Source: Candidatus Kaiserbacteria bacterium
GTDB taxonomy: Bacteria; Patescibacteriota; Minisyncoccia; Phycocordibacterales; Phycocordibacteraceae
Length of the DNA stretch: 64,000 nucleotides
Direction: 5' to 3'
NCBI GenBank assembly: GCA_026396715.1
Contig: JAPLWH010000014.1
Span: 8,063-72,062 of the forward strand
Each line of letters opens with the position of its first letter. Positions within the stretch are counted from its first letter, which is position 1. Positions 1-64,000 of the stretch are shown piece after piece. The translations under genes and the position numbers were made by a program. The notes under the pieces are model-generated. The model was not told where the DNA came from and made no database searches. It saw nothing but the letters and a program-made list of their open reading frames with translations.

Positions 1-1
1 G

Positions 2-1213
2 TATGGCTTCCCTGCTCGGAAACTCATCGTCATCGGTATTACCGGCACCAAAGGAAAGTCGACGACCGCCGATATGCTTTTCGGAATCCTGCGCGAAGCG
101 GGATACACGACCGCCCTTCTCTCTACTATTCGTTTTGCGATCGGAGATGATTCAGAACCGAATCTCTACAAGATGTCCCTCCCAGGACGCGGCTTCGCAC
201 AAGCGTTCATGCACCGGGCGCTTCGGGCCGGTTGTACGCACCTTATTATCGAACTAACCTCCGAGAGCGTCCTGCAATACCGACATCTATTCCTCGACCT
301 CGACGCGCTCATCGTGACCAATATCCAACGCGAGCACATTGAGAGCCATGGCTCCTTCGAGAACTATGTCGCGGCGAAACGTGCGATTGTTGCTACGCTC
401 GCTCGCTCGCCAAAGCGCGAGACGATACTTGTGACCAATGAAGACATCCCTGAGAGTCGCGCATTCCTCTCCGCACACGTCTCACGCGCAATCGGCTTCA
501 GCGCAACAGAAATCGAACGACTGCATACGGATGATCGGAGTGCCGATTTTGAATACGCACAGACACACATCTCTCTTCCTCTACCAGGATCTTTCAATGC
601 ACTGAATGCACTCGCGACGCTAAAACTTTGCGAAGCATTCCGCATTCCGCTGTCTACCGCGGCGACTGCGCTCGCGACACTTCCCGTTGTGCGCGGCCGC
701 GTCGAACACATCGATGCGGGGCAGAATTTCCTCGTCGTCGTCGACTATGCGCACACCCCGGACTCGCTCCAAGCGCTCTACGATGCTTTCCCTGCGAAAC
801 GCAAAATCTGCGTCCTCGGGAACACCGGCGGCGGGCGCGACACATGGAAACGTCCGTTGATGGGTCGCATCGCGGATGAAGCGTGCGAGAAAGTCATTCT
901 CACAAATGAAGACCCCTACGATGAAGACCCACGCACAATCGTCGACGCGATGGTGCGCAACATGAAGCACGAGCCTGAAATCATCATGGACCGCCGTGAG
1001 GCTATTCGCGCGGCTCTGCAACTTGCTCTGAGCTTATCGAAGGACGCGCAACCCCTCGACTCTGCTCGGGGTGCCGGAAATAAGGACGTTGCTGTTCTTA
1101 TTTCCGGGAAAGGCACTGACCCATTCATCATGGGCGCGCACGGTACGAAAACACCATGGAGCGATGCGCGCGTCGCCCGCGAAGAACTCGAACGACTTCT
1201 CACTAAAGTTTGA
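2..1213 (+). CDS. murE: Mur ligase, UDP-N-acetylmuramoyl-tripeptide ligase (MurE-like); 5' end lies outside the window
   Basis: The frame is open from the window edge. It has the P-loop GITGTKGKSTT and a DYAHTPDSL motif typical of MurE-type Mur ligases. Confidence 0.75.
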   Translation, partial: YGFPARKLIVIGITGTKGKSTTADMLFGILREAGYTTALLSTIRFAIGDDSEPNLYKMSLPGRGFAQAFMHRALRAGCTHLIIELTSESVLQYRHLFLDLDALIVTNIQREHIESHGSFENYVAAKRAIVATLARSPKRETILVTNEDIPESRAFLSAHVSRAIGFSATEIERLHTDDRSADFEYAQTHISLPLPGSFNALNALATLKLCEAFRIPLSTAATALATLPVVRGRVEHIDAGQNFLVVVDYAHTPDSLQALYDAFPAKRKICVLGNTGGGRDTWKRPLMGRIADEACEKVILTNEDPYDEDPRTIVDAMVRNMKHEPEIIMDRREAIRAALQLALSLSKDAQPLDSARGAGNKDVAVLISGKGTDPFIMGAHGTKTPWSDARVAREELERLLTKV

Positions 1214-1225
1214 TACTATACCCCC

Positions 1226-2179
1226 ATGAGTGATATGCATGACGCGTGGTTTTTCGTAGGTATCTTCGTCTTTATCTTTCTCCTATGGATCGCGACTGGC
1301 GGCCCCCTGCACCCCATCGCCTTTACCGGCCCAAAACTTGCCTCGCCGGGAGTACTTGGCGGCGGAACCTATCTCTCGCTTCCGCGGTCGCCTTATGGCG
1401 TCGGCGGCACGAATATCTCACTTCCCGGATCATCGAGCGGCGGCGGCGCTTTAGACACGGAAGCTTCCCTCCCCATCTTGAGCGGCGCGAGCTTCGGCGC
1501 ACCATCACTCTATCGTTCGATCATTAGAATGAATCACTCTATCTCTGGCGCAAGCTCCAATGATCCAGGGAACGAATACCTGGAAATCTCCGTATCCCAG
1601 AACGCCGGCATGCCCGTCAATCTTTCGGAGTGGTCGCTCAGAAGCGACGCAACCGGCAGCTCGGTGAATATCCCGAAAGGGACCGAAGTGCCGACCTCCG
1701 GCGTCGTAAATGCAAAAGAGAGCATTGTACTTGCACCGGGAGACCGAGCAATCATCATTTCCGGACAATCCCCTATCGGAGCCTCTTTCCGAGAAAATAA
1801 ATGCATCGGTTATTTCAGCACCTTCCAGAAATTCTATCCATCCCTGCCGCAGAACTGTCCACTGCCCACAAATGAACTTACTTCGTTCTATGGCGCCAGC
1901 TATATCCACGACACTGCCTGCATCGAAAGTGTTGATAAAATCTCGCGCTGCCAAGTCATGCTCTCACCGCCCGCCAACGTTTCAAATACCTGTCAAAACT
2001 TTATGGTGAAATATCTCAATTACAACGGATGCGTCGAAGCCCACCGCAAAGACGCCGATTTCCTCGGCAACACTTGGCGCATCTACCTCGGTCGCACGAA
2101 CTCGATGTGGCGCTCGAAATACGAAGTTGTGAAGCTACTCGACGTAAACGGAAAAACGGTCGACGCATTCAGCTACTAG
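1226..2179 (+). CDS. membrane-anchored/secreted hypothetical protein with lamin-tail-like (LTD) segment and Cys-rich C-terminus
   Basis: N-terminal TM helix (FFVGIFVFIFLLWIA). The segment NEYLEISVSQN...VNLSEWSLRS resembles LTD domains. The C-terminus is rich in cysteines. Confidence 0.45.
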   Translation: MSDMHDAWFFVGIFVFIFLLWIATGGPLHPIAFTGPKLASPGVLGGGTYLSLPRSPYGVGGTNISLPGSSSGGGALDTEASLPILSGASFGAPSLYRSIIRMNHSISGASSNDPGNEYLEISVSQNAGMPVNLSEWSLRSDATGSSVNIPKGTEVPTSGVVNAKESIVLAPGDRAIIISGQSPIGASFRENKCIGYFSTFQKFYPSLPQNCPLPTNELTSFYGASYIHDTACIESVDKISRCQVMLSPPANVSNTCQNFMVKYLNYNGCVEAHRKDADFLGNTWRIYLGRTNSMWRSKYEVVKLLDVNGKTVDAFSY

Positions 2180-3009
2180 CTTTTAAAAGATTTAATAGCT
2201 TGCTTGAGCAGTTCTCTTTTTTCTATATGTTTCTTCCATCGGCTGTTTGAGCGATTCCCGTTCATGTATACACCCGATGAAAAATTTATTTCCTGCTCAA
2301 ATCGCATCAGGTTTTCTTTTCCCACGATCACTACTTCATTTGGCTTTACCACGTGCGAATCGATACATACCTCGACGAGGATGGCTCGAATGAGTTTGAG
2401 AATACCGACATCTTTCTGGTAGCCGCGTATACTCCTTCTATTTTCCTCAGGTCGATAATCGATACAACCTTCATCATCGAAAAATGCCCGCAGGAACTCG
2501 CGCTTGCAGTCGAGCGACATACTCCTAACGAGTCGTAACAATTCTTTTGACTTCGTATGCAGGTAAGAGCTCAACGCTACATTGTTATAAGTGATACGTG
2601 ATACTCCGGTCATTTTATTGTAATATCGGCTCGGCTCGAAGTCATACCACTCATGCATGAGCTGTTCGACCCGCTCGATGAGTGCCGTACTTCGATTATT
2701 ATAGGCACATCTGGTGCGAGCAATCTCTCCATCGAAGAGCAGGTGTGCAATAAGAAGCACTGAATCGACGGACCATTCGTCGAAGGTCTTGAACGCACGC
2801 GCACTCTTCCCTTTCCGAGCAAGTGCGAATTTTCTTATTCGTTCTCCGGAAGCAGCTTTATATTGCCGCACACGTTCTTTGCTCAAAGGAATGTCTTTGA
2901 TGTGCGTGTGAATAGAACTTTTTGCTCTGCCGGTCGCCTTCATAATTTCAATAATGCTGTAACCCTCCTTTCGCAAGGCTATACATTGCTCTTTGAAAGA
3001 AGTTTTCAT
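2176..3009 (-). CDS. HTH + LAGLIDADG-type homing-endonuclease-like protein (paralog 1)
   Basis: N-terminal HTH (YSIIEIMKATGRAKSSIH). Two LAGLIDADG-like motifs (HLLFDGEI, FLRAFFDDEGCI). The start codon lies 2 nt after the tRNA-Lys 3' end on the same strand. Confidence 0.6.
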   Translation of the reverse strand: MKTSFKEQCIALRKEGYSIIEIMKATGRAKSSIHTHIKDIPLSKERVRQYKAASGERIRKFALARKGKSARAFKTFDEWSVDSVLLIAHLLFDGEIARTRCAYNNRSTALIERVEQLMHEWYDFEPSRYYNKMTGVSRITYNNVALSSYLHTKSKELLRLVRSMSLDCKREFLRAFFDDEGCIDYRPEENRRSIRGYQKDVGILKLIRAILVEVCIDSHVVKPNEVVIVGKENLMRFEQEINFSSGVYMNGNRSNSRWKKHIEKRELLKQAIKSFKS

Positions 3010-3010
3010 G

Positions 3011-3084
3011 TGCGCCCGGATGGATTTGAACCATCGACCAACGGATTAAAAGTCCGATGCTCTACCAGGCTGAGCTACGGGCGC
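3011..3084 (-). tRNA. tRNA-Lys (anticodon UUU)
   Basis: Cloverleaf GCGCCCG/CGGGCGC acceptor, anticodon loop CUUUUAA, T-loop TTCAAAT. No encoded CCA. Confidence 0.85.
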
Positions 3085-3257
3085 GTAGTGAGGTGGAACA
3101 AAACAAGTCTGCTTGATTTTGTTCCCGCCGAACGAGCGGCCGTATGGATTACCATACGGGCGCGTAGTGAAACCCTACCATCTCTCACTTATTCCGACGA
3201 CTCCCTTTAGATACTACCATACGCAGGTTCGTAAATCTGCCGGGCGCACTGATATAC

Positions 3258-3291
3258 AAAAAGGCCATGTCCTCGGACATGGCCTTTTTCT
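3258..3291. terminator. bidirectional Rho-independent terminator hairpin
   Basis: aaaaaggccatgtcc-tcg-gacatggccttttt: a perfect 15-bp stem flanked by an A-tract and a T-tract. Confidence 0.7.
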
Positions 3292-3300
3292 TTGCTGTTC

Positions 3301-3714
3301 TTACCTAGAAAGATTGGCGACAGTAGCCGTCTGTCTATAAACGAGATACTTGCGCGCGCGAGGATCGTCTACCACCTTCGCGATTTCTTCAGAAGAAAAA
3401 AGTTGCGGCGCTTGGACGCTGAGTCGCACGCTTTCTTCCACAAACTCCCGCCAGCCGGGCGAACCGGGCGCGAAGAGGTCTCTAATCGTGCGATACAGAG
3501 CATCGGCCCACTCTGGGCGAGATGCCGCGCAAACGAGAATTCTAGCCATCGATAAACGATGCGACTGGTGCCGGACGAACGCTCGCATGATTTGCCTCGC
3601 CTTCTTGAGCGTAGGGATGTTCTCGAGGCATTTTGCCGCACCTTCATTCGAGAGAGCTACGGAAAGGACAGCCTCCACATCTTTCCCCAAAGCTGCATGC
3701 CGCGCGTACCTCAT
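3301..3714 (-). CDS. hypothetical protein
   Basis: 137-aa ORF with GGAGG 6 nt upstream of the ATG. The terminator lies downstream. No recognisable domain. Confidence 0.45.
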   Translation of the reverse strand: MRYARHAALGKDVEAVLSVALSNEGAAKCLENIPTLKKARQIMRAFVRHQSHRLSMARILVCAASRPEWADALYRTIRDLFAPGSPGWREFVEESVRLSVQAPQLFSSEEIAKVVDDPRARKYLVYRQTATVANLSR

Positions 3715-3819
3715 TGAGAACCTCCTGCGGCGCTGCCGCTTCAGTGGTAGACTGCGCGCGTCGCTTATGCAACCGCGCCTGCTTCCGACTAGATGATAGC
3801 AGAATACGACCCTCGCGCG

Positions 3820-4584
3820 TTATAGGTCCACCACCAACGGCGCATGGTCTGAAACCTCATCAGGCAACACTTTGAAATCCTTTACCTGCACCCCTTTCGT
3901 CACAAACACATAGTCCGCATATTTCTCGGACTTCGTATAAAATGAAGTGCGCGTAGAGAGTACTCCATATTCTTTTATCAAATTTCTTAAACCCGCTCTT
4001 TCAAATAGCTTCACACTCTCTGTATCGGGCAATAAATTGAAATCGCCGCATAGCACGTACTCCCCATCGAGTTTCGACGTAAACTCAAGAATGTTTTTCG
4101 ACTGCTGAATCCGCTCTTCGGTATCTGTCTTACCTTTCCCGTTCCAGAGACCATGGAAATTTATAACCGTCAGCGGCTTCGTAGCCGTGGCAATCGTCAC
4201 ATATTGAATGGATCTGGCATGATCGCCTATATCGATTTCTGAACTATACCCTTTCTGTTTGTACACAAAAAACTCTCCCTCTGTACTGACTTGGAATTCT
4301 TTTCGTACCAGCATCAACAGACCATAATTTTCCCCGAGAAGCGGTCGAAAAAATGTCGCATGATTGGGCAAGACGGCAGAAATCTCTCGTAAAGCGTATA
4401 CCATAGTCTGTTCATTATTCAGTACGACGCCACCCGCGAGACATCCCTCAAGGTAAGGATAGGGTTCAGCCCATATTTCCTGCAAGCAAAAGATATCCGT
4501 CGTATCTGCGTACTTTTTAAAAAAATCCAGGAGCTTCTCCTTCCCCGCTCGCCCGCCCCAGGTGTTGAGAGAAATAATTCGCAT
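3820..4584 (-). CDS. endonuclease/exonuclease/phosphatase (EEP) family protein
   Basis: Motifs CLQEI, LCGDFNLLPDT and C-terminal SDHAPLVVDL. Start taken at the internal MRIISLNTWGG. Confidence 0.7.
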   Translation of the reverse strand: MRIISLNTWGGRAGKEKLLDFFKKYADTTDIFCLQEIWAEPYPYLEGCLAGGVVLNNEQTMVYALREISAVLPNHATFFRPLLGENYGLLMLVRKEFQVSTEGEFFVYKQKGYSSEIDIGDHARSIQYVTIATATKPLTVINFHGLWNGKGKTDTEERIQQSKNILEFTSKLDGEYVLCGDFNLLPDTESVKLFERAGLRNLIKEYGVLSTRTSFYTKSEKYADYVFVTKGVQVKDFKVLPDEVSDHAPLVVDL

Positions 4585-4594
4585 AGCAAAAATG

Positions 4595-5287
4595 CTAGAT
4601 CGAGAGCGCGAAGCGCTCGAGGGAGAGCGAGAGATCCGCGTTCCCGCGACGAGCATTCTGCAGGAGCTCGATGAGTGCGAGCGATAATCGTCGCGATTCT
4701 CTCGGCTGCCACGCCCGACTTCCCTTAGCCATCAGGTCGCGCGCTTTCCAATGCAAAAGCCCGTGAAGCATTTCGGGAGCATCGCCAGCTATAAGCGCGC
4801 GGTTGATCTCGAGCCAGAGTTTTTCACGCGAACGCGTTTCGAGCGCATTTGCCAGATTCCCATTGAAGCCGCGCGCGGCTGTGCGCACGGTCGAAATGTC
4901 GAACCGATACTCGACCTTCGCTTTCGCCGCAATCTTCTTTGCTTTCGCTGACGCAAGTTTCGGCGCGAGAATGAGAATTGCATTATCGGACGTGGCGAGC
5001 GCATCCAGCGCGTCTTCAAAGACACTGCTCGAAACATCTTTTTCTTCATCCTCGCCCTCATCGCTTACCGCGGGCGTCGCCGGAAGCGGGTCATCGATGA
5101 GCACCAGAAGCCGCGACACAAAAAGCCCCCCTGAAAGCGCCGCGTCCTCAAGCGTCGCTGCGGAAAGTTCTTCGCGCGTCAGGCGCGCATACGCGAGGTT
5201 CGGCTCTTTCGCACGAGCTTTTGCGACCCATTCAAATGCTTTCGTGCGGACTTTTTCAACGTCTGAACCGTAAAAGAAATAAATCAT
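4595..5287 (-). CDS. holA: DNA polymerase III delta subunit-like (HolA-like)
   Basis: N-terminus MIYFFYGSD resembles the HolA N-terminal motif. Its ATG overlaps the polA stop (ATGA). Confidence 0.5.
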   Translation of the reverse strand: MIYFFYGSDVEKVRTKAFEWVAKARAKEPNLAYARLTREELSAATLEDAALSGGLFVSRLLVLIDDPLPATPAVSDEGEDEEKDVSSSVFEDALDALATSDNAILILAPKLASAKAKKIAAKAKVEYRFDISTVRTAARGFNGNLANALETRSREKLWLEINRALIAGDAPEMLHGLLHWKARDLMAKGSRAWQPRESRRLSLALIELLQNARRGNADLSLSLERFALSI

Positions 5288-7698
5288 AGTGAACGCATGG
5301 AACCCCAGTCAGGGCCGGATTTTACCACCGCGAGAATCGGCACATCGTGGGTTGCGGTCGACGACAAGACCGACTCCATGATCTGTTTTATTTTTTCGCC
5401 AAGCGCCGCGATACGTTCGGTGCGAATCTCATAGACGAGTTCGTCGTGCACCTGAAGAAGCAAGTACGCATCCTGGGACGACCCTTCTTTTTCAAGCATC
5501 TCGTCGATACGCACCATCGCAAGCTTGATGATGTCCGCCTGCGTCCCTTGGATCGGTGCATTCACCGCCATACGCTCAGCCTGCGCCCGCACGTACGGCA
5601 ATGACGATTTCATCTCCGGGAACTGGCGGCGTCGCCCGAACAAAGTCTCCGTATAGCCGTGCTTCCTTGCGAAGCCGCGCGTGCTCTCGAGATATTCAGA
5701 AAGCGTCTTGAAGGTCGTGAAATAGTCTTCGAGATACTGATGCGCTTCGGCGGTCGTCGAGCCGAGCTGCCCGCGAAGCGCATTCACACCCATGCCATAG
5801 AGGATGCCAAAGTTGATGACTTTCGCGCGGCGGCGCATCTCGGCGTCGACGGATTCGGGAGCGACATGGAACACTTGCGCGGCGACCTCTCGGTGCACAT
5901 CCCTCCCGCTCCGGAATATGCTACAGAGCTTCTTATCCCCCGAGAGGATCGCCGCGAGACGCAGCTCAATCTGCGAGTAGTCGAGCGCAACGAGCGTAAA
6001 GCCTGCGGGTGCGACGAAGGCGTGACGTATCATCCTGCCCCTCTCAGAATGCAACGGGATATTCTGCAGGTTCGGATTCTGGCTCGACATGCGGCCGGTC
6101 GTCGTACCCGTCTGAAGGAATTGCGCATGCAGACGATGTTCCGCATCGAGGAGTGGCGGAAGATTCTCGATGTACGTCGAGAGCAGCTTCTTTACTTCGC
6201 GATATTCGAGAATGTCATTGATAACCGGATGCATATCGCGAATCTTCTCGAGCTCGCTTTCGCGCGTCGAACGCTGTCCGCCAGCCGTCTTCTTCTGTTT
6301 CTCGGGAATGATTTTCAATTCATCAAAAAGTACTTCTCCGAGCTGTTTAGGAGAGTTCACATTGAACTCGCGTCCCGCGGCGGCGTAGATGCGCTTCTCG
6401 AGCGCTTCGAGCTCAGCGCGATAGGTCGTCGCGAGACCACCAAGCACCTTCGGGTCAATGAGCACGCCGCGTGCCTCCATCTTCCCTATGACCGGTATGA
6501 GTGGTTTCTCGATTTGTGCGTAGACCTCGCGCACCTTGCCCATGGCAGACAATTGTTTTTCAAGCTCCGCGCGCGCCGCGGCGAACGTTCGCTCTTTCGT
6601 GAAAGCGAGGATGTCGTCGAGTGATGGATTCGTAAACTCAGATGAGATGAGCCAAAGCATCACGCCCGCCTCCGCGAGAGCGATCGGGTCGACGTCTTCT
6701 GGAGCAGGTTCAGGCACTGCGACAAAATCAGACGCCGCGCTTGGAAATGAGGTAGCACTCGGGGACGGCGCAAGCACGCTCCGCACGCGATCCTTCAGCG
6801 AACGAAACCCAAACTCGTCGCACATCAAAAATACTTTCGCCAGTTCCGCCGACTCGCGCCACAGACGCTCTGGCAAGACGAATGCAATCGGCGCATCCAG
6901 CCGTATCGTCGCGAGCGATTTCGAAAAGAGCGCCGCCTCCTCATTATCTAAAACAAGCTGCACATACCGCTTTTGAATACCCGCTTCTTTTGCGACCGCC
7001 TCAACACCTTTCTTTTTGAGCGTCTTGTAGATAGCGTCAAGATCTCCGTAATTCTGAATCAGCTTGAGCGCACTCCCTTCGCCGACACCGGGTACTCCCT
7101 GTATGTTATCGGACGGGTCGCCCATGATACCTTTCAAATCTCGAATGAGCGTTGGAGGGAAACCGAATCGCTCCACAACTTTTTCCTCATCATACAAAAT
7201 AGTGTCATTGATACCCTTCTTCAGCGTGAAAACGCGCACGCGCTCGTCGTCGACAAGCTGCAGCATGTCCATATCTCCCGAGGCGATGATGACGTCGATC
7301 CCTTCTTCCCGCAGCTCATGCGCGATAGTGCCGAGCAAGTCGTCTGCCTCGAATCCCTCCCGCTCATACATTGGGATTGAGAACGCCTCGAAGACCTTGC
7401 GCGACTCCTGAATCTGGAGCACGAGCGCATCGTCGGTCTTCCCGCGCGTTCCCTTGTATCCTTCGAACGCTTCGTGGCGAATGGTCGGTTTCGGCAAGTC
7501 AAAGCACGCGGCGATGTAATCGGGCTTCAGGTCGGTGATGATCTTCAGGAGCATCGTGACAAGCCCGTAGAGCGCGCCCGTTGGGGCACCCGTCGGACCG
7601 GTTAATTCTGCCGAGGCGAGCGCATGGTACGCGCGATGGATGATCGCGTGCGTATCCAAAAGCACGATGCGTTTGTTTTTTAAGATTTTTTTACTCAT
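5284..7698 (-). CDS. polA: DNA polymerase I
   Basis: 5'-3' exonuclease N-terminus (RIVLLDTHAIIHRAYHA), 3'-5' exonuclease-like domain, and polymerase motifs (RRRAKVINFGILYG, QVHDELVYE). Start set at MSKKIL. Confidence 0.9.
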   Translation of the reverse strand: MSKKILKNKRIVLLDTHAIIHRAYHALASAELTGPTGAPTGALYGLVTMLLKIITDLKPDYIAACFDLPKPTIRHEAFEGYKGTRGKTDDALVLQIQESRKVFEAFSIPMYEREGFEADDLLGTIAHELREEGIDVIIASGDMDMLQLVDDERVRVFTLKKGINDTILYDEEKVVERFGFPPTLIRDLKGIMGDPSDNIQGVPGVGEGSALKLIQNYGDLDAIYKTLKKKGVEAVAKEAGIQKRYVQLVLDNEEAALFSKSLATIRLDAPIAFVLPERLWRESAELAKVFLMCDEFGFRSLKDRVRSVLAPSPSATSFPSAASDFVAVPEPAPEDVDPIALAEAGVMLWLISSEFTNPSLDDILAFTKERTFAAARAELEKQLSAMGKVREVYAQIEKPLIPVIGKMEARGVLIDPKVLGGLATTYRAELEALEKRIYAAAGREFNVNSPKQLGEVLFDELKIIPEKQKKTAGGQRSTRESELEKIRDMHPVINDILEYREVKKLLSTYIENLPPLLDAEHRLHAQFLQTGTTTGRMSSQNPNLQNIPLHSERGRMIRHAFVAPAGFTLVALDYSQIELRLAAILSGDKKLCSIFRSGRDVHREVAAQVFHVAPESVDAEMRRRAKVINFGILYGMGVNALRGQLGSTTAEAHQYLEDYFTTFKTLSEYLESTRGFARKHGYTETLFGRRRQFPEMKSSLPYVRAQAERMAVNAPIQGTQADIIKLAMVRIDEMLEKEGSSQDAYLLLQVHDELVYEIRTERIAALGEKIKQIMESVLSSTATHDVPILAVVKSGPDWGSMRSL

Positions 7699-8143
7699 AG
7701 GAAATCGTGCGCGAACCGTCCGTATGCGCGACAAAAGAAAGCTTCTTGAACGGCGTCGGGAGTGCGTCCGCAACCTTCTCCGGCCACTCAAGCAAAATGA
7801 GATTCCCTTCGTCTCGCATCAACTCGTCAAAACCGAGCGGCGCAAGATCACCCCCCTTCTCAAGCCGGTACGCATCGATATGAACAAGTCGCGCGAACTT
7901 GGAAGTTGAACTTCCAAGTTCGCGCGACAGCAGGTAGATTTTCTCGAGGACGAATGTCGGGCTCGTGACAATTTCTTCGACACCAAGTGCGCGAGCAACC
8001 GCTTTCGTAAAAGCCGTCTTTCCTGCCCCGAGTTCGCCCGAGAGCGTGATGAGCGTCGCGCCTCGCGACTGCGGCGCGAGCACGCCGACGAAATTTGCCG
8101 CCTCCGCTTCAAGCTCTTCCAGCGTCCGGATTGTTTTCTCCAT
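7691..8143 (-). CDS. tsaE: tRNA threonylcarbamoyladenosine biosynthesis protein TsaE
   Basis: P-loop LSGELGAGKTAFTKAVARALG. About 150 aa from the internal Met. Overlaps the polA start by 8 nt. Confidence 0.75.
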   Translation of the reverse strand: MEKTIRTLEELEAEAANFVGVLAPQSRGATLITLSGELGAGKTAFTKAVARALGVEEIVTSPTFVLEKIYLLSRELGSSTSKFARLVHIDAYRLEKGGDLAPLGFDELMRDEGNLILLEWPEKVADALPTPFKKLSFVAHTDGSRTISYE

Positions 8144-8216
8144 GTAACGCAATTGTACCGCTGAAAAGGAAAAGCCGCTCACCCCTTTCAGGATGAGCGG
8201 CTTTGATAACGAGTGT

Positions 8217-8522
8217 TTACCAAGGGCATGAACCATACGAGCCATACGGACCATACGAACCAGGGAAGGGGTAAAATGGCCAGAACTGATTGGAAGGACA
8301 GGGTTTCCTTTTAGGAGTAGGCGGCGTCGGCACTCGACACACCTTTTCGTTTGTGCTCTCATTTGTCTCCAATTGCGCCGGGAATTCGCAAAAACACTTC
8401 TTTGTCTGGCAGTCCATCGGTATGCGTGCGCGCTTCGGAGGCGCCTCATATTCCGTCGCGCAACCACTCAGCACTAGCAAGACGATGCAACCGAGCAAAG
8501 CAAGCCAATATTCACGTTTCAT
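8217..8522 (-). CDS. small lipoprotein with YGPYGSYGS C-terminal repeat
   Basis: Signal peptide with lipobox LLVLSGC. The C-terminal tail is encoded by a CCATACG-like tandem repeat. Confidence 0.5.
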   Translation of the reverse strand: MKREYWLALLGCIVLLVLSGCATEYEAPPKRARIPMDCQTKKCFCEFPAQLETNESTNEKVCRVPTPPTPKRKPCPSNQFWPFYPFPGSYGPYGSYGSCPW

Positions 8523-8660
8523 ACCCACCTCCCTTCTCTTTAGTAATTTGAATGTCAGCTGATTCTCTGCCAGAGATTATACTACCATTTATACTAAAAT
8601 GTCAAGATATCCCCTCTTCTCGGCTCTCGATGGTAGTATCTACTCTGTTATCATCTCTAC

Positions 8661-10337
8661 ATGGACTTACCTTTTGATATTGAACACGAGACGACGAAGC
8701 TCGCCCAAGTGCGCGAACGCGAAGAAGAGGATCTCGCGCAGATACTTGCGGAGAAATACGATGCGTCCTATGTCGACCTCTCCCTTAAAGAAATAGACAA
8801 CGACGCGCTCCGCATCATTCCTGAGGAACAGGCACGCGCAGCCGAAGCAGCCGCCTTTGCGAAAGCAGCGAAGACGATTTCTCTTGCGATACATAATCCG
8901 AACAACCCGGCACTCGCCACGCTCATCGAAGACCTCGCTACGCGCGGATTTTTAGTACACAAATTTCTTGTCTCGAAGAAAAGCCTTGAGAAAGTACTTG
9001 AACGCTATAAGGACCTCTCGTACGAGACCGTATCGAAAGCGGGCGTCTTCATCGTTACTCCAGAGATTCTGGGAAAAATCATGCGCGATGGCAGCGGTCG
9101 CAAAACGCTCGAACAGGAACTTAATGCCGCAACGACCCTCAAGACGCTTGAACGAGTCTCTCGCATCCTGGAACTTGTCCTCGCGGGCTCTTTCGCTCTT
9201 CGTGCGTCCGACATCCACTTCGAGCCGCGAGAAGAGACAACCTTGCTCCGTCTGCGTATCGACGGACTCCTTTCTGACACCTACTTCTTCGACCCGGCAA
9301 CTTACCACCAACTCAACTCGCGCATCAAGCTTCTCTCGGGCGTGAAATTCAACGTTACCAACCGGGCACAAGATGGCCGCTTCAGCATCGTGAAGGGTGC
9401 GAGCCAAATCGAGATGCGCGTGTCCTTCATTCCCGGCAACTACGGCGAATCCATCGTAATGCGTATTCTTGATCCCGAGTCCACGAAAGTTTCCTACAAA
9501 GAGCTCGGTATTCCTCCAAAACTCCTTGCTCGACTCGAGGCCGAGATTCGCCGACCGAACGGCATGTTGCTAACCACTGGCCCAACAGGATCCGGTAAGA
9601 CGACGACGCTCTACTCCTTCCTCCGCGAGATTCATTCGCCAGAAATCAAGATCATCACGATCGAAGACCCGGTCGAGTATCACCTCGAAGGAATCGTGCA
9701 GACGCAAGTCGAAGGAGAGAAATATACCTTTGCCGAAGGACTTAAATCGATCGTGCGTCAGGACCCCGACATCATCATGGTCGGAGAAATCCGCGACGGC
9801 GAGACGGCCAATATCGCCATCCAAGCGGCGCTCACGGGCCACTTCGTCTTCTCGACACTCCACACGAACAATGCCGCAGGCACCTTCCCGCGCCTCGTCG
9901 ACCTCGGCGCGGACTCCCGCTCATTCGGCTCAGCGGTTACCGTCTCAATGGCGCAGCGCCTCATCCGTAAACTGCATCCAGACAAGAAGAAAGAACGCTC
10001 GCTCACAGATGACGAGAAAAAGATGATTGCAAAAGTATTTGAAACGCTTACCGACAAATCGCTGATTCCAGAAAAAATAGAGACCGTGTGGGAGCCGGCA
10101 CCGACCGATGTCGATGATACGGGCTACAAAGGCCGCGTCGGCTTGTATGAAGCGATCTTCATGGACGATGAGCTCGCAAATTTTGTCCGCGACAATCCGC
10201 CTGAAAATGAAATCGCGAAATTGGCGGCGAAACAGGGCTATCTCACCATGGCGCAAGACGGCATCATTAAAGCCCTAAACGGCGTCACCTCCCTCTCCGA
10301 AGTCGCCGCGACCGTCGATCTCCCGCGAGTCTTTTAA
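8661..10337 (+). CDS. pilB: type IV pilus assembly / type II secretion ATPase PilB/GspE (copy 1)
   Basis: GspII_E N-terminal domain. Walker A TTGPTGSGKTTT. Motif IMVGEIRD. Confidence 0.9.
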   Translation: MDLPFDIEHETTKLAQVREREEEDLAQILAEKYDASYVDLSLKEIDNDALRIIPEEQARAAEAAAFAKAAKTISLAIHNPNNPALATLIEDLATRGFLVHKFLVSKKSLEKVLERYKDLSYETVSKAGVFIVTPEILGKIMRDGSGRKTLEQELNAATTLKTLERVSRILELVLAGSFALRASDIHFEPREETTLLRLRIDGLLSDTYFFDPATYHQLNSRIKLLSGVKFNVTNRAQDGRFSIVKGASQIEMRVSFIPGNYGESIVMRILDPESTKVSYKELGIPPKLLARLEAEIRRPNGMLLTTGPTGSGKTTTLYSFLREIHSPEIKIITIEDPVEYHLEGIVQTQVEGEKYTFAEGLKSIVRQDPDIIMVGEIRDGETANIAIQAALTGHFVFSTLHTNNAAGTFPRLVDLGADSRSFGSAVTVSMAQRLIRKLHPDKKKERSLTDDEKKMIAKVFETLTDKSLIPEKIETVWEPAPTDVDDTGYKGRVGLYEAIFMDDELANFVRDNPPENEIAKLAAKQGYLTMAQDGIIKALNGVTSLSEVAATVDLPRVF

Positions 10338-10380
10338 AGACCTAAAATAAAAAATCATCCCATACCTGTGGATGATTACG

Positions 10381-10481
10381 CTGACCTCTCTTCCCGTCCA
10401 TATGATTACATATGAACACTCGTTCGGCGCAGAACGATATGAGAACTGCTCGCATCGTTCTGACCTCTCTTCCCGTCCATA
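10381..10481. repeat. two 22-nt direct repeats (ctgacctctcttcccgtccata) 79 nt apart in the pilB-ruvB intergenic region
   Basis: Exact copies at about 10381-10402 and 10460-10481. Confidence 0.6.
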
Positions 10482-10751
10482 ATCCTCCAGGCAAAACCCG
10501 CAATTAAGCGGGGTGGGCGAGATACCTGAGGAGTTCCGCAGCGCCAGCACCGAAGTGCCGGACCACAAAGTCCTTGGGAAAACGCCCGAAGCCGTCAAGC
10601 CTTGCCTAGAGGATTATGAAAAGGATCTAAGGAAGTTTGTTATTCTGGAAGAATCACAAACGAACATTTACGTCCTGGCGATGACCTGCTCCCTCTTGGT
10701 CAATACCGTGACGTCAAAACTATGATAATATGCTAGCATCATCTCATTTTT

Positions 10752-11738
10752 ATGTCAACCCCCTCGGACGCCATTCTTCCCCTTATAAAGTCGCTAGATG
10801 CCGCACTGCGCCCCTCCCACTGGGACGAGTATGTCGGGCAAAAACAGGTGAAAGCAAACGTGCGTGTCGCAATCGATGCGGCGAAGAAGCGCGGCAGCAT
10901 GCCGGAACACATCCTCTTCTATGGTCCACCAGGAGTCGGTAAGACGACACTCGCCCACCTCGTCGCCGCAACGCTTGAGTCGCCGCTAAAGAGCACGTCT
11001 GGCGTCGCAATCGAACGCGCGGGCGACCTAGCCGCAGTCCTCACAAACCTCGAACCGAACACCGTCCTCTTCATCGACGAAATCCACCGCCTCTCGCGCA
11101 AGATCGAAGAACTCCTCTATCCGGCACTTGAGTCGGGACACCTCGACATCATCCTCGGGAAAGGTCCCTCGGCACGCACTATTGAACTAGCACTTCCACC
11201 CTTTACGCTCGTCGGTGCGACAACACGTGTTGCCGATCTTTCGGGCCCCCTCCGCTCACGCTTCGGTGGCGGAATCTACCAACTCGATTTTTATAATGAT
11301 GACGACCTGCGGGACATCATCCGTCGCTCGGCAGAGCTGCTAGGTCTCTCGGCACCCGAAGAGGTTATCGAGCGCATTGCTGCGAGAAGTCGCGCAACCC
11401 CCCGCATCGCGAACGCGCTTCTGAAGCGCGTTCGCGACTTTTCCGAAGTGCACGGACGGCCACTCTCCGCGGAGCTCTGCGATGAAGCTTGCGCACTTTT
11501 CGGCATCGATGCCCATGGCCTCACGAAAGATGACCGTCGCTATCTGGAAACACTCCTGCAGGGATTCCGCGGAGGTCCGGCTGGCGTTCGCGCTATCGCG
11601 GCGGCGCTGCATGAAGACCCCGATACAGTCGAGTACGTCTATGAGCCCTACCTCCTCCGCCTCGGCTTCATCGAACGCTCTTCTCGTGGCCGCATACTCA
11701 CCTCAAAAGGTCGCGCTTTTCTGCAAGACGGAGCATAA
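10752..11738 (+). CDS. ruvB: Holliday junction branch migration helicase RuvB
   Basis: Motifs YGPPGVGKTTLAHLVA and LFIDEIHRL. Winged-helix C-terminus. Confidence 0.95.
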   Translation: MSTPSDAILPLIKSLDAALRPSHWDEYVGQKQVKANVRVAIDAAKKRGSMPEHILFYGPPGVGKTTLAHLVAATLESPLKSTSGVAIERAGDLAAVLTNLEPNTVLFIDEIHRLSRKIEELLYPALESGHLDIILGKGPSARTIELALPPFTLVGATTRVADLSGPLRSRFGGGIYQLDFYNDDDLRDIIRRSAELLGLSAPEEVIERIAARSRATPRIANALLKRVRDFSEVHGRPLSAELCDEACALFGIDAHGLTKDDRRYLETLLQGFRGGPAGVRAIAAALHEDPDTVEYVYEPYLLRLGFIERSSRGRILTSKGRAFLQDGA

Positions 11739-11746
11739 TCAAGCCT

Positions 11747-12301
11747 ATGTCAGGACACAGCAAATGGTCCCAGATCAAACGTCAGAAGTCTGTCACTGAC
11801 GCTGCGCGGAGCCGCGTCTTCTCACGCTATGCGCGCCTCGTCACGCTCGAGTCAAAGAAAGCGAACGGACTCCTTTCGGCACCAGGACTTTCCATGGCTA
11901 TCACGCGTGCGAAAGCGGTGAACATGCCGAAAGAAAATATTGAACGTGCGGTCGCGAAAGGAACTTCGAAAGATTCAGGAAATCTCGAACAGGTCGTCTA
12001 TGAAGCCTACGGCCCGGGCGGCGTCGCGATCCTCGTCGATGCGTTTACCGACAACAAGAATAGGACGACGCAAGAGATAAAACATCTGCTCGTACTGCAC
12101 GACGTCGAGCTCGCTGCGCCCGGTGCGGCAAGCTGGGCCTTTACGAAAACCGGCGGCGTTTACGTGCCAAACGAACCACTCATTGACGTCATGGGAGAAG
12201 ATGAAAACAAGCTCGGAGCGATACTCGAAGCGCTTGACGAGCACGCCGATGTGCAACAGGTATTCACGAACGCACGCGGCTATGAGGATACTGGCGATTG
12301 A
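11747..12301 (+). CDS. yebC: YebC/PmpR family protein (short form)
   Basis: N-terminus MSGHSKWSQIKRQK and motif YEAYGPGGVAILV. 184 aa, shorter than the ~240 aa E. coli YebC. Confidence 0.75.
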   Translation: MSGHSKWSQIKRQKSVTDAARSRVFSRYARLVTLESKKANGLLSAPGLSMAITRAKAVNMPKENIERAVAKGTSKDSGNLEQVVYEAYGPGGVAILVDAFTDNKNRTTQEIKHLLVLHDVELAAPGAASWAFTKTGGVYVPNEPLIDVMGEDENKLGAILEALDEHADVQQVFTNARGYEDTGD

Positions 12302-12758
12302 TCCGGGCTACGATCGTCTCGGCATCGCCGTCGTCGAAGGAAATTCGTCGCGACCAGTGCTCATCATGAGCGAATGCGTGCGTCCGGAAAAAGGCACGCG
12401 GGCAGAACGCCTGGCAGACGTCGCGAACGCGATTACGAAAGCGATCAAAGACTACACTCCCGATGTGCTCGCTATCGAGACACTCTTTTTTAGTACCAAT
12501 AAAAAGACCGCACTTGGCGTCGCGGAAGCACGCGGAGCAATCCTCGCCGCCGCAGGCATCGCTTCCCTGCCGGTCATAGAGTGTTCACCGCAGCAAGTGA
12601 AGATTGCTGTTACTGGCCACGGTGGCGCAGACAAAGCCGCTATCGCGAACATGGTTCCACGACTCCTCCTTCTCCCAAAAAAGAAACGTTTTGATGATGA
12701 GCTGGACGCTATCGCCGTTGGCATTACCGCTCTGGCTTTCGGCCTTCCCCCGCACTAA
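12282..12758 (+). CDS. ruvC: crossover junction endodeoxyribonuclease RuvC
   Basis: MRILAIDPGYDRLGIAVVEG with the catalytic Asp/Glu pattern. Overlaps the yebC end by 20 nt. Confidence 0.85.
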   Translation: MRILAIDPGYDRLGIAVVEGNSSRPVLIMSECVRPEKGTRAERLADVANAITKAIKDYTPDVLAIETLFFSTNKKTALGVAEARGAILAAAGIASLPVIECSPQQVKIAVTGHGGADKAAIANMVPRLLLLPKKKRFDDELDAIAVGITALAFGLPPH

Positions 12759-12856
12759 TCCCCACCCGAACGCGAATCGGGACTTGCATGAGGAGAAAAT
12801 TTGTTTAAATATACCCGTTCCCGTGCCGGAATAACTTTTAATTATAATCCTAGCGT

Positions 12857-12955
12857 ATGGACGAAGAAGAACTCATGATTGATGATGGGAATCTGCTCGA
12901 TGAAGAGACCGAAACCCCCGAAGTAGAGACAGAAGAGGAGGAAGAGAATTATTAG
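12857..12955 (+). CDS. candidate mini-ORF encoding a 32-aa extremely acidic peptide (MDEEELMIDDGNLLDEETETPEVETEEEEENY)
   Basis: ATG-initiated frame not in the ORF track (under 60 aa). Followed directly by an 18-bp perfect palindrome. No SD. Confidence 0.2.
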   Translation: MDEEELMIDDGNLLDEETETPEVETEEEEENY

Positions 12956-12958
12956 ACG

Positions 12959-13000
12959 AAATCGCAGCGAGCTCTCAGGTAGGAGAGCTCGCTGCGATTT
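12959..13000. repeat. 18-bp perfect inverted repeat (aaatcgcagcgagctctc / gagagctcgctgcgattt), 6-nt loop
   Basis: Seen directly. Lies upstream of the PBP1A start. Confidence 0.8.
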
Positions 13001-13031
13001 TACGCTCTCGTGAGGGAGTGGCAGTGGTAGT

Positions 13032-15212
13032 ATGTGCACTATGTCTCTCTGGAAACACTACTCTTCCCGACATCCCATCCCTCTCTCAATAGCGCTCGCA
13101 CTCTTTGGTGTCGGATTCCTTATCGGCGGAGGGATTCTCCTTTTGGTCGCCACCACCCCCGTACCAGACATCGCTTCATTCTCCTCCCGACAAATCGATC
13201 AATCGACAAAAATCTATGATCGCACCGGGCAAGTACTGCTCTACGACTACAATAGGGACGCGAAACGCAACGTCGTCCCGCTTGCCTCCATTTCGCCGCA
13301 CACAATACATGCGACTATCGCGATCGAGGACTCTAGTTTTTATGAACATGGCGGCATCCGCTTCACGTCCATCCTTCGGGCGATCCTAATCGATGCACTC
13401 GGCGGTGCGCTCTCGCAGGGTGGCTCGACAATCACGCAGCAAGTCGTAAAAAATGAGCTGCTCACGAATAAAAAAAGTATCACACGCAAGATCAATGAAT
13501 GGATGCTCGCGATCAAGATGGAGCAAGCCTATTCAAAAGATCAGATCCTTGAGACCTACCTCAACAGTATCCCCTACGGCGGAACACTCTACGGCATCGA
13601 GGCTGCCGCGGGAACGTATTTCGGCAAGCCGGCAAAAGATCTCTCACTCGCGCAGGCCGCCTATCTCGCGGCGATGATCCAAGCCCCTTCTTACTACTCC
13701 CCATACGGAGCGCATAAAACCGAACTTGCCGCCCGTAAAGACCTCGTACTCGAGCGAATGCACACACTCGGTTTTATAGATGCTGCGGCGTACGCAGATG
13801 CGCGCGCAGAGACCGTATCCTTCGCACCGACCGGACAAACCTCGATCATCGTTGCGCCGCACTTCGTTTTCTACATCCTCAGCCAGCTCAAAGAAAAGTA
13901 CGGCTCGCCAGCTCTCATGTCGGGGCTGAAGGTCATCACAACGCTCGACGCGGATCTCGAGGTAAAAGCCGAATCAATCATAAATCAGTACGCGCTTGAA
14001 AACGTGAAGAAGTTCAAAGCGACAAATGCTTCGCTCGTCGCGCTCGACCCTCAGAGCGGCCAGATACTGGCGATGGTCGGCTCGCGGAATTTCTTTGATA
14101 AAGAGATTGATGGCCAATACAACGCCACACTCGCTTCGCGACAGCCGGGTTCCGCGATGAAGCCCTTCATCTATGCGCTCGCTCTTTTGCGCGGCTACAC
14201 GCGCGACACGGTTGTGTTCGACGTGCCGACACAGTTCTCAACCGCCTGTCAGCCATCGGACGTCACGAATAACATTCCCCCCTGCTACGCACCGGAAAAT
14301 TACGACGGGAACTTCCGTGGCCCGATGACATTCGAAACCGCGCTCGCGCAGTCGATCAACATCCCCGCTATCAAAGCTCTCTATTTGGTCGGCATACAAA
14401 ATGCTGTCGCATTTGCGAAGTCATTTGGCCTCGCAACGCTCGGCGATCCGAATCAGTACGGCCTCACGCTCGTGCTCGGCGGTGGCGAAGTCCACCTTCT
14501 CGATCTTACTGGCGCGTACGCCACCTTCGCGAATGAGGGCGTAAGAAATACGCCGACCGGCATACTCGAAGTCAGTGATGCAAGCGGTGCTGTTCTCGAC
14601 GGATACACCCCTCAACAATCAAGAGTGCTCCCCGCGACTATCGCAAACGATGTTTCCGCCATGCTCTCCGACGCACCGGCTCGTCTGCCGGAATACCCCC
14701 TCAACTCCCCTCTTTCATTCTCCGGATACGACGTCGCAGTAAAGACTGGTACGACAAACGACACTCGAGACGCATGGATCATCGGCTACACCCCCTCCAT
14801 CGCAATCGGTGTCTGGGCCGGAAACAACGACAACAGCGCCATGGTGAAGTCGGTCGCTGGTTTCATCGCAGCGCCAATGTGGCATGAAGTAATGGCCTAC
14901 GCGCTTTCAAAATACCCAAAGACGTATTTCAATGAGCCGAGCACCATCCTCGGCTCCGTTCCTCAAATGCTGCAAGGAAATTGGCGCATACCAGACCAGA
15001 ACGGATCCTTCACACCTCACAGCTTGCTGTATTGGACGGATAAAAACAGCCCTCAAGGTTCACCTTCTGCAAATCCCGCCGTAGATCCTCAATTCGCGTA
15101 TTGGGAGTATGGTATTGCGGCTTGGTATGCGAGCCATCCAGAACTTTTCTCAAATCCCCAGATATTCGTCCCTATCTCTTTTACTCAACCAGAACCGACA
15201 CTCCCTCTGTAG
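13032..15212 (+). CDS. mrcA: bifunctional penicillin-binding protein 1A (transglycosylase/transpeptidase)
   Basis: GT51 motifs (IEDSSFYEHGGI, GGSTITQQ). Transpeptidase motifs SAMKP (SxxK) and KTGTT. N-terminal TM anchor. Confidence 0.9.
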   Translation: MCTMSLWKHYSSRHPIPLSIALALFGVGFLIGGGILLLVATTPVPDIASFSSRQIDQSTKIYDRTGQVLLYDYNRDAKRNVVPLASISPHTIHATIAIEDSSFYEHGGIRFTSILRAILIDALGGALSQGGSTITQQVVKNELLTNKKSITRKINEWMLAIKMEQAYSKDQILETYLNSIPYGGTLYGIEAAAGTYFGKPAKDLSLAQAAYLAAMIQAPSYYSPYGAHKTELAARKDLVLERMHTLGFIDAAAYADARAETVSFAPTGQTSIIVAPHFVFYILSQLKEKYGSPALMSGLKVITTLDADLEVKAESIINQYALENVKKFKATNASLVALDPQSGQILAMVGSRNFFDKEIDGQYNATLASRQPGSAMKPFIYALALLRGYTRDTVVFDVPTQFSTACQPSDVTNNIPPCYAPENYDGNFRGPMTFETALAQSINIPAIKALYLVGIQNAVAFAKSFGLATLGDPNQYGLTLVLGGGEVHLLDLTGAYATFANEGVRNTPTGILEVSDASGAVLDGYTPQQSRVLPATIANDVSAMLSDAPARLPEYPLNSPLSFSGYDVAVKTGTTNDTRDAWIIGYTPSIAIGVWAGNNDNSAMVKSVAGFIAAPMWHEVMAYALSKYPKTYFNEPSTILGSVPQMLQGNWRIPDQNGSFTPHSLLYWTDKNSPQGSPSANPAVDPQFAYWEYGIAAWYASHPELFSNPQIFVPISFTQPEPTLPL

Positions 15213-15214
15213 GG

Positions 15215-16315
15215 CTACTGATTCATCGGAGAGACGAGATAGAGGAGTGAAGTGTCACCGACACCTTTTATAATGAGCGGGCGCCCTATCCCTGCAGCAA
15301 CCAGCGAGAGACTCTCGGATGAGGTTAGTGCCAACACTGCTGAAAGATACCTATGATTAAAAGAAAGCTCGAGGGCACTCCCTGTTATCTGCGCATTCAG
15401 CGCTTCTACTGATTCTCCAACGTCTGCATTTCGCGCAAAGAGAGAGAACGTATTTTTCTTAGGATCAAAACTCATACGTACTTTTTGAAAAGAATCAGAA
15501 AAGATTGTTGTTCTCTTTAAAGCACTTTCAAAATCCTTCCTGAGCACAACCGCCTCTACGATTGATTCTTTCGGTATGATCTGCCGATAGTCAGGATATA
15601 CCGCATTGGTGAGACGAGAGACCACCATTCCCATATCGCCAACAAAGGCACACTGATGCTCATCAAATGACATGATGATGTCGTTATCCGGCAGTGCTTG
15701 CGCTATATCAAGCGCGTTTTTCGCCGGAATAAGGAATTTCCCTTGAGTCCCCTTATTTGTCAGAGGAATTTTTTTCTCCGCGAGTCTGAAAGAATCCGTC
15801 GCAACCGCCGTCATTACTCCCCCTTCAATAGAAAGATAGATACTCGCTAATTCAGGACGGACTGTTGAGGAAGATGCGCAGGAGGCGATGGAAGTAAATA
15901 AAGAACGGAGAAGAACTCCAGGAAGCACGATTCTATTTTTAGGGTTTTCAGGAAACGGTATAGATGGAAAATCTTCATAAGGAATCGTCTTTATAGAACT
16001 TTTACTATTTCCACTTATTATGGAAATAGTATCGCCCGTATGTTCAATAGTTATTTTTCCTTCTTGAGTAAAAGAGCCGGCAATTTGTTGTAATATCGTC
16101 GCCGGAATAGCAACAACTCCTTTTGTTATACACACTCCTTCAATTTTAAGATCAATACCTGTCTCAAGATTTGTTGCGCGCATCTTTATACCCTCATCCC
16201 CTGCAATAATAAGTATTGAGGAAAGTGCTGGCAGCGTCGCACTCTTTCTTTCAGCAAATCGAGCGACCGTATGCACAGCCTCTGAGAATTTCTTTTTTTC
16301 TATGGAAATAATCAT
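15215..16315 (-). CDS. dnaN: DNA polymerase III beta sliding clamp
   Basis: 366 aa with three-domain clamp organisation. Located downstream of dnaA. Confidence 0.9.
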   Translation of the reverse strand: MIISIEKKKFSEAVHTVARFAERKSATLPALSSILIIAGDEGIKMRATNLETGIDLKIEGVCITKGVVAIPATILQQIAGSFTQEGKITIEHTGDTISIISGNSKSSIKTIPYEDFPSIPFPENPKNRIVLPGVLLRSLFTSIASCASSSTVRPELASIYLSIEGGVMTAVATDSFRLAEKKIPLTNKGTQGKFLIPAKNALDIAQALPDNDIIMSFDEHQCAFVGDMGMVVSRLTNAVYPDYRQIIPKESIVEAVVLRKDFESALKRTTIFSDSFQKVRMSFDPKKNTFSLFARNADVGESVEALNAQITGSALELSFNHRYLSAVLALTSSESLSLVAAGIGRPLIIKGVGDTSLLYLVSPMNQ

Positions 16316-16520
16316 ACGATTCTTATTAGGGCTGTTGATAAGTGGATAAATAAGAAATACGCTTTAGGTGCGCGGTATTTAGCGCTGAGTATTTTACGTA
16401 AGGTGTTAATAGGTACTGGGTAGATGTCATACAAGAAGGGTGCGAATATTTTGAATCTCTTGTAAGAGGTCACTATCCACAAGCATTTCTCGCTTTATCT
16501 TCTCACAGGAGTGGATAACT
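16316..16520. promoter_or_regulatory. candidate replication origin (oriC): AT-rich dnaA-dnaN spacer with DnaA-box-like 9-mers
   Basis: agtggataa (16341-49), ctatccaca (16473-81) and gtggataac (16511-19) match TTATCCACA with at most 1 mismatch. The spacer is AT-rich. It sits in the classic dnaA/dnaN position. Confidence 0.5.
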
Positions 16521-17776
16521 GTCGTGTGATCACGGCCACCGAGTTTTGTGCCGATCGTTGGGTAGGATATATGAAAATCCTCACGGAGGATATACATGAT
16601 GATCTGACGCGGGCGGACCACTTCCCTACGGCGGGTCTTCTCATAAATACTTTCCTCATCAATACCGTAGAATTCAGCCACTTTATCGACGACATTTTTC
16701 ACGGAAATATTTTTCTGGGGGCGGCTAAATGAGCGAAGGGATTGGCGTACTTCCGCGATATCCGGCGCGAGACCCTTCACTTGTGCCTGACAGATGATGC
16801 TATTTACCATACCTTCCAATTCCCGTATGGAGCCATTCATAGAGGTTGCGACGTATTCAATCACCTCATTCGAGAGTAATACGCCGTGAGAGGCCGCCTT
16901 CTTGCGTACAATGGCCATACGAGACTCTGGGTCAGGCTCACCTATGTCCACAGCCATACCACTCGCGAGACGGCCTTTTAGGCGCTCAGCGATATCAGGT
17001 ATGGCTGATGGAGGGCGATCGGAAGAGAAGATGATCTGCTTGTTCGTATCATAGAGTGCATTAAAGAGATGGAAGAGTTCTTCCTGCGTCTTTTCCTTTT
17101 TAGAGAGGAATTGGACGTCATCCATAATAAGGAGGTCGTACTGGCGGTATTTGTCTTTGAAACGGTTTGCGGTTCCCGCCTGCACCGAGTCGGTGTAATC
17201 GACGACGAATTTTTCCGACGTGAGATAGAACACTTTCCGTCCTTGATACTGCTTCTTGTACTGATTGCCGATCGCTTGGATGAGGTGTGTCTTCCCTCGC
17301 CCAGTATCGCCGTAGATGAAGAGTGGATTGTAGGTGATTCCGGGTCGCTCAAGCGCTGCGTGAGCCGCTGCGTAGGCGAGATTATTGAAGGAGCCGATGA
17401 CGAAGGTCTCAAATGTGTAGCGCGGATTTAGATTGTCGCTCTTGTTTATATAGAAATCCTCCAGAGGCAGTTCGAGCGCGCCACGTGTGTTCTTTACCTC
17501 TTTTGGCGCCTTACGATTCTCATCTTTCACGATGAGATACTCGATATTGCGGAATTCATAGGAGACGTCGCGGACAATCTTCAGTAAGAGGGTGTGAAAT
17601 TTCTTGAGATACCAGTCTTTGAAGAATTGGCTCGGGACGCCGACGAACAAAACGCCGTCTTCTATCTTAACGATGAAACTATTGCGGAACCAGGTGTTGA
17701 AATTTGCAGGAGAAATGGAAAGTTCGACTTGCGTAAGCATGTACTCCCATAACTCCTTCGGATCCCCTTTGTTCAT
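16427..17776 (-). CDS. dnaA: chromosomal replication initiator DnaA
   Basis: AAA+ motifs (FIYGDTGRGKTHL, LLIMDDVQFL) and the C-terminal DnaA-box binding domain. Start at MNKGDPKELW. Confidence 0.95.
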   Translation of the reverse strand: MNKGDPKELWEYMLTQVELSISPANFNTWFRNSFIVKIEDGVLFVGVPSQFFKDWYLKKFHTLLLKIVRDVSYEFRNIEYLIVKDENRKAPKEVKNTRGALELPLEDFYINKSDNLNPRYTFETFVIGSFNNLAYAAAHAALERPGITYNPLFIYGDTGRGKTHLIQAIGNQYKKQYQGRKVFYLTSEKFVVDYTDSVQAGTANRFKDKYRQYDLLIMDDVQFLSKKEKTQEELFHLFNALYDTNKQIIFSSDRPPSAIPDIAERLKGRLASGMAVDIGEPDPESRMAIVRKKAASHGVLLSNEVIEYVATSMNGSIRELEGMVNSIICQAQVKGLAPDIAEVRQSLRSFSRPQKNISVKNVVDKVAEFYGIDEESIYEKTRRREVVRPRQIIMYILREDFHISYPTIGTKLGGRDHTTVIHSCEKIKREMLVDSDLLQEIQNIRTLLV

Positions 17777-17875
17777 GGTGCTTTGGAGTATACGCTTCTT
17801 CCGCAGACAAGGCACTCTGGCGTTTCGGGGAGAACCTGTTAGTATCATGTGCACAACCTAATTTGTTGACTTCCT

Positions 17876-18013
17876 ATGTCCAAACGAACCTACCAGCCGA
17901 AGAAACGTAAGCGTGCAACAACGCACGGTTTCCTCGTGCGCTCGAAAACGAGCTCCGGCCGCAAGATTTTGCAGGGTCGTCGTCGTATCGGTCGCGCAAG
18001 CCTCTCGGTTTAA
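17876..18013 (+). CDS. rpmH: 50S ribosomal protein L34
   Basis: [45 protein letters not shown]. Not in the ORF track because it is under 60 aa. Confidence 0.85.
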
Positions 18014-18018
18014 TCTCC

Positions 18019-18330
18019 GTGTTCCCGCAAAGAGAGCGGCTTCCTCGTGCGAAGTTCCCCGCGGCGCTCTCAAGCGGCCGGCGACTCTCCTCGGTGAACT
18101 TCTCCGTCGTCCTTCCTAAAGAGGCTCACGGCTACGCGGTTATCGTGTCTAAAAAGGTCGCGCGCCTCTCGGTTACCCGGCATCTTATAAAGCGACGGGT
18201 GCTTGTGACACTGCGCGCCCTCGCTCCCCGGCCTCCCGCACTTATCGTTTTCCCAAAAGCACCCGTCAGCAAGATGTCGGTGCAGGATATCAAGGCGGAA
18301 CTCGCGGTCCTTCTTTCTAAAATTCGGTAG
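18019..18330 (+). CDS. rnpA: ribonuclease P protein component
   Basis: Basic ~100-aa protein directly downstream of rpmH, with the RnpA-like FP.RERL N-terminus. Confidence 0.7.
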   Translation: MFPQRERLPRAKFPAALSSGRRLSSVNFSVVLPKEAHGYAVIVSKKVARLSVTRHLIKRRVLVTLRALAPRPPALIVFPKAPVSKMSVQDIKAELAVLLSKIR

Positions 18331-18347
18331 TAGCGTAGAATGGCTTT

Positions 18348-19067
18348 GTGATATCAACTTTCTTCCACGCAGTTTTTTATAATCCGATTTACAACGCGCT
18401 CGTCGCGCTCGTCGCGCTCGTGCCCGGTTCCGACGTGGGCATCGCCGTCGTCCTCCTTACTATCGTCATTCGGCTCGTCCTACTCCCCTTCTCGCTCTCG
18501 GCGGCGCGCACCCAGCTTGCGATGAAGACTCTGGAACCGAAGCTCAAAGAGCTGAAAGAGAAATACAAGGATGACAAAGAGAAAGAGGCTCTTGAAACAC
18601 TCGCGCTCTATCGTGAAGAAAAGGTTAATCCATTTGCGAGTATCCTTACGGTTTTCATCCAGATCCCGGTGCTCCTCGCGCTTTACTGGGTCTTCCTCTA
18701 TGAACCGCTTTCCGTGATAAATACGGCGCGGCTGTACGGTTTTACGCCTGTGCCGAGCGCCGTCTCCTTTGAATTCCTCGGACTCATCCTCATCACGGGC
18801 AAGAGTCTCGTGCTTGCGATACTGGCCGGCCTGACCCAATTCCTCCAGGCGCACATGGCACTTTCAGGGACGATGAAGCCTTCGACGGGCGGCGGCATGC
18901 AGGGAGATTTCCAGAAAGTGATGGGCATGCAGCTGAAATACGTCTTCCCGTTCATCATCGGGACCATCTCCTATACGGCTTCAAGCGCCATCGCGCTGTA
19001 TTTCATCACGACGAACCTCGCGGGAGCCCTGCAGGAGTGGTATGTGCGCCGCTCAGTGCTTTCGTAA
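18348..19067 (+). CDS. yidC: membrane protein insertase YidC (short form)
   Basis: Multi-TM protein with the YidC/Oxa1 core (KLKELKEKYKDDKEK...). Part of the rpmH-rnpA-yidC synteny. Confidence 0.85.
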   Translation: MISTFFHAVFYNPIYNALVALVALVPGSDVGIAVVLLTIVIRLVLLPFSLSAARTQLAMKTLEPKLKELKEKYKDDKEKEALETLALYREEKVNPFASILTVFIQIPVLLALYWVFLYEPLSVINTARLYGFTPVPSAVSFEFLGLILITGKSLVLAILAGLTQFLQAHMALSGTMKPSTGGGMQGDFQKVMGMQLKYVFPFIIGTISYTASSAIALYFITTNLAGALQEWYVRRSVLS

Positions 19068-19070
19068 CGC

Positions 19071-20270
19071 TTAGAGTCGATACGACCAGAGTGATCCGTC
19101 GTTCTTGTTAACGAAGACGAGCACGGTGCCTGCTGGATTGATCGCGAGCGCGGTCGCGTCGAGAGATTCTTTTGCTTCTAGCGGGAAATCGAGTACTAGC
19201 TGCGCGTAGCGGTCCGCGACCTGTATCTTCCAGAGGCGGTCATTGAAAGAAAGTGCTCCCTGGTACCAGTCGTCGGGGTAGCGAGCCTCAAGAGGCGGAT
19301 TCATGGGGACGCCGCAGTAGATGGCAGATTCGTCGGCTGCCCATACGCACTTATCGGCAATCGTAGCTATCGGGAGCGGGATGGTCGCGCCGGTTACAGT
19401 GTTTACCAATTCCATGTGCATCGCCTCATCGAGGACAGAACTGACGAGTACCCACTTCCCTGACGGGCTTGCAAGGGCTGCGAGGCCGTTTTCCGGTCCG
19501 GCGATGCGGGAGAACCGCCCAGCACTGTCGACGAGGAAAGCGTCTCCAGGAAGCTTCGCTGAAGGTTTTGTGAACGCGAGGTACTGATTCTTTCCCGCAA
19601 AGGAGACGTGCGCTGCAGAAAGAGGTGTTGAGAAGATCGTCGAGGAATGCGTCCCATCCGTGTGCGAGAGCGACGCGATGGAGCCGTTTACGCCCGAAGC
19701 GAGCGAGAGTACGCTCGTCGAGGCAGTCGCCAGGTCAGAGATGTTTTGCGATAGGAAGAAACCGTTCGTGCCATTTGCACGCAGTGCGTAGGTGTTGATG
19801 GTGGAAAAGTCGGCGCCCGACAGATAGCGTACGAAAGCGATCGATGCGTCGGGAAGCCATGCGGCTGTCTGAATGCCGGGGAGAGTCTTATTTGATGTGC
19901 GCATGAGTGTCGAAGCCGCCACTTTGTAGGAAAAGATATTGCCGCTTTGCCGCTCGATGTAGCTGACGGTAACTTCCGGCGAGGAGCTTGCGTTCGGTGC
20001 TTTGGTATCGACAACGACTTCGCCCGGCACGACCGGTCCGGCGCTTATCTTCACGAGTCGTGCAGAGACTGAGGTCGGCGAACCTGTGGCCGAGCTCGGC
20101 GCAGGAGTTTCTTCGGTAATCGGTGTCGGACTCTCCCCCGCTATCGGTAAGCCACCGCCATTATCGGGAGTTACGGTAACGGTAGTCGCCGAAAAGAAAT
20201 AAAAATAGACAGCCACTCCGACTCCGAGGAGGACGAGGATGATGCTGGTGATGATAAGTGTGCGTCGCAT
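19071..20270 (-). CDS. membrane-anchored hypothetical protein with large extracytoplasmic domain
   Basis: N-terminal TM helix (LIITSIILVLLGVGVAVYFYFF). First gene of the T4SS-like cluster. Confidence 0.45.
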   Translation of the reverse strand: MRRTLIITSIILVLLGVGVAVYFYFFSATTVTVTPDNGGGLPIAGESPTPITEETPAPSSATGSPTSVSARLVKISAGPVVPGEVVVDTKAPNASSSPEVTVSYIERQSGNIFSYKVAASTLMRTSNKTLPGIQTAAWLPDASIAFVRYLSGADFSTINTYALRANGTNGFFLSQNISDLATASTSVLSLASGVNGSIASLSHTDGTHSSTIFSTPLSAAHVSFAGKNQYLAFTKPSAKLPGDAFLVDSAGRFSRIAGPENGLAALASPSGKWVLVSSVLDEAMHMELVNTVTGATIPLPIATIADKCVWAADESAIYCGVPMNPPLEARYPDDWYQGALSFNDRLWKIQVADRYAQLVLDFPLEAKESLDATALAINPAGTVLVFVNKNDGSLWSYRL

Positions 20271-20272
20271 AA

Positions 20273-20953
20273 TTAGAATGAAATGCTCTGGGTCGTGCCG
20301 ACACATTTGATAGCGAGAGCCAAACCTTGGCTACACCCGCTTCCGCCAAGGAGTCCGCCAAGGATTTTTTTCCCATTCGGAATGATTTGATTATTCGAGT
20401 TGATACAATAGGTTTGCCCACTGATACCTCCATCGTTCTTGCAAGATGTTATTGCGGCGTCACAGTTTCCGTCATCTGAACACGTGTACAGTTTAAACGC
20501 TGATCCGTTACTGGATGTGGCGTCAGCCACTGGCTTTGGTGTCCCGTAATTTACTGCCGGTGCAGTCAGATCAAGCTCTGGGAGACTCAAGGAGAGGTTC
20601 AGGATGCTTGGATTGATGATGGAGAAGACGAGTACTGGCGAGAGGACAAGAATGAGTCCGCCGATGGCATTGTAAATCCTCTCCTTGGCATTGCTTTTTG
20701 AAGAGACGCTGTCTTGGGTCGAGTACTCGAGTCCGCCCCAGATAATCTCGATGATGGCGAGTATCGCGGCGAGGCCGATGAGATATTTGTAGAGATTATT
20801 GAAAAACTCAGCGAGGTTTCCCGAGGTCGCGGCGCCCCCTTCAGTAAGACCCGGGATGGGTGCGAGCGGTACAAAGTCTTGAGCGGCGAAAACATGCGGC
20901 ACGAGTCCGATAAAGAGGAAGAATATAGACGACAGTAGTATTTTTTTCATCAT
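20273..20953 (-). CDS. VirB2/TrbC-like pilin candidate with Cys-rich C-terminal extension
   Basis: Signal peptide followed by two hydrophobic helices (LIGLAAILAIIEIIWGG, IGGLILVLSPVLVFSII), as in T4SS pilins. C-terminal tail has 8 Cys. Start at MMKKILL. Confidence 0.4.
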   Translation of the reverse strand: MMKKILLSSIFFLFIGLVPHVFAAQDFVPLAPIPGLTEGGAATSGNLAEFFNNLYKYLIGLAAILAIIEIIWGGLEYSTQDSVSSKSNAKERIYNAIGGLILVLSPVLVFSIINPSILNLSLSLPELDLTAPAVNYGTPKPVADATSSNGSAFKLYTCSDDGNCDAAITSCKNDGGISGQTYCINSNNQIIPNGKKILGGLLGGSGCSQGLALAIKCVGTTQSISF

Positions 20954-21033
20954 CCCGTTAGAAATGGAATTGGGGTGCTGCCGTTGCGGCATAGTTTTGG
21001 TATTCATAAATTGTTTTGAATTTCTAACGGGAC
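20954..21033. repeat. palindromic element copy a (cccgttagaaat ... atttctaacggg)
   Basis: 12-13-nt terminal inverted repeats around an 55-nt variable core. The proximal half abuts the ATG of the pilin-like gene. Confidence 0.7.
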
Positions 21034-22026
21034 TCATAGGCCGAAGAGGTTAAAGCTTTTCGCTGCGCCGAAAGAGAGAGTGAGATTAGTATTTGCGGTC
21101 GTGGAGTTGCCAGTCGAGGCGGTAACCGAGAGCGACGCCGTCCCTTCCCCATTTCCCGACGGTCGGAGCGTTATGGTGCTGCCCGTTTGAGCCGATTCTC
21201 CGTTTAAGAACCATTGGAGAAGTGGTGAGCCACTAGTTGTCGGTAAGGAGAATGGTGCGGCAAACAACGACGCCTCAGCGCCGGTAATAGCGTATTGCTC
21301 GGGGAGTGCATGGTCGAAGAGGATGCCGAGCAGCGCATCGTTCTGGTAAATACGGAGGGAAGGTTCTTCCGCAGCAAGCGAGAGCGACGCGCCACCGACG
21401 AGACTTCCATTGGGGCTCGTGACCGCGACGGAGACCGAGCGTGCGCGGTACTGGAGCGGCGACGCGACCAAGATTGCCGTCCGCCCGATGCCCGAGGAAT
21501 TTGCGATCTGTCGGTCGTCGACCGACCATGCGTATGAGAGCGTATTGGGCGCGAGCGTCTTCCCTCGCGCATCTTGGAAGTTCGCCATCGCAACGACGCG
21601 CACGCTCCCCTGGAGTGGTATCAAGGGCTTACCAAGGTAGAGCGACGGTGCCGAAGAGATCGGCTCAGCGACAAGTACGACGTCTTGCGGCTGGATGAAT
21701 ATCGACTGGACATAGGGCACACCATTTGAAGAAATCGTTACTTTTACGTTTGTGACACTTCCTGCTTTCCCGAGCGGGATGCTGAGGGGCTGTACAGCAC
21801 CTCGGTAGAATTCTTTTCCGGCGAGTGCGACGGTCATGACGGCATTGGCAAGATCGAGAGTATTTGAGAGGAGAGAGATCGTCGCCTGTCCGTATGGTGT
21901 CGGGTATTGTGGGCGCGCCGAGACCGTAAAGGATGCGCTGTCGGCGCCGCTCCCGAGGGATTGCGCGTCGGCAGTCGACGGCAGGAGCGCGAGAATGAAA
22001 AAAGCAGCGAAGAGATAGGAACTCAT
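21034..22026 (-). CDS. secreted hypothetical protein
   Basis: Signal peptide (FAAFFILALLPSTADA). No recognisable domain. Confidence 0.45.
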   Translation of the reverse strand: MSSYLFAAFFILALLPSTADAQSLGSGADSASFTVSARPQYPTPYGQATISLLSNTLDLANAVMTVALAGKEFYRGAVQPLSIPLGKAGSVTNVKVTISSNGVPYVQSIFIQPQDVVLVAEPISSAPSLYLGKPLIPLQGSVRVVAMANFQDARGKTLAPNTLSYAWSVDDRQIANSSGIGRTAILVASPLQYRARSVSVAVTSPNGSLVGGASLSLAAEEPSLRIYQNDALLGILFDHALPEQYAITGAEASLFAAPFSLPTTSGSPLLQWFLNGESAQTGSTITLRPSGNGEGTASLSVTASTGNSTTANTNLTLSFGAAKSFNLFGL

Positions 22027-22055
22027 GCTCCTAGTATATAGCCTTTCTGGAATAC

Positions 22056-22820
22056 TTATGCCGCTTTGCGCAGTTCGTCGGGGATATTTTTTCCTCGCGA
22101 CGTCTTCCCTGCCCGCTCCGAAGGGAAACGCAAGACACTCGCTGGTGTGCCGGTAGATTCCTCACCCTCTTCCCCTCCCTCCTCCATCTCCATCACTTCT
22201 TGTTGTTGAGCGGCGTTCGCCGGAACTTCTTGGAACTGTCTCATTTCAGCGGCGCGTTGCTGGCGTTCTTGAATCTCCGCAGCAGCATTCTCCGAATGAT
22301 ATTTTTTCAAGGTCTTTTCGTCGTTTTTGATTTGCGTGCGATACATCCTTAGTACTGTAGCGGTAAGTGCCGGCAGCGAACCGAGAATGGGAACTTCGCT
22401 GAGGATAAGACTCCCTCCGAACCAAAGGATGTTTTCTTCGAACAGGCGCGCATTTGTTCCCAGTATCCAAAGAACGATTGTGAGCCACCCCATGAGTCCG
22501 AGTGCCATAGCCAAAATGATGCCAAATGTCGCGAAGAGTGGTGAGCCGAGGGATCCTGCTGCTGCGGCTGCTGATCCGCAAAACATGCCGGCGACTTTTA
22601 CTGCAGTCGCGCCACCGCCAACCACTGCGGCCGCTTTCGCGGTGCAATAGACCGCGGCGAAGGATGGGCCGAAAAACCAAAATTGCTCGCTTATGAATCG
22701 GAGGATATCAAAGACGATTGCGACCGCGAGAACGGGCGTCGCCTTCGTCCATGTCATCGCCTCGGGCGGCTTACTGATTCTTCGTGAGGGCATGGCGGTC
22801 CTTCTCCTGTTTGATAGCAA
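22056..22820 (-). CDS. polytopic membrane protein (possible VirB6/TrbL-like channel component)
   Basis: Four to five TM helices and a charged C-terminal tail. Located directly downstream of VirB4. Confidence 0.4.
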   Translation of the reverse strand: MLSNRRRTAMPSRRISKPPEAMTWTKATPVLAVAIVFDILRFISEQFWFFGPSFAAVYCTAKAAAVVGGGATAVKVAGMFCGSAAAAAGSLGSPLFATFGIILAMALGLMGWLTIVLWILGTNARLFEENILWFGGSLILSEVPILGSLPALTATVLRMYRTQIKNDEKTLKKYHSENAAAEIQERQQRAAEMRQFQEVPANAAQQQEVMEMEEGGEEGEESTGTPASVLRFPSERAGKTSRGKNIPDELRKAA

Positions 22821-24591
22821 GAACCTGTGAAGGGTCGGAAGTAATGATCTGGTCTTCGGTGTAGCTTGCGACGATCTTTATCGCGACGTGTTTGAGTCCC
22901 GCGAAGAAGAGTCCCTCCCCCACCCCCGCTTCGAGCAAGAGATATTTCTCTTCATCGGTCAGGTTGAAGGTCTGTTGCAGGACATCAATCGTTGTCGGCG
23001 ATTGCTTGAGCAATAGTTGTAGCGATGAGTTTGTGAGGATCGGCCGCCCATAGGGACTCTTCAAGAAGTCTTCGACGTCTTGGGTAATGGTACAGACACC
23101 TAGGTAGTATTTACGACCGCGTTTCGCGACGGAGTAAAGGAACGAGGCAGTGTCTTCGCTCTTCATCATCCACCAGGCTTCGTCGATGACGAGTAGGCGC
23201 TTCTTCAGGTCATGGCGCACGGCATTCCAGATGTAGTGCGTGATGATATACATCGCGACCGGCTTCAGCTCGTCTTCCATGTCGCGCACCGAAAAGACGA
23301 CGAATTGCTGCTTGAGGTCTATGTTTGTCGGCTGATTGAGGAATCCTGCCCAGGTACCGCGCGTGTATTTGGAAAGACGCTCGACGAGCGATTCGCTTCC
23401 CTCCATGCCGGAGAGTACCTGTTCGAAGTCGGAGAGCGACGGCGATTCCGCACCGGTAAAATCGGCGTCGCCGGTAATGTCTTTGAGCGCATAGGTCTCG
23501 CTGATGGCGCGGTCGATGATGGCGTCTTCTTCCGGACTCAATCCGGAGAGCATGATGCGGAAGAGTCCGACGAGCGCGATGATGTTGGAACGCAGGATGT
23601 CCTTCGGGTCTTCGTCTTCTTTTACCGGAGGCAGGTCGAACGGGTTGATGTGATGCTCGGAAGAGAGCGATATATGGAATGAGCGTCCGCCCGTCGCTTC
23701 CGCGAGCTGCTCGTATTCGCGCTCGGGATCAATGACGATGATGTCGGTGCCGAACATGAGTGAGCGCAGGAGCTCGAGCTTCGTTGCATAGCTCTTTCCG
23801 GAGCCGGATTTCGCGAAGATGACGGAATTGTAGTTCTCGAGCGAGAAGCGGTCGAAGAGGATGAGGGATGAGTTGTGGCGATTGATGCCGTAGAGGATGC
23901 CGCGATCGCTCGTGAGGTCGAAAGACACGAAAGGAAAGAGCGACGAGAGCGGTGCGGAATCGAGTTTCGAATTGACGAGGAGCTCGTCGGTGCCGAGCGG
24001 GAGGCACGAGCGGAAGCCTTGTTCCTGCTGGAAGAGCGCCGGCTTGGTGTAGACGAGCTTCGCGTCGAGGATGCCGCGGATGTCCCCTTCCGTCTTATCG
24101 ATCTCTTCTTTGGTGTCACCGTAGAGCGCGAGGTAGAGCCCGACGTCAAAAAGTTTTTCCTGAGCTTGCTGCAGATTGTCACGCAACGTTTCGAGATCCT
24201 GGTACGCAGTGTCGAGCAGTGGATCGCGGACGAGTCCTTTCGCTTCACGTTCGCTGATCTGACTCTGAACCTCGGCAACTTTCTTCTGGAAGCCACGGAG
24301 TGCGACCTCGGTCTCTATCGGATGGATGAATATGGAAATATCGAGCACTTTGTCGAGATTGATGACGGGCGAAAACCAACTATCAGAAAGGAATCGTGGG
24401 TATGAAATCGTGTAGAACACCCGGGCAAACTTTTCTCCGAGCTCGATTTCGCGCGAACTTATCTTGAGTGCTGCCGGAGCGATCGTGTCAACAAGGTCCA
24501 GGGAGCCCTGGCGGTAGATATCGGACGGCAGAACCGGGATGATCGCCGGTGCCTCTTCTTTCTTTCGACCAAGGAAATCAAGCAGTGCCAT
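22771..24591 (-). CDS. virB4: VirB4/TraC-family type IV secretion ATPase, ATPase portion
   Basis: Walker A AKSGSGKSYATK, Walker B LLVIDEAWWMM. Homology extends across the full VirB4 C-terminal two thirds. Confidence 0.85.
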   Translation of the reverse strand: MALLDFLGRKKEEAPAIIPVLPSDIYRQGSLDLVDTIAPAALKISSREIELGEKFARVFYTISYPRFLSDSWFSPVINLDKVLDISIFIHPIETEVALRGFQKKVAEVQSQISEREAKGLVRDPLLDTAYQDLETLRDNLQQAQEKLFDVGLYLALYGDTKEEIDKTEGDIRGILDAKLVYTKPALFQQEQGFRSCLPLGTDELLVNSKLDSAPLSSLFPFVSFDLTSDRGILYGINRHNSSLILFDRFSLENYNSVIFAKSGSGKSYATKLELLRSLMFGTDIIVIDPEREYEQLAEATGGRSFHISLSSEHHINPFDLPPVKEDEDPKDILRSNIIALVGLFRIMLSGLSPEEDAIIDRAISETYALKDITGDADFTGAESPSLSDFEQVLSGMEGSESLVERLSKYTRGTWAGFLNQPTNIDLKQQFVVFSVRDMEDELKPVAMYIITHYIWNAVRHDLKKRLLVIDEAWWMMKSEDTASFLYSVAKRGRKYYLGVCTITQDVEDFLKSPYGRPILTNSSLQLLLKQSPTTIDVLQQTFNLTDEEKYLLLEAGVGEGLFFAGLKHVAIKIVASYTEDQIITSDPSQVLAIKQEKDRHALTKNQ

Positions 24592-24592
24592 A

Positions 24593-25258
24593 TTAATTAT
24601 CTAAGCGGATAGGGTTTTCGAGCTCTCCCGGATTGAAAGAGCGATAGAGGAGCTCGATGGCTTCTTCAGTGCCGAGAGGGACTGCGCGGACGCCGGTACC
24701 AGCTAAGCCGCCGATGACGAGCGAAAGACGCTGTTCAAGTTGTGCGCGATCTTCTTCGAAGGAAGTCGCCGCTGCCGCGCTTTTCGCCCCGGCGCTCTCG
24801 CGACGCAGGAAGCCGACGGCGCGCGCGGCGGAGACATGCGGCGCGAACGGTACGACAATATAGAACGACTTGGTCATGATGTTCGCCTGGTCAGTGAAGG
24901 AACGTACGAATTCGATGTATTCGCGCAGCTGTATCCGCATGAGCTCGGTCTTTTGTTCCGGCTCCTTCCCTTCTAGTAAGGCAAGGTACGGGCGCAAATC
25001 CATCTTGCGAGAGTTCACCACGATCTGTATCGAGAAATCGAGCGTGTTGAGGAAATTCTGAAAGCCGAGCGTGATCGCGTGCTGCTCGTCAGCGGATTTA
25101 AGTCCGAAGTTTATGGAAGAACAGAGGAGTACGCCACGGTACCCGCCGTCTTTGAGGATGATCGTACCGTTCCGGATCTCTTTGACCGGAACGAATTGTT
25201 GCGTCGCACCTGCGGGTTTTTCAGTCATATCAGGATTCTTTATGTGGTGTGGTGACAT
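24593..25258 (-). CDS. VirB4 N-terminal domain encoded as a separate ORF
   Basis: FVPVKEIRNGTIILKDGGYRGVLLCSSINF resembles the N-terminus of Gram-positive VirB4 homologs (PrgJ/TcpF). Its stop lies 1 nt before the ATG of the ATPase ORF. Confidence 0.6.
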   Translation of the reverse strand: MSPHHIKNPDMTEKPAGATQQFVPVKEIRNGTIILKDGGYRGVLLCSSINFGLKSADEQHAITLGFQNFLNTLDFSIQIVVNSRKMDLRPYLALLEGKEPEQKTELMRIQLREYIEFVRSFTDQANIMTKSFYIVVPFAPHVSAARAVGFLRRESAGAKSAAAATSFEEDRAQLEQRLSLVIGGLAGTGVRAVPLGTEEAIELLYRSFNPGELENPIRLDN

Positions 25259-25667
25259 CGAGCGACCAAGCGAGATCGGAAAGTCTTCCGCGTGTCAGTC
25301 TCGGGGTGTGGGCGGCTTTTTTGAGCGCTGCTTCTGCTTCCACGGCCGCCGCTGCGGCGGCCGTGACATTCTTTTCCGACTGCATAGGCTCATGGTGCTT
25401 CCAGAGAAAGAGTTTTGCGCCTACGTAGTAATTAAAACCGGCTTCGAGCATTTCGATAAATGATTTTCCGTTTACCCGATAGAATGCGAGCGCCGCTGCG
25501 AACGCTGCAACCGGTAGCGAGAACAAGACGGCGAAGATGAATGAAAAATAAGCAAAGAAGGTGACGCAAAGTCCGGTCGCACCTGCAATGTAAATGAATT
25601 GACGCAGGGTCAGCGGCCCAATGATCTTATCTTCGACCTCGATGAATTGCGGAACGTGGTACTCCAT
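25230..25667 (-). CDS. PrgI-family / VirB3-like small membrane protein
   Basis: N-terminus MEYHVPQFIEVEDKIIGPLTLRQFIY resembles the PrgI-family N-terminal motif and has two TM helices. Lies immediately upstream of VirB4. Confidence 0.5.
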   Translation of the reverse strand: MEYHVPQFIEVEDKIIGPLTLRQFIYIAGATGLCVTFFAYFSFIFAVLFSLPVAAFAAALAFYRVNGKSFIEMLEAGFNYYVGAKLFLWKHHEPMQSEKNVTAAAAAAVEAEAALKKAAHTPRLTRGRLSDLAWSLDVTTPHKES

Positions 25668-25740
25668 TGTCTTCAGTATACCAGTCGCTGCCCCGCACTG
25701 TCGTCACGCACATGTGTAATACAATTTTTGTGGACGTACC

Positions 25741-26001
25741 CTAAGCCCCGCTCCCCTTAATGTCTTTCGATTGAATCGGGCTCTCGATGCCTGGTGACCA
25801 TTTTGCTTGAATCGTGCCGAATTTCTTTTCGTATTCGTCGATTTGATGAGCGAGGCTCTGTACGAGTCGCTTCATGTGCGGTGGCGTGAGCGCGTAGGCT
25901 TGCGCTGTTTCTCCGACGCTCATGATCATGACGAAATTTTCTTCCGAGTGTCCGGCGGCGACATTTTCGCAGAATTGCTTGGGGATTTTATTGAAGTCCA
26001 T
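25741..26001 (-). CDS. small conserved hypothetical protein (86 aa)
   Basis: Only the C-terminal part (MDFNKIPKQF...) of track ORF 25741-26373 is taken. The rest overlaps the M50 protease in another frame. Confidence 0.4.
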   Translation of the reverse strand: MDFNKIPKQFCENVAAGHSEENFVMIMSVGETAQAYALTPPHMKRLVQSLAHQIDEYEKKFGTIQAKWSPGIESPIQSKDIKGSGA

Positions 26002-26008
26002 AGGCGTA

Positions 26009-26644
26009 CTATACCCCACTGCCTGAGACGAGCATAAAGACCCAGGTGACGAAACTGAAAAACGGTCCGGAGAGGATATAGGAGAAGACAATAAGAAAGA
26101 GGACGAGTGAGAGCGCGCCTGCGGTACGGACTTGGTGTTCAAAACGGCCGAGTCCAGTAGCGAGGTGCCACGGAAGCGCGCCGCGCAGCACGGTAAAACC
26201 ATCGAGCGGCGGAAACGGGATGAGATTGAAAAAACCGAGGAAGAGATTGACGAAAGCGATTGTCGCAGCAAGCGAGAGTGCGCTCGCATCAAATCCTGCC
26301 GCCGAGCCGTACCGCACGAGAAGTCCGAAGATGAGCGCGAGAAAGAGGTTGGTCGCGCTGCCGGCGCCCGCAACGAGCATCTCTCCCCATCGCCGATTTT
26401 GCAGATTGTAGGGATTGTAGGGTACCGGTTTCGCCCAGCCGAAGAGTATCGGCGAGTGTGTGAAGACGAGAAGTGCTGGGAGGACGATCGAGCCCATGGG
26501 GTCGATATGTGGGAGCGGATTGAGCGTCAGGCGTCCGGCGAGGCGCGCGGTCGGGTCACCGAGGGAATTGGCCGCGTAGCCGTGGGCGACCTCGTGGGCG
26601 ATAACCGAAAGGATGAGAACGACAAGTGAAAGGAGGGTGTCCAT
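26009..26644 (-). CDS. site-2 protease family (M50) zinc metalloprotease
   Basis: HEVAHG (HExxH), LNPLPHIDP and FNLIPFPPLDG motifs. Multi-TM. Confidence 0.8.
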   Translation of the reverse strand: MDTLLSLVVLILSVIAHEVAHGYAANSLGDPTARLAGRLTLNPLPHIDPMGSIVLPALLVFTHSPILFGWAKPVPYNPYNLQNRRWGEMLVAGAGSATNLFLALIFGLLVRYGSAAGFDASALSLAATIAFVNLFLGFFNLIPFPPLDGFTVLRGALPWHLATGLGRFEHQVRTAGALSLVLFLIVFSYILSGPFFSFVTWVFMLVSGSGV

Positions 26645-26683
26645 GTTTGCTGGTTTCGTATCCTATGCTACCATGCGACAACT

Positions 26684-26926
26684 ATGGCAAGAACCTGCGA
26701 AATTACCGGAAAGAGCACGCAAATTGGCGGTCGGTACTCTAACCGTACCCGCGCGACACAATTTAACCCGACGGGCAAGGTGCGCCGAAAGGCAAATCTC
26801 CAGAAGCGCCGCATTTACGTGCCGGAGCTCAAGAAGACGGTTATCGTCGATATTTCAGTAAAGGGTCTCAAGACCATCAAGAAGAACGGTGCGTTCGCAG
26901 CACTCAAGAAGGCCGGAGCTATCTAG
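26684..26926 (+). CDS. rpmB: 50S ribosomal protein L28
   Basis: MARTCEITGKSTQIGG... with basic composition and L28 length. Confidence 0.85.
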   Translation: MARTCEITGKSTQIGGRYSNRTRATQFNPTGKVRRKANLQKRRIYVPELKKTVIVDISVKGLKTIKKNGAFAALKKAGAI

Positions 26927-27381
26927 TTTTTAATCTTCGTGACGGTTCCTCCGTCCGAGACAAAAACGCCCGCAGGGGCGTTTTTGCGTATCTCGATATC
27001 AATATAGGTATCGGTACCGAAAGTAAGTCGCTGGCTGTGCGTCAGGGATATCTGCCGCGTCACTTGGTAATGACTGAGAACATCTGGCAGTCCGCCGACG
27101 GCGCTGCTTTTCCCGCTGGTAAGCAGTACCACGTCGATTCTCCTTTGCCATGGCGGTAGCTCTTTTCCGAGCGCGCGCAATATGCTCGCATCGGGGCCGG
27201 TGTCGATGAGGATTGTCGCGCCGCTCGGCGTGTGAAATAAGGTCGCGCTACCCTTCCCCACATCGAGCGGCACCGCGGTAAGCACTCGCGGCGCAAGCAG
27301 TACGTGATACACGCTGATATTTCCCACAAGGAGGACGCTAAGAAGGAGGAAGTAAAAACGTCTCGGCAGTTCGCTTTGCAT
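26923..27381 (-). CDS. metallo-beta-lactamase-fold protein corresponding to the ComEC C-terminal domain, encoded separately
   Basis: LDVGKGSATLFHTPSGATILIDTG resembles the ComEC metallo-beta-lactamase region. N-terminal TM helix. Confidence 0.55.
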   Translation of the reverse strand: MQSELPRRFYFLLLSVLLVGNISVYHVLLAPRVLTAVPLDVGKGSATLFHTPSGATILIDTGPDASILRALGKELPPWQRRIDVVLLTSGKSSAVGGLPDVLSHYQVTRQISLTHSQRLTFGTDTYIDIEIRKNAPAGVFVSDGGTVTKIKN

Positions 27382-27398
27382 ATGATAGATTTTATCTC

Positions 27399-28010
27399 AT
27401 GACCTACCCAATCAAAGCATTTAATCTACCTACTCTAAACGGACTTTCAGAAAAACAGATCAAGGTGCATCTCGCGCTTTATGAAGGTTACGTGAAGCAT
27501 GCGAATCTGATCATGGAAAAGCTTGCCGCTGTTCGTGCTGGCACGCTTGAGCTCGATGCGTACATTGTCGCGGAATTGCGCCGCCGTTTCGCTTTTGAGT
27601 TTGACGGTATGCGCATGCATGAGTACTACTTTACGCAATTTGAGGGTGGTTCGGTCCCCTCCTCTGCCGACAGCGCTCTTGCGAAGGCAGTTGCCGAGAA
27701 ATATGGTTCGACTTCGCTCACCACAGGTGGCAGCGGACTTGAAGCACATGTGAAGGAAGTCGCCGGAAGCCGTGGTATCGGCTGGGTCGTCGTCTATGCC
27801 GATCCTTCTGCACAGACGCTTCACGCGGTCTTTGTAAATGATCACGAAGTCGGGCAGCTCTCTGGACTACCGATCATTCTCGCTCTCGACCTTTGGGAGC
27901 ACGCCTTTATGGTGGACTACGTCCCCGCGGAGAAGAAGAATTATATCGAGGCTTTCTTTTCCAATCTCAATTGGAGCGTCGTCGAAAAGCGTTTTGAGGA
28001 AGCGAAATAG
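27399..28010 (+). CDS. sodA: Fe/Mn superoxide dismutase-like protein
   Basis: C-terminal DLWEHAFMVDY (SOD D-x-W-E-H-A-Y-Y-like motif) and SOD-like length. The 3' end overlaps comEC on the opposite strand. Confidence 0.65.
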   Translation: MTYPIKAFNLPTLNGLSEKQIKVHLALYEGYVKHANLIMEKLAAVRAGTLELDAYIVAELRRRFAFEFDGMRMHEYYFTQFEGGSVPSSADSALAKAVAEKYGSTSLTTGGSGLEAHVKEVAGSRGIGWVVVYADPSAQTLHAVFVNDHEVGQLSGLPIILALDLWEHAFMVDYVPAEKKNYIEAFFSNLNWSVVEKRFEEAK

Positions 28011-29461
28011 ATAAGTATCGCGTAAGCGACGAGCACGAGCCAGAATGGAAAGAGCGGAAGCGTAAAAGCTGCGAAAGGAAGCGCGGCTGATTCGTGTGCG
28101 ATAAAGAGCAGTGTCTTGGTGGCGAGATATGCTGGGAATGCGAGCAGGATCCCCAAGAGCGGCGCGATTGAGTGAAAGAGCATTCCTGCGAAACCTGCGA
28201 GCGCGGAGAAACCCATAGCGAGCGGAACGAGCGATATCGTGAGCAGATTTGCTGGTAGTGCGACGAGCGAGAGATTGCCGGTGTCATATAAAAGGAGTGG
28301 AAGGACGGCGACTTGTGCGGCGAGCGTCGTCGCAAGCGCACTTTTCCAAAAGGCATTTTTGATACGCAAGAACGGCTCGATGACAGGAGTAAGCCAGATG
28401 AGTCCTGCGGTTGCCGCAACCGAGAGTCCGAAGCCCGGATCGAAGACGAGATAGAGCGGATTCCACAGAAGCATGAGCAGTACGACGAGGAAAAGGGCAC
28501 GACCGGCGGTGTAGGTGCGCGCGCTCGCGCGCGCATAGAGTGCGATGATTGCCATGAGTGCGGCGCGCAGCGCGGTCGCTGAAGCTCCCGCAATGCCAAC
28601 GAATATGAGAATGGCGCAGGCACCCGCCGCCGCTCGCCATCGCCGTGAGAGTTTCGTGAGGGCGAGCGCACTCATGACCCACTCCGCGACGATCATGACG
28701 TTGTAGCCGGAGAGGACGATGATCTGTACGAGGCCGCTGCGGATGAAGTCATTCTGCAATTCTTTCCCGAGCCCAGACTTCCCTCCTATCACGATGCCGC
28801 CTGCAAGTGAGGTGTAGGGTTCGGGGAGCGTCGCCGTGAGTCCGTCGAGAAACGCATGTTTGATTCGCGCGAGTAGCGCAGGCAGTGAATACCAGGGTGC
28901 TTCTTCAGTGATGCGCAGGTACGCGAAGTTGAGTAGGAAGCGCACTCCGTCGCGCTGGAGGTATTTGTCGTATCGAAAGATTCTTCCATTGTCGTCGGCA
29001 AATGGCTTGGGCACGGCGAGTGTTCCCGATACATATATATGGTCACCTACCGAAACGCTCGGGTGTCGCGGCGCAATGGCGAGCATCGTCGTCGCCACTC
29101 CCCCGCTCTCGATGCGAATCTCCACACGTTGATTCGCGTCGCGCACGTCGGGGTCGGCAACGACGACTCCTTCATAGGAGACGCGATGCTGCAGGTCTCG
29201 CGCGAAAGTATCGGGCAGTGGTGTGTCAGCGATTGATTCGCGCAGCATGCCGAGCGCAACAAATAAACAGAAAGCCGCGCCAAGTGAGTACACAAGGCGC
29301 GGCTTTAAAAATGCTGCTCCCGCAAAAAGCACAAACAGAAGCAGTGCGAACACAGTCGGCGCCAGGCTACTTGTGGTGAGCGAAGTCGAACCAAAAAAGA
29401 AAAGCGAGCGGAGAAATACTCCGCTCGCAAATCCCGAAACGATAGCGATTAAAAATTCCAT
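27941..29461 (-). CDS. comEC: DNA internalisation competence protein ComEC/Rec2 (membrane channel domain)
   Basis: Many TM helices and the competence-domain core (LAGGIVIGGKSGLGKELQNDFIRSGLVQIIVLSGYNV). Confidence 0.8.
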   Translation of the reverse strand: MEFLIAIVSGFASGVFLRSLFFFGSTSLTTSSLAPTVFALLLFVLFAGAAFLKPRLVYSLGAAFCLFVALGMLRESIADTPLPDTFARDLQHRVSYEGVVVADPDVRDANQRVEIRIESGGVATTMLAIAPRHPSVSVGDHIYVSGTLAVPKPFADDNGRIFRYDKYLQRDGVRFLLNFAYLRITEEAPWYSLPALLARIKHAFLDGLTATLPEPYTSLAGGIVIGGKSGLGKELQNDFIRSGLVQIIVLSGYNVMIVAEWVMSALALTKLSRRWRAAAGACAILIFVGIAGASATALRAALMAIIALYARASARTYTAGRALFLVVLLMLLWNPLYLVFDPGFGLSVAATAGLIWLTPVIEPFLRIKNAFWKSALATTLAAQVAVLPLLLYDTGNLSLVALPANLLTISLVPLAMGFSALAGFAGMLFHSIAPLLGILLAFPAYLATKTLLFIAHESAALPFAAFTLPLFPFWLVLVAYAILIYFASSKRFSTTLQLRLEKKASI

Positions 29462-30039
29462 CAGAAGTTAAACATTCTCCATTCAAAGTCCCGTAGAGGT
29501 ACCAACTCTAGTTCTGGGGCAGTTTCTTTTAACAGCGAAACCGCTTTCTCATTCGGCGGCAAATCCGGGCTTTCGTAGTGGCAGATAACCCGCACCGGTA
29601 CGAGACCAAGTCCTTCGCGCACTTTTTCTCCGTCGTGAGAAGGGCCGAGTCGTGCCAACGCGTATGTGCCTGCGGAAGATCCTGCAACCGTCTTCCCCGC
29701 GACGAGTGGTTTTAAATCGGGATATGTGCGCAGGACATCTACGAGCTTGTTCGTACTGCCGCCACCCAAGTAGAGTGCGCCAGACTGTTTGATTTGATCG
29801 AGGAAAGTATCGTGTGTTGCCATAAGAAAACTAAAATTTTTTCCGCCGGACTGATTCCGTATGCGTTCGACATTCTCTTTGAATTTTTCGGAATTGTCCT
29901 GTTCTCGTGATGCGAAATACACTAAAAGAATGGTACTTCCATCGGGTACGTCCCGCACAAGCTCTTTATAAAAAGCCCTGTTTGATTCATTGTCTTTTCG
30001 AGTGAATCCCCCGTGGAGAATATATTTAGTCATCAGCAC
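29461..30039 (-). CDS. peptidase S51 family (dipeptidase E / cyanophycinase-like)
   Basis: LYLGGGSTNKLVDVL ... GSSAGTYAL catalytic serine context. Confidence 0.65.
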   Translation of the reverse strand: MLMTKYILHGGFTRKDNESNRAFYKELVRDVPDGSTILLVYFASREQDNSEKFKENVERIRNQSGGKNFSFLMATHDTFLDQIKQSGALYLGGGSTNKLVDVLRTYPDLKPLVAGKTVAGSSAGTYALARLGPSHDGEKVREGLGLVPVRVICHYESPDLPPNEKAVSLLKETAPELELVPLRDFEWRMFNF

Positions 30040-30064
30040 TATTCTACTTCATAAACGGCGATTG

Positions 30065-30499
30065 TTATGTGGCGCGGTCCATCGCGGCGTTGGCGAGAGC
30101 GTCGGCGTCGGAATTTTCGGCGCGGAAGACGTGCGTGAACGTAACTTTGCCGAATGTTGCCGCGGCCTGCATGAGTCGCGCATACTGCGCCTTCATGACC
30201 GGGTGTTTTATCTTGTAGACGCCGTTCATCTGCTTCACGATGAGTTCGCTATCGAGCTTCACAGCGACAGTGGTCGCTCCCCTCTTTGTTGGCGCGACGA
30301 GTTTTGCGAGCTCTTCAAATGCGAGGATGACTGCTTCGTATTCGGCGAAATTGTTGGTGCGTATTCCGAGAAATTTTGAAACGCTCGCAACAGAATTTCC
30401 AAGCGCATCGCGGATCATCGCCCCGGCCCCAGAGGGGCCAGGATTTCCTCGTGAACCTCCATCTGTATGGATTGTGAAATGAGTCATGCCGCTCATCAT
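30065..30499 (-). CDS. rnhA: ribonuclease HI
   Basis: HTDGGSRGNPGPSGAG and the DEDD-type RNase H fold motifs. Confidence 0.85.
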   Translation of the reverse strand: MMSGMTHFTIHTDGGSRGNPGPSGAGAMIRDALGNSVASVSKFLGIRTNNFAEYEAVILAFEELAKLVAPTKRGATTVAVKLDSELIVKQMNGVYKIKHPVMKAQYARLMQAAATFGKVTFTHVFRAENSDADALANAAMDRAT

Positions 30500-32292
30500 A
30501 TCAATTTGATGTCGAGAAGTCGCAGGCGCACCGGGTTCCCGCGCGAGAAGGTGTCGCGCTCAAGATGCGCGATCAGATTTGCTTGTCCGCCCGCCGTGAG
30601 CTTCTCCGCCGCTCGAGCGATTGATCCTTTTACAAAAAACGTAACCGCTTCGACGGTGCGTCCGGAGCCGTCAGCTGACACGATCTTCAATTTCAAATGC
30701 TCCTCCCCTTTTCCGAAGCGTGAAATCTCTCGCACGATCACTTCGCGCAAAAGGAATACCGGCTTCGCATTTTGCTGGCCAAAAGGTGCGAGCTTCTCAA
30801 TTTTTAAAAGAAATGACGTCGTCGCTTCTTCCGGCGTGATGTGCGCATCGGCGCGCTGCACCAAGCTGTCTTCAGCTGTTTTCCCTTTCAGCATTTTCGT
30901 ATGCGCTTCGACGAGCCGGTCTTCAAGAAAAAATACTTCGGTATCGTGGACGGCGAAACCGCCCGCCGCCGCATGTCCGCCGAATTTGACGAATGCTTTT
31001 TCTGTCGCGCGCATGAGTTCCATAATGTGCGTCCTGCCGCCGCTTCGTACCGATCCTTTCAAACGCATGTTCCCTTCCCTCCCCCATAAAAATACTGGCC
31101 GCTCATATTCATCTGCAATCGTGTTTGCAACAAGTCCGAGAAGTGCGGGTCGCCAGTCAGGATCGCCGAGTGCGATTATGCTGCGCATCTCGCCGCGTTC
31201 TTTGAGTCGCGTGTGTACCGCGCGCGTGATCGCGCCCGCCTGAGCCTTTCGCTCGCGGTTCAACTTCTCCAATTTCTTTGCAAGTTCGTCCGCTTCGTTT
31301 TCATCGGCGGTCGTGAAGAGTTGGAACGCATCGCGCGCATTGCCCATCCGGCTCGCGGCATTTACGCGTGGCGCAATCATGAAGCCGACATCGTCTTCAG
31401 TGATCGAGTGCTGCTCCACCCGCATCCCGCGGCATAATTTTTGAAGCCCGATCCTCGGTGACTTACGCATCACTTTGAGCCCGTAGGTGGCGAGCACACG
31501 GTTCTCACCTGTAAGCGGCACCATGTCGGCGATGGTCGCGAGTCCGACCATATCGAGAAGCCACTTCTCCCACCCGACCGGAACTTTCTCGCGGAGTGTT
31601 GGAGCAACAGCAAGTGTCGCACAGACGAGTTTCCACGCGACACCCGAGCCGCACAAACTACGGAACGGATACGTCTCGTCGGGGCTTGTCCCGTTAGAGG
31701 CGCTCGCCTCCGGCGAGCCAGGCACCTCGGGTGCCTTATCTCTAACGGGACGGGCATTCGGGTTCACGACCGCGAAGGCATCGGGTAATTTTTCTCCCGG
31801 GAGGTGGTGGTCGGTAATGATGACGTCCATGCCGAGCTCTTTCGCACGCGCGACCGGAACGACATCGGTAATGCCCGAGTCGACCGTCACGATGAGCTTC
31901 ACTCCCCTCTTTGCGAGCTGCTCGATGCCGCCGACATTCATGCCGTACCCTTCGTCATGTCGGTGTGGAATATAGTTTTCAAAATCAGCGCCAGCTTTTT
32001 TCAGAAAGTCGTGCAGCAGCACGCCGCCCGGAATGCCGTCGCAGTCGTAGTCGCTCCAAACCGCAATCTTTTCTTTCGCCAGAATCGCAGCAGCAAATCG
32101 TTCGGCTGCTTTGCGCATGTCGACCATCAGGAACGGATCGTGCAGGTGCTCATCGTAAGACGGATTCAAAAACTTTTCCGCTTCTTCTTTCGTCAGGACG
32201 CCACGGCGCACTAAGAGTGCCGCGGTGAGGTCGTCGTGTGCGTCGAGTTCGCCGCGGAGCACCGCATCGAGTGGGTCATGGAGCGGAAACAT
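30496..32292 (-). CDS. recJ: single-stranded-DNA-specific exonuclease RecJ
   Basis: DHH motifs (DYDCDGI, ITDHH) and the DHHA1 region. Confidence 0.9.
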   Translation of the reverse strand: MFPLHDPLDAVLRGELDAHDDLTAALLVRRGVLTKEEAEKFLNPSYDEHLHDPFLMVDMRKAAERFAAAILAKEKIAVWSDYDCDGIPGGVLLHDFLKKAGADFENYIPHRHDEGYGMNVGGIEQLAKRGVKLIVTVDSGITDVVPVARAKELGMDVIITDHHLPGEKLPDAFAVVNPNARPVRDKAPEVPGSPEASASNGTSPDETYPFRSLCGSGVAWKLVCATLAVAPTLREKVPVGWEKWLLDMVGLATIADMVPLTGENRVLATYGLKVMRKSPRIGLQKLCRGMRVEQHSITEDDVGFMIAPRVNAASRMGNARDAFQLFTTADENEADELAKKLEKLNRERKAQAGAITRAVHTRLKERGEMRSIIALGDPDWRPALLGLVANTIADEYERPVFLWGREGNMRLKGSVRSGGRTHIMELMRATEKAFVKFGGHAAAGGFAVHDTEVFFLEDRLVEAHTKMLKGKTAEDSLVQRADAHITPEEATTSFLLKIEKLAPFGQQNAKPVFLLREVIVREISRFGKGEEHLKLKIVSADGSGRTVEAVTFFVKGSIARAAEKLTAGGQANLIAHLERDTFSRGNPVRLRLLDIKLI

Positions 32293-32423
32293 GTGAACGC
32301 TATTGTATACCCCATGAGATAATTTATCCCGCCTTCGCTGTCCATATTCTCCTTGGTCCGATAAGTTATTGCCAGAGGCATCTCGTCTTTAGAAACATCT
32401 ATCTCACGGGGTATACTTCTGAA

Positions 32424-32834
32424 ATGGAAGATACCATTTTTATGAAAATCATCCGGCGCGAAATCCCTGCGGACATCGTGTACGAAGATGCCGAGACCAT
32501 CGCTTTTCTCGATGTGAAACCCGCAGCACCCGGACATACTCTCGTGGTACCCAAGAAGCCGGTACAGAATATTTTCGATGTAGACGATGGCACACTCGTC
32601 GCGGTGATGCGCACCGTGCGGAAGATCGCTCCTGCTGTGCGTAACTCTGTCGGCGCACACGGTGTGCACATCAACTCCAATCACGGCGCGGCGGCGGGCC
32701 AGATTGTTTTTCACCTGCACTTTCACATCATCCCGCGTCACGACAGAAATGAATTCTCTTTTTGGCCGCAGCACGACTCAGCACGGAGTGAGTTCGTCAC
32801 GATCGCCGAAAAAATACGTCAGTTGCTCGGGTGA
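32424..32834 (+). CDS. HIT family (histidine triad) hydrolase
   Basis: HLHFHIIPR histidine triad. Start at MEDTIFMKII. Confidence 0.85.
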   Translation: MEDTIFMKIIRREIPADIVYEDAETIAFLDVKPAAPGHTLVVPKKPVQNIFDVDDGTLVAVMRTVRKIAPAVRNSVGAHGVHINSNHGAAAGQIVFHLHFHIIPRHDRNEFSFWPQHDSARSEFVTIAEKIRQLLG

Positions 32835-33982
32835 GAAGAGATCGCCTTGATGCCTGGGAGAGTTCCTTTCGCGAGAAAGTCGAGCATCGCGCCGCCGCCG
32901 GTGGAGACGAATGAGAAGTGCGGTAAGAGTCCGAGGTTTTCTATCGCAGCGATCGTGTCGCCTCCGCCGATGACCGAGTGCGCACCTGAGGCTGCAACCG
33001 CCCGTGCAAAGGCGTCGGTCGCGTCGATAAATCCGTTTTCATAATTCCCCAAGGGACCGTTCCAGAGAATCGTTTTTGATTTTTGCGCGAGGCTGAAAAG
33101 GAGTGCCGAGGTTCCCGGGCCGTGGTCGAGGATCACTTCATCAGTCCGTACGTCTCCCGCCGTTGCGACACGCGCTCCCGCGCGCTCTGTTGGTGTGCCA
33201 ACAGCAGTTGCCGAGATGACGAGGGAGTCTATGGGTATGACGAGTTTCGGATTTGCTAAGAGTTTTTTGATAGCGTTAGCATCTGCATTTGAAACAAGTG
33301 ATTTCCCCACCTCGTGTCCCGCCACTTTGAGAAAATCATTCGCGAGCGCGCCGCCGACGAAGACATGGTCGTACGTTTTTAGCAGCGTCGTGAGCACGGC
33401 TTCTTTCGTGCTGAATTTCGCTCCGCCGATGACGGCGAGCGAAGGGTGTATGGGCATAAGTGCTCGTGATAATTCGCGGACTTCTTCTTCAAGAAGGAGT
33501 CCAGCATAGCTCGGCAGGAGCTCGGGGACGCCGATGATTGACGCGTGTGCGCGGTGACACGTATCAAAAGAATCCTCAACAAAGATATCGGCGAGCGCGG
33601 CGAGCTCGTGTGCGAACGTGCGATCATTTGCAATCTCCCCTTTGTTTCGTCGTAAGTTTTCGAGCACGAGCACTTGGCCTGGCGCGAGGTTGCGGATTGC
33701 CGCGCGCGCGCGGACGCCGACCGTCTCGCCGAAAAACGAGACACCCAAAAGAAGTTTTCCGAGCGCTCTTGCTACAGGTTCGAGGGTCTCTGTCCCCTGT
33801 TCCCCGAGGTGTCCGATGAGTACGACTTTTGCGCCACGTGCGGCAAGATATTTTATAGTCGGCACGGCGCGGCGTAAGCGATAGTCATTTATGACCTCGC
33901 CGTTTTCAATAGGGACGTTCAGTGCTGCCCGCACGAGTATCGGAATGTTTTCAAATATTTGAATGTCGCGAATGGTGCGCAT
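32819..33982 (-). CDS. pgk: phosphoglycerate kinase
   Basis: PGK N- and C-domain motifs (RVDFNVP-like N-terminus, GGGA...). Confidence 0.9.
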   Translation of the reverse strand: MRTIRDIQIFENIPILVRAALNVPIENGEVINDYRLRRAVPTIKYLAARGAKVVLIGHLGEQGTETLEPVARALGKLLLGVSFFGETVGVRARAAIRNLAPGQVLVLENLRRNKGEIANDRTFAHELAALADIFVEDSFDTCHRAHASIIGVPELLPSYAGLLLEEEVRELSRALMPIHPSLAVIGGAKFSTKEAVLTTLLKTYDHVFVGGALANDFLKVAGHEVGKSLVSNADANAIKKLLANPKLVIPIDSLVISATAVGTPTERAGARVATAGDVRTDEVILDHGPGTSALLFSLAQKSKTILWNGPLGNYENGFIDATDAFARAVAASGAHSVIGGGDTIAAIENLGLLPHFSFVSTGGGAMLDFLAKGTLPGIKAISSHPSN

Positions 33983-34108
33983 CCCGTTAGAAATAGAACA
34001 CGAACATCGCTAGGGAGATGTTGTGACCTATCTGATTAGTGATAATGCAGTTCATGTTCGTAATAATTTTAACAGACGGGTTCGTTATTTCTAACGGGAC
34101 GCATCCCG
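33983..34108. repeat. palindromic element copy b (cccgttagaaat ... atttctaacggg) between tpiA and pgk
   Basis: Terminal inverted repeats as in copies a and c. The proximal half abuts the pgk ATG. A third half-site (catcccgttagg) overlaps the tpiA stop. Confidence 0.7.
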
Positions 34109-34852
34109 TTAGGTAAGCTGCTTCACGAGTGCTGAAAAGGTGAAGGGATCGATCGTCGCGTGCCCAATGAGAAATCCTTCGACGCCGGAGTCCGCCGCAA
34201 GCGCGCGGATATTTCCCGGCTCGACGGAACCGCCGTAGAGAACGAATGAATGGCGCGAACTTTTTCCAGGCAGAAGCTCCGCGAGTACTTTTCGGATGTA
34301 GAGCGTCATCTCCGCAAGGTCATTGGACTCGATTGCGTCAGCGGCGGTTTTCCCGATTGCCCAGAGTGGTTCGTACGCGACGATTACCTGCGAACGTTCT
34401 TTTGCGGTAAGCGGCTCAAGAGCAAGTGTAATTTCTTCGCGCACGTAAGCGAGATAGCGCCCTTCCCCATCGCGCTCATGTTCACCGACGCAGAGGATGG
34501 GGGTGAGGCCATGCGCAAGAGCATGCGCAAGTTTCTCGGCGATGATTGCATTGGTCTCGCCGAGTGCTCGCCGTTCGGAATGTCCGATGATCACATACGT
34601 CGCCCCAGCTGCGGCATACGCCTGCGCGGTTGCTTCACCAGTCTGTGCTCCGCCGGTCGTCGCCGAGACATCTTGCGCAGCGAAAGCAATTTTCGATTTG
34701 TTGTTTGCGGCGAGCACGCCGAGAAAAGGCACGGGCGGCGCGAGCACAATGGTGATGTCGCTTGTGCGAGCGAGTTTTTTACTCGTCGCAAGCAGCGACT
34801 TCGCTTTCCGTATGTCTTCCACGTAGGCCTTCCAGTTTGCAACTATAAGCAT
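34109..34852 (-). CDS. tpiA: triosephosphate isomerase
   Basis: IVANWKAY and IIGHSERR motifs and the TIM barrel signature. Confidence 0.9.
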   Translation of the reverse strand: MLIVANWKAYVEDIRKAKSLLATSKKLARTSDITIVLAPPVPFLGVLAANNKSKIAFAAQDVSATTGGAQTGEATAQAYAAAGATYVIIGHSERRALGETNAIIAEKLAHALAHGLTPILCVGEHERDGEGRYLAYVREEITLALEPLTAKERSQVIVAYEPLWAIGKTAADAIESNDLAEMTLYIRKVLAELLPGKSSRHSFVLYGGSVEPGNIRALAADSGVEGFLIGHATIDPFTFSALVKQLT

Positions 34853-34884
34853 AGGCCCATATGATAGCAGGCTACAGACGCTGG

Positions 34885-36210
34885 TCAGCGAGTAATGGCG
34901 TAGGTGCCTGGGACAAGGCTCCAGCTCCCCCCTGGTCCTGATTCGAATACGGCGCTAGGGAGACCGGTGTCATAGGTGACGTTCGCTGAATTTTCAAGAT
35001 GTATCTTATAGGCGGTAACCTCTTTTAAGGAGACAGTATTTTTAAGCGGGATGAGTCCGTGTGCGGCGTAGGCGACCAGTGCAGAAGCGCTGTTACTCAG
35101 ACTGAATGCTGCCTCCTCTCCTCCCTTCTCCGCACTGTTGTTCTGAGAGATTAAGAAAACGAATGAGCCCGGCGTTCCAGAATTCTGAAACGCGGCGGTA
35201 TTTTGTACGGATATCTCACTGCTCGTGAGACGGTTTGAAGGATTGTCAGCAATAATCGCCACGTTGTTAGCGCCCAAGGACGCAGCCATTTTTACGACTG
35301 AAGAATTTTGAACGGTAATATTGCCCGTGACCCATATATGGCCGTGTATCGTTACCACCGAACGGCCGCTCACTGAAAGATCACAAGGTATCTTTACTGG
35401 CCCGATATCAACGCTTCCCGAAGAAATGGTATAGAGTCCGCTGGTGCAGACGAGCGTACCTCCAGCTGCTGCGGTAGTTTCCCATTCGCTAATCTGTGCA
35501 TCTGAAATCGGGAGCGAGGTCGTCGCCTGGTCGGGACTGTTTGGGTACGAAATGCCGGTCACCGTCGTGTTTGTTTTCGTCGTGGCATAGTATGCATTCT
35601 TATCAATGATCGTTTGTGCACCAGCATTTCCGATCGTGTGCGCGTATACGGAGCTCGTCGCATGGATGCCGTAGACGAGTCCACTCGCACCGGAGGAAAT
35701 GACATCGCCATAGATGTCATTTTGACTGGTGCCGATGACGGATCCACCTGAGAATACATTGCCGATTACTTTCGAACTATTTTCCATAAAGAAGCCGCCA
35801 TTGCCGGACTGGATACCGTAATGAAATGAAACGACTGCGTCATTGATCCCGATAGTCGCACTAACAGTCTTGGTTGCCACCGGGTTTAAGTTGCTGGGTA
35901 CGTACCCCGTCGCGGTGATCCGTTTCGTACTGGAATCGATTGTTGCCACAGTAATCATAAAGACTCCAGGACCAAGCGGTGTATTGACTTGGCCACCATA
36001 CGAAGGGTTTTGGTTTAATTGGTATGATGCTTCGTCGAGCGCCCCTTCGGCGATGGCGAGCGCCTGTGTCGCGGCGACGGTCGTGCGCTCTAATCGGTCA
36101 TAGCTCGTAATATGCCCCACCATTGCGGTTGAAACTGTCGCAAAGATACCGGCAAAAATGAGAGCGAGCAACAGGATATTCCCTTGGGTGTAGCGAGTGA
36201 ATGTTGTCAT
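34885..36210 (-). CDS. large pilus-associated protein with pilin-like N-terminal hydrophobic segment
   Basis: N-terminus TQGNILLLALIFAGIF, then a Thr/Ser/Gly-rich beta-rich domain. Last gene of the pilus operon. Confidence 0.45.
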   Translation of the reverse strand: MTTFTRYTQGNILLLALIFAGIFATVSTAMVGHITSYDRLERTTVAATQALAIAEGALDEASYQLNQNPSYGGQVNTPLGPGVFMITVATIDSSTKRITATGYVPSNLNPVATKTVSATIGINDAVVSFHYGIQSGNGGFFMENSSKVIGNVFSGGSVIGTSQNDIYGDVISSGASGLVYGIHATSSVYAHTIGNAGAQTIIDKNAYYATTKTNTTVTGISYPNSPDQATTSLPISDAQISEWETTAAAGGTLVCTSGLYTISSGSVDIGPVKIPCDLSVSGRSVVTIHGHIWVTGNITVQNSSVVKMAASLGANNVAIIADNPSNRLTSSEISVQNTAAFQNSGTPGSFVFLISQNNSAEKGGEEAAFSLSNSASALVAYAAHGLIPLKNTVSLKEVTAYKIHLENSANVTYDTGLPSAVFESGPGGSWSLVPGTYAITR

Positions 36211-36755
36211 AAATTACGAAGGAAAAGTTTTTCGTGTAAATGCCCCTGCACCGTTTGTTGTTTAAATTGAGCCTGTGTCTGCACGTCGGCAATCACATTC
36301 GTAACGTTGGAGAAAACAGCCTTGTCATAGGTGAAAGAGATGGAATTCAGTGTCGTGCTTAATTGCTTGATACCGGAGGCGCGAGTACTTCCCCCTCCTG
36401 CTTGTGTGAGTTGATAGAGCGTCGTTGAAGATGCGTAAAAGGCGATGTAATCATATTCTCCAGAAATAACATATCCGGCACCATTGATTTTTGGTAACTC
36501 GAGCACGAGTGTCGTCGTTGCGGAAGAATATGTTGTTCCAGAAAAGCTGTGGGAGGCGAGTATCTTATCGGCGGGCAATACCGCTGCTTCAAGAGCGCTC
36601 ATTGCGGTCCCTGCAGAGCCGGCTGTAGACATGAATGCCTGCTGATAGCCATAGGTCGAATTGAAAAGAAGGAAGAGGTTTACGAGCGCAATGAGTGCCC
36701 CGATGCTTATTCCCATGACGAGCACTGTTTCCAGAAGGCTAAATCCGCGTTTCAT
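36207..36755 (-). CDS. type IV prepilin/pseudopilin
   Basis: Prepilin peptidase site MKRGFSLLETVLV (G|FSLLE). Confidence 0.75.
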   Translation of the reverse strand: MKRGFSLLETVLVMGISIGALIALVNLFLLFNSTYGYQQAFMSTAGSAGTAMSALEAAVLPADKILASHSFSGTTYSSATTTLVLELPKINGAGYVISGEYDYIAFYASSTTLYQLTQAGGGSTRASGIKQLSTTLNSISFTYDKAVFSNVTNVIADVQTQAQFKQQTVQGHLHEKLFLRNL

Positions 36756-37141
36756 TTTAGTCCGGAGTTTTGCGTAATAAGCGTCGTGATTGCTGTCGAT
36801 CGAGTGCTGGAGCTGGCACCTCTCCAGGTCACGCTAGCGGTGACTTGTTTCGTTTTTGCATTAAAGGCAGTAATTGCAATGGAGGCAGAACTTGAGGCGA
36901 GCGATCCTAATAGGGTGTCAGTAAATGGGCCGCTCAAAGGGAGTGCGTCATACCCGAGTGCACGGAGCGTCTCGATCTCGCTCCGTGCAATCTTAAGTGC
37001 GAGGTCTTGATCGCGAACCTCTCTGCCATTGGCAGGGATGCGCGCGAGGAACGAGCTGGTAGCAACGATCATGACCCCGATAATGGCGATAGCTATCGTG
37101 ATTTCAATCAGTGAAAATCCGCGTTTTGGATAAGAGAACAT
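36752..37141 (-). CDS. type IV prepilin/pseudopilin
   Basis: MFSYPKRGFSLIEITIAIAIIG prepilin leader plus hydrophobic helix. Confidence 0.75.
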   Translation of the reverse strand: MFSYPKRGFSLIEITIAIAIIGVMIVATSSFLARIPANGREVRDQDLALKIARSEIETLRALGYDALPLSGPFTDTLLGSLASSSASIAITAFNAKTKQVTASVTWRGASSSTRSTAITTLITQNSGLK

Positions 37142-37142
37142 G

Positions 37143-38360
37143 TTAAATTGCTGACGACAGTTGGTAAATCGGTGCAATCATCGAGACGGCAAATACGCCA
37201 ACGACGGCACCAATGAGGAGCATCAGAACCGGCTCAATGATGGTCGAAAGGTCTTTTGTTTTTTCGCCGACATCTGCTTCGTAAAACTCTGCGATCTGTT
37301 TCAACATTTCAGCGACCTTGCCGGTCTCCTCCCCCACCATGAGCATTTCACTCATAAGGATTGGGTAAAGATTCTTATGGTTGGCGAATGATGCGGAAAG
37401 CATCTCGCCCTTCCGTACATGCTCTTCCGCTTCCTTGATAACTTTCATGAATGCGTCTGCATGCACGACCTCTTTCGTTATGGAAAGAGCCTCAAGCACG
37501 GGAACTCCTGCAGAGAGGAGTGAGGAGAGTGTTCGCGCTGCGCGCGCGGTATACGTTTCGCGCACGAGCTCGCCTATAATAGGTAGATGCAATGCAACCG
37601 TGAGTACGATCGAGCTTCCAAATTTTGATTTGATGAAGAGGATTCCTCCCGTAACAAGAAATGCGAGCGCGAGAAGTACGGTTGCAACATTCGTTACCAT
37701 GAAGTTCGACAAGGCTACGATGATTCGTGTTGCAAGGGGTACTTGTACGCCGAGGGATGTGAATGTGCTGGTCAGGGTTGGTACGACGTAGAGCAACATC
37801 AGGATTCCGACGATGACAACCGCAGTGATGACGATTGCGGGGTAAATCATTGCGCCTTTAATCTTGCGTATAAGCTCTTCCGAGCGCTCCATCTGAAGTG
37901 CGACGACAGTTAGAGAATCAGGAAGTGACCCGGATTCTTCGCCTGCTCGCACCATCGCGACGAAGATGTCAGGGAAGACTCTCGGGTAAGCGGCGAGCCC
38001 TTCGTGAAATGCGGAGCCTTTTTTCACTGATTCAGAGAGACCAGCGACAATTTCTTTCAGGTGCTTATTACCCGATTGACGTTCGATGACCGAGAGTGCA
38101 CGCGAAAGCGAAAGCCCGGCGGAAAGCATCGCGGAGAGGTTCTTTGCCGTGCGGACAATCTCCATACGTTTTATCCCTGTGCCAATCGATATATTAAAGC
38201 GAGAAAATCTGCCGAGTGAGAATCCGTGCAACTCTTTGAGTTCGATAACGAACCCTCCCTCATTTCTTACTTGACTATAGACGTCGAAGCGCGAAGCTGC
38301 GCTGATGACCCGCACTTCGTTCGGAGTTCCTTCCTTTCGTACGGTAATGCGGAATTCCAT
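37143..38360 (-). CDS. pilC: type IV pilus platform protein PilC/GspF
   Basis: Two GspF repeats (GLAAYPRVFPDIFVAMVRAGEESGSL) and three TM helices. Confidence 0.85.
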   Translation of the reverse strand: MEFRITVRKEGTPNEVRVISAASRFDVYSQVRNEGGFVIELKELHGFSLGRFSRFNISIGTGIKRMEIVRTAKNLSAMLSAGLSLSRALSVIERQSGNKHLKEIVAGLSESVKKGSAFHEGLAAYPRVFPDIFVAMVRAGEESGSLPDSLTVVALQMERSEELIRKIKGAMIYPAIVITAVVIVGILMLLYVVPTLTSTFTSLGVQVPLATRIIVALSNFMVTNVATVLLALAFLVTGGILFIKSKFGSSIVLTVALHLPIIGELVRETYTARAARTLSSLLSAGVPVLEALSITKEVVHADAFMKVIKEAEEHVRKGEMLSASFANHKNLYPILMSEMLMVGEETGKVAEMLKQIAEFYEADVGEKTKDLSTIIEPVLMLLIGAVVGVFAVSMIAPIYQLSSAI

Positions 38361-38361
38361 A

Positions 38362-40110
38362 CTATTCGGAGACTGCGCGAAGGACTTCTTCGAGACTTGT
38401 GATGCCGTGAGCAGCTTTGTAGAGACCATCTTCGAACATTGTCAGCATGCCCTCTTTCTTCGCTTGCGTCTCAAGTGCGTCGGTCGTGCCCGAGCGAAGC
38501 ATGATGTCGCGGAGGGTAGGTGAAATGGCGAGTACTTCATGAATGCCGATACGACTCTTGTAACCATCTTCGCATTCGGCTGACGGATGAGGTCGATAGA
38601 AAGGAACACTATCAAGTGTGGAGTCTTCTTGAATAAGTTTTTCATCTTTGAGAGCTTTGAATGCGCTAGCGAACTGCTCTTCGCTAGCAATCTTCAGTCG
38701 TGCAGCACGGTCGAGGGTATAGGAATCTTTCGGTTCGCAGAGCCGACGAACGAGACGCTGTCCCACGATGACGCGTATCGTAGAGGCGAGAAGGAATGGC
38801 TCGACGCCCATGTCGATGAGGCGCGGAATAGCTCCAGCCGCGCTGTTGGTGTGAATGGTTGAAAGTACTAAGTGACCAGTGAGCGCCGCATTGATCGCGA
38901 GCGACGCGGTCTCGCTGTCACGGATTTCGCCGACCATGATGATGTCGGGATCCTGACGCACGAGCGAGCGCAAGCCATTTGCGAAGGTAAAGCCTATCTG
39001 CGGATTTACCTGTGTCTGATTGACGCGCTTCATCTGGTATTCAATCGGGTCTTCTACTGTTGAGATGTTTACGTCCGGCTGATTCAGGATGTCGAGCATT
39101 GTGTACAGCGTTGTTGTCTTACCGGATCCCGTCGGGCCTGAGATAAGAATGATGCCGGTCGTCTGTTTCAGGGCATGATGGATGCGTTCCATATTTTCTC
39201 CGTGGAGCCCAAGCGCATCCAGCGTGAATCCCTCGCCAGTCTCGCGCAAAAGACGCATGACGGTCTTCTCGCCGAAGAAGGTCGGGAGTATCGAGACGCG
39301 GAAGGATACTTGATCGGCTTCGGTCTCCATCTTGAATCGTCCGTCTTGCGGAAGACGCTTCTCGTCGAGTTTCAGGTTAGAGAGCACTTTGATGCGTGCG
39401 ACGATTCCTGCTGCGGCAGGTTTCGGCAGTGTCATCGCGTCGTGCAGGATGCCATCGATGCGATAGCGGACGAGCACTTCTTTTTCCATGGGTTCGATAT
39501 GGATGTCAGAAGCGCCCTGCACGATAGCGTGCCGTAGGAGCGTATCGACGATACGCACGATTGGCAGATCCTCAGCCATTTTTTTCAAGTCCTCGCCTGA
39601 AAGATCTTTGTTGTTGTCCGCGACAGCACTGATCTTCCCTGCTTCGGTTGAGATAATGTCGCCGAATTCGTCTTTGAGCGATTTCTGGTACTGCAGGAGC
39701 GCGAACTTAATGCTCTCAGTGTCGGTCAGTCGTGGCAATATCTTTAGGCTCGTCTTCTTGCGCACTGAATCAATGGACGCAAGGTCGTTTACATCGAGCA
39801 TTGCCACTTCAAGCGAGTCCCCTTCTTTTTTGAAGGCGATGATGTTGTGCGTGCGTGCGATTGGTTCCGGTATGAGCGCGAGCACATCGGCGGCTACGCG
39901 ATTGTCTTTTAAGTTTACGAAAGGAATGCCGAGGACGTATGCTTGGATGCGGCGCAAGGCGTCTTCGGTCAATGAGCCGCGTGAGACGAGCATGTCGCCG
40001 AGCGGCTGTCCGCGCTTCGTGGCTTCAGCAGCGGCAGCATCGATCTCCTTCTTGGCGACAAGGCCCGAGTCGATGATGAATTCTTTCAGCTCCCCTTCCG
40101 AAACGTGCAT
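38362..40110 (-). CDS. pilB: type IV pilus assembly ATPase PilB/GspE (copy 2)
   Basis: Walker A ISGPTGSGKTTTLYT, motif IMVGEIRD, GspII_E N-domain. Confidence 0.9.
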   Translation of the reverse strand: MHVSEGELKEFIIDSGLVAKKEIDAAAAEATKRGQPLGDMLVSRGSLTEDALRRIQAYVLGIPFVNLKDNRVAADVLALIPEPIARTHNIIAFKKEGDSLEVAMLDVNDLASIDSVRKKTSLKILPRLTDTESIKFALLQYQKSLKDEFGDIISTEAGKISAVADNNKDLSGEDLKKMAEDLPIVRIVDTLLRHAIVQGASDIHIEPMEKEVLVRYRIDGILHDAMTLPKPAAAGIVARIKVLSNLKLDEKRLPQDGRFKMETEADQVSFRVSILPTFFGEKTVMRLLRETGEGFTLDALGLHGENMERIHHALKQTTGIILISGPTGSGKTTTLYTMLDILNQPDVNISTVEDPIEYQMKRVNQTQVNPQIGFTFANGLRSLVRQDPDIIMVGEIRDSETASLAINAALTGHLVLSTIHTNSAAGAIPRLIDMGVEPFLLASTIRVIVGQRLVRRLCEPKDSYTLDRAARLKIASEEQFASAFKALKDEKLIQEDSTLDSVPFYRPHPSAECEDGYKSRIGIHEVLAISPTLRDIMLRSGTTDALETQAKKEGMLTMFEDGLYKAAHGITSLEEVLRAVSE

Positions 40111-40211
40111 ATAGAAATAGTATAGCGCGTCCCGCCATAGGCGTGACGCGCTTTTCACACATTCTTTAATTTGAATTAAGTCACAGAAGAGGTAATGTTA
40201 AGAAACTCTTT

Positions 40212-41273
40212 ATGCTCGGAGATGAACAACAATACGAATTGTATTGGAAAATAACCCTAGAATACTCTGATTTTTTTGGGGAAAAATTTCGAACGTGTCT
40301 TGCAGTTATCGTTGCGTTCATTGACGAGCAAAAAGATATTCCATTTTCTTCGGAAAAATACGAAGCGCTCCAGAAGCGAGTCGAAGGAGTGTTTCCAAAA
40401 GCCGACTCCGCATCCACTCGGAAAAGTATAAATCAGTACGTCAAATTAGGATTTATTCTTCCCGAATTGATTTTCTATCATCCAGCAACTAAAGCCTTTT
40501 TGCATGAAACTAGTCTGGGGAAGAAAAAAGCCCTGCTCTCTAAAATCATCTACTCGGATTCTAGCTTTGACCGATCGGTCACGAATCAGTCCGATAAAAA
40601 AGAGATAAACTTCCTGATCAAAACGCTGCAGAAGGTCGGGACTCTATCGAAAGACGGCGTTCTTGCGCTCATGACCGTAGACGTAAGTGCAGTTCCTAAC
40701 GGGTTTTTGGATCGAGCTGGTCTAGAAGAACGTCGTCGTCTTGTTGATGCAATCAATTTCGGGGAAAGAAAATACAATCAACTGAGTTATCTTTGGTCGC
40801 TCTTAAAACAACTCGATGGCTTAGTGGTACAAGACGATACCATTTCTCTGCAGGTAGACATGGCGGTCGTCGGGGATGAAGTAGATGATCTTCCGAAGAA
40901 GCGGGATCCGTATCTGCACCAGATATACAAAAATCAGCTCAAAGTAGAGTCGAATGATCAATTTGGCAGCATCGCATGTATGCTAGAGAAGCTTGCATAC
41001 CCATCTCTAGTCGCTAGTCACATCAAGCCGTTCAGCATTTCCTCGGAAGTGGAGGCTTATGACGTAAACAACGGATTGCTTTTAAGTAAAAATATGGACT
41101 TTCTGTTCGATCAGGGATACATTTCCTTTTTGTCGGATGGCTCGATACTCATTTCAGAACGGTTACATATCGGCGTAAGAGAATATCTGAAACCATTCAC
41201 TCTTGGTAAGACATTTCTTGCGGAGGCACGACTTGCATATCTCGAATATCATCGAGCACATGTGTTTTCTTGA
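40212..41273 (+). CDS. HNH-family nuclease, candidate restriction endonuclease of the adjacent methyltransferases
   Basis: C-terminal ASHIKP...NGLLLS...FDQGYISF matches the HNH restriction-endonuclease fold. Low-GC gene next to two DNA MTases. Confidence 0.5.
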   Translation: MLGDEQQYELYWKITLEYSDFFGEKFRTCLAVIVAFIDEQKDIPFSSEKYEALQKRVEGVFPKADSASTRKSINQYVKLGFILPELIFYHPATKAFLHETSLGKKKALLSKIIYSDSSFDRSVTNQSDKKEINFLIKTLQKVGTLSKDGVLALMTVDVSAVPNGFLDRAGLEERRRLVDAINFGERKYNQLSYLWSLLKQLDGLVVQDDTISLQVDMAVVGDEVDDLPKKRDPYLHQIYKNQLKVESNDQFGSIACMLEKLAYPSLVASHIKPFSISSEVEAYDVNNGLLLSKNMDFLFDQGYISFLSDGSILISERLHIGVREYLKPFTLGKTFLAEARLAYLEYHRAHVFS

Positions 41274-42276
41274 GATTTTTCACGACAAAGAGATACTCCG
41301 TATTCCTATCCTTGTTCTCCTTGCCTGTTACCTTGTAGCGATGGGGTTTTTCAATAATCTCTATAGAACTCGCATATTTTGAAAGCAATGTATACAGCTC
41401 TTCTTTGCTTGGGAAGGAAGAGTTGTTATAGCTCATAACCCAATATTTGTATGAGGTAAGGTTCGCAAATAATCTGTCGAAGAGTTCTAGGGCAGACTTT
41501 CGATTTACGAAATTGTTTTTGAATGGCTTTAATTTCTTCGATTCTATGTATTCGTCTAACGCGCCATAAAATCCGAAATAATTATTCATCGTGCCTGAAT
41601 ACGGGGGGTCGAGATATATCACGTCTGCCTGTACCGTTCCGAGTAGATCAAAAATATCCCTGTTGTACACACGGTTATCCTTTCCGTTGTCAAAGACCGC
41701 TTGATTATATGCGGTTAGATTTGCGAGCACATGCTCTCGGAATGAAAGATTGTGATATGCGCGTTTTCTCCCATACGTTTTATAGCTGTGAACTTCATCG
41801 CGAAGCTTTTTTATCGTATTCCAATCAATAGTAAATCTGGAGTACGGCATTTTTCGTATCATGGCGCGCCGGAGTAAGCTCAGTGCCAATGCTTTTTTAT
41901 ACGTCGAGCCGAGTTTCTCCACATTTTTCCGGTATCGATCAAGCTCCATGCATTCATTGGGAAAAAAATAAACATTCGCGTAGTTTTTATACATAAAACC
42001 TTTTACTGGTTTCCCCGCGAAGAGGATAGTCAGGTCTGATTCTTCCAAGGTTTCCCGCTTATTTTCTATAAGCGCAGTAGCCAACTGAGCATTAATTTTC
42101 AGAATGTCGTTGCTGATGACGCGCATCCCTCTTTTTTTCGCTTCGTATCCGACGGAACTGCTTCCGGCGAAAGCGTCGAATACGGACTCTGCAGCTATCG
42201 GGAATAGATCGCAAATCCAAGAAGCAAGCTTTTCTTTATTCCCGATGAAGTTTATTTTTGGAGGTTTATTTTTCAT
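41197..42276 (-). CDS. N6-adenine DNA methyltransferase, D12/Dam class
   Basis: Motif I FAGSSSVG and motif IV DPPY (VIYLDPPYSG). Confidence 0.8.
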   Translation of the reverse strand: MKNKPPKINFIGNKEKLASWICDLFPIAAESVFDAFAGSSSVGYEAKKRGMRVISNDILKINAQLATALIENKRETLEESDLTILFAGKPVKGFMYKNYANVYFFPNECMELDRYRKNVEKLGSTYKKALALSLLRRAMIRKMPYSRFTIDWNTIKKLRDEVHSYKTYGRKRAYHNLSFREHVLANLTAYNQAVFDNGKDNRVYNRDIFDLLGTVQADVIYLDPPYSGTMNNYFGFYGALDEYIESKKLKPFKNNFVNRKSALELFDRLFANLTSYKYWVMSYNNSSFPSKEELYTLLSKYASSIEIIEKPHRYKVTGKENKDRNTEYLFVVKNLKKTHVLDDIRDMQVVPPQEMSYQE

Positions 42277-43300
42277 TGCGAATTACTTTCTTCAGTCTCT
42301 GGGCAATCATTTTTGCGAGTAGGGGAGGTACTGCGTTTCCGACCTGTTGCTGCTGAGAAATCTTTGAACCGGTAAACACAAATGAGTCGGGAAATGATTG
42401 AATGCGAGCCAGTTCGCGGACGGTCAGCGCTCTATTTTGCGAGTAATGAAATATCTTCCGCATGTCTCCGGTAACGCATACGGAGGGCTCAGTACTAGTA
42501 TAACGAATGTATTTTCTACTATCCCCGGTTAGCGGTCTGAGCGGAAGAGGAATTTGAGACCGGTCTCCTCCGTCTTTTACATACGCCATTTTTTTGAGCA
42601 TCTGAGGCGTATGTCTCATGGCTTCATGATTGGGGATAACTGAAGAAGCTCCTACTTCCAGGGTCGGAAGGTCATGTATCGCATCCCAAACGGTTTTGAT
42701 GCGGTTCGTTTTCTCCTTTGAGAATGCAAAAGGTAGATCAGATTTAGTGCCGACGAAAATAACTCGTCTTCTGGATTGCGGTACGTCATACTCTGCTGCG
42801 TTTAAGATCGTACAAGAGACGGTGTACCCAAGGTTTGAAAAGCACTCGATTATTTCGGCGCGCGTCTGACCTTTGTTGTGGCTGTACAGGCGAGCGACGT
42901 TTTCCATAACGAAGTATTCCGGCTCTATTATTTTTATCACACGAGCAAATTCGCGGAATAAACGATTACGAGGATCAGCTATAAATTTCCGACCGATGCT
43001 GCCAGCCATGCTAAAGCCCTGACAGGGCGGACCTCCTATGACGACATCCACGTGTTGTTTTTTCAGTATTTTCTTTATTTCTTTTGCGTCTATCTTTGAA
43101 ATGTCAGATTGGATAAGTGTATGATTAGGGAAATTAGCGCGATACGTTTTACAAAAGTTCGGCTCGTTGTCTAAGGAGAAAATATTTTTGAACCCGGCTT
43201 TTTCAAATCCGAGCGCTAAGCCGCCGGCACCGCAGAAAAGATCAATATAGGTCAGATCTGCTTGTTTTTTCTGAGCCATACTATTGCCTGAGTATAGCAA
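42266..43300 (-). CDS. dcm: C-5 cytosine-specific DNA methyltransferase
   Basis: Motif I LFCGAGGLALGF, motif IV GGPPCQGFS, ENV motif. Confidence 0.9.
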   Translation of the reverse strand: MLYSGNSMAQKKQADLTYIDLFCGAGGLALGFEKAGFKNIFSLDNEPNFCKTYRANFPNHTLIQSDISKIDAKEIKKILKKQHVDVVIGGPPCQGFSMAGSIGRKFIADPRNRLFREFARVIKIIEPEYFVMENVARLYSHNKGQTRAEIIECFSNLGYTVSCTILNAAEYDVPQSRRRVIFVGTKSDLPFAFSKEKTNRIKTVWDAIHDLPTLEVGASSVIPNHEAMRHTPQMLKKMAYVKDGGDRSQIPLPLRPLTGDSRKYIRYTSTEPSVCVTGDMRKIFHYSQNRALTVRELARIQSFPDSFVFTGSKISQQQQVGNAVPPLLAKMIAQRLKKVIRNEK

Positions 43301-43340
43301 AATTTGGTCGTAACGACTTAATTAAGTCTGAACTGATTTC

Positions 43341-43368
43341 TTGACGCGCAGAACGCATCTGGTATACT
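43341..43368 (+). promoter_or_regulatory. sigma70-like promoter for nusA (TTGACG-16 nt-TATACT)
   Basis: Near-consensus -35 and -10 elements with a 16-nt spacer. A GC hairpin plus T-run follows in the leader. Confidence 0.5.
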
Positions 43369-43433
43369 TTGTTTTATCTGGAAGGTCCGCGACGCGGACT
43401 TTCTTATTAAAAAGTGCGACATACATATTCCAT

Positions 43434-44801
43434 ATGATTGATTTAAAGACTATCAATGCGGTGCTCGGGGAGTTCGAGGATCGCGGCATCAGCCGCGCGA
43501 CGATGATTGACGCTATCGAGAGCGCGATGGCGACCGCCTACAAGCGCGAATACGGAAAGCGCGGCCAGGTCATACGCGCCAAGCTCGACCTCAATTCCGG
43601 CACGATCGCTTTTGAACAAGTAAAGACCGTCGTCGATGACACGACGGTGCGCTTCCCTGCGCCCGATGAGGTCATTCCCGAGGAGCAGCAGCATCATGCG
43701 CACCCGTTCCACGCGGAGGAAGAGCACCTCGCCGAGGGCGAATTGCCTCGTTTTGATTCCGAAAAGCACATCCTCATCGACGATGCGAAGCGCATGAAGC
43801 GCGGTGTCGCCGTGGGCGAGGACATCATCTTCCCGCTCGAGCCGCAGGACGATTTCGGCCGTATTGCGGCGCAGACTGCCAAGCAGGTGGTCATCCAGAA
43901 GGTGCGCGAGGCCGAGAAGCTCTCGATGATGGAGGAGTTCGGCGAGAAGAAGGGTCAGATCGTCGGCGGCATTGTGCAGCGCATGGAACGCGGCGCGATC
44001 TTTGTCGACCTCGGCCGCACGACCGGCATCATCCCGTACGAGGAGCAGATTCCGGGCGAGCGTTATCGCATGGGCGAGCGCATCCGCGCGTATCTTTACG
44101 CGGTGGACGAAGGTTTCCGCGGCGTCTATTTGCGCCTTTCCCGCGCGCATCCGCAGTTCGTCGTGCGACTTTTCGAGCTTGAAGCACCGGAGCTCGCTTC
44201 GGGCGCTATCGAGATTAAGGCACTTGCACGCGAGCCGGGCAGCCGCACCAAGATCGCACTCGCGTCGCGCGATGCTCATATCGATCCGGTCGGTTCCCTC
44301 GTCGGTCAGCGCGGTGTGCGCGTCTCGACCGTCATGAGCGAGCTCGGCGGCGAACGCATCGACATCATCGAGTGGAATGCCGACGCGAAGGAATTCGTGA
44401 AAGAGGCCCTCTCCCCTGCGACCCCGACCGAAGTTGTGCTGAATGAAGTTGATCATCGCGCGACGGTTACCGTCGCCGAGGACGAACAGTCGCTCGCTAT
44501 CGGCCGTGGCGGTCAGAACGTGCGTCTTGCCGCGAAACTTACGGGCTGGAACATCGACATCATATCGACGGGAGGTGCTGAAGTGGCGGAATCAAACGGC
44601 GAATCAGTCGCGGTCGCAGCAACCGAAGAGGATCCCGCTGAAGCGGCAGGCGTAATGCCGACCGAGAGCGTCGAGATCATTACCGATGAAGCGCCGCAAG
44701 TTACCGGCCTTCCGGCTGAAGAGGAATTGGCTTCCCTTCCTGCGAGCGATGAGACCGTCGCTGACAAAGAAGAGGATCGCGACAAAGCGAAAGACGAGTA
44801 A
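43434..44801 (+). CDS. nusA: transcription termination/antitermination factor NusA
   Basis: NusA N-domain (MIDLKTINAVLGEFEDRGISR), S1 and KH domains, acidic C-terminal tail. Confidence 0.9.
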   Translation: MIDLKTINAVLGEFEDRGISRATMIDAIESAMATAYKREYGKRGQVIRAKLDLNSGTIAFEQVKTVVDDTTVRFPAPDEVIPEEQQHHAHPFHAEEEHLAEGELPRFDSEKHILIDDAKRMKRGVAVGEDIIFPLEPQDDFGRIAAQTAKQVVIQKVREAEKLSMMEEFGEKKGQIVGGIVQRMERGAIFVDLGRTTGIIPYEEQIPGERYRMGERIRAYLYAVDEGFRGVYLRLSRAHPQFVVRLFELEAPELASGAIEIKALAREPGSRTKIALASRDAHIDPVGSLVGQRGVRVSTVMSELGGERIDIIEWNADAKEFVKEALSPATPTEVVLNEVDHRATVTVAEDEQSLAIGRGGQNVRLAAKLTGWNIDIISTGGAEVAESNGESVAVAATEEDPAEAAGVMPTESVEIITDEAPQVTGLPAEEELASLPASDETVADKEEDRDKAKDE

Positions 44802-44828
44802 ATCGCCGATGCTGTATAATCGATTCAT

Positions 44829-44910
44829 ATGAATCCCGTTAGAAATACCGAAATGAGCGGGAGGAAATGCACGAGAATTATCCTCGTTTACTAAACTAAT
44901 TTCTAACGGG
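44829..44910. repeat. palindromic element copy c (cccgttagaaat ... atttctaacggg) upstream of ppa
   Basis: The terminal inverted repeats end exactly at the ppa ATG. Confidence 0.7.
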
Positions 44911-45429
44911 ATGAATCTATTACACGATATCGATCCGGGTACGAAGGAGGAGATGAATGTCATCATCGAGATACCAAAAGGGTCGCACAATAAATACGAG
45001 ATCGACAAGAAGACCGGCGTCATCAAGCTCGATCGAGTCATGCACAGCGCGCAGGACTACCCTTTTGACTATGGCTTTGTGCCACAGACGCTTTGGGACG
45101 ATGGCGACGCGCTCGATGTCGTCGTGCTGACCACGTACCCGCTCGCGCCAGGCATCCTTGTTCCGGCAAGGCCGATCGGCATCATGCACATGACCGATGG
45201 TGGCGAGGCGGACGAGAAGATAATCGCGGTCGCCTCTGGCGACCCGCGGTACGCTCTCGTAAAAGATATTGCTGACGCGAATCAGCACGTACTCAAAGAG
45301 ATTTCCCACTTCTTCGCGACCTATAAGCAGATTCAGAAGAAAGAGGTCAACGTGGGTAACTTCGAAGGTCGCGCGGCGGCACTCGCGGCATTCGAACGGT
45401 CACGGAAGCTGTATGAGGATGCAAAATGA
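44911..45429 (+). CDS. ppa: inorganic pyrophosphatase
   Basis: Family I PPase motifs (DHILIDD-like, DYPFDYGFVPQT). Confidence 0.9.
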   Translation: MNLLHDIDPGTKEEMNVIIEIPKGSHNKYEIDKKTGVIKLDRVMHSAQDYPFDYGFVPQTLWDDGDALDVVVLTTYPLAPGILVPARPIGIMHMTDGGEADEKIIAVASGDPRYALVKDIADANQHVLKEISHFFATYKQIQKKEVNVGNFEGRAAALAAFERSRKLYEDAK

Positions 45430-45430
45430 T

Positions 45431-45625
45431 ATGAACGACGAAAAACTTCTGCCACCTGGAGAAATGCCGCAGCCCGGAGTGCCGTCGCCGAAAGCTCAGT
45501 CCTGGGGCGCGCTTATCTCGATCGGCGTCATCGTGCTTATGGTCGTTGTCGGAGCCTTCTATGCATGGGGCAAGAGAGTTTCTGAGACGAACATTCCCGC
45601 CGATGCGCTGATCACTTCTCAATAA
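45431..45625 (+). CDS. small single-TM membrane protein (64 aa)
   Basis: MNDEKLLPPGEMPQPG... followed by a hydrophobic helix. Starts 2 nt after the ppa stop. Confidence 0.35.
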   Translation: MNDEKLLPPGEMPQPGVPSPKAQSWGALISIGVIVLMVVVGAFYAWGKRVSETNIPADALITSQ

Positions 45626-45637
45626 TATAAAATACCC

Positions 45638-46249
45638 ATGCTATCTATGAAAATGAACACCAAAACCCGTGCCTCCATGCTTGTTCCGATGGTCATTGAA
45701 AAGAGTCAGTTCGGTGAGCGCGCGTACGACATCTACTCGCGTCTCCTCAAGGAGCGCATCGTGTTCCTTAGCGGCCCGATTGACGACGATACAGCAAATC
45801 TCGTCATCGCACAGCTGCTTTTCCTCGAAGCGGAAGATCCAAAAAAGGACATCTCGCTCTATATCAATTCCCCGGGCGGTTCCGTCACGGCGACGCTCGC
45901 GATGGTAGATACGATGAATCACGTGAAGCCAAATGTCTCGACCGTATGTGTCGGCATGGCAGCTTCCGGCGCGGCAATCCTCCTCTCTGCTGGGGAAAAA
46001 GGAAAGCGTTTCGCACTTCCGCATGCGGAAGTGATGATTCATCAGCCACACGGCGGTGCCGAGGGTCAGGCCACCGACATCGAGATTACGGCGAAGCAGA
46101 TCTTGAAGCTCCGCGCGGTGCTGAACAAAATTCTTTCGAAGAATACCGGACAGCTGCTCGCGAAGATTGAGAAAGACGTCGAGCGCGACTTCTTCATGAC
46201 TGCCGACGAAGCGAAGAAATACGGCCTCGTCGACAAGGTGTACGGCTAG
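45638..46249 (+). CDS. clpP: ATP-dependent Clp protease proteolytic subunit
   Basis: Catalytic Ser context ([11 protein letters not shown]), His, and length. Confidence 0.9.
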
Positions 46250-46266
46250 TCCGGGCATGAATGCAT

Positions 46267-46303
46267 GACGAAACGCGCCGGCGAAGCCGGCGCGTTTCGT
46301 TTT
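46267..46303. terminator. 34-nt palindromic hairpin (gacgaaacgcgccggc-gaa-gccggcgcgtttcgt) followed by a T-run; left bracket of the GHKL gene
   Basis: 16-bp perfect stem. Acts as the clpP terminator. A near-identical copy lies at 47313-47346. Confidence 0.7.
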
Positions 46304-46315
46304 AACCGAGATCTT

Positions 46316-47398
46316 TTATTTACCGACTCTTTCAACCATAAATCGGACTGCTTCGTCCATGTTTATCGGTTGAATTTCAATATTCGGATGCTTTTCTTTA
46401 AAGACCCTAAAAACCTCATCAGCAAATGCTTGTCCGATTGTCGGCACCTTGTCGAAATCAAGAATTATAGATTCGAATTTATCCAGCCCTTCGAGAATGC
46501 GCCGTGCTTGGGATCTAGATACATGTACCCCATCACCAGAAGCATACAGCTTCACTTTTATCTCAGTTTTGTTAAATGCGAATTCTGTACCGACACTGAA
46601 TTTTCTGAAGATGGCGCTGAGATGTCGTGTTGAATTGACATCAATAGAAAATCTTACCCATGTGCCTCTTTTCAGAGCTGGGAGAGTCTTATAGAACACC
46701 TCGTGCGTCTTATTGTTAATTGTTAAAACATATCCATAACTTTCAAGTGTAAACACATCAGCCGCTTTTGATGTAAAAAAAATACCTTGACCAGAATGAG
46801 ATTTCGGCATGGTGGTGGTCTTCCCTTTCAGCAAGTCCTGCATGGCTTCTAACTCAGTCTTCAATCCCTTTTCTTTCATAATATTGCGGAAAACCCCAAT
46901 CCCAAAGTCGTTGACGATGAAGTGCAATTTTCGGTTTTGAACCGATACTTCAACTTCTACGTATTTTGATTGCGAATGTTCAATTGCATTGTTAAGAATT
47001 TCGGAGAACGCATAATTAAGAATACTTCTGACATTCTCGGAAAGGCGTTTAACTGGAGGATATTGGTTTTGAATATCTTCATAAATTTCGTGCTCTTGCA
47101 GACCATTGTTTTTTAATCGTTTAGAAATCCGTACAGGGAATGCCCCAACTTCGTCGGCTGACTCTGGCAATAGATAGTAAGCTCTGTTCGTTGAACCAAC
47201 CTTGACCAGTTTATCCTTGAATACAAGATCGTTGACCAAGATAACGGCATACTGCCTCGAGATTCCGAATGAAATTGTCGATAGTAAACCGCATATAAGG
47301 TTATTCCAGCGTGACGAAACGCGCCGGCTTCGCCGGCGCGTTTCGTTTGTGTTAGAGTCAGCCCGTACCGCAAGACCGCCCGCCCGACTCGACTGCAC
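46316..47398 (-). CDS. GHKL-type ATPase/kinase-like domain fused to a C-terminal STAS-like (DUF4325-like) domain
   Basis: N-box ILNNAIEHS and G1 box DFGIGV of the HATPase_c fold. C-terminal region resembles anti-sigma-antagonist STAS domains. N-terminal extent uncertain (the track uses a GTG start inside the palindrome). Confidence 0.55.
   Translation of the reverse strand: MQSSRAGGLAVRADSNTNETRRRSRRVSSRWNNLICGLLSTISFGISRQYAVILVNDLVFKDKLVKVGSTNRAYYLLPESADEVGAFPVRISKRLKNNGLQEHEIYEDIQNQYPPVKRLSENVRSILNYAFSEILNNAIEHSQSKYVEVEVSVQNRKLHFIVNDFGIGVFRNIMKEKGLKTELEAMQDLLKGKTTTMPKSHSGQGIFFTSKAADVFTLESYGYVLTINNKTHEVFYKTLPALKRGTWVRFSIDVNSTRHLSAIFRKFSVGTEFAFNKTEIKVKLYASGDGVHVSRSQARRILEGLDKFESIILDFDKVPTIGQAFADEVFRVFKEKHPNIEIQPINMDEAVRFMVERVGK
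47313..47346. repeat. second copy of the 34-nt palindromic hairpin (loop flipped); right bracket of the GHKL gene
   Basis: Stem identical to 46267-46300. The loop is ttc rather than gaa. Confidence 0.7.
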
Positions 47399-47466
47399 CG
47401 CCGCACCGCCCTTTTTAAGAACCTTATCCTGTTTCGCCTTCGGGAACAGATCTAATTACACGGGCC

Positions 47467-48996
47467 ATGTCACTCAAAATCATATTGATAATGCTTGCGC
47501 TCTCGGGCGTCGGCGGCATCGTGCTCGGCTACGTGCTGCGCGTCCTCATCGGGCTCGCCCAGCGCGGTTCGGTCGAACTCGACATAAAACAGAAGATCCT
47601 GGCCGCCCAGGAACAGGCGACGAAGATCATCGCCGCTGCGGAGTTTCGTGGCGAAGTCATTGAGACCGAGCGTCTGGCACCTGTCGAGGAGCGCGAAGAA
47701 AAAGTGGTCGCACGCGAAGAACGCATTGCGACGCGCGAAGAATTCCTCGATTCCCGCCAACGCGATCTTGATGAGAAGGAAAATGACGTACGTGCCCGTG
47801 AACAAGATGCGGCGCGTGCGAAAGAAGAAACCGAGAAGCTCAAAAACGAGCGCCTGAAAGAGCTTTCAAGGATTTCGAACCTATCTGAAGAGAAAGCTCG
47901 CGGCGAACTTTTTTCTGAGATTGAGCGCGCGTATGAAGAGTCAATCCTGATGCGCCTGCAAAAGCTTGAGGCGCATGGCCGCGAGCGCCTCGAAGACAAG
48001 GCGCGTTCCATCCTCACGAGCACTATTCATCGGCTCGGCAATGCGGTAAATGCGGAGGTCATGTCGCTCTCGGTCACACTCCCCTCGGAAGACATGAAGG
48101 GAAAGATTATCGGTAAAGAAGGGCGCAATATCAAGGCTTTTGAGCGTGCGACGGGTGTCGACGTGATCATCGACGACGCGCCAGATCGTATTACGCTTTC
48201 CTCATTTGATCCTTTGCGCCGCGCCATCGCGAAGATCGCGCTCGAAAAGCTTATTGCCGATGGTCGCATCCAGCCGACGAAGATTGAAGAGGCGGTGGAG
48301 AAGACGCGAGCTGAGGTCGCAGAAATCGTGAAGCAGAAAGGCGAAGCGGCTGCGTACGAAGTGGGCGTCATCGGGCTCGACCCGAAGCTGACTGCCCTTC
48401 TCGGACGTCTCCACTTCCGCACGAGCTATGGGCAGAATGTTCTCACGCACTCCATCGAGATGGCGCATATCGCGGGCATGCTCGCGGTAGAACTCGGTGC
48501 TGATGTCGCGGTGGCCCGCGCAGGCGCGCTTCTGCACGACATCGGCAAAGCGGTTGATCATGAGGTGCAGGGCACGCATGTCGAGATTGGTCGTCGTATT
48601 CTCGAGAAGTTCGGCGCCGACAAGCGGATTGTTCAGGCGATGCAGTCGCATCACGAGGAGTATCCGTATGAAACGCCCGAGTCAGTCATCGTGCAGGTGG
48701 CCGACGCCATCTCTGGCGGCCGCCCGGGAGCGCGGCGTGACACGGTCGATCGCTATCTCGAACGTCTCGGCGACTTGGAGCGCCTGGCAGCCACGTTTGA
48801 AGGCGTGGAGAAGGTCTACGCAATTGCTGCCGGCCGTGAGATACGCGTCTTCGTGAACCCGGGAAAGATTTCCGACATCGCGATGCACACGCTCGCGCGC
48901 GACATCGCGAAACGTATACAGGATGAATTGAAATATCCGGGCGAAATCAAGGTCAACATCATCCGCGAAAACCGCGTCGTCGAATTTGCGCGATAA
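47467..48996 (+). CDS. rny: ribonuclease Y
   Basis: N-terminal TM helix, coiled coil, KH domain (GKIIGKEGRNIKAFE), HD domain (HSIEMAHIAGMLA...LLHDIGK). Confidence 0.9.
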   Translation: MSLKIILIMLALSGVGGIVLGYVLRVLIGLAQRGSVELDIKQKILAAQEQATKIIAAAEFRGEVIETERLAPVEEREEKVVAREERIATREEFLDSRQRDLDEKENDVRAREQDAARAKEETEKLKNERLKELSRISNLSEEKARGELFSEIERAYEESILMRLQKLEAHGRERLEDKARSILTSTIHRLGNAVNAEVMSLSVTLPSEDMKGKIIGKEGRNIKAFERATGVDVIIDDAPDRITLSSFDPLRRAIAKIALEKLIADGRIQPTKIEEAVEKTRAEVAEIVKQKGEAAAYEVGVIGLDPKLTALLGRLHFRTSYGQNVLTHSIEMAHIAGMLAVELGADVAVARAGALLHDIGKAVDHEVQGTHVEIGRRILEKFGADKRIVQAMQSHHEEYPYETPESVIVQVADAISGGRPGARRDTVDRYLERLGDLERLAATFEGVEKVYAIAAGREIRVFVNPGKISDIAMHTLARDIAKRIQDELKYPGEIKVNIIRENRVVEFAR

Positions 48997-49104
48997 AAAT
49001 CGCGCTTGCCACCGTAAGTGAAGCTTTCTCGTCATACTCGCGAGGAAATACCTAAGTCCGATTGAGGATGTTATTATTGTTGCATTATTCGCCTTTGATA
49101 ATTT

Positions 49105-49359
49105 ATGCAAAAGTATAGTACTTACGCAGAAGTCCCGTGGTATCGGAAAAGTTCCACAAACTCTCTGTTTATTTTAATAAGCATATTTTTCCCACCCCTC
49201 ATCGGGCTTGTGTGTATTCTGCTGATAACAGGAAAAATTTATTTCAACAAACTTGATGTTCAAGGCAACCTAAAAACATGGTCTGTAGCAAATAAGGTTG
49301 TCGCTTTTGTATTTCTTTTTGTACAGCTTACTTTCCTTGCTTTCAGATATTTATTCTAA
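49105..49359 (+). CDS. small two-TM membrane protein in an AT-rich segment
   Basis: 84 aa, hydrophobic. Local GC is about 35% against about 57% in the surroundings. A long hairpin follows at 49373-49413. Confidence 0.4.
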   Translation: MQKYSTYAEVPWYRKSSTNSLFILISIFFPPLIGLVCILLITGKIYFNKLDVQGNLKTWSVANKVVAFVFLFVQLTFLAFRYLF

Positions 49360-49430
49360 TCCCAACTTACCTCAACGCGGGAACACCGAGGTCTGACTTC
49401 GGCGTTCCCGCGTTCGTTTGGTAGTAATAA

Positions 49431-49462
49431 AAAACCACCAAAGAATCTTTGGTGGTGCGGTC
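49431..49462 (-). terminator. Rho-independent terminator of the sigma-r4-like gene
   Basis: ccaccaaag-aatc-tttggtgg stem followed by a T-run on the minus strand. Confidence 0.6.
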
Positions 49463-49499
49463 GAAGGGCAATCCGCGAAGCCCTGTGGCGCATGCGATG

Positions 49500-49802
49500 T
49501 CACGGTCGTTTTTCGAAATACGGCAGGAGCTGCCTCTTTCCGCCGAACTTCGCCAAATGAGACATACCCATCCTTAGGCTTCTGTGCACCGCGTTAGGAG
49601 TAACTTCCCATTCTTCTGCAAGCTCGCGTGGAGTCTTTCCGTCTAAGTATACTCCGATAAAGGCGGCTTTCTGCGCGCGCGGCATTTCCTCAAAAAGCAC
49701 CCTCAGAAGCTTTCGGAGCTCCATCTGTTCCAGCTTCTCGTCTGGCAGCATGGCGTTGTCGATCGCTTCGTTTCTGGTCGAAGCCAATAACGACTTCTTC
49801 AT
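49500..49802 (-). CDS. stand-alone sigma-70 region 4-like HTH protein (100 aa)
   Basis: MPRAQKAAFIGVYLDGKTPRELAEEWEVTPNAVHRSLRMGMSHL fits the sigma70_r4_2 pattern. SD AGGAAGGGG upstream. Confidence 0.55.
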   Translation of the reverse strand: MKKSLLASTRNEAIDNAMLPDEKLEQMELRKLLRVLFEEMPRAQKAAFIGVYLDGKTPRELAEEWEVTPNAVHRSLRMGMSHLAKFGGKRQLLPYFEKRP

Positions 49803-49827
49803 GGGATTCCCCTTCCTGTCTTGTTTG

Positions 49828-49920
49828 ATTGAAAGAACAATTGGGATAGAAACTATCCCACCAAAACTTTCAAACGAGTTGAAGACTTTGGTAGGAGCCG
49901 AAGCAGGGTGCTTCGGCTTC
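49828..49920. repeat. family 1A structured repeat, copy 1 (three hairpins + TGTTCTTTCAAT tail on the minus strand)
   Basis: About 90% identical to copies at 51108-51203 and 53316-53405 and to a partial copy at 51985-52042. Hairpin loops vary while stems are conserved. Confidence 0.8.
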
Positions 49921-49929
49921 GAAGTATTT

Positions 49930-50172
49930 TCATGGTTCTTTCGCCTCCTCTTTTTGCTGTTCTCTTGCGATTACAGCGGATATGGATTTATGTCGGAAGT
50001 ATTCGCGAATGCCAAATTCCAACGCACATGGCTGGCAGATCATGGCGGGTTGGTTATTCGCGAACTGGCCGGTTTTTTTCATCCTGTCAGCAATTTCTTT
50101 TTGTCCGCAGGCCCAGCACTCGTGAAGTTCCGGGGCACCCACTGCTGCATCGACACTGGTGTTGCTGCTCAT
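49930..50172 (-). CDS. small Zn-ribbon protein
   Basis: CWAC...CQPC (two CxxC pairs). SD GGAGGTG 7 nt upstream of the ATG. Confidence 0.5.
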   Translation of the reverse strand: MSSNTSVDAAVGAPELHECWACGQKEIADRMKKTGQFANNQPAMICQPCALEFGIREYFRHKSISAVIAREQQKEEAKEP

Positions 50173-50187
50173 GAGAGACACCTCCAA

Positions 50188-50604
50188 TCAAAAGATTTTC
50201 CCGATTCTCACTGGATTCTTACTCGCCGCCACTACTATTTCCCCGCTCATTCGCTCCAGAGCCATGTCGATCCCAAGTATTCTTGAGACCTCTTCCTTTT
50301 GTGTCCTGTAACAACAACAAGAACAAGAAAGAAGTATCGGACGTGTCCCGAGATGAAAGAGGCCTTCAACTAATGGGCGAATTGTACGCGCGAACGCTTT
50401 TGGTTCAACTAGTGAATACCTGCTTATTTCCCAGTCGTCACGGCCAGTAAATAGGAAGGCAAAAACGAAGGAATTGCGCTCGATTCTCCATTCCTGGGTA
50501 AGTAGTGTCGCTGCCTTGAATTTAGAGAGATTGAGAAATTTTTCTCGAGCAATTTGCACAGCATACTTTGGGTATCTGTTTTTTTCTGGTATCCTCGGAT
50601 ACAT
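50188..50604 (-). CDS. hypothetical Cys-rich protein (138 aa)
   Basis: Contains SCSCCCY. SD GGAGGAATT. Preceded by hairpin + tgttctttcaa module 1D at 50624-50660. Confidence 0.45.
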   Translation of the reverse strand: MYPRIPEKNRYPKYAVQIAREKFLNLSKFKAATLLTQEWRIERNSFVFAFLFTGRDDWEISRYSLVEPKAFARTIRPLVEGLFHLGTRPILLSCSCCCYRTQKEEVSRILGIDMALERMSGEIVVAASKNPVRIGKIF

Positions 50605-50825
50605 AATTCCTCCGTATATTTTTTGTTGAAAGAACATTCGAGCGACTAATTTCGCTCTTCTGAAAAACCATAACGGCTATAGTTTCTTAGAAGAACGGAG
50701 GAGGTGCATAGAGATTAAATCTCGTACACCTCCCCCTTGAAGGTGGAGTTCTAGAAGAATCGGATGATAGCAATCCTTCTCTCCTTGGCGTTTTTGACTG
50801 GACTGCTTTAGGCTTCCTTCAAAGC

Positions 50826-51089
50826 CTAGCGGAGCTTGTCAGATTCCGCTACCAGTAAGTCGTTGGCATCGGGGAAAACCATTCCATTCTCGATTCTGTA
50901 CATCTTACCGGGGTTTCTATATCTGAGTACCTCTTCCTTATTGGCGATGAACGCTGGCACAGATTTGAACCGGACGCACATCTTTTCTACGAACTCCGTA
51001 AGTGGCACAGGGCTGTCGTTTTTGAAAATGATTTTAGCAATGTAATGCTGAACACCACTATCATCTAGATTCGTGACAAGATACTGCAT
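50826..51089 (-). CDS. hypothetical protein (88 aa)
   Basis: Start MQYLVTNLDD with SD GGAGGTG. Track ORF 50826-51266 is over-extended through the repeat. Confidence 0.45.
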   Translation of the reverse strand: MQYLVTNLDDSGVQHYIAKIIFKNDSPVPLTEFVEKMCVRFKSVPAFIANKEEVLRYRNPGKMYRIENGMVFPDANDLLVAESDKLR

Positions 51090-51107
51090 GGAGCACCTCC
51101 TTATTTC

Positions 51108-51203
51108 GATTGAAAGAACATTTGGGATAGAAACTATCCCACCAAAACTTTCAAACGAGTTGAAAACTTTGGTGGGAGCCGAAGCGGTGTTTTGCTTCGG
51201 CTG
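51108..51203. repeat. family 1A structured repeat, copy 2
   Basis: See copy 1. Confidence 0.8.
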
Positions 51204-51216
51204 GATAAGGTAGGCG

Positions 51217-51549
51217 CTACCACACGGTAGCGAGCGGGAAGAATGCCGCCGGGCGTGGCACCGCACCCCTCCTCTCGGTCAGAATCCCCGCGAGAAAAGC
51301 TTTGGCGATCGCCTCGGCAATGCTGCCTCGGATATCAGCCTCGGCGACCCACGTGATATCAGGAAACTTTCCGATAATCATCACGTTTCTCACTTGCTCG
51401 GGAAAAATTCCGAGAGTCGAGAACATATCCCGAATTGTCTGTCCCGGGAGGACCACAATTGGATCATTGTCTTTCTCGAGTTCGACGACAACGACACTTG
51501 CAGTTCCATCAACTCCGTCCAGAAATTCGTTCAATTCCTTTTCTCTCAT
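51217..51549 (-). CDS. hypothetical protein (110 aa)
   Basis: Start MREKELNEF with SD AAGGTG. Preceded by family 1B leader copy 1. Confidence 0.45.
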   Translation of the reverse strand: MREKELNEFLDGVDGTASVVVVELEKDNDPIVVLPGQTIRDMFSTLGIFPEQVRNVMIIGKFPDITWVAEADIRGSIAEAIAKAFLAGILTERRGAVPRPAAFFPLATVW

Positions 51550-51568
51550 GGCGCACCTTCTTTCTTTA

Positions 51569-51738
51569 GTTAAAAGAACATAAGCGGCACAATTACCGCT
51601 TTCTTGAAGAAATCATTGCTGACGTCCTCGAGAAAACGGCGGAGCGGGAATGTCTATATGACACCCATTGCTCCGCCATCCCGCGCCTCATCGACATGGG
51701 CGTCGAGCTCCCCGGAACTTCCTCGGGGTATTACGCCT
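51569..51738. repeat. family 1B repeat, copy 1 (about 170 nt)
   Basis: About 90% identical to 52927-53127 over the shared part. Contains the aagcgg-N8-ccgctt hairpin plus the TGTTCTTTCAA tail on the minus strand. Confidence 0.75.
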
Positions 51739-51984
51739 ATTTTTACGACCTAGGATGGTCGGACGATTCACGGCAAGAACTTTTTTCGTAGATAGCGCCA
51801 TGCTGGCGCTATCTACGCGCTGGAGAAACGCCTGCACTGAATATCAGTGCGCTATTGTCTTGCGATCGACAATACTTTCTATCAAGTGATCCGTGTAGAA
51901 AAGATCTTCCGTCAGGAAATCTTTTCTTTCACAGCCCATTTTTGACAGTCTCATAAATTTAATTATGTGACGGCGTATCTCCCG

Positions 51985-52042
51985 CCAAAACTTTCAAACG
52001 AGTTGAAAACTTTGGTAGGAGCCGAAGCAGGATGCTTCGGCT
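51985..52042. repeat. family 1A repeat, partial copy 3 (hairpins 1-2 only)
   Basis: Identical distal half. Proximal hairpin 3 and the tail are missing. Confidence 0.7.
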
Positions 52043-52056
52043 TAGGGGTAGGTAGA

Positions 52057-52572
52057 TTATGAAGACATGAGGCGACTTAAAAGTCGTCCCCAGTCTTTCG
52101 CTTGCGCCACCGTGGGGTCCCCTTCTTCGAAAGGAGCATGGGCGATCACGAGGCGGGTTTCGTCAATCCGGAAGACTGGCTGACTCCCATCCTCGTGCCA
52201 ATAGGCAGGACAGATGAGATCCAGCGCGGCGGTCAGTGGGCCGGAGTGATGATTAGCATCGGTAATGATACCGACGTATTTCACTCCGCACTGCACCGCC
52301 CGAAGCGCAAGGATGAATCCATACGGGACTTCTCCCTCGCCCACTTGAGAACATGATGCGGTTTTTTCTGCCGGCATGTTGAGATCCAGCAGGGCCGCAT
52401 CGAACGGGACTGATGCGAGATTTTGATATTCACGCGCCGCCCCCTCGTTCCCAAGCAGGAGTTCCGAAGCGATAACGAACGACTTCACGATTGTGACGTC
52501 GTGTTGCTCCGTCAATTGTTTCTTGGCCGCCTCACGATGTTTTTTGTTATCCTCAACGACGAGAATTCTCAC
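52057..52572 (-). CDS. stand-alone response-regulator receiver (REC) domain protein with C-terminal extension
   Basis: MRILVVEDN..., phospho-acceptor context ALLDLNMP, CheY-like spacing. About 60-aa extension. Confidence 0.6.
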   Translation of the reverse strand: MRILVVEDNKKHREAAKKQLTEQHDVTIVKSFVIASELLLGNEGAAREYQNLASVPFDAALLDLNMPAEKTASCSQVGEGEVPYGFILALRAVQCGVKYVGIITDANHHSGPLTAALDLICPAYWHEDGSQPVFRIDETRLVIAHAPFEEGDPTVAQAKDWGRLLSRLMSS

Positions 52573-52907
52573 TTTACCTCTCCTTTATTGACTTGTAGGT
52601 TAAGTGCACTTGCAAACTCCCCAATGAGGAAAGGGAGTCGCAAGTAATTTTGCACATTCGTGGGCTGTCTTGAGAACCCGAAGCCAAAAACTTTCGTGTT
52701 CAGCTCAAGGCTCTCCAGTTTCTCGATGGTCCGTGCGCCGTCCTTAATATCGCAGTTAACCAGAACAAAATCAGGCTTTTCCTGACTCACTTTGGCGACT
52801 GCTTCATATGGCCGCACAGAACTTACCGAAAGGCCACACTGATTGGCAATCATAGAGAAGGGCTTCTCCATGGCACGATTTTCTTCCGTCACAATCATCA
52901 GATTCAT
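52569..52907 (-). CDS. stand-alone receiver (REC)-like domain protein
   Basis: MNLMIVTEEN..., PDFVLVNCDIKDG (acidic pocket). SD GGAGG 8 nt upstream. Confidence 0.5.
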   Translation of the reverse strand: MNLMIVTEENRAMEKPFSMIANQCGLSVSSVRPYEAVAKVSQEKPDFVLVNCDIKDGARTIEKLESLELNTKVFGFGFSRQPTNVQNYLRLPFLIGEFASALNLQVNKGEVK

Positions 52908-52926
52908 TACCATTACCTCCTATTTT

Positions 52927-53127
52927 GATTGAAAGAACATAAGCGGCACAATTACCGCTTTCTTGAAGAAATCATTTCTGACGTCCTCGAGAAAACGGCG
53001 GAGCGGGACTGTCTGTATGACACCCATTGCTCCGTCATCGCGCGCATCCTTCAAGGGATGCCCACACGATCCAGACATGACAGCTTGCTGGTTGAGCCCT
53101 CCGGAACTTCCCCGGAGTATTACGCCT
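52927..53127. repeat. family 1B repeat, copy 2 (about 200 nt)
   Basis: See copy 1. Carries a 45-nt insertion relative to copy 1. Confidence 0.75.
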
Positions 53128-53299
53128 CACTTAACCACTGAGGATAGCGGCTACTATAATTGCCGCAGTCTGGACAGGTACCATCCGTCCGCTCCTCCTT
53201 TGGTACCCAATTGTCCTCGTGGCTGCCGCATTTCTGGCAGTACGGACAATCCACAATTTCAATGTCGCCGTCCTTGTGGGTAATAAATAGTATTGGCAT
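53120..53299 (-). CDS. candidate 59-aa Zn-ribbon protein (MPILFITHKDGDIEIVDCPYCQKCGSHEDNWVPKEERTDGTCPDCGNY...)
   Basis: Two CxxC pairs. SD GGAGGG 6-7 nt upstream. Preceded by family 1A copy 4. Not in the ORF track because it is under 60 aa. Frame derived by hand. Confidence 0.4.
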   Translation of the reverse strand: MPILFITHKDGDIEIVDCPYCQKCGSHEDNWVPKEERTDGTCPDCGNYSSRYPQWLSEA

Positions 53300-53315
53300 A
53301 AACCCTCCTTAATGG

Positions 53316-53405
53316 TTTGAAAGAACAAGTGGGATAGAATCTATCCCACCAAAACTTTCAAACGAGTTGAAAACTTTGGTAGGAGCCGAAGCAGGATGCT
53401 TCGGC
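53316..53405. repeat. family 1A structured repeat, copy 4
   Basis: See copy 1. The hairpin 3 loop differs (aat vs aaa). Confidence 0.8.
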
Positions 53406-53426
53406 TATGTAATTAAGGTAGGAATA

Positions 53427-53912
53427 TCAGATGCGGTATTGTTGCGAAAGCTCTCGACGGAAAAGTTCTTTTTCCGTGAGCTCGCGGCCGAACATGTTTT
53501 TTGTGGTGCATGTACAGTCCGGCTTGAGTTCGTTGGCGGGACGCTTAAACTTTTTAAGCGCGAATTCAAGCATTGCGGTTTTCTCCGCGCCGTTGATCCT
53601 CATCAGGTCGTCAATCAAATCGAACCATCCACACAAAAAACATGGTTCGTGAAGATGTTCATCCCTGACAGTCAATATTGTCTTTGATCGCTCGGTATAG
53701 TTGCTGTTCTCGTTCTCGTTCACGGTAGAAACTACCAAAAACAGCGAGCCAGCATAACGCATGCCATCAGGGAAGATTCCGGAATCGTGGGCGAATACCC
53801 ACCGATTTGCGTACCCTCCACCATCGCCTCTCTCATACCAAAAGAGTGGGCGTTTTTCAATTTGGCCTTTCAGATACTCAAGCCGCTCCAATGTCTGATT
53901 CTTATCCATCAC
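53427..53912 (-). CDS. hypothetical protein (161 aa)
   Basis: SD GGAGGAGG upstream of a GTG/ATG start. No recognisable domain. Preceded by module 1C at 53935-53985. Confidence 0.45.
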   Translation of the reverse strand: MMDKNQTLERLEYLKGQIEKRPLFWYERGDGGGYANRWVFAHDSGIFPDGMRYAGSLFLVVSTVNENENSNYTERSKTILTVRDEHLHEPCFLCGWFDLIDDLMRINGAEKTAMLEFALKKFKRPANELKPDCTCTTKNMFGRELTEKELFRRELSQQYRI

Positions 53913-54232
53913 GTACCTCCTCCTTGTTGGTTTCGATTAATGAAAGAACTTAGGATTGCTTTCACAATCCCTATGCCAAGCGGAAATGGTTGAGGGGTAC
54001 GGCATTATATGCGCCGAATTGTCCCGCTCCAGAGCCACTTCGCGCTCAGCTAGGAATAACGAACTTAACTATTCAAATGTCAGTGATCACAGTTAGGACG
54101 TTCTCCAAACTGATATCGATACAATACCACCGACGGCATTGACAGTACAAAATATTCTTGTCTTTAGAGTATTTATGACAAATAAGGCATATAAAATATG
54201 GATTTTCTTATGTTTATTTATGTCTAAAAAAC

Positions 54233-54262
54233 TTGACAGAAAAGCTGCTTTTGCTACTCTCT
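54233..54262 (+). promoter_or_regulatory. sigma70-like promoter (TTGACA-16 nt-TACTCT) giving a near-leaderless transcript for the TrmB-like gene
   Basis: Consensus -35 and a -10-like element 5-7 nt before the ATG, in an AT-rich intergenic region. Confidence 0.45.
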
Positions 54263-54266
54263 CAGT

Positions 54267-55079
54267 ATGAATACATCAGAAAAGCCTGCGCTGCTTGGGC
54301 TCTCAAAAAAGGAAGAAAAAGTGCTCTCGTCTCTTCAGGACGGCGTCGATACTCCCCTTTCGCTGGCGCGCGCAACCGGCGTGTCGCGTACGGCTATATA
54401 CGCAATACTCGGGAATCTTAAAAAACGCGGTTTGGCGCATACGCGTATCGTCGGCGGGAAGAAGTACTGGAGTCTTGCTCCCGAACGCGAAATCGAGGAA
54501 GTAGTATATGAGGCAAAGCGCGCACTTCTTAAGATTCCGGAGGGGCGCGAAGAAGTGTATGGTCTTTCCGATTCAACCGTTATTATCCACCGCGGGCAGG
54601 ATTCAATACGAAAAGTATTTGGCGAATTGCTCTTCGTGCATAAGAACGAGCGGTTCTACGGCCTTGTAGGCGATAGTGCAGCAGCTAATTGGAACAAAAT
54701 GTTTAGCCTTCAAGAGACAAATCGCTTCAATCGCGCCCTCAAGAGAAATAACATAATCGCTGAGACGATTACTCAAGATGGATTGCTCGAACGACAGGCG
54801 AGGGAGCTGGGAGTCTCGTGGGCTAAAGATTTTGAAGGGCGGACGACGAGGGTAAATGTGATTGATGGCGAGTATTTTGCTCATGGCGCACAGATATTTA
54901 TCTTCAAGCAGTCCATATATCTGATGGCTCTCGGAGAAGATCTGGTCATCGAGATTCGCAACTCGGAAATTCAGAAGATGCTACTTACCTTTTTCAAGTT
55001 TATGCAGGACAATTCGCGCGTGATTGATGCGAACGCACTTTTGCGATCGATTATTGCCGAAATTGAGGACAAAAAATAA
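54267..55079 (+). CDS. TrmB-like winged-helix transcriptional regulator
   Basis: N-terminal wHTH (LSKKEEKVLSSLQDGVDTPLSLARATGVSRTAIYAILGNLKKRGL) typical of TrmB/MarR-like regulators. C-terminal domain unknown. Confidence 0.5.
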   Translation: MNTSEKPALLGLSKKEEKVLSSLQDGVDTPLSLARATGVSRTAIYAILGNLKKRGLAHTRIVGGKKYWSLAPEREIEEVVYEAKRALLKIPEGREEVYGLSDSTVIIHRGQDSIRKVFGELLFVHKNERFYGLVGDSAAANWNKMFSLQETNRFNRALKRNNIIAETITQDGLLERQARELGVSWAKDFEGRTTRVNVIDGEYFAHGAQIFIFKQSIYLMALGEDLVIEIRNSEIQKMLLTFFKFMQDNSRVIDANALLRSIIAEIEDKK

Positions 55080-55217
55080 GTTTGCGCGGTAGAAGTAGTG
55101 ATTTCGCATTGTCCCCGCGGGTCTGTAAAGCCCTATTGCGCAATACGGCGCATTTCCTATACTTTCTTCATACCCACCCCCGAGACAGGTCGTGGGATTA
55201 GCAGCTAGCAGATATTC

Positions 55218-55490
55218 ATGAACAAAGCAGACATAGTCGACAAGGTACACGGCGTTCTCGGATCGACGAAAGCCGATGCTGAGCGCGCTGTCGAAACCGT
55301 TATCGATTCGATTGTTTCCAGTCTTAAGTCGGGGGATGAAGTGTCGATCGCAGGCCTCGGTATTTTCGCGACGAAGGCTCGCCCCGCGCGCCAGGGCAGG
55401 AATCCCCGCACCGGCGAGACGATTCATATCGCAGCAAGCCGCACCGCGAAGTTCCGCGCCGCAAAGGCGTTGAAGGACGCAGTGAAATAA
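55218..55490 (+). CDS. hupA: DNA-binding protein HU
   Basis: MNKADIVDKV... and GFGTF-like arm region (GLGIFATKARPARQGRNPRTGE). Confidence 0.9.
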   Translation: MNKADIVDKVHGVLGSTKADAERAVETVIDSIVSSLKSGDEVSIAGLGIFATKARPARQGRNPRTGETIHIAASRTAKFRAAKALKDAVK

Positions 55491-55498
55491 CTCTTCCG

Positions 55499-55546
55499 TA
55501 AACAAAAACAACGCGGCGCCTTTGGCGCCGCGTTGTTTTTGTTTCA
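55499..55546. terminator. bidirectional Rho-independent terminator
   Basis: aaacaaaaacaacgcggcgcc-tttg-gcgccgcgttgtttttgttt. Confidence 0.75.
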
Positions 55547-55561
55547 AAGCCCTGTCATTTG

Positions 55562-55633
55562 TGCGGGCGGCGGGAGTCGAACCCGCGCTGATTGCTTGGA
55601 AGGCAACCGTCATAGCCGTTAGACCACGCCCGC
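55562..55633 (-). tRNA. tRNA-Gly (anticodon UCC)
   Basis: GCGGGCG acceptor, anticodon loop CUUCCAA, T-loop TTCGACT. Confidence 0.85.
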
Positions 55634-56326
55634 TTTCTCAATTTCCGATAAAATCGCCTCATTCCAGAGCTGGATTTTCCGGAAAAAGACTACTCCATAT
55701 TCTTTTCTCCCTCCACTCTGAACAGTCATTTGTACGGTACCGTAAGGAAGTTTGCGTCGTTTCTTAGCTTTCTTATCAGTGCGACTGTCAATTTGGTGTT
55801 TCTGGAATTGGGATACTGGAATGCTAGTGGTACGGGACCAAAATTGCAAACTTTGCTTCACGTCGCTGTCTGGATAGAGATGTAGGCGAAGTCGTAACTG
55901 TCTCTTCTCCACACCAAGCATTCTAAACCATGCAATGGTGGCTTGGATGATGCGTGGATCTGAATTTATCATACGAACCTGACTATTCGTTTTGCTTCCC
56001 TCCCCAAGATAGAGGCCCAGACCAAACACAAAAAGGTCTCTCCGGCTCATTTTTCCAATGTCTTTGGCGGCTGTTTTTCTGATTTCCTGAATTGATTTTT
56101 GTCGCAGCTCAGCCCGGCGCGCACCGGCTGCGGCCCGTGCTTTCCCAAAGGAATCTATCGTTTCTTTGTTTGGAGCGTACGGTGTTTCCGTGAGCCATCC
56201 GCTCAATGTGCTTTTAGAAAGTCCGGTCTTAGCCGAAATGTACGTATAAGAAAAGCCACTTTTTCGTAATGCCAAAGCTTTTTCTCGAATAGACAGGTTG
56301 TGCATGTGTAGATTATATATCTGCAC
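55619..56326 (-). CDS. HTH + LAGLIDADG-like protein (paralog 2)
   Basis: HTH (YTYISAKTGLSKSTLSGW) and LGLYLGEGSK motif. The 3' end overlaps the tRNA-Gly(UCC) 5' end by about 15 nt. Confidence 0.55.
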   Translation of the reverse strand: MQIYNLHMHNLSIREKALALRKSGFSYTYISAKTGLSKSTLSGWLTETPYAPNKETIDSFGKARAAAGARRAELRQKSIQEIRKTAAKDIGKMSRRDLFVFGLGLYLGEGSKTNSQVRMINSDPRIIQATIAWFRMLGVEKRQLRLRLHLYPDSDVKQSLQFWSRTTSIPVSQFQKHQIDSRTDKKAKKRRKLPYGTVQMTVQSGGRKEYGVVFFRKIQLWNEAILSEIEKAGVV

Positions 56327-56412
56327 AGTATATACAAGCTAGTTCGATATCAACACCTATCGAAACTGACTACAGAGGTGTGCTGTCTTTCAAAACGAAA
56401 GTGCGTTAGCGT

Positions 56413-57546
56413 ATGCGTATGAACCGCTCGACGCCCTATCTCGGCATCATCGCTATGCTCGCGGCTGTCTTTTTTATTGCAATGCTTTCTGATGCGCCGC
56501 CAACCCCGCAGAAGTCGTCTGTCGGGACGACGACACCCATCGTCGTCGTGAGTGAACCAGAGGTCGTTTCTCCATCAAAACCTGAAGCAACAACAACCTC
56601 CCCCGTCGCGAAACCGCCTGCCGTTTCGCATATTGAGAAAACAGTCGCACCAAAGGTTCCCGAGGTAGTGCCAGCGCATCCCGTTACTGCGCCGGTAACG
56701 CCGCCTGCGCCGACCGAGGAGATGTTTGATGCATCCGCGCTCGCTTTGCGCGACGCGCTCGTAAATATCATCTGCTACGCCCCACAAGGCAGCGGCCTAC
56801 ACTCGATAAGTGGCAGCGGTGTCTTCATTGATTCGAAAGGCATCATTTTAACGAATGCGCACATCGCACAGTCTTTCCTTCTCTCTGATCACGGCGTTTT
56901 TTGCGTCGTTCGTTCCGGTAGTCCCGCGAGAGATAAGTACGAGGCGGCGCTTATCCATATCTCGTCGCCCTGGATCAGAGCAAATGCCGCGACACTCACA
57001 CAGGATGCACCGACGGGGAACGGAGAGTATGATTTTGCGCTTTTGGCCGTTACTAAGAGTGTAACGAGCGCACCGCTTCCTTCGCAATTTCCTTTCGTTC
57101 CGCTTGCGCAGACGCCTCCCCTTTCGGGTGCTCCGGTTACAATTGCCTCGTATGGTGCGCAATTCCTTGAGGCAAGCCAGGTTCGTTCGGCACTCTTCCC
57201 CACGATTGTCTTTGGTTCGATAAAGAAGGTGTTCACCTTTGCGACAAACACTGTGGATGTCTTCTCTCTTGGTGGGTCTGCTGCCGCGCAGGAAGGCTCT
57301 TCGGGTGGTGGTATTTCCGACACGACGGGCACACTCATCGGCACCATCACGACGAGCACGGTGACCGGTCCGACCGATACGCGCACGTTGTCCGCTATTA
57401 CCGCATCGTATATCCGCGCTGAGTATGCGAATGAAACTGGGAAAGCTCTCGACCTCCTCCTTGCTGCACCGACCGTTACCTCCATTTCCGGTTTTGTGCC
57501 TCAGATAGCCACGCTCGAAGCGCTTCTCGTGGCTCATCTTCCATAG
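56413..57546 (+). CDS. secreted trypsin-like (S1) serine protease
   Basis: Signal/TM segment, Pro-rich linker, motifs GSGVFIDSKGIILTNAHI and EGSSGGG (GDSGG-like). Confidence 0.65.
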   Translation: MRMNRSTPYLGIIAMLAAVFFIAMLSDAPPTPQKSSVGTTTPIVVVSEPEVVSPSKPEATTTSPVAKPPAVSHIEKTVAPKVPEVVPAHPVTAPVTPPAPTEEMFDASALALRDALVNIICYAPQGSGLHSISGSGVFIDSKGIILTNAHIAQSFLLSDHGVFCVVRSGSPARDKYEAALIHISSPWIRANAATLTQDAPTGNGEYDFALLAVTKSVTSAPLPSQFPFVPLAQTPPLSGAPVTIASYGAQFLEASQVRSALFPTIVFGSIKKVFTFATNTVDVFSLGGSAAAQEGSSGGGISDTTGTLIGTITTSTVTGPTDTRTLSAITASYIRAEYANETGKALDLLLAAPTVTSISGFVPQIATLEALLVAHLP

Positions 57547-57549
57547 TCA

Positions 57550-57620
57550 TCGGGCCGCCGAGAATTGAACTCGGTCTGTCTGCTCCCAAAGCAGATGTAC
57601 TACCGGCATACTCCGGCCCG
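57550..57620 (-). tRNA. tRNA-Pro (anticodon UGG)
   Basis: CGGGCCG/CGGCCCG acceptor, anticodon loop UUUGGGA, T-loop TTCAATT. Position 8 is G, which is atypical. Confidence 0.7.
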
Positions 57621-57640
57621 TTGTTTGCATCGTAACAGAT

Positions 57641-58036
57641 TCAGACGATTTGTGGCAGGTAGCGGACTAATGCCTGCCCGTCCCTGCGCCGTAGCCATAC
57701 GAGACAGCCGTCTACCTGCCAATCCCCCTCCCACTCTTTCTCAAGGACATACCACTCCCCCGTCCGCGCAACCTTCCGTATCTTTGCCTCATGGAGATTT
57801 AGCGATGGGTCATAGTCGTCCCCGGTGTCATCATCGCGCGGGAATTCATCTGCGAGAATCGTCTTCACTTCAATGAAATGCAGAGTGTCCTCTTTCTCCG
57901 CGATGAGGTCGAGCTCACCGGTTTTCCGCGTAATATTGCGGTCACGAATGGAAAATCCATGTCGCTTGAGATACTCGGCTGCAATACTTTCTCCGAGCAT
58001 ACCCACTTCTTTTCTAGTCTTAGAAGAAATGTCCAC
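57641..58036 (-). CDS. yraN: YraN/UPF0102 family endonuclease
   Basis: GESIAAEYLKRHGFSIRDRN...GELDLIAEKEDTLHFIEVKT. Confidence 0.8.
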   Translation of the reverse strand: MDISSKTRKEVGMLGESIAAEYLKRHGFSIRDRNITRKTGELDLIAEKEDTLHFIEVKTILADEFPRDDDTGDDYDPSLNLHEAKIRKVARTGEWYVLEKEWEGDWQVDGCLVWLRRRDGQALVRYLPQIV

Positions 58037-58231
58037 GGCTTTTTAAAATATGGCTTATTCTATCAGTATACTTTAGGACCAGATAAGAATTCACTTAATG
58101 AACAGGTGTCCTTTATCCCCAGTATGAACAGGTTTATCCCCTTATCATACAGAACGAAAAGACATGCAAAAACGGCTCAATCGAGCCGTTTTTGCATGTA
58201 GGAACCATCTTGAAGTCAAATACTGATTTTG

Positions 58232-58302
58232 TGCGGGCAGGGAGAATCGGACTCCCGTCTCGTCCTTGGCAAGGACGCGTTCTACCACTGAACCATGCCC
58301 GC
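58232..58302 (-). tRNA. tRNA-Gly (anticodon GCC)
   Basis: GCGGGCA acceptor, anticodon loop UUGCCAA, T-loop TCCGATT. Confidence 0.85.
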
Positions 58303-58308
58303 AGACCG

Positions 58309-58989
58309 CTACATCTTCGCATAATAAGCTTCATTCATCAATTCCTTGGGTAACAGTTTCAACCATTCGAGCATCTTTACTTTCAAATAAGTGCTTGAAA
58401 TACCAATCATGCACACCCCGTATTTAATTCGGCGTGTTTTATGGCGCCCCACTATGATAGTACTCTTGGTAAATTGCGACAGATTGACGCTTGATTCATG
58501 GGACCAGTATTTCCGGCAGTCTTCATCGCTAAGATCTGGATATATGAGCACGTGCGCCCGTATCTTTTCTTCAGGGATTCTGCAAGCGTTTTTGAGGAAA
58601 AACACGTATAAACGAATTAAGTCAGGGTCGGTATTGGTAATTGCGGTTGAATATTTAGTTAATTTGTCTCCCTCTCCCCAGTAAAGCATCAGGCCAGCGA
58701 TGAAAAGAGGATTGTATTTCATTTCATTAAATTCAACCCTTGCCTCTTCGCGTGCCTCCTCATACACTTTCTTCAAGTGCTGACCTCGTACTCTATTGAG
58801 ATCAATGAGTCTAGTTGTATGCTGGTCTTGAGCTTGAGATGCGAGTCTTTCCTTAATCTGTTTCGACCAATCAACTGTGCTGAACCATCCTGAAAGAGTT
58901 CCTTTGGGTATTTTAAGAGCTTTACGGATCTCCAGATAACTCTTTCCTCTTCGGCGAAGAACGAAAGCTTCTTGCTTATCTTTCCGCAT
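58309..58989 (-). CDS. HTH + LAGLIDADG-like protein (paralog 3)
   Basis: HTH (YLEIRKALKIPKGTLSGW) and AGLMLYWGEGDK motif. Its stop lies 6 nt before the tRNA-Gly(GCC) 5' end. Confidence 0.55.
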   Translation of the reverse strand: MRKDKQEAFVLRRRGKSYLEIRKALKIPKGTLSGWFSTVDWSKQIKERLASQAQDQHTTRLIDLNRVRGQHLKKVYEEAREEARVEFNEMKYNPLFIAGLMLYWGEGDKLTKYSTAITNTDPDLIRLYVFFLKNACRIPEEKIRAHVLIYPDLSDEDCRKYWSHESSVNLSQFTKSTIIVGRHKTRRIKYGVCMIGISSTYLKVKMLEWLKLLPKELMNEAYYAKM

Positions 58990-59050
58990 ACTGAAATTAT
59001 ATACGACGTGAGTTCACTTTTTGGCAGAAACATCTAAAATAGTGGATATC

Positions 59051-59851
59051 TTATTCCCGACGCTTGAAATAGAAGTTCCTTGCAAGCACTTTCTTCAACC
59101 TCTCCGCTTTTTTCGGATTGTTTTCGAGCATGAATCGAATCTTACCGGGCTTCTGACAGATACGTATGATCTCCGGGAGAATGCTCTCTAGACTCTCTTC
59201 TGAAGCGTAAAGCTTATCAATACGTTCAGATATCCCCTTGGCCAGCCGTACTGTGATAATCATGGGACCGAGTATCGTCACATGGTCGGTCCTTCGGAAA
59301 AGCGTTATATCTCTTAGGTCTATTTGCAAATACTCATTCTGGTACGCTTTCTTAAACTCAGTGTCCGCCCGGGAATCCCCTCCTATTGTAAAGAATCCGT
59401 ACCGTTTATCCGAAAAGTGCCGATAATACGCGTCCTCGCTCTGTTTACGAGCCGGTAAATAGGCCCAGAAATTGTGTGGATTGTAGAAAAAGATTTCGCG
59501 AGCTGAAATTGAGTTTTCTAAAGGAAGAGTGACAGTCTTCCAGAACGCGTCCAAGTGCTCTACTGACACAAATGTGTACACGGCCCGCTCATTACTTGAA
59601 AGAAGTGGCGCTGGCGTGGTGCTAAGTATCTCAGAAACACTTTTTGCCCATTCATGATCAATCATAATCTGCTTCCCTACTTTCAGAAGCACTCCTGCGT
59701 CGATGAGTTTATGAACTGTCTTATACACCGCCCTCAATGACAAATGCTCATCTTTGACGAGCTCCGTATGGAGAGACTTAATGGTCATCCGAGTGCCGGC
59801 GGCTAATTCGACAGTTCGATCCTCGACGCTCTTTAAGGCGCTGAATAGCAT
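59051..59851 (-). CDS. hypothetical HTH-containing protein
   Basis: N-terminal wHTH-like segment (MTIKSLHTELVKDEHLSLRAVYKTVHKLIDAG). AT-rich divergent promoter region upstream. Confidence 0.4.
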   Translation of the reverse strand: MLFSALKSVEDRTVELAAGTRMTIKSLHTELVKDEHLSLRAVYKTVHKLIDAGVLLKVGKQIMIDHEWAKSVSEILSTTPAPLLSSNERAVYTFVSVEHLDAFWKTVTLPLENSISAREIFFYNPHNFWAYLPARKQSEDAYYRHFSDKRYGFFTIGGDSRADTEFKKAYQNEYLQIDLRDITLFRRTDHVTILGPMIITVRLAKGISERIDKLYASEESLESILPEIIRICQKPGKIRFMLENNPKKAERLKKVLARNFYFKRRE

Positions 59852-59978
59852 TGGTATAAATTAGCATTTTTGAATAAAAAGTTCAAATAAATATAAAAAT
59901 AACTATGTTTTATTTACTACAAAATATATTTTTAATATATTGCCACTGGAGCAAACAATTAACAAAGGAGGCTGTATT

Positions 59979-60185
59979 ATGCCGCCAAGCGGATTCAGTA
60001 AGAAGACAGTGGAAGGACTTCTCACATTCGTGAAAGGCAATTACGAGGATTTACAGGAGGAAGTTCGGTCTGGAAAGCATTTGAGTGTTGAAGCCGCGAT
60101 TGATTATGAGATCGCGCAGCTTGGGAAAGCTCTCGAAAAGTTGCATATCAACAAAGAAGGCGGCATTGTCGAGAAGACTGCGTAA
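59979..60185 (+). CDS. small hypothetical protein (68 aa)
   Basis: SD AAAGGAGG 8 nt upstream. Followed by a terminator. Confidence 0.45.
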   Translation: MPPSGFSKKTVEGLLTFVKGNYEDLQEEVRSGKHLSVEAAIDYEIAQLGKALEKLHINKEGGIVEKTA

Positions 60186-60203
60186 CGTGCGCTAAAGGGC
60201 GGC

Positions 60204-60232
60204 CACCGGCCGCCCTTTCATTAACTCGATTG
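60204..60232 (+). terminator. Rho-independent terminator
   Basis: aaagggcggcc-accg-gccgcccttt followed by catt. Confidence 0.65.
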
Positions 60233-60245
60233 TGCCCCGACCAGG
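60225..60245. repeat. 21-nt duplicate of the tRNA-Arg 3' end plus flank (ctcgattgtgccccgaccagg)
   Basis: Second copy at 60393-60413 is the genuine tRNA 3' end. Spacing is about 146 nt. Confidence 0.7.
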
Positions 60246-60399
60246 TCCGCGATTACGCTTCTCGATCCTTACAGGATCAGTACACCTTGCGGATTTTCTG
60301 TTCGCATAAGAATGCTCCATAAAATGCTCGCAAGGTCTTCGAATCCCGTCCGCACGTCTCCCAGACGTGCTTCGGGACACGTCCTCGCTGACTCGATTG

Positions 60400-60471
60400 T
60401 GCCCCGACCAGGATTCGAACCTGGAACGACTGCTTCGAAGGCAGTAATGATATCCATTTCACCATCGGGGC
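60400..60471 (-). tRNA. tRNA-Arg (anticodon UCG)
   Basis: GCCCCGA/TCGGGGC acceptor, anticodon loop CUUCGAA, T-loop TTCGAAT. Confidence 0.8.
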
Positions 60472-60642
60472 GAAGAGAGGAAACAAGAGCCCGTCCTCGG
60501 GTTCTTGCTCTCCGAACGAACCCTGATATCGAGTCTGTGAAGATATCGGGGCGTATTTGCATAGTACTACCAAGCGAGCTGGGACACGAGTAGTTGTGCT
60601 ACGACTAAGCAAATAAGGAGCGCAGCGACTATATTTGCTGAA

Positions 60643-62130
60643 GTGCCCGTGTGGTACGATTTGGAAATGGTCTATCGTATCCCCAGTGAAGTATCGGTAG
60701 TCTCAAATAGCCTGCGAAAAGCAGGATTTGAAGCGTATCTTGTCGGGGGCTGCGTGCGCGATCTCATTATTGGGCGCGAGCCAAAGGATTGGGATATAAC
60801 GACGAACGCGACACCGACGCAGATCCAGGCTATATTTCCTGACTCTTTCTATGAAAATGACTACGGAACCGTCGGCGTGAAGACGGGTTCTGAGGATGCT
60901 CGGCTCGCTATCGTTGAGATAACCCCCTACCGCACCGAATCTGCGTATTCCGACAAGCGTCGGCCAGACAAAGTGGAGTTCGGTACTTCCCTGCTCGAAG
61001 ATCTCGCACGCCGCGACTTTACGATCAACGCTATTGCCCTCGACGACGCTCAAGGACATCTGGTTGACCCGTATGACGGTCAAAAGGACATAAAGGACAA
61101 AGTGGTGCGGGCGGTTGGTAACGCCTCTGAGCGCTTCAATGAGGACGCTCTGCGCATGCTTCGTGCCGTTCGCTTAATCGCCGAGCTCGGTTTCGGCATA
61201 GATAGCAATACAGCATCGGCGATAAGCGAAAATAGCAAGCATTTAAGCCATGTTTCACGTGAAAGGGTGCGAGATGAGCTCATAAGAATACTGAATTCAA
61301 AACAGCCGATGAGTGCCCTGGTTCTCTCTCAACAGCTCGGTATTCTTGAGTTTATCGTTCCAGACCTCATTCGTGGCATCGGTGTCGAACAGAATCAAGC
61401 GCATTCATACGACGTTTTCGGACACAATCTCCGCACGATGCAGCATGCGGCTGATAAGGACTGGGGTTTTGATATCCGTCTCGCTGGCCTCTATCACGAC
61501 ATAGCCAAGCCGGAGACTCGTCGCTGGGTCGAAGAAAAGAAAGACTGGAGCTTCCATGGGCATGAGGTTGTTGGTTCACGTGTAACAAAAAAGGCGCTTG
61601 AAGACCTCCATTTCCCACGCGAAACGATAGATAAAGTCGTTAAGCTGGTGCGTTGGCACATGTTCTTCTCTGATCCTGAGCAAATTACCCTCTCTGCAGT
61701 GCGCAGGATGATCAAGAACGTCGGCGAGGAGAATATAGTGGACTTACTCAATCTTCGCATCTGCGACCGCATAGGGACCGGCAGGCCGAAGGAGCAGCCT
61801 TTTCGTTTTCGCAAATACAAAGCCATGGTTGATCAGGCGCTTCGTGACCCAATTTCAGTAGGAATGCTCAAAACAGACGGAAAACACATCATGGAAATGT
61901 TCCACGTGAACCCAGGACCGAAGCTCGGATGGGCACTGAATGCACTTTTGGAGGAGATTCTTGATGATTCCGCTAAGAATACGGAAGAATATCTCGACAA
62001 ACGCACCGAAGAACTTCTCAAAATGCCTGAAGATGAGCTACGAAAGCTGGGAGAATCCGGGAAAAAGAAGAGGGAAGCGGCAGAAGATGAGGAAATAAAG
62101 CATATAATGGAGAAACACCACGTCTGTTAA
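60643..62130 (+). CDS. cca: CCA-adding tRNA nucleotidyltransferase / poly(A) polymerase family with HD domain
   Basis: PolA head domain (GGCVRDLIIGREPKDWDITT). HD domain (LYHDIAK...HGHE). Confidence 0.85.
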   Translation: MPVWYDLEMVYRIPSEVSVVSNSLRKAGFEAYLVGGCVRDLIIGREPKDWDITTNATPTQIQAIFPDSFYENDYGTVGVKTGSEDARLAIVEITPYRTESAYSDKRRPDKVEFGTSLLEDLARRDFTINAIALDDAQGHLVDPYDGQKDIKDKVVRAVGNASERFNEDALRMLRAVRLIAELGFGIDSNTASAISENSKHLSHVSRERVRDELIRILNSKQPMSALVLSQQLGILEFIVPDLIRGIGVEQNQAHSYDVFGHNLRTMQHAADKDWGFDIRLAGLYHDIAKPETRRWVEEKKDWSFHGHEVVGSRVTKKALEDLHFPRETIDKVVKLVRWHMFFSDPEQITLSAVRRMIKNVGEENIVDLLNLRICDRIGTGRPKEQPFRFRKYKAMVDQALRDPISVGMLKTDGKHIMEMFHVNPGPKLGWALNALLEEILDDSAKNTEEYLDKRTEELLKMPEDELRKLGESGKKKREAAEDEEIKHIMEKHHVC

Positions 62131-62202
62131 AGCGTCTCACTTCGTCGAGGCAGTGTTCCACGTGAACCATAAATGAGCTTTGGGTAAGTATAGAAACAAG
62201 AA

Positions 62203-62283
62203 AACCGCCCTGGGCGGTTGGAGGCAAAAAGGAGCTGGGGCGTTGATGGGGCTTCCAACCAGAGAATATGAGGGCGGTTTTGT
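62203..62283. terminator. nested hairpins forming convergent terminators for cca (+) and xth (-)
   Basis: aaccgccc-tg-ggcggtt followed by a T-run on the minus strand. aaaaccgccct...agggcggttttgtttt on the plus strand. Confidence 0.55.
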
Positions 62284-62482
62284 TTTGCATACTGACGCTT
62301 TCACGTGGAACACCTTACCGAATGGCTTGTGTTGCGGATCGCCGCAGCGTGGGCAGGGTACCTGTTAGGCGCATTGATGCCGATAACTGATATTGGACAG
62401 AGCTGGAAAGAACTTCTCGTCTTTTGCTATCCTATTCTAGTAAAGGACAATGTAAAGGACATGCCTGTGGACAACGTGTCCT

Positions 62483-63250
62483 TTAAGAAATAGTTATGGA
62501 AAGAGGGCAGTGGTCGGAACCGTAGATCTCAGGGTGTATCTCTGCTTTCTTGAGGTTCTTTGCGAGTTCACTTGCGACGAAGAAATAGTCGAGACGCCAG
62601 CCGACGTTTCGGTCGCGAGAACGGGTCTTCATATCCCAGTACGTATACGCTTCTTTCGTGTTTGGATGGAGCTGACGGAATGAGTCTAGGTATCCGGCAC
62701 TTATGACTTCATCGATCCAGGCGCGTTCTTCAGGTAAAAAGCCTGTATTTCCCTCGTTTTCTTTCGGTCGGGCGAGGTCTATCGCTTCGTGGGCAGTGTT
62801 CACGTCCCCACAGAATATGACGGGTTTTTGCTTACGAAGTTTTTCGACAAATGAAAGAAAAGCATCGTAAAAACGTAGTTTGTAATCGAGCCGTTCGGGA
62901 CCCTGCCCACCATTGGGGAAGTACGCATTGATGAGCCAGAAGTCATCATATTCTGCGCCGATGAGCCGTCCTTCCTGGTCGAATTCCGGTATGCCCATGC
63001 CATAGATGACTTTCAATGGCTCGATTTTTGAATAGATCGCGACACCGCTGTAGCCTTTGCGCACTTGGCAGGAGGAGAAAAATGATGAAAAGCCAGCAGG
63101 GGAGAGCATCGCCTCCGATACCTGTTCGGGATTCGCTTTTGTCTCCTGGAGGCAGAAAATATCGGGCTTCGTGCCTTTCAAAAAAGATTCCCAATAACCA
63201 TCCTTGGCGAGCGAGCGCAGCCCATTCACATTCCAAGAGACTATCTTCAT
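62483..63250 (-). CDS. xth: exodeoxyribonuclease III
   Basis: MKIVSWNVNGLR, CLQETK, and the EEP catalytic motifs (GDFN, SDHCP). Confidence 0.9.
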   Translation of the reverse strand: MKIVSWNVNGLRSLAKDGYWESFLKGTKPDIFCLQETKANPEQVSEAMLSPAGFSSFFSSCQVRKGYSGVAIYSKIEPLKVIYGMGIPEFDQEGRLIGAEYDDFWLINAYFPNGGQGPERLDYKLRFYDAFLSFVEKLRKQKPVIFCGDVNTAHEAIDLARPKENEGNTGFLPEERAWIDEVISAGYLDSFRQLHPNTKEAYTYWDMKTRSRDRNVGWRLDYFFVASELAKNLKKAEIHPEIYGSDHCPLSITIS

Positions 63251-63368
63251 GGGGAAACTATAACAGACGCTTGACAGTGCGCTCGGGGCTATTGACTTTA
63301 CATCAAGTTGCTGTAGTATTAGCTATAGATTGCCCATTTTCATTCAATCTTAGGAAAGGAGAATAATC

Positions 63369-63584
63369 GTGCCAGAAATAATTCTGACGCCTGTAAAACT
63401 CATTGGGATTGTGAAAGATGTATACGAAGAAATAAACAGTTACCGAAGCAAAGGAGAAGAGTTTGTTTTGAGAATGATTCAGAGCCGGTTTACTGAGGTA
63501 TTAGGAAAGTTTACTCAAGATCAGATAGACAAAACTCTGTCTGAAATGGATACTTCGCAGTTGTATATATCAAAACAGTTGTAA
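63369..63584 (+). CDS. small hypothetical protein (71 aa, GTG start)
   Basis: SD AGGAAAGGAGAA upstream. Terminator ggtccggcaaa-cttt-gccggacc + T6 downstream (63630-63657). Confidence 0.4.
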   Translation: MPEIILTPVKLIGIVKDVYEEINSYRSKGEEFVLRMIQSRFTEVLGKFTQDQIDKTLSEMDTSQLYISKQL

Positions 63585-63684
63585 TCGTTTAGACCAAGGG
63601 TATAAACGAGACGTAAGTGGGGCTTGGGTCCGGCAAACTTTGCCGGACCTGTTTTTTATGCAAAATTCATATCGAATGACTCAG

Positions 63685-64000
63685 CTATTCTCGGCCTTTT
63701 CCGTGGAATTTCTTATGAATCTCGCGGAGGTGCGAGTCGGTAATATGCGTATAAATCTGGGTAGTATTGATGGAAGCGTGACCGAGGAGCTGCTGGACGG
63801 AACGGATGTCAGCGCCATTGTTGAGAAGGTCTGTAGCGAAGACGTGGCGAAGGATGTGCGGCGTGACTTTTTTCGTGATGCCGGCTTTTTTTGCACAGGT
63901 CTCGATGAGTCGTTCGACGGAGCGAGGCGTGAGGCGCGCGGGAATCGCTTTACTGCGCGGAACATTTACGAAAAGTGCTTCCGCCATGTCCTTGCGGGCC
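63685..64000 (-). CDS. tyrosine recombinase (XerC/XerD-type), C-terminal catalytic part; N-terminus beyond window end
   Basis: HILRHVFATDLL...LLGHASINTTQIYTH contains the R..HxxR..Y catalytic signature. Confidence 0.75.
   Translation of the reverse strand, partial: ARKDMAEALFVNVPRSKAIPARLTPRSVERLIETCAKKAGITKKVTPHILRHVFATDLLNNGADIRSVQQLLGHASINTTQIYTHITDSHLREIHKKFHGKGRE

Follow-up and report, generated by a model that had tools for sequence, protein, structure and literature searches.

The window analysed here, a 64-kb stretch of DNA from a Candidatus Kaiserbacteria contig, contains a highly variable array of nine co-directional small genes on the minus strand (49500..53912, about 4.5 kb). The genes and the features at the two ends of the array are the following.

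54267..55079, plus strand, divergent TrmB-like wHTH regulator, conserved border of the variable slot
54121..54150, minus strand, candidate array promoter (-35 TTGTAC 54150-54145, 18-nt spacer, -10 TATTGT 54126-54121)
53912-53427, minus strand, gene A
53299-53120, minus strand, gene B, zinc ribbon
52913-52569, minus strand, gene C, weak receiver-like signal
52572-52057, minus strand, gene D, weak receiver-like signal
51549-51217, minus strand, gene E
51089-50826, minus strand, gene F
50604-50188, minus strand, gene G
50172-49930, minus strand, gene H, zinc ribbon
49802-49500, minus strand, gene I, sigma-70 region 4
49427..49456, minus strand, canonical intrinsic terminator at the array end (ACCACCAAAGAUUCUUUGGUGGU + UUUUUAUU, with a clean U-run)

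Among the nine genes, only I, C, D, B and H gave any family signal. The TrmB-like regulator has a 100% match in NCBI, a protein from a Candidatus Kaiserbacteria MAG. The putative promoter lies within a block, TTTTTACTGTCAATGCC-N8-GGTATAGTG, that is conserved in eight Kaiserbacteria genomes; its role is predicted from these hexamers.

Several spacers separating these genes carry a three-hairpin element of about 95 nt, named 1A. Three copies are complete and one is a half copy; all of them are on the minus strand. This confirms the 3.5 copies described in the initial annotation. The covariance model scores are given below in bits.

53316..53406, minus strand, 1A copy 4, from gene A (stop 53427) to gene B (start 53299), 113 bits; hairpin 1 53406-53384, hairpin 2 53379-53349, hairpin 3 53348-53330, boxA-like motif 53327-53317
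51985..52042, minus strand, 1A half copy (hairpins 1 and 2 only), 14 nt past the gene D stop, 78 bits
51108..51203, minus strand, 1A copy 2, from gene E (stop 51217) to gene F (start 51089), 106 bits; hairpin 1 51203-51178, extended hairpin 2 51177-51137, hairpin 3 51141-51123, boxA-like motif 51120-51110
49828..49920, minus strand, 1A copy 1, from gene H (stop 49930) to gene I (start 49802), 108 bits; hairpin 1 49918-49896, hairpin 2 49891-49861, hairpin 3 49860-49842, boxA-like motif UGUUCUUUCAA 49839-49829, SD 49817-49809

A repeat search of the window recovered them as a single four-member family (49820-49918, 51101-51199, 51944-52042 and 53308-53406) with 72-92% ungapped identity to the reference copy, and the copies were 96.7-98.9% identical to their consensus across the aligned parts in BLAST. 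The half copy is followed by an unrelated small hairpin and has neither the boxA-like motif nor a gene start. Apart from 1A, the long repeats of the window are limited to a second spacer family (D2, here 1B) and a 40-nt palindrome pair, and the genes on either side of the 1A copies are mutually unrelated; the copies are therefore not a segmental duplication. Two plus-strand ORFs through the repeat (49750-50286 and 53367-53687) had been regarded as artefacts and are best treated so, because they are antisense to SD-bearing minus-strand genes, one of which has homologues in other contigs.

Read on the minus strand from its 5' end, every full copy consists of hairpin 1 (AGCCGAAGC-loop-GCUUCGGCU) and CCUA, hairpin 2 (CCAAAGUYUUCAA-CUCGU-UUGAAAGUUUUGG) and hairpin 3 (UGGGAUAG-WUU-CUAUCCCA), then 2 nt, UGUUCUUUCAA, 6-11 nt, an SD and ATG. 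Hairpin 1 begins 10-20 nt past each upstream stop codon. 1A is a composite of two parts. Hairpins 1 and 2 come after the stop codon and can occur alone, and hairpin 3 with UGUUCUUUCAA is one version of a leader found at seven genes of the array. Its folding energy was far below that of shuffled sequences on both strands (z of -4.9 to -7.0, none of 200 shuffles being equally stable). Two invariant G.U pairs of hairpin 2 on the minus strand are C.A on the plus strand, and hairpin 2 is an uninterrupted 17-bp helix on the minus strand only. This asymmetry favours an element acting at the RNA level. In the minimum-energy fold of copy 2, the 17-bp extended hairpin 2 was formed and hairpin 3 was open, whereas copies 1 and 4 formed hairpin 3.

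The initial annotation had proposed that the copies vary in their loops only and that this indicates selection on the structure. The differences do fall mostly in the loops of hairpins 1 and 3 and in the linkers, but the hairpin-2 loop is invariant. The argument from loop variation is weak on the window copies because their stems and most of their loops are simply identical; taken alone, these copies have almost no covariation, the single compensatory pair being in hairpin 1. That hairpins 2 and 3 are nearly identical across copies can be put down to recent spread as well as to function. Selection on structure is better indicated by the different hairpin sequences in other leaders and genomes. 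No sigma-70-like promoter was found inside 1A and an Rfam scan gave no match. A riboswitch is disfavoured by the lack of an Rfam match, by perfect hairpins without conserved junctions and by the unrelated genes downstream. A small RNA gene fits poorly with an element that lacks its own promoter and terminator and whose full copies are each fused to an SD and a start codon. The best fit among the earlier options is a cis-regulatory protein-binding RNA leader, and the evidence supports 1A as a structured, strand-specific cis element in leader or intercistronic position.

The hairpin and UGUUCUUUCAA part of 1A is common to four further leaders of the same array that are not 1A.

53943..53971, minus strand, gene A leader, hairpin GGAUUGUGAAAGCAAUCC + UAA + GUUCUUUCAU, SD 14 nt downstream
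52929..52960, minus strand, gene C leader, the 3' end of spacer 1B copy 2 (whole spacer about 53125-52924), hairpin AAGCGGUAAUUGUGCCGCUU + A + UGUUCUUUCAA
51570..51601, minus strand, gene E leader, the 3' end of spacer 1B copy 1 (whole spacer about 51790-51565), hairpin AAGCGGUAAUUGUGCCGCUU + A + UGUUCUUUUAA
50626..50657, minus strand, gene G leader, hairpin GAGCGAAAUUAGUCGCUC + GAA + UGUUCUUUCAA; an orthologous copy in L012 has a loop change

Thus seven of the nine array genes are preceded by a hairpin, 0-4 nt, GUUCUUU, 6-14 nt, an SD and a start codon. The 64-kb window contains 12 other GTTCTTT sites, and none of them is arranged in this way. With at most one mismatch, TGTTCTTTCAA occurred six times, always on the minus strand and within 49829-53327, and GYTCTTTNAA occurred nine times against 1.6 expected, six of the nine being in the array. 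The motif itself is invariant, whereas the hairpin before it has at least six unrelated sequences (stems GGGAUAG/CUAUCCC, AAGCGG/CCGCUU, GAGCG/CGCUC, GGAUUG/CAAUCC and GAGGCA/UGCUC, and the extended hairpin 2 in L016 and L028). The composite nature of 1A and this boxB-boxA-like 3' part, common to the four other leaders, had been missed in the earlier reading.

Relatives of 1A are restricted to homologous arrays in groundwater Kaiserbacteria-like contigs; outside such arrays, none was found in the window, in about 190 kb of related loci or in the public collections scanned, and phage collections gave no match. Further copies, and covariation, do exist in these other contigs, so that the refuting test proposed in the initial annotation does not overturn it. 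Two diverged relatives from other Kaiserbacteria, L016 (21.6 bits) and L028, retained hairpin 1 with entirely different stems. Hairpin 2 is retained as well, with compensatory base changes and an outer extension that covaries, so that the hairpins covary at the level of the family. On the 3' side of hairpin 2 they have 2 nt, GUUCUUU or GAUCUUU, and then the SD; some related leaders carry GTTCTTTAAT. Cassettes have been exchanged at the spacers: their order varies among genomes, with breakpoints within the repeats. Homology between genomes ends at varying repeat points, in the hairpin-1 loop or past hairpin 2, as expected for homologous and not site-specific recombination. At the position of the half copy, the related contig L015 has a full 1A and an extra gene (K). 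The K cassettes of L004 and L015 are the same in sequence (100% identity) but have different neighbours. What comes after an H-type cassette is I, K, T or nothing. Between the window and L015, proteins C, D and E are only 61-64% identical, while the 1A core is identical.

BoxA is the RNA sequence through which the Nus anti-termination factors of bacteria are loaded. We know of no Nus sites as densely placed as these putative ones, seven within 4.5 kb and each next to an SD. The array motif closely resembles the published gamma-proteobacterial boxA consensus GYTCTTTAANA (PMC5725501), but its position 8 is usually C and not A, and the L028 motif has A at position 2 in place of Y. The E. coli rrn leader, read directly, is GCCGCUgagaaaaagcgaAGCGGC + AC + UGCUCUUUAACAA, and the rrn boxA of Taylorella is TGTTCTTTAACA (PMC2666751). 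In rrn operons, a non-conserved boxB stem-loop precedes a conserved boxA (PMC2666751, PMC10250234). The array leaders have the same order and spacing as rrn boxB-boxA and lambda nut sites (NusB-NusE(S10)/NusA/NusG), i.e. a non-conserved stem-loop, about 2 nt and the conserved, single-stranded U-rich box UGYUCUUU.AA, and likewise lie on the sense strand downstream of the promoter and are repeated within the operon, as in rrn, which has one copy in the leader and one in the spacer. However, they precede protein-coding ORFan genes at 6-14 nt from each SD, and the array has seven copies in 4.5 kb, no boxC and no rRNA context; rRNA was found neither in the window nor in any related locus examined. 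BoxA has also been predicted before non-ribosomal genes, including one for a ParE-like toxin, and the E. coli suhB boxA in the 5'-UTR, 6 nt from the SD, represses translation through Nus factors and is involved in Rho termination (PMC5725501). The distance to the SD of a protein gene is similar in the array (6-14 nt), but suhB has a single site autoregulating a Nus factor, whereas 1A recurs as a module in front of unrelated cargo genes, and its host is a CPR bacterium.

Our leading explanation, which we hold tentatively, is that 1A is a sense-strand intercistronic RNA module with a putative Nus-factor (boxA) site that doubles as homology for cassette shuffling. The array would be transcribed as one polycistronic minus-strand RNA from the conserved promoter beside the divergent trmB-like gene to the canonical terminator. 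The 5' half of 1A (the GC-rich hairpin 1 and the long A/U-rich hairpin 2) would belong to the 3' end of the upstream cassette, which it probably stabilises or helps to process. The 3' half (hairpin 3, 2 nt and UGUUCUUUCAA, 6-14 nt before the SD) would be a site of the boxB-boxA type. The nascent boxA-like RNA may recruit the host NusB-S10(NusE) heterodimer, with NusA and NusG, to RNA polymerase and thereby re-arm anti-termination before each cassette. Because the site adjoins the SD, it may also gate the access of the 30S subunit, as the boxA of E. coli suhB does. The same core of about 60 nt between unrelated cassettes provides homology for the recombination by which cassettes are added, deleted and permuted. 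That Nus factors bind, that anti-termination or translation is controlled, and what hairpins 1 and 2 do are inferences.

The motif is pyrimidine-rich, pairs weakly with the SD in several folds and is placed after a hairpin as the U-tract of a terminator would be, so that simpler readings than boxA exist. One of them, which we consider unlikely, is a leaky intrinsic terminator or attenuator (a hairpin and a U-rich tract) before each cassette, with graded expression along the array. A terminator scan flagged all hairpin + UGUUCUUU sites; over 5.5 kb it counted 20 terminator-like sites, where shuffled sequences gave 5.8. However, the tract UGUUCUUUCAA is interrupted, its invariant G and C positions would be needless in a plain U-tract, and the genuine terminator of the array (49456-49427) has a clean U-run. 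The attenuator version, in which the extended hairpin 2 (CCUACC...GGUGGG) of 1A overlaps the 5' arm of hairpin 3 as an anti-terminator, agrees with the alternative folds of copy 2 and of copies 1 and 4, but is similarly doubtful. Stopping before every ORF would silence a promoterless array unless anti-termination exists, and this leads back to a boxA-type system. It is also unlikely, to about the same degree, that the spacer is an mRNA processing or stabilising element with its conserved 11-mer bound by a non-Nus RNA-binding protein. Hairpin 1 could improbably block 3' exonucleases and the long hairpin 2 be cut by a double-strand RNase; as binders, the host RNase Y or S1 or an array-encoded zinc-ribbon or HTH protein are equally doubtful candidates. 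The position of hairpin 1 at 10-20 nt past the stops, the ability of hairpins 1 and 2 to stand alone after a gene, the GC-rich hairpin with which 1B also opens directly past a stop, and RNase Y encoded 0.5 kb from the array all agree with this, and an array-specific motif fits an array-specific factor. Yet the array proteins have no recognisable RNA-binding fold, the 11-mer matches no known RNase site, and the specific boxA match would be a coincidence.

Less probable still is that the pyrimidine motif is a fourU-like anti-SD that pairs with the downstream AAGGAGG and throttles the translation of each cassette. UUCUUU was paired with the SD in the minimum-energy folds of copy 2, 1B copy 2, L016 and L028, but the pairing is short and rich in G.U, the distance and sequence of the SD vary without co-variation of the motif, the pairing does not include the conserved G and CAA, and the expected sequence would be CCUCC. 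A cassette-boundary element at the DNA level, either a recombination site like those of integrons or an operator bound by the TrmB-like or sigma-region-4 protein, has in our opinion a slightly smaller chance again. The variable cassette order and the layout (a conserved divergent gene, a common promoter, promoterless ORFan cassettes and structured repeats) are integron-like. However, no integrase adjoins the array, the closest tyrosine recombinase being about 10 kb off, RYYYAAC/GTTRRRY core sites are absent, and 1A has three separate hairpins and not one imperfect hairpin; the G.U asymmetry of hairpin 2 and the varying breakpoints speak for RNA and for homologous recombination. A selfish miniature repeat (MITE- or REP-like) without host function is very improbable. 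The copies are highly identical and are found in several related genomes, but terminal inverted repeats and target-site duplications are lacking, copies are confined to this array type and never dispersed, their orientation and SD distance are always the same, and the structure is conserved in diverged relatives. The MITE considered in the initial annotation is thus not supported.

Parallels in organization are also found in other repeats. PeSLs (promoter-early stem-loops) are mobile regulatory cassettes of T4-type phages (PMC2839356, PMC4122927). Like 1A, they are composite regulatory repeats, short and conserved, that separate the small ORFan genes of a hyperplastic region, and insertions, deletions and replacements between relatives end in them. 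However, a PeSL consists of a sigma-70 promoter and a terminator and belongs to phages, whereas 1A has no promoter-like hexamers and its array lies in a bacterial chromosome. Integrons (attC) likewise have a common promoter by a conserved divergent gene that serves promoterless, mostly unknown small genes separated by structured repeats of 60-140 nt that are similar within an array. The 1A array differs from them in the lack of IntI, of R and L boxes and of a single bulged hairpin, and in breakpoints that are not at one fixed nucleotide. Hairpin 1 resembles REP/BIME stabilisers as a GC-rich hairpin straight after stop codons within operons, but REPs are genome-wide and associated with the RAYT transposase, whereas 1A is present at one locus and is fused to a leader.

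The repeat noticed by the initial annotation is real. A repeat search of the window returned 1A, a spacer of about 95 nt, as a single family of four members (49820-49918, 51101-51199, 51944-52042 and 53308-53406), and in the alignment the four sites were 96.7-98.9% identical to their consensus. Three are full copies (1, 2 and 4) and one is a half copy, with the following layout.

Full copies, minus strand: hairpin 1, AGCCGAAGC-loop-GCUUCGGCU, then a 4-nt linker
Full copies, minus strand: hairpin 2, 13 bp with a CUCGU loop
Full copies, minus strand: hairpin 3, UGGGAUAG-WUU-CUAUCCCA
Full copies, minus strand: 3' end, 2 nt, UGUUCUUUCAA, 6-11 nt, SD and start codon
52042-51985, minus strand: half copy, hairpins 1 and 2 and nothing else of 1A

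All the copies folded much more stably than shuffled sequences (z -4.9 to -7.0). On the minus strand hairpin 2 has two invariant G.U pairs, folding of both strands gave an unbroken 17-bp helix on the minus strand only, and the orientation of 1A relative to the genes is constant; together these features point to 1A acting as RNA, from the sense strand. With the full copies fused to the SD and start codon, 1A is best regarded as a cis-acting structured leader, one of the options first offered for it, rather than as a small RNA gene, and the plus-strand ORFs that run through it are, as had been supposed, antisense artefacts. The argument that variation confined to the loops reveals selection on structure was weak by itself, because the near-identical copies provide a single covarying pair (G-C to A-U, hairpin 1), hairpins 2 and 3 being invariant; it gained its support from the family-level comparison described below. 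Alternative folds were also found: in copy 2 an extended hairpin 2 overlaps hairpin 3, and in copies 1 and 4 UUUGAAAG of hairpin 2 pairs with CUUUCAAA of the downstream motif. As a speculation, such modelled folds could modulate the accessibility of the box.

The 1A copies sit in a 4.5-kb array of nine co-directional minus-strand genes, A to I (53912-49500), closed by a canonical terminator (49456-49427, minus strand). The motif TGTTCTTTCAA, with at most one mismatch, occurs at six sites in the window; every one is on the minus strand, within 49829-53327. A seventh variant precedes gene A. Seven array genes thereby share one leader anatomy: a hairpin that ends 0-4 nt before GUUCUUU, an SD 6-14 nt after it, and the start codon. 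None of the 12 other GTTCTTT sites in the 64-kb window had this anatomy. The hairpin itself is entirely different from one leader to the next.

Leader hairpin of 1A: GGGAUAG/CUAUCCC
Leader hairpin of 1B, the second spacer family of the array: AAGCGG/CCGCUU
Leader hairpin of gene G: GAGCG/CGCUC
Leader hairpin of gene A: GGAUUG/CAAUCC
Leader hairpin of the related loci L010 and L014: GAGGCA/UGCUC

This fixed position of a hairpin of varying sequence is the strongest evidence here that the folded single strand matters. Hairpins 1 and 2 also stand alone, lacking both hairpin 3 and the motif: the window half copy and two related contigs (L012 125-205 and L004 2292-2205) show them immediately behind a stop codon, and no gene follows. 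Because the 3' third of 1A, a hairpin and the motif, is not limited to 1A, and hairpins 1 and 2 are found alone, 1A as read from these sequences is a composite, in which a 3' module (hairpins 1 and 2) is fused to a 5' leader module (hairpin 3 and the motif). The 1B spacers, of 125-210 nt, open with a conserved 5' hairpin, CUCCGGGGAAGUUCCGGAG, immediately downstream of the stop codon and close with a conserved 3' segment that ends with the hairpin AAGCGG/CCGCUU and UGUUCUUUCAA; the stretch between the two varies (folding z = -4.25). They alternate with 1A at the cassette joints and were located at these sites.

51565-51790, minus strand: 1B in the window
52924-53125, minus strand: 1B in the window
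1-300 of L004: 1B
1440-1745 of L015, a Hainich groundwater contig: 1B

Between the half copy and the next 1B lie 280 nt with a 35-codon ORF, MRLSKMGCERKDFLTEDLFYTDHLIESIVDRKTIAH, without SD (51860-51966, minus strand) and several hairpins. This stretch may be the remnant of a lost cassette.

Outside the window, a scan of the genome collection returned one true 1A copy, in the 7-kb MAG contig L004, and five chance matches, while a metagenome scan returned six Hainich groundwater contigs with 1A. Two of these (L011 and L013) are the window locus itself at 98.5-99.3% identity, and the remaining ones are related arrays. A covariance model built from 12 copies regained all 12 at 103-115 bits, with 51-78 bits for the half copies, and added one diverged relative, from another Kaiserbacteria genome (L016 7175-7268, 21.6 bits); a second, in L028, was spotted by eye. 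In these relatives hairpin 1 reads GGGGGAG/CUCCCCC or GGCAAGC/GCUUGCC, compared to GCCGAAGC/GCUUCGGC in 1A. The outline of hairpin 2 is retained, with compensatory changes (U-A to C-G, A-U to G-C and G.U to G-C), and its outer extension covaries, with CUCUUUAU/UAGAGAG in the relatives and CCUACC/GGUGGG in 1A. Just 2 nt separate the extended hairpin 2 from GUUCUUU in L016 or GAUCUUU in L028, and the SD and ATG come next. The genes on either side of the window copies are mutually unrelated and no longer duplication surrounds them, so 1A is not a segmental duplication; with copies in other contigs and compensatory changes as well, the refutation initially proposed for the element does not apply. 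We consider the leader of hairpin, GUUCUUU and SD to be a well-defined RNA motif, backed by family-level covariation and without a match in Rfam release 15, and this holds even if Nus binding is wrong. A literature search gave no described equivalent in Kaiserbacteria or Patescibacteria. L004 (CAYIPF010000035.1) is labelled Candidatus Saccharibacteria but shares the TrmB-like gene, a YraN gene and both 1A and 1B spacers, and L015 carries one of its cassettes at 100% identity. The explanation is either a mislabelled bin or movement of cassettes across CPR lineages.

The window is a chromosome segment with NusA, pyrophosphatase, ClpP, RNase Y, HU and tRNAs, and its TrmB-like protein matches an NCBI entry of a Candidatus Kaiserbacteria MAG at 100% identity. 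The array proteins are essentially ORFans; a sigma-70 region 4 (I), weak receiver-like domains (C and D) and zinc ribbons (B and H) were detectable, and sequence searches of Pfam, PHROGs, PADLOC, NCBIfam and PDB gave no further cargo function. Entirely different cargo fills the slot between RNase Y and the TrmB-like gene in eight other Kaiserbacteria genomes: toxin-antitoxin genes in some, one to three small, unrelated genes in the others. Among the Kaiserbacteria genomes compared, the divergent intergenic region keeps a promoter-like block, TTTTTACTGTCAATGCC-N8-GGTATAGTG, which for the window array reads as follows.

54150-54145: -35 of the promoter-like site, TTGTAC, from sequence reading
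54126-54121: -10 of the promoter-like site, TATTGT, from sequence reading

No promoter-like hexamer pair was found within any 1A copy. TTGAAA and TTCAAC, tried by hand as -35 of a sigma-70 promoter, had no usable -10; an ECF-type -35 on the antisense strand of 1A lacked a matching -10, and gene I has no region 2. In the simplest reading, a single promoter would serve an array that varies and has no promoters of its own. Two blocks, each with CTGTCAA, are conserved in eight genomes (the window, L016, L018, L019, L025, L027, L028 and L029) in the divergent intergenic region that separates the slot from the trmB-like gene (window 54040-54275): TTCTGTCAAGTTTTTTAGACATA, which overlaps the trmB -35, and TTTTTACTGTCAATGCC. 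They may be operators of the TrmB-like regulator, controlling both promoters.

The slot was variable in every Kaiserbacteria genome examined, and the order of cassettes varies among genomes with 1A and 1B as the joints. In the orders below, primed letters are cassettes related to those of the window, K, M and T are further cassettes, and a dot means no spacer.

Window: A-1A-B-1B-C.D-(half 1A ... 1B)-E-1A-F-...-G.H-1A-I
L015: 1B-C'.D'-1A-K-1B-E'-1A-M
L004: H'-1A-K-1B-C'
L014: H''-1A-T-1B

L004 and L015 share cassette K at 100% identity, with different neighbours on both sides. After an H-type cassette comes I, K, T or nothing. At the position of the full 1A and K of L015, the window has only the half copy. 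The breakpoints of homology lie at differing points within the repeats, either in the hairpin-1 loop or after hairpin 2, and the shuffling therefore fits homologous recombination between repeats. Proteins C, D and E of the window and L015 are just 61-64% identical and the 1A core of about 60 nt is identical. This extreme identity reflects, at least in part, a recent spread among co-occurring populations, so that core identity alone is not evidence for sequence-level selection.

Recombination between repeats has been described for the PeSL cassettes of T4-type phages (PMC2839356, PMC4122927). Like PeSL, the repeats in the window, L004, L012, L014 and L015 lie on both sides of small ORFan genes, within a hypervariable region, and contain the endpoints of indels; unlike PeSL, the 1A copies have no strong sigma-70-type promoter. 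No counterpart turned up in viral, phage and plasmid collections: three pattern scans of viral collections returned nothing real, and neither tblastn of genes A and D against phages nor blastn of 1A against plasmids gave a match, so a phage or plasmid origin was rejected. An integron was rejected as well. IntI and attI do not adjoin the array, which is bordered by the TrmB-like gene and RNase Y, and the sole recombinase found is an Xer-like gene from 63685 onwards. As to attC core sites (RYYYAAC ... GTTRRRY), the element ends AGCCGAAGC and GTTCTTTCAA are not complementary, 1A folds into three independent hairpins, and the GTTRRRY core is ruled out because GTTCTTT breaks RRR. Site-specific integron recombination thus lacks an integrase, attC core sites and a single bulged hairpin.

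The motif resembles boxA, the RNA signal of the Nus factors. Its GUUCUUU core is invariant in all seven window leaders and in L004, L012, L014, L015 and L016 (GAUCUUU in L028), and agrees with the boxA core GYUCUUU. The gamma-proteobacterial boxA consensus is GYTCTTTAANA (PMC5725501). The array 11-mer matches this consensus, which may not be that of the host, at 9 of 11 positions; at position 8, where the consensus has A, these leaders have C, U, A or G, AA follows in six of the seven leaders, and some related leaders read GTTCTTTAAT. The boxA consensus, position 8 included, differs among phyla: that of Firmicutes and Mollicutes is GUUCUUUGAAAA, and a Gram-positive variant is GTTCTTTGAAAA, for which a literature search gave PCR-primer uses only. 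GYTCTTTNAA occurs nine times in the window compared to 1.6 expected, and six of these sites are within the array. A further site tried, GCTCTTTCAA at 24633-24642 (minus strand), is inside a coding region without hairpin or SD and is probably due to chance; a 606-aa gene (22771-24591) starts 42 nt downstream of it.

At least six unrelated hairpin sequences, all ending 0-4 nt before the motif, take the place of a boxB-like stem-loop. In an E. coli rrn leader, which we read directly, AC separates the boxB hairpin GCCGCUgagaaaaagcgaAGCGGC from boxA UGCUCUUUAACAA, so the hairpin ends 2 nt before boxA. In the rrn spacers of Taylorella, TGTTCTTTAACA lies downstream of a boxB stem-loop without apparent sequence conservation (PMC2666751). 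The rrn order is boxB, boxA and boxC, and boxA is necessary and sufficient for recruitment of the complex (PMC10250234). The array leaders are alike in layout, with a hairpin of any sequence and then the box (UGUUCUUUCAA), in the core GYUCUUU and in the AA that follows. The boxA of E. coli suhB is 6 nt from the SD, and bound NusB/E blocks 30S loading there and lays the transcript open to Rho (PMC5725501); the array motif is likewise close to the SD, at 6-14 nt. Rfam detected no rRNA in the window, the extensions at both ends or 11 related loci, but tRNAs only.

Several other readings of the leader have to be weighed. The hairpin and motif could be leaky intrinsic terminators or attenuators, and a terminator consensus scan does flag these sites; the tract, however, is interrupted and sequence-specific, unlike that of the terminator closing the array. 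They could also form a processing or stabilising element bound by another protein, or the motif could act as a weak anti-SD. We prefer boxA because no other reading would account at once for three features: the particular sequence of the motif, a hairpin of any sequence placed 0-4 nt before it, and an SD close by.

A further reading is a recombination or operator site acting at the DNA level; the G.U pairs and the minus-only helix speak for RNA. Another is a selfish repeat, which would account for the near-identical copies. The MITE proposed initially had to be abandoned, since the alignment shows no TIR or TSD and all copies share one orientation and one locus. A riboswitch or other described cis-regulatory RNA was rejected too, given the perfect stems and unrelated downstream genes; Rfam over the 1A copies gave nothing at the gathering threshold or E<=10 beyond chance-level matches.

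On the boxA reading, each cassette leader would be a loading site for Nus factors. It might keep RNA polymerase termination-resistant through a long, foreign and weakly translated array, or it might gate translation cassette by cassette. We propose such a Nus-factor mechanism with moderate confidence, at slightly less than even odds. 1A would then combine, in a CPR bacterium, a boxA-type leader with a PeSL-like shuffling joint, a new combination of known kinds. A wider proposal is tentative and may well prove wrong: Kaiserbacteria might keep an integrase-less, integron-like platform, with a conserved promoter by the trmB-like gene and changing ORFan cassettes, each expressed whatever its neighbours through a portable boxB-boxA Nus-loading leader, and the repeated leaders would serve as the substrate of recombination. 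If the boxA reading is true, Nus regulation would no longer be a matter of rRNA and a few proteobacterial genes but would include accessory cassettes of the Candidate Phyla Radiation, in which, to our knowledge, gene regulation is almost wholly undescribed. It would also offer a concrete and testable cis element, about 30 nt long, for gene expression in these uncultured bacteria, and a counterpart on a bacterial chromosome of the phage PeSL principle, in which regulatory modules double as joints for shuffling ORFans.

Further features were noted in the window. Two GC-rich perfect palindromes of 40 nt (46263-46302 and 47309-47348, GCRTGACGAAACGCGCCGGC..GCCGGCGCGTTTCGTTT), 90% identical to each other, bracket a lower-GC minus-strand gene of 360 aa (46316-47398) inserted between clpP and the RNase Y gene. 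The gene content at this place differs in other Kaiserbacteria, which suggests a second variable slot with bidirectional terminator-like hairpins on either side. Just upstream of nusA, two adjacent minus-strand genes resembling DNA methyltransferases of the restriction-modification type occupy 41197-43300, with lower GC. Three paralogous HTH and LAGLIDADG-like proteins are encoded on the minus strand at 2176-3009, 55619-56326 and 58309-58989, and each gene abuts or overlaps a tRNA gene (tRNA-Lys 3010-3084, tRNA-Gly 55561-55633 and tRNA-Gly 58231-58302, respectively).

What the first reader, a model, noticed from the sequence alone, without database searches (positions are those of the whole stretch)
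55562..58989. Two more HTH+LAGLIDADG-like paralogs, each fused head-to-tail onto a tRNA-Gly gene, inside a four-tRNA neighbourhood
ORF 55619-56326 overlaps the 5' end of tRNA-Gly(UCC) by about 15 nt. ORF 58309-58989 stops 6 nt before tRNA-Gly(GCC). Both are on the tRNA strand and upstream of it, so transcripts would carry ORF and tRNA together. With paralog 1 downstream of tRNA-Lys, all three family members are tRNA-linked. tRNA-Pro and tRNA-Arg lie within 2.5 kb. This may be a selfish homing-endonuclease-type element that targets tRNA loci without interrupting them. It may instead be a domesticated tRNA-processing or maturation factor.
Basis: partly seen in the sequence, partly recalled or inferred. 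Interest (0 to 1): 0.55.

Follow-up and report, generated by a model that had tools for sequence, protein, structure and literature searches.

The report
Endonuclease genes welded onto tRNA genes
Two genes in this ultra-small (Kaiserbacteria, CPR) bacterium belong to a very large, unnamed family of probable selfish DNA-cutting enzymes, each joined directly to the front of one particular tRNA gene, and about a fifth of this genome's tRNA genes carry such a passenger.

Summary
ORF A (55619-56305, minus) runs 15 nt into tRNA-Gly(UCC). ORF B (58309-58989, minus) stops 6 nt before tRNA-Gly(GCC).

Both proteins have an N-terminal HTH and a single, divergent LAGLIDADG domain that Pfam misses. The domain is related to I-DmoI domain 2, keeps the E-G-x-K catalytic motif, and is predicted to form a homodimer.

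The family holds about 7,200 clusters at 50% identity. In 65 of 67 copies from about 60 Patescibacteria genomes, the stop codon lies between -38 and +93 nt of the 5' end of a same-strand tRNA. In 19 copies the stop codon is tRNA nucleotides 8-10.

Protein clades follow tRNA identity. Copy number is patchy (0-9 per genome). Inside one genus both ORFs are cleanly present or absent at the same syntenic sites. ORF A is under strong purifying selection (dN/dS about 0.07).

Four further HE-like genes (classical LAGLIDADG and HNH) sit in the same position elsewhere in this genome.

Best reading: free-standing homing-endonuclease cassettes (own promoter, ORF, often the tRNA) that target tRNA genes. 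A tRNA-maturation role is not supported. No cleavage has been shown.

I found no published description. This scan has met the same family before on other DNA.

The parts
55619..56305 (-). ORF A, 228 aa: N-terminal HTH (about residues 6-38), long helix, single LAGLIDADG-like domain (about residues 88-224; motif GLGLYLGEGSK at 95-105). The last 5 codons, including the TAA, are tRNA-Gly(UCC) nt 1-15. An alternative GTG start lies at 56326.
55561..55633 (-). tRNA-Gly(UCC), the only copy in the genome. Its sequence type differs from the tRNA at ORF-free sites: 51/75 identical to that of the closest relative, whose tRNA-Pro is 71/71 identical.
56306..56350 (-). 5' block of cassette A, conserved among A cassettes (ATATCGAAC ... 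TATAAT at 56317-56312, then 6 nt, then ATG). Probable own promoter giving a leaderless mRNA. Homology to ORF-free relatives resumes about 30 nt further upstream.
55500..55544 (.). Perfect 21-bp inverted repeat (bidirectional terminator) shared with the convergent HU gene. It is host flank, conserved in the ORF-free relative.
58309..58989 (-). ORF B, 226 aa, same architecture (motif GLMLYWGEGDK), 27% identical to A. It has its own TAG stop 6 nt before the tRNA.
58231..58302 (-). tRNA-Gly(GCC), the only copy in the genome. 59/73 identical to that of the closest relative, while the flanks are about 88-98% identical.
58990..59003 (-). TATAAT (59001-58996) 6 nt upstream of the ORF B ATG: probable own promoter, leaderless mRNA.
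58162..58199 (-). Terminator hairpin after tRNA-Gly(GCC). It is host flank, near-identical in the closest relative.
57550..57620 (-). tRNA-Pro(UGG), part of the syntenic tRNA neighbourhood. It carries no HE-like ORF; the conserved YraN gene 57641-58036 lies upstream.
60399..60471 (-). tRNA-Arg(UCG). In ORF-free relatives it lies 27-76 nt upstream of tRNA-Gly(GCC). In other relatives a member of the family sits in front of this tRNA instead.
2176..3009 (-). 'Paralog 1' (F): HTH plus a two-motif LAGLIDADG_3 protein that starts at the base after tRNA-Lys(UUU) (3010-3084). It is a separate family that docks at the tRNA 3' end.

Best explanation
ORF A and ORF B are free-standing homing-endonuclease genes of an unnamed HTH + single-LAGLIDADG family. 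Each belongs to a compact cassette: its own promoter 6-7 nt before the ATG (leaderless mRNA), the ORF, and the tRNA gene it abuts.

Inferred mechanism. The protein dimerises through its LAGLIDADG helix. The HTH adds DNA contacts. The dimer cuts the ORF-free allele of one particular tRNA locus, in the tRNA gene or at its promoter/5' junction. Recombinational repair then copies the ORF, often together with the donor's tRNA allele, into the cut chromosome. The single-copy essential tRNA is never interrupted.

In cassette A the tRNA's own promoter has been replaced. The tRNA is therefore probably made from the cassette transcript and released by RNase P. Because the ORF's stop codon lies inside the tRNA, RNase P cleavage would remove that stop codon.

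Shown: the geometry, the family, the fold-level kinship, the conserved catalytic motif, purifying selection, presence/absence polymorphism, swapping of the tRNA allele together with the ORF, and clade-to-tRNA specificity.

Inferred: cleavage, the target site, co-transcription and the RNase P coupling.
For: (1) Geometry. 65 of 67 distinct family ORFs from G000 and about 60 other genomes end -38..+93 nt from a same-strand tRNA 5' end; of the other two, one locus is cut at a contig end and one scored as linked at -10. 29 overlap the tRNA, and 19 end exactly at tRNA nt 8-10 (18 TAG, 1 TAA).

(2) Nuclease kinship. The family profile hits I-DmoI domain 2 at E=1.9e-5 (GLYlGEGsKT against GLYVAEGDKT, i.e. 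E117/K120). In the AF2 model (pLDDT 86.5), the nine best VIA-align hits (Z 5.4-6.9) are all LAGLIDADG domains. E102 is kept in 93%, G103 in 98% and K105 in 91% of 113 diverse representatives. The homodimer model scores 0.72 against a best control of 0.13, with the interface on helix 89-102, at least 83% contact agreement between runs and partner pLDDT at least 85. That mark was reached by 20 of 30 proteins solved as pairs and by 1 of 23 solved as single chains; the score may reflect likeness to solved LAGLIDADG dimers.

(3) Selfish behaviour. Copy number is 0-6 within one taxonomic family (27/41 genomes positive), and 64/301 genomes across the phylum are positive with 1-9 copies, several with internal stops. 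In 23 syntenic loci of the genus, A is present in 4 and absent in about 19, and B is present in 6 and absent in at least 7. The closest relative (peptidase 75%, YraN 89%, tRNA-Pro 71/71) lacks A, and its B is only 53% identical, while a more distant relative has A at 80%. A 3' remnant of ORF B persists in an ORF-free spacer.

(4) Cassette. Against the closest relative, the block 'promoter + ORF A + tRNA' replaces 'promoter + tRNA' between sharply defined, near-identical flanks. The tRNA-Gly(UCC) is only 51/75 identical and the tRNA-Gly(GCC) 59/73. A TATAAT-like box lies 6-8 nt before the ATG in most cassettes.

(5) Protein clades follow tRNA identity: 12 labels need 12 changes (minimum 11), the shuffled mean is 25.1, and 0 of 200 shuffles score as low.

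(6) dN/dS of A is about 0.065.

(7) Convergence. Two classical LAGLIDADG and two HNH ORFs sit in the same welded position on tRNA-Asp, Leu(GAG), His and Leu(UAA) in this genome.

(8) No terminal inverted repeats, target-site duplications or integrase are present.
Against: No cleavage, target site or homing event has been observed.

Pfam and NCBIfam see no nuclease domain in A or B. Foldseek against the PDB was inconclusive, and the VIA-align Z scores are only middling.

The tRNA allele is not strictly tied to the ORF. An 84%-identical A orthologue is welded to the 'ORF-free type' tRNA-Gly(UCC), and some B-linked tRNA-Gly(GCC) genes are identical to ORF-free ones. So immunity of occupied alleles cannot rest on the tRNA sequence alone.

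Strong purifying selection and old, tRNA-specific clades would also fit a domesticated function.

In four metagenomes that hold this population, only the occupied form was seen.
Confidence: 0.65

Rival explanations
1. Domesticated, non-cutting DNA-binding proteins (WhiA-like): the HTH-LAGLIDADG protein binds near its own tRNA gene and regulates the cassette or tRNA promoter. The linkage would then be regulatory, not selfish.
For: WhiA is among the best structural matches (Z 6.3 and 5.7). An HTH is present. Purifying selection is strong. Stable clade-to-tRNA pairing holds. In cassette A the tRNA seems to depend on the cassette promoter.
Against: The acidic residue and the lysine that WhiA has lost are kept in more than 90% of 113 representatives. 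The protein has a single domain and a predicted homodimer, not WhiA's double domain. Most close relatives express the same tRNA without it. Copy number is 0-9 and pseudogenes occur. HNH and classical LAGLIDADG genes occupy the same position.
Confidence: 0.12
2. The cassettes spread and persist without their own nuclease activity. They move by ordinary homologous recombination or transformation between relatives, using the conserved tRNA and flanks as homology. They are retained because they have captured the promoter of an essential single-copy tRNA, so only a precise deletion is tolerated.
For: Cassette A replaces the tRNA's native promoter. The flanks are syntenic across the genus, which gives homology for exchange. 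The tRNA alleles recombine independently of the ORF.
Against: This does not explain why the passenger is always a nuclease-type protein, from three unrelated families. It also does not explain why the catalytic motif and the whole ORF are under strong constraint.
Confidence: 0.1
3. A tRNA-processing or maturation factor dedicated to the adjacent tRNA.
For: Tight physical coupling, probable co-transcription and one-clade-one-tRNA specificity.
Against: The same tRNA species, often with the identical sequence, occurs without the ORF in most genomes of the same genus. The fold and motifs are those of DNA endonucleases. Only 21% of sampled genomes in the phylum have any copy.
Confidence: 0.04
4. 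Remnants of integrase-type islands or transposons that use tRNA genes as attachment sites.
For: tRNA genes are classic integration sites (established knowledge).
Against: The insertion is at the 5' end, is only about 0.75 kb and holds one gene. There is no integrase or transposase, no att-type direct repeat, and no TIR or TSD bracketing either cassette.
Confidence: 0.03

Closest known systems
I-DmoI and other LAGLIDADG homing endonucleases (I-Vdi141I, I-Tsp061I, I-CreI/I-CeuI/I-MsoI homodimers)
   Same: The LAGLIDADG-type alpha/beta core is shared. The motif ...GLY-x-(G/A)-E-G-x-K matches I-DmoI domain 2, including its E117/K120 positions. These proteins are the best structural neighbours. The predicted homodimer forms through the LAGLIDADG helix, as in I-CreI-type enzymes.
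   Different: Pfam's LAGLIDADG models do not recognise the domain. The protein carries an N-terminal resolvase/Tc3-type HTH and a long linker helix. The gene is not in an intron or intein but free-standing, welded to the 5' end of a tRNA gene. Activity is untested.
Free-standing homing endonucleases of T-even phages, especially SegB (GIY-YIG) in the T4 tRNA gene cluster (own knowledge; reviewed in PMC2988022, found but not read here)
   Same: The endonuclease gene lies between genes rather than inside an intron. It is associated with tRNA genes. It shows presence/absence polymorphism between relatives, with neighbouring sequence carried along.
   Different: This is a different nuclease family in a bacterial chromosome, not a phage. 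The geometry is fixed and welded (the stop codon often lies inside the tRNA). Dozens of tRNA-specific subfamilies exist, and each cassette has its own leaderless promoter.
Fungal mitochondrial mobile endonuclease ORFs that carry a replacement terminus of the gene they invade
   Same: The invading nuclease ORF arrives together with a replacement copy of host-gene sequence, so that the essential gene stays functional.
   Different: Here the host gene is a tRNA lying downstream of the ORF. The whole tRNA and its promoter can be replaced. No leftover host fragment is seen in this window.
WhiA (LAGLIDADG-derived transcription factor)
   Same: It combines LAGLIDADG-fold domains with an HTH, and it is a structural neighbour (Z 6.3).
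   Different: WhiA has two degenerate domains without catalytic acids, a C-terminal HTH and near-universal vertical distribution in Gram-positive bacteria. This family has one domain, a conserved E/K motif, an N-terminal HTH and patchy distribution.

Membership tests
LAGLIDADG homing endonuclease superfamily | Alpha-beta-beta-alpha-beta-beta-alpha core fold | tested here: met
   In the AF2 model (pLDDT 86.5), residues about 85-225 match best to LAGLIDADG domains: TliVMA intein HE Z 6.9, I-DmoI Z 6.4 (rmsd 3.7, 88 aligned, 22% id), WhiA, I-Vdi141I, E-DreI, I-Tsp061I. The Z values are middling, and Foldseek alone was inconclusive.
LAGLIDADG homing endonuclease superfamily | LAGLIDADG helix ending in a conserved acidic residue | tested here: met
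   The profile aligns GLYlGEGsKT to I-DmoI GLYVAEGDKT, E=1.9e-5. E102 is E in 105 and D in 2 of 113 representatives; G103 is kept in 98% and K105 in 91%.
LAGLIDADG homing endonuclease superfamily | Match to a curated family model (Pfam LAGLIDADG_1/2/3, NCBIfam) | tested here: not met
   No LAGLIDADG model is hit at E<=1 by ORF A or B. The neighbouring 'paralog 1' and the tRNA-Asp-linked ORF do hit PF14528.
LAGLIDADG homing endonuclease superfamily | Two domains forming one active site (homodimer for single-motif enzymes) | tested here: inconclusive
   The homodimer model scores 0.72 against a best control of 0.13, with a symmetric interface on helix 89-102. The pass may come from likeness to solved dimers. 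Tandem-fused double-length members also exist.
LAGLIDADG homing endonuclease superfamily | Site-specific double-strand DNA cleavage | not testable with these tools
   This needs an in vitro or in vivo cleavage assay.
Free-standing homing endonuclease genes (Seg/Mob-like behaviour) | Not embedded in an intron or intein | tested here: met
   The ORFs lie in intergenic positions with their own promoter-like box. No intron was called in the window's tRNAs, and the only tRNA intron found in the genome scan lies on another contig.
Free-standing homing endonuclease genes (Seg/Mob-like behaviour) | Presence/absence polymorphism at the same site in close relatives, with a history discordant from the flanks | tested here: met
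   23 syntenic genus loci were compared. A is present in 4 and B in 6. The closest relative lacks A and its B is 53% identical; the tRNA next to the ORF is swapped while the flanks and tRNA-Pro are conserved.
Free-standing homing endonuclease genes (Seg/Mob-like behaviour) | Enzyme cuts the ORF-free allele and is copied in by repair | not testable with these tools
   Inferred only.
WhiA-type domesticated LAGLIDADG regulators | Two LAGLIDADG domains lacking catalytic acids, a C-terminal HTH, and conserved vertical inheritance | tested here: not met
   The protein has a single domain, a conserved E/K motif, an N-terminal HTH and 0-9 copies per genome.
Integrase-borne tRNA-targeting islands | Integrase gene and a duplicated tRNA 3' segment (att) bracketing the insert | tested here: not met
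   The insert is a single gene of about 0.75 kb at the tRNA 5' end, with no bracketing repeats.

The most novel reading that the evidence does not exclude
These cassettes are a natural 'cut-and-replace' drive on essential tRNA genes. The endonuclease destroys the resident single-copy tRNA locus. The cassette supplies the replacement tRNA and its only promoter, so the element cannot be lost without a precise excision. Placing the ORF's stop codon inside the tRNA (nt 8-10 in 19 of 65 linked copies) couples enzyme output to RNase P processing: a processed transcript becomes a non-stop mRNA. Several nuclease families (HTH-LAGLIDADG, classical LAGLIDADG, HNH) would have converged on this niche, occupying about a fifth of the tRNA genes of a 0.7-Mb genome, possibly in an arms race with group I introns that split the target.
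Probability: 0.3. Interest if true: 0.82.

Novelty: new variant of a known kind. Interest (0 to 1): 0.68.

Why it matters
If these are active enzymes, tRNA genes of CPR/Patescibacteria are a major, unrecognised niche for homing endonucleases. The family has thousands of subfamilies, and each is presumably specific for a roughly 20-bp site in or at one tRNA gene.

That would be a large natural library of LAGLIDADG specificities. It would also explain unusual tRNA alleles and tRNA-gene turnover in these reduced genomes.

It would provide a natural example of a selfish element that rides on, rather than interrupts, an essential RNA gene. It also affects annotation: these ORFs are 'hypothetical protein' or 'XRE-family regulator' everywhere.

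Tried and rejected
- Pfam and NCBIfam on A and B gave only weak HTH hits below cut-off and no nuclease model.
- Foldseek against the PDB gave no hit at E<=0.001: mixed alpha/beta folds on top, with I-DmoI at E about 0.16.
- The search for related loci with the five-paralogue alignment failed because no stretch was conserved enough.
- The sigma-70/terminator consensus scan gave no more promoter hits than shuffles. It did not list the TATAAT boxes next to the ATGs, which I read by eye.
- The look-up of sequencing runs listed no RNA holder, so nothing can be said on expression.
- Laying contigs of four freshwater metagenomes showed only the occupied form and no joint that skips an ORF.
- A search for a tRNA remnant downstream of paralogue E found nothing above chance.
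- Repeat search found no direct or inverted repeats bracketing either cassette, which rejects a transposon/att model.
- I tested the idea that the ORF-linked tRNA is always a distinct 'resistant' allele and rejected it as a strict rule. L100 carries an A orthologue on the ORF-free-type tRNA, and several B-linked tRNAs equal ORF-free ones.
- I could not define the exact insertion point of B from occupied/empty spacer comparison.
- Four full-text literature searches found no description of this family, and the 2024 CPR rRNA-intron LAGLIDADG paper does not mention tRNA. The library lacks most subscription journals.


Full report
**1. Observation**

ARAGORN finds five tRNA genes in the window, all on the minus strand:
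- Lys(UUU) 3010-3084
- Gly(UCC) 55561-55633
- Pro(UGG) 57550-57620
- Gly(GCC) 58231-58302
- Arg(UCG) 60399-60471

ORF A (55619-56326 from a GTG) runs 15 nt into tRNA-Gly(UCC). Its last codons GCG GGC GTG GTC TAA are tRNA nt 1-15. The ATG at 56305 gives the 228 aa seen in all orthologues, so it is the likely start.

ORF B (58309-58989) ends with its own TAG 6 nt before tRNA-Gly(GCC).

Contigs from other public metagenome runs bridge both ORF/tRNA junctions. The window is G000:C8:8063-72062 of a 705-kb, 32-contig genome (97.9% complete). Hit names place it in Candidatus Kaiserbacteria / Paceibacterota.

**2. What the proteins are**

A and B are 27% identical and share one architecture. Pfam sees only sub-threshold HTH matches at the N-terminus, and NCBIfam sees nothing.

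A profile of 44 family members hits the second LAGLIDADG domain of I-DmoI at E=1.9e-5. It aligns the family motif GLYlGEGsKT to I-DmoI GLYVAEGDKT, which holds E117 and K120.

An AlphaFold2 model has pLDDT 86.5 and pTM 0.74. It shows an N-terminal three-helix HTH, a long helix, and an alpha/beta domain.
- Foldseek was inconclusive.
- The Foldseek-independent VIA-align search placed only LAGLIDADG domains in the top nine (Z 5.4-6.9): TliVMA intein HE, I-DmoI at 22% identity, WhiA, I-Vdi141I, E-DreI, I-Tsp061I. Residues 1-42 matched resolvase/Tc3-type HTHs.

Among 113 representatives of 50%-identity clusters, E102 is E or D in 95%, G103 is kept in 98%, K105 in 91%, N114 in 95% and W156 in 99%.

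A two-copy model of residues 84-228 scored 0.72 against a best control of 0.13. The runs agreed in at least 83% of contacts and the partner pLDDT was at least 85. The interface is symmetric on the LAGLIDADG helix (97:97, 98:98), as in I-CreI-type homodimers. The mark was reached by 20 of 30 proteins solved as pairs and 1 of 23 solved as single chains. The pass may reflect likeness to solved dimers.

The family is very large. It has 7,184 clusters at E<=1e-3 and 4,153 at E<=1e-10 in the 1.84-billion-protein library, including tandem-fused double-length forms. Source names are 'hypothetical protein' or 'XRE-family regulator'.

**3. The tRNA linkage is general and precise**

G000 has five family members.
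- A overlaps tRNA-Gly(UCC).
- B precedes tRNA-Gly(GCC).
- C overlaps tRNA-Phe(GAA) by 10 nt.
- D lies 93 nt upstream of tRNA-Ile(UAU).
- E is divergent from, and about 97 nt away from, a tRNA-fMet(CAU) split by a 244-nt group I intron. This is the only tRNA intron found in the genome.

In other genomes the ORF is followed directly by a same-strand tRNA in 28/28 loci of the same taxonomic family and 28/29 loci drawn across the phylum. The 29th is a pseudogene with an internal stop that also sits before tRNA-Gly(GCC).

Pooled, 65 of 67 distinct ORFs have the tRNA 5' end -38..+93 nt from the stop. Of the other two, one locus is cut at a contig end, and the second was scored as linked at -10. Twenty-nine overlap the tRNA. 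In 19 the stop codon is exactly tRNA nt 8-10, the conserved U8-R9-G10 read as TAG in 18 and TAA in 1.

By comparison, only 24 of 1721 six-frame ORFs of at least 100 aa in G000 (1.4%) end that close to a same-strand tRNA.

In a maximum-likelihood tree of 34 members, clades follow tRNA identity almost perfectly. Twelve labels need 12 changes (minimum 11), the shuffled mean is 25.1, and 0 of 200 shuffles score as low.

**4. Mobile, not housekeeping**

The family is patchy. 27 of 41 genomes of the taxonomic family have it (0-6 copies). 64 of 301 across the phylum have it (1-9 copies), with several copies broken by stops or reduced to fragments.

Using the neighbouring peptidase as anchor, I recovered 23 syntenic loci of the genus. 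The order is HU, tRNA-Gly(UCC), peptidase, tRNA-Pro, YraN, tRNA-Gly(GCC), tRNA-Arg(UCG), CCA-adding enzyme.
- ORF A is present in 4 and absent in about 19. In the absent cases the peptidase start lies 32-100 nt from the tRNA.
- ORF B is present in 6 and absent in at least 7. In those, tRNA-Arg lies 27-76 nt upstream of tRNA-Gly.
- In other relatives a family member sits before tRNA-Arg(UCG) instead.

Histories are discordant. The closest relative, G052, has HU 100%, YraN 89%, peptidase 75% and tRNA-Pro 71/71 identical. Yet it lacks A and its B is only 53% identical. G061, with peptidase at 59%, has A at 80%.

One ORF-free spacer still holds the last roughly 20 nt of an ORF B.

ORF A is nevertheless under strong purifying selection. 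dN/dS is about 0.065 with dS 1.3-1.9, so the value is approximate.

**5. Cassette anatomy**

I aligned G000 with ORF-free G052. Near-identical flanks end sharply on both sides of a block in which 'about 75 nt + ORF A + tRNA' replaces 'about 52 nt with the native -10 box + tRNA'.

The tRNA-Gly(UCC) next to ORF A is a different sequence type from the one at ORF-free sites. It is 51/75 identical to G052's but 65/73 identical to that of occupied G061.

The same holds less cleanly for B. tRNA-Gly(GCC) is 59/73 identical and ORF B about 60-70% identical at the DNA level, against about 88-98% for the flanks.

ORF-linked tRNA-Phe genes likewise differ from ORF-free ones.

The tie is not absolute. An 84%-identical A orthologue (L100) is welded, in the same frame, to the ORF-free-type tRNA, and several B-linked tRNAs equal ORF-free ones. 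So ORF and tRNA usually travel together but can recombine apart.

Most cassettes have a TATAAT-like box 6-8 nt before the ATG. For A it is 56317-56312 and for B 59001-58996, which implies an own promoter and a leaderless mRNA.

No terminal repeats, target duplications or integrase are present.

**6. Convergence in the same genome**

I scanned all 40 ARAGORN tRNAs of G000 for ORFs in the same position. This turned up four more nuclease-type genes:
- A classical two-motif LAGLIDADG_3 protein (Pfam E=3e-13) that overlaps tRNA-Asp by 15 nt.
- A LAGLIDADG-like ORF that ends 1 nt before tRNA-Leu(GAG).
- An HNH ORF that overlaps tRNA-His by 15 nt.
- An HNH ORF (Pfam above cut-off) that overlaps tRNA-Leu(UAA) by 47 nt.

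Counted with A-D, eight of 40 tRNA genes carry an endonuclease-type ORF on their 5' end. In addition, 'paralog 1' sits at the 3' end of tRNA-Lys(UUU), a position reproduced in 3/3 genomes that have it.

Unrelated nuclease families in one position argue strongly for selfish targeting of tRNA genes rather than a tRNA-specific cellular function.

**7. Mechanism**

Best reading (confidence 0.65): these are free-standing homing-endonuclease cassettes. The homodimeric enzyme, helped by its HTH, cuts the ORF-free allele of its tRNA locus. Repair copies in the ORF and usually the adjoining tRNA allele. The essential tRNA stays intact.

In cassette A the tRNA has lost its own promoter. It is therefore probably made from the ORF transcript and released by RNase P, which would also remove the in-tRNA stop codon.

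Cleavage, target, co-transcription and this coupling are inferences.

The rivals score much lower for the reasons given in their sections. They are a WhiA-like regulator, passive recombination with promoter capture, a tRNA-maturation factor and an integrase island.

**8. Comparison and novelty**

The proteins work like, and are distant members of, the LAGLIDADG superfamily, with I-DmoI domain 2 the closest. The genetic behaviour resembles free-standing phage HEGs such as T4 SegB in the tRNA cluster. It also resembles fungal mitochondrial endonuclease ORFs that bring a replacement gene terminus.

The new elements are the fixed weld to the 5' end of a tRNA gene, the HTH + single-domain architecture, the scale of the family and the bacterial chromosomal setting.

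I found no description in four full-text searches, nor in the 2024 paper on CPR rRNA-intron LAGLIDADG enzymes. Relatives also occur inside tRNA arrays of 147-497-kb phage contigs.

**9. Earlier notes of this scan**

This scan has already reported the same family on other genomes. Those notes gave me four leads:
- The gene-plus-tRNA cassette idea.
- The association with tRNA introns.
- The phage copies.
- The 3'-docking family.

I tested each here on this genome's own relatives.

Noticed in passing
G000:C7:11645-12331(-) = L106:145-831; G000:C1:11812-12318(+) = L107:112-618; G000:C1:14359-14853(+) = L108:59-553; G000:C3:13810-14328(+) = L109:60-578: Four further endonuclease-type ORFs sit welded to the 5' end of same-strand tRNAs elsewhere in this genome. 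A classical LAGLIDADG_3 ORF sits on tRNA-Asp (overlap 15). A LAGLIDADG-like ORF ends 1 nt before tRNA-Leu(GAG). An HNH ORF sits on tRNA-His (overlap 15) and another on tRNA-Leu(UAA) (overlap 47).
   Followed up: partly
L003:1083-1405 (G000:C7 about 41791-42106, minus): An initiator-like tRNA(CAU) is split by a 244-nt group I intron (Rfam 51-53 bits). It is the only tRNA intron found in the genome and lies head-to-head, about 97 nt away, with family member E (G000:C7:42203-42970). E has no tRNA after its stop and carries a roughly 25-aa C-terminal extension. Six of the 29 family loci sampled across the phylum also hold a group I intron-bearing tRNA (Rfam; ARAGORN assigned Phe, Thr or Leu(CAA)).
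   Followed up: partly
window 2176-3009(-), with tRNA-Lys(UUU) 3010-3084(-); L104, L105: 'Paralog 1' is a separate HTH + two-motif LAGLIDADG_3 family. Its ATG follows the 3' end of tRNA-Lys(UUU) directly. The same arrangement holds in the two other genomes (of 81 in the order) that have it.
   Followed up: partly
L005 (tRNA-Phe, G000:C5:10286-10361), L015, L016, L025-L027: Several ORF-linked tRNAs have non-canonical T-loops (TGCAAAT, GCGCACT, CGCGACT instead of TTCGAxT). ORF-free tRNA-Phe genes of relatives have the canonical loop. In G000 this odd tRNA-Phe is the only one.
   Followed up: no
window 59051-59851(-): A 266-aa ORF of unknown family (only a weak winged-helix-like hit) is inserted between tRNA-Arg(UCG) and ORF B. 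In relative L055 its homologue (41% identity) sits directly upstream of tRNA-Gly(GCC) without ORF B. The Arg-Gly spacer therefore accepts other inserts too.
   Followed up: no
L044:about 3130-3350 (G052): About 200 nt are inserted between the terminator and the 3' end of tRNA-Gly(GCC). The insert holds partial copies, direct and inverted, of the tRNA's T-arm and acceptor 3' end. It may be a remnant of a replaced tRNA or a separate tRNA-tail repeat. It is absent from the window.
   Followed up: no
L065:1037-1084 (G016): The ORF-free spacer before tRNA-Gly(GCC) still reads ...GTGCGAATATGTGCAGCAA. This resembles the conserved 3' end of ORF B genes (TATTATGCGAATATGTAG) and looks like the footprint of a lost ORF.
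   Followed up: no
L096, L097 (372-497 kb viral contigs), L098 (147 kb): Relatives of the family (28% identity) lie inside tRNA gene arrays of very large phage contigs. In two of the three loci they are on the opposite strand to the flanking tRNAs.
   Followed up: partly
P0137, P0139, P0142, P0144, P0145: Family members of 500-576 aa hold two or three full-length matches in tandem. These are fused or read-through double copies and could be single-chain pseudo-dimers.
   Followed up: no
L049:1407-1477, L051:1398-1468, L053:1263-1333: In three genus relatives ARAGORN calls tRNA-Pro(UGG) on the opposite strand relative to the same YraN and peptidase neighbours. That would mean the tRNA gene alone is inverted.
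   Followed up: no
G000:C31:11282-11355 and many loci (L020-L022, L041, L042, L067-L084): tRNA-Ile with anticodon UAU is the commonest partner of this family in the samples (about 16 loci).
   Followed up: no
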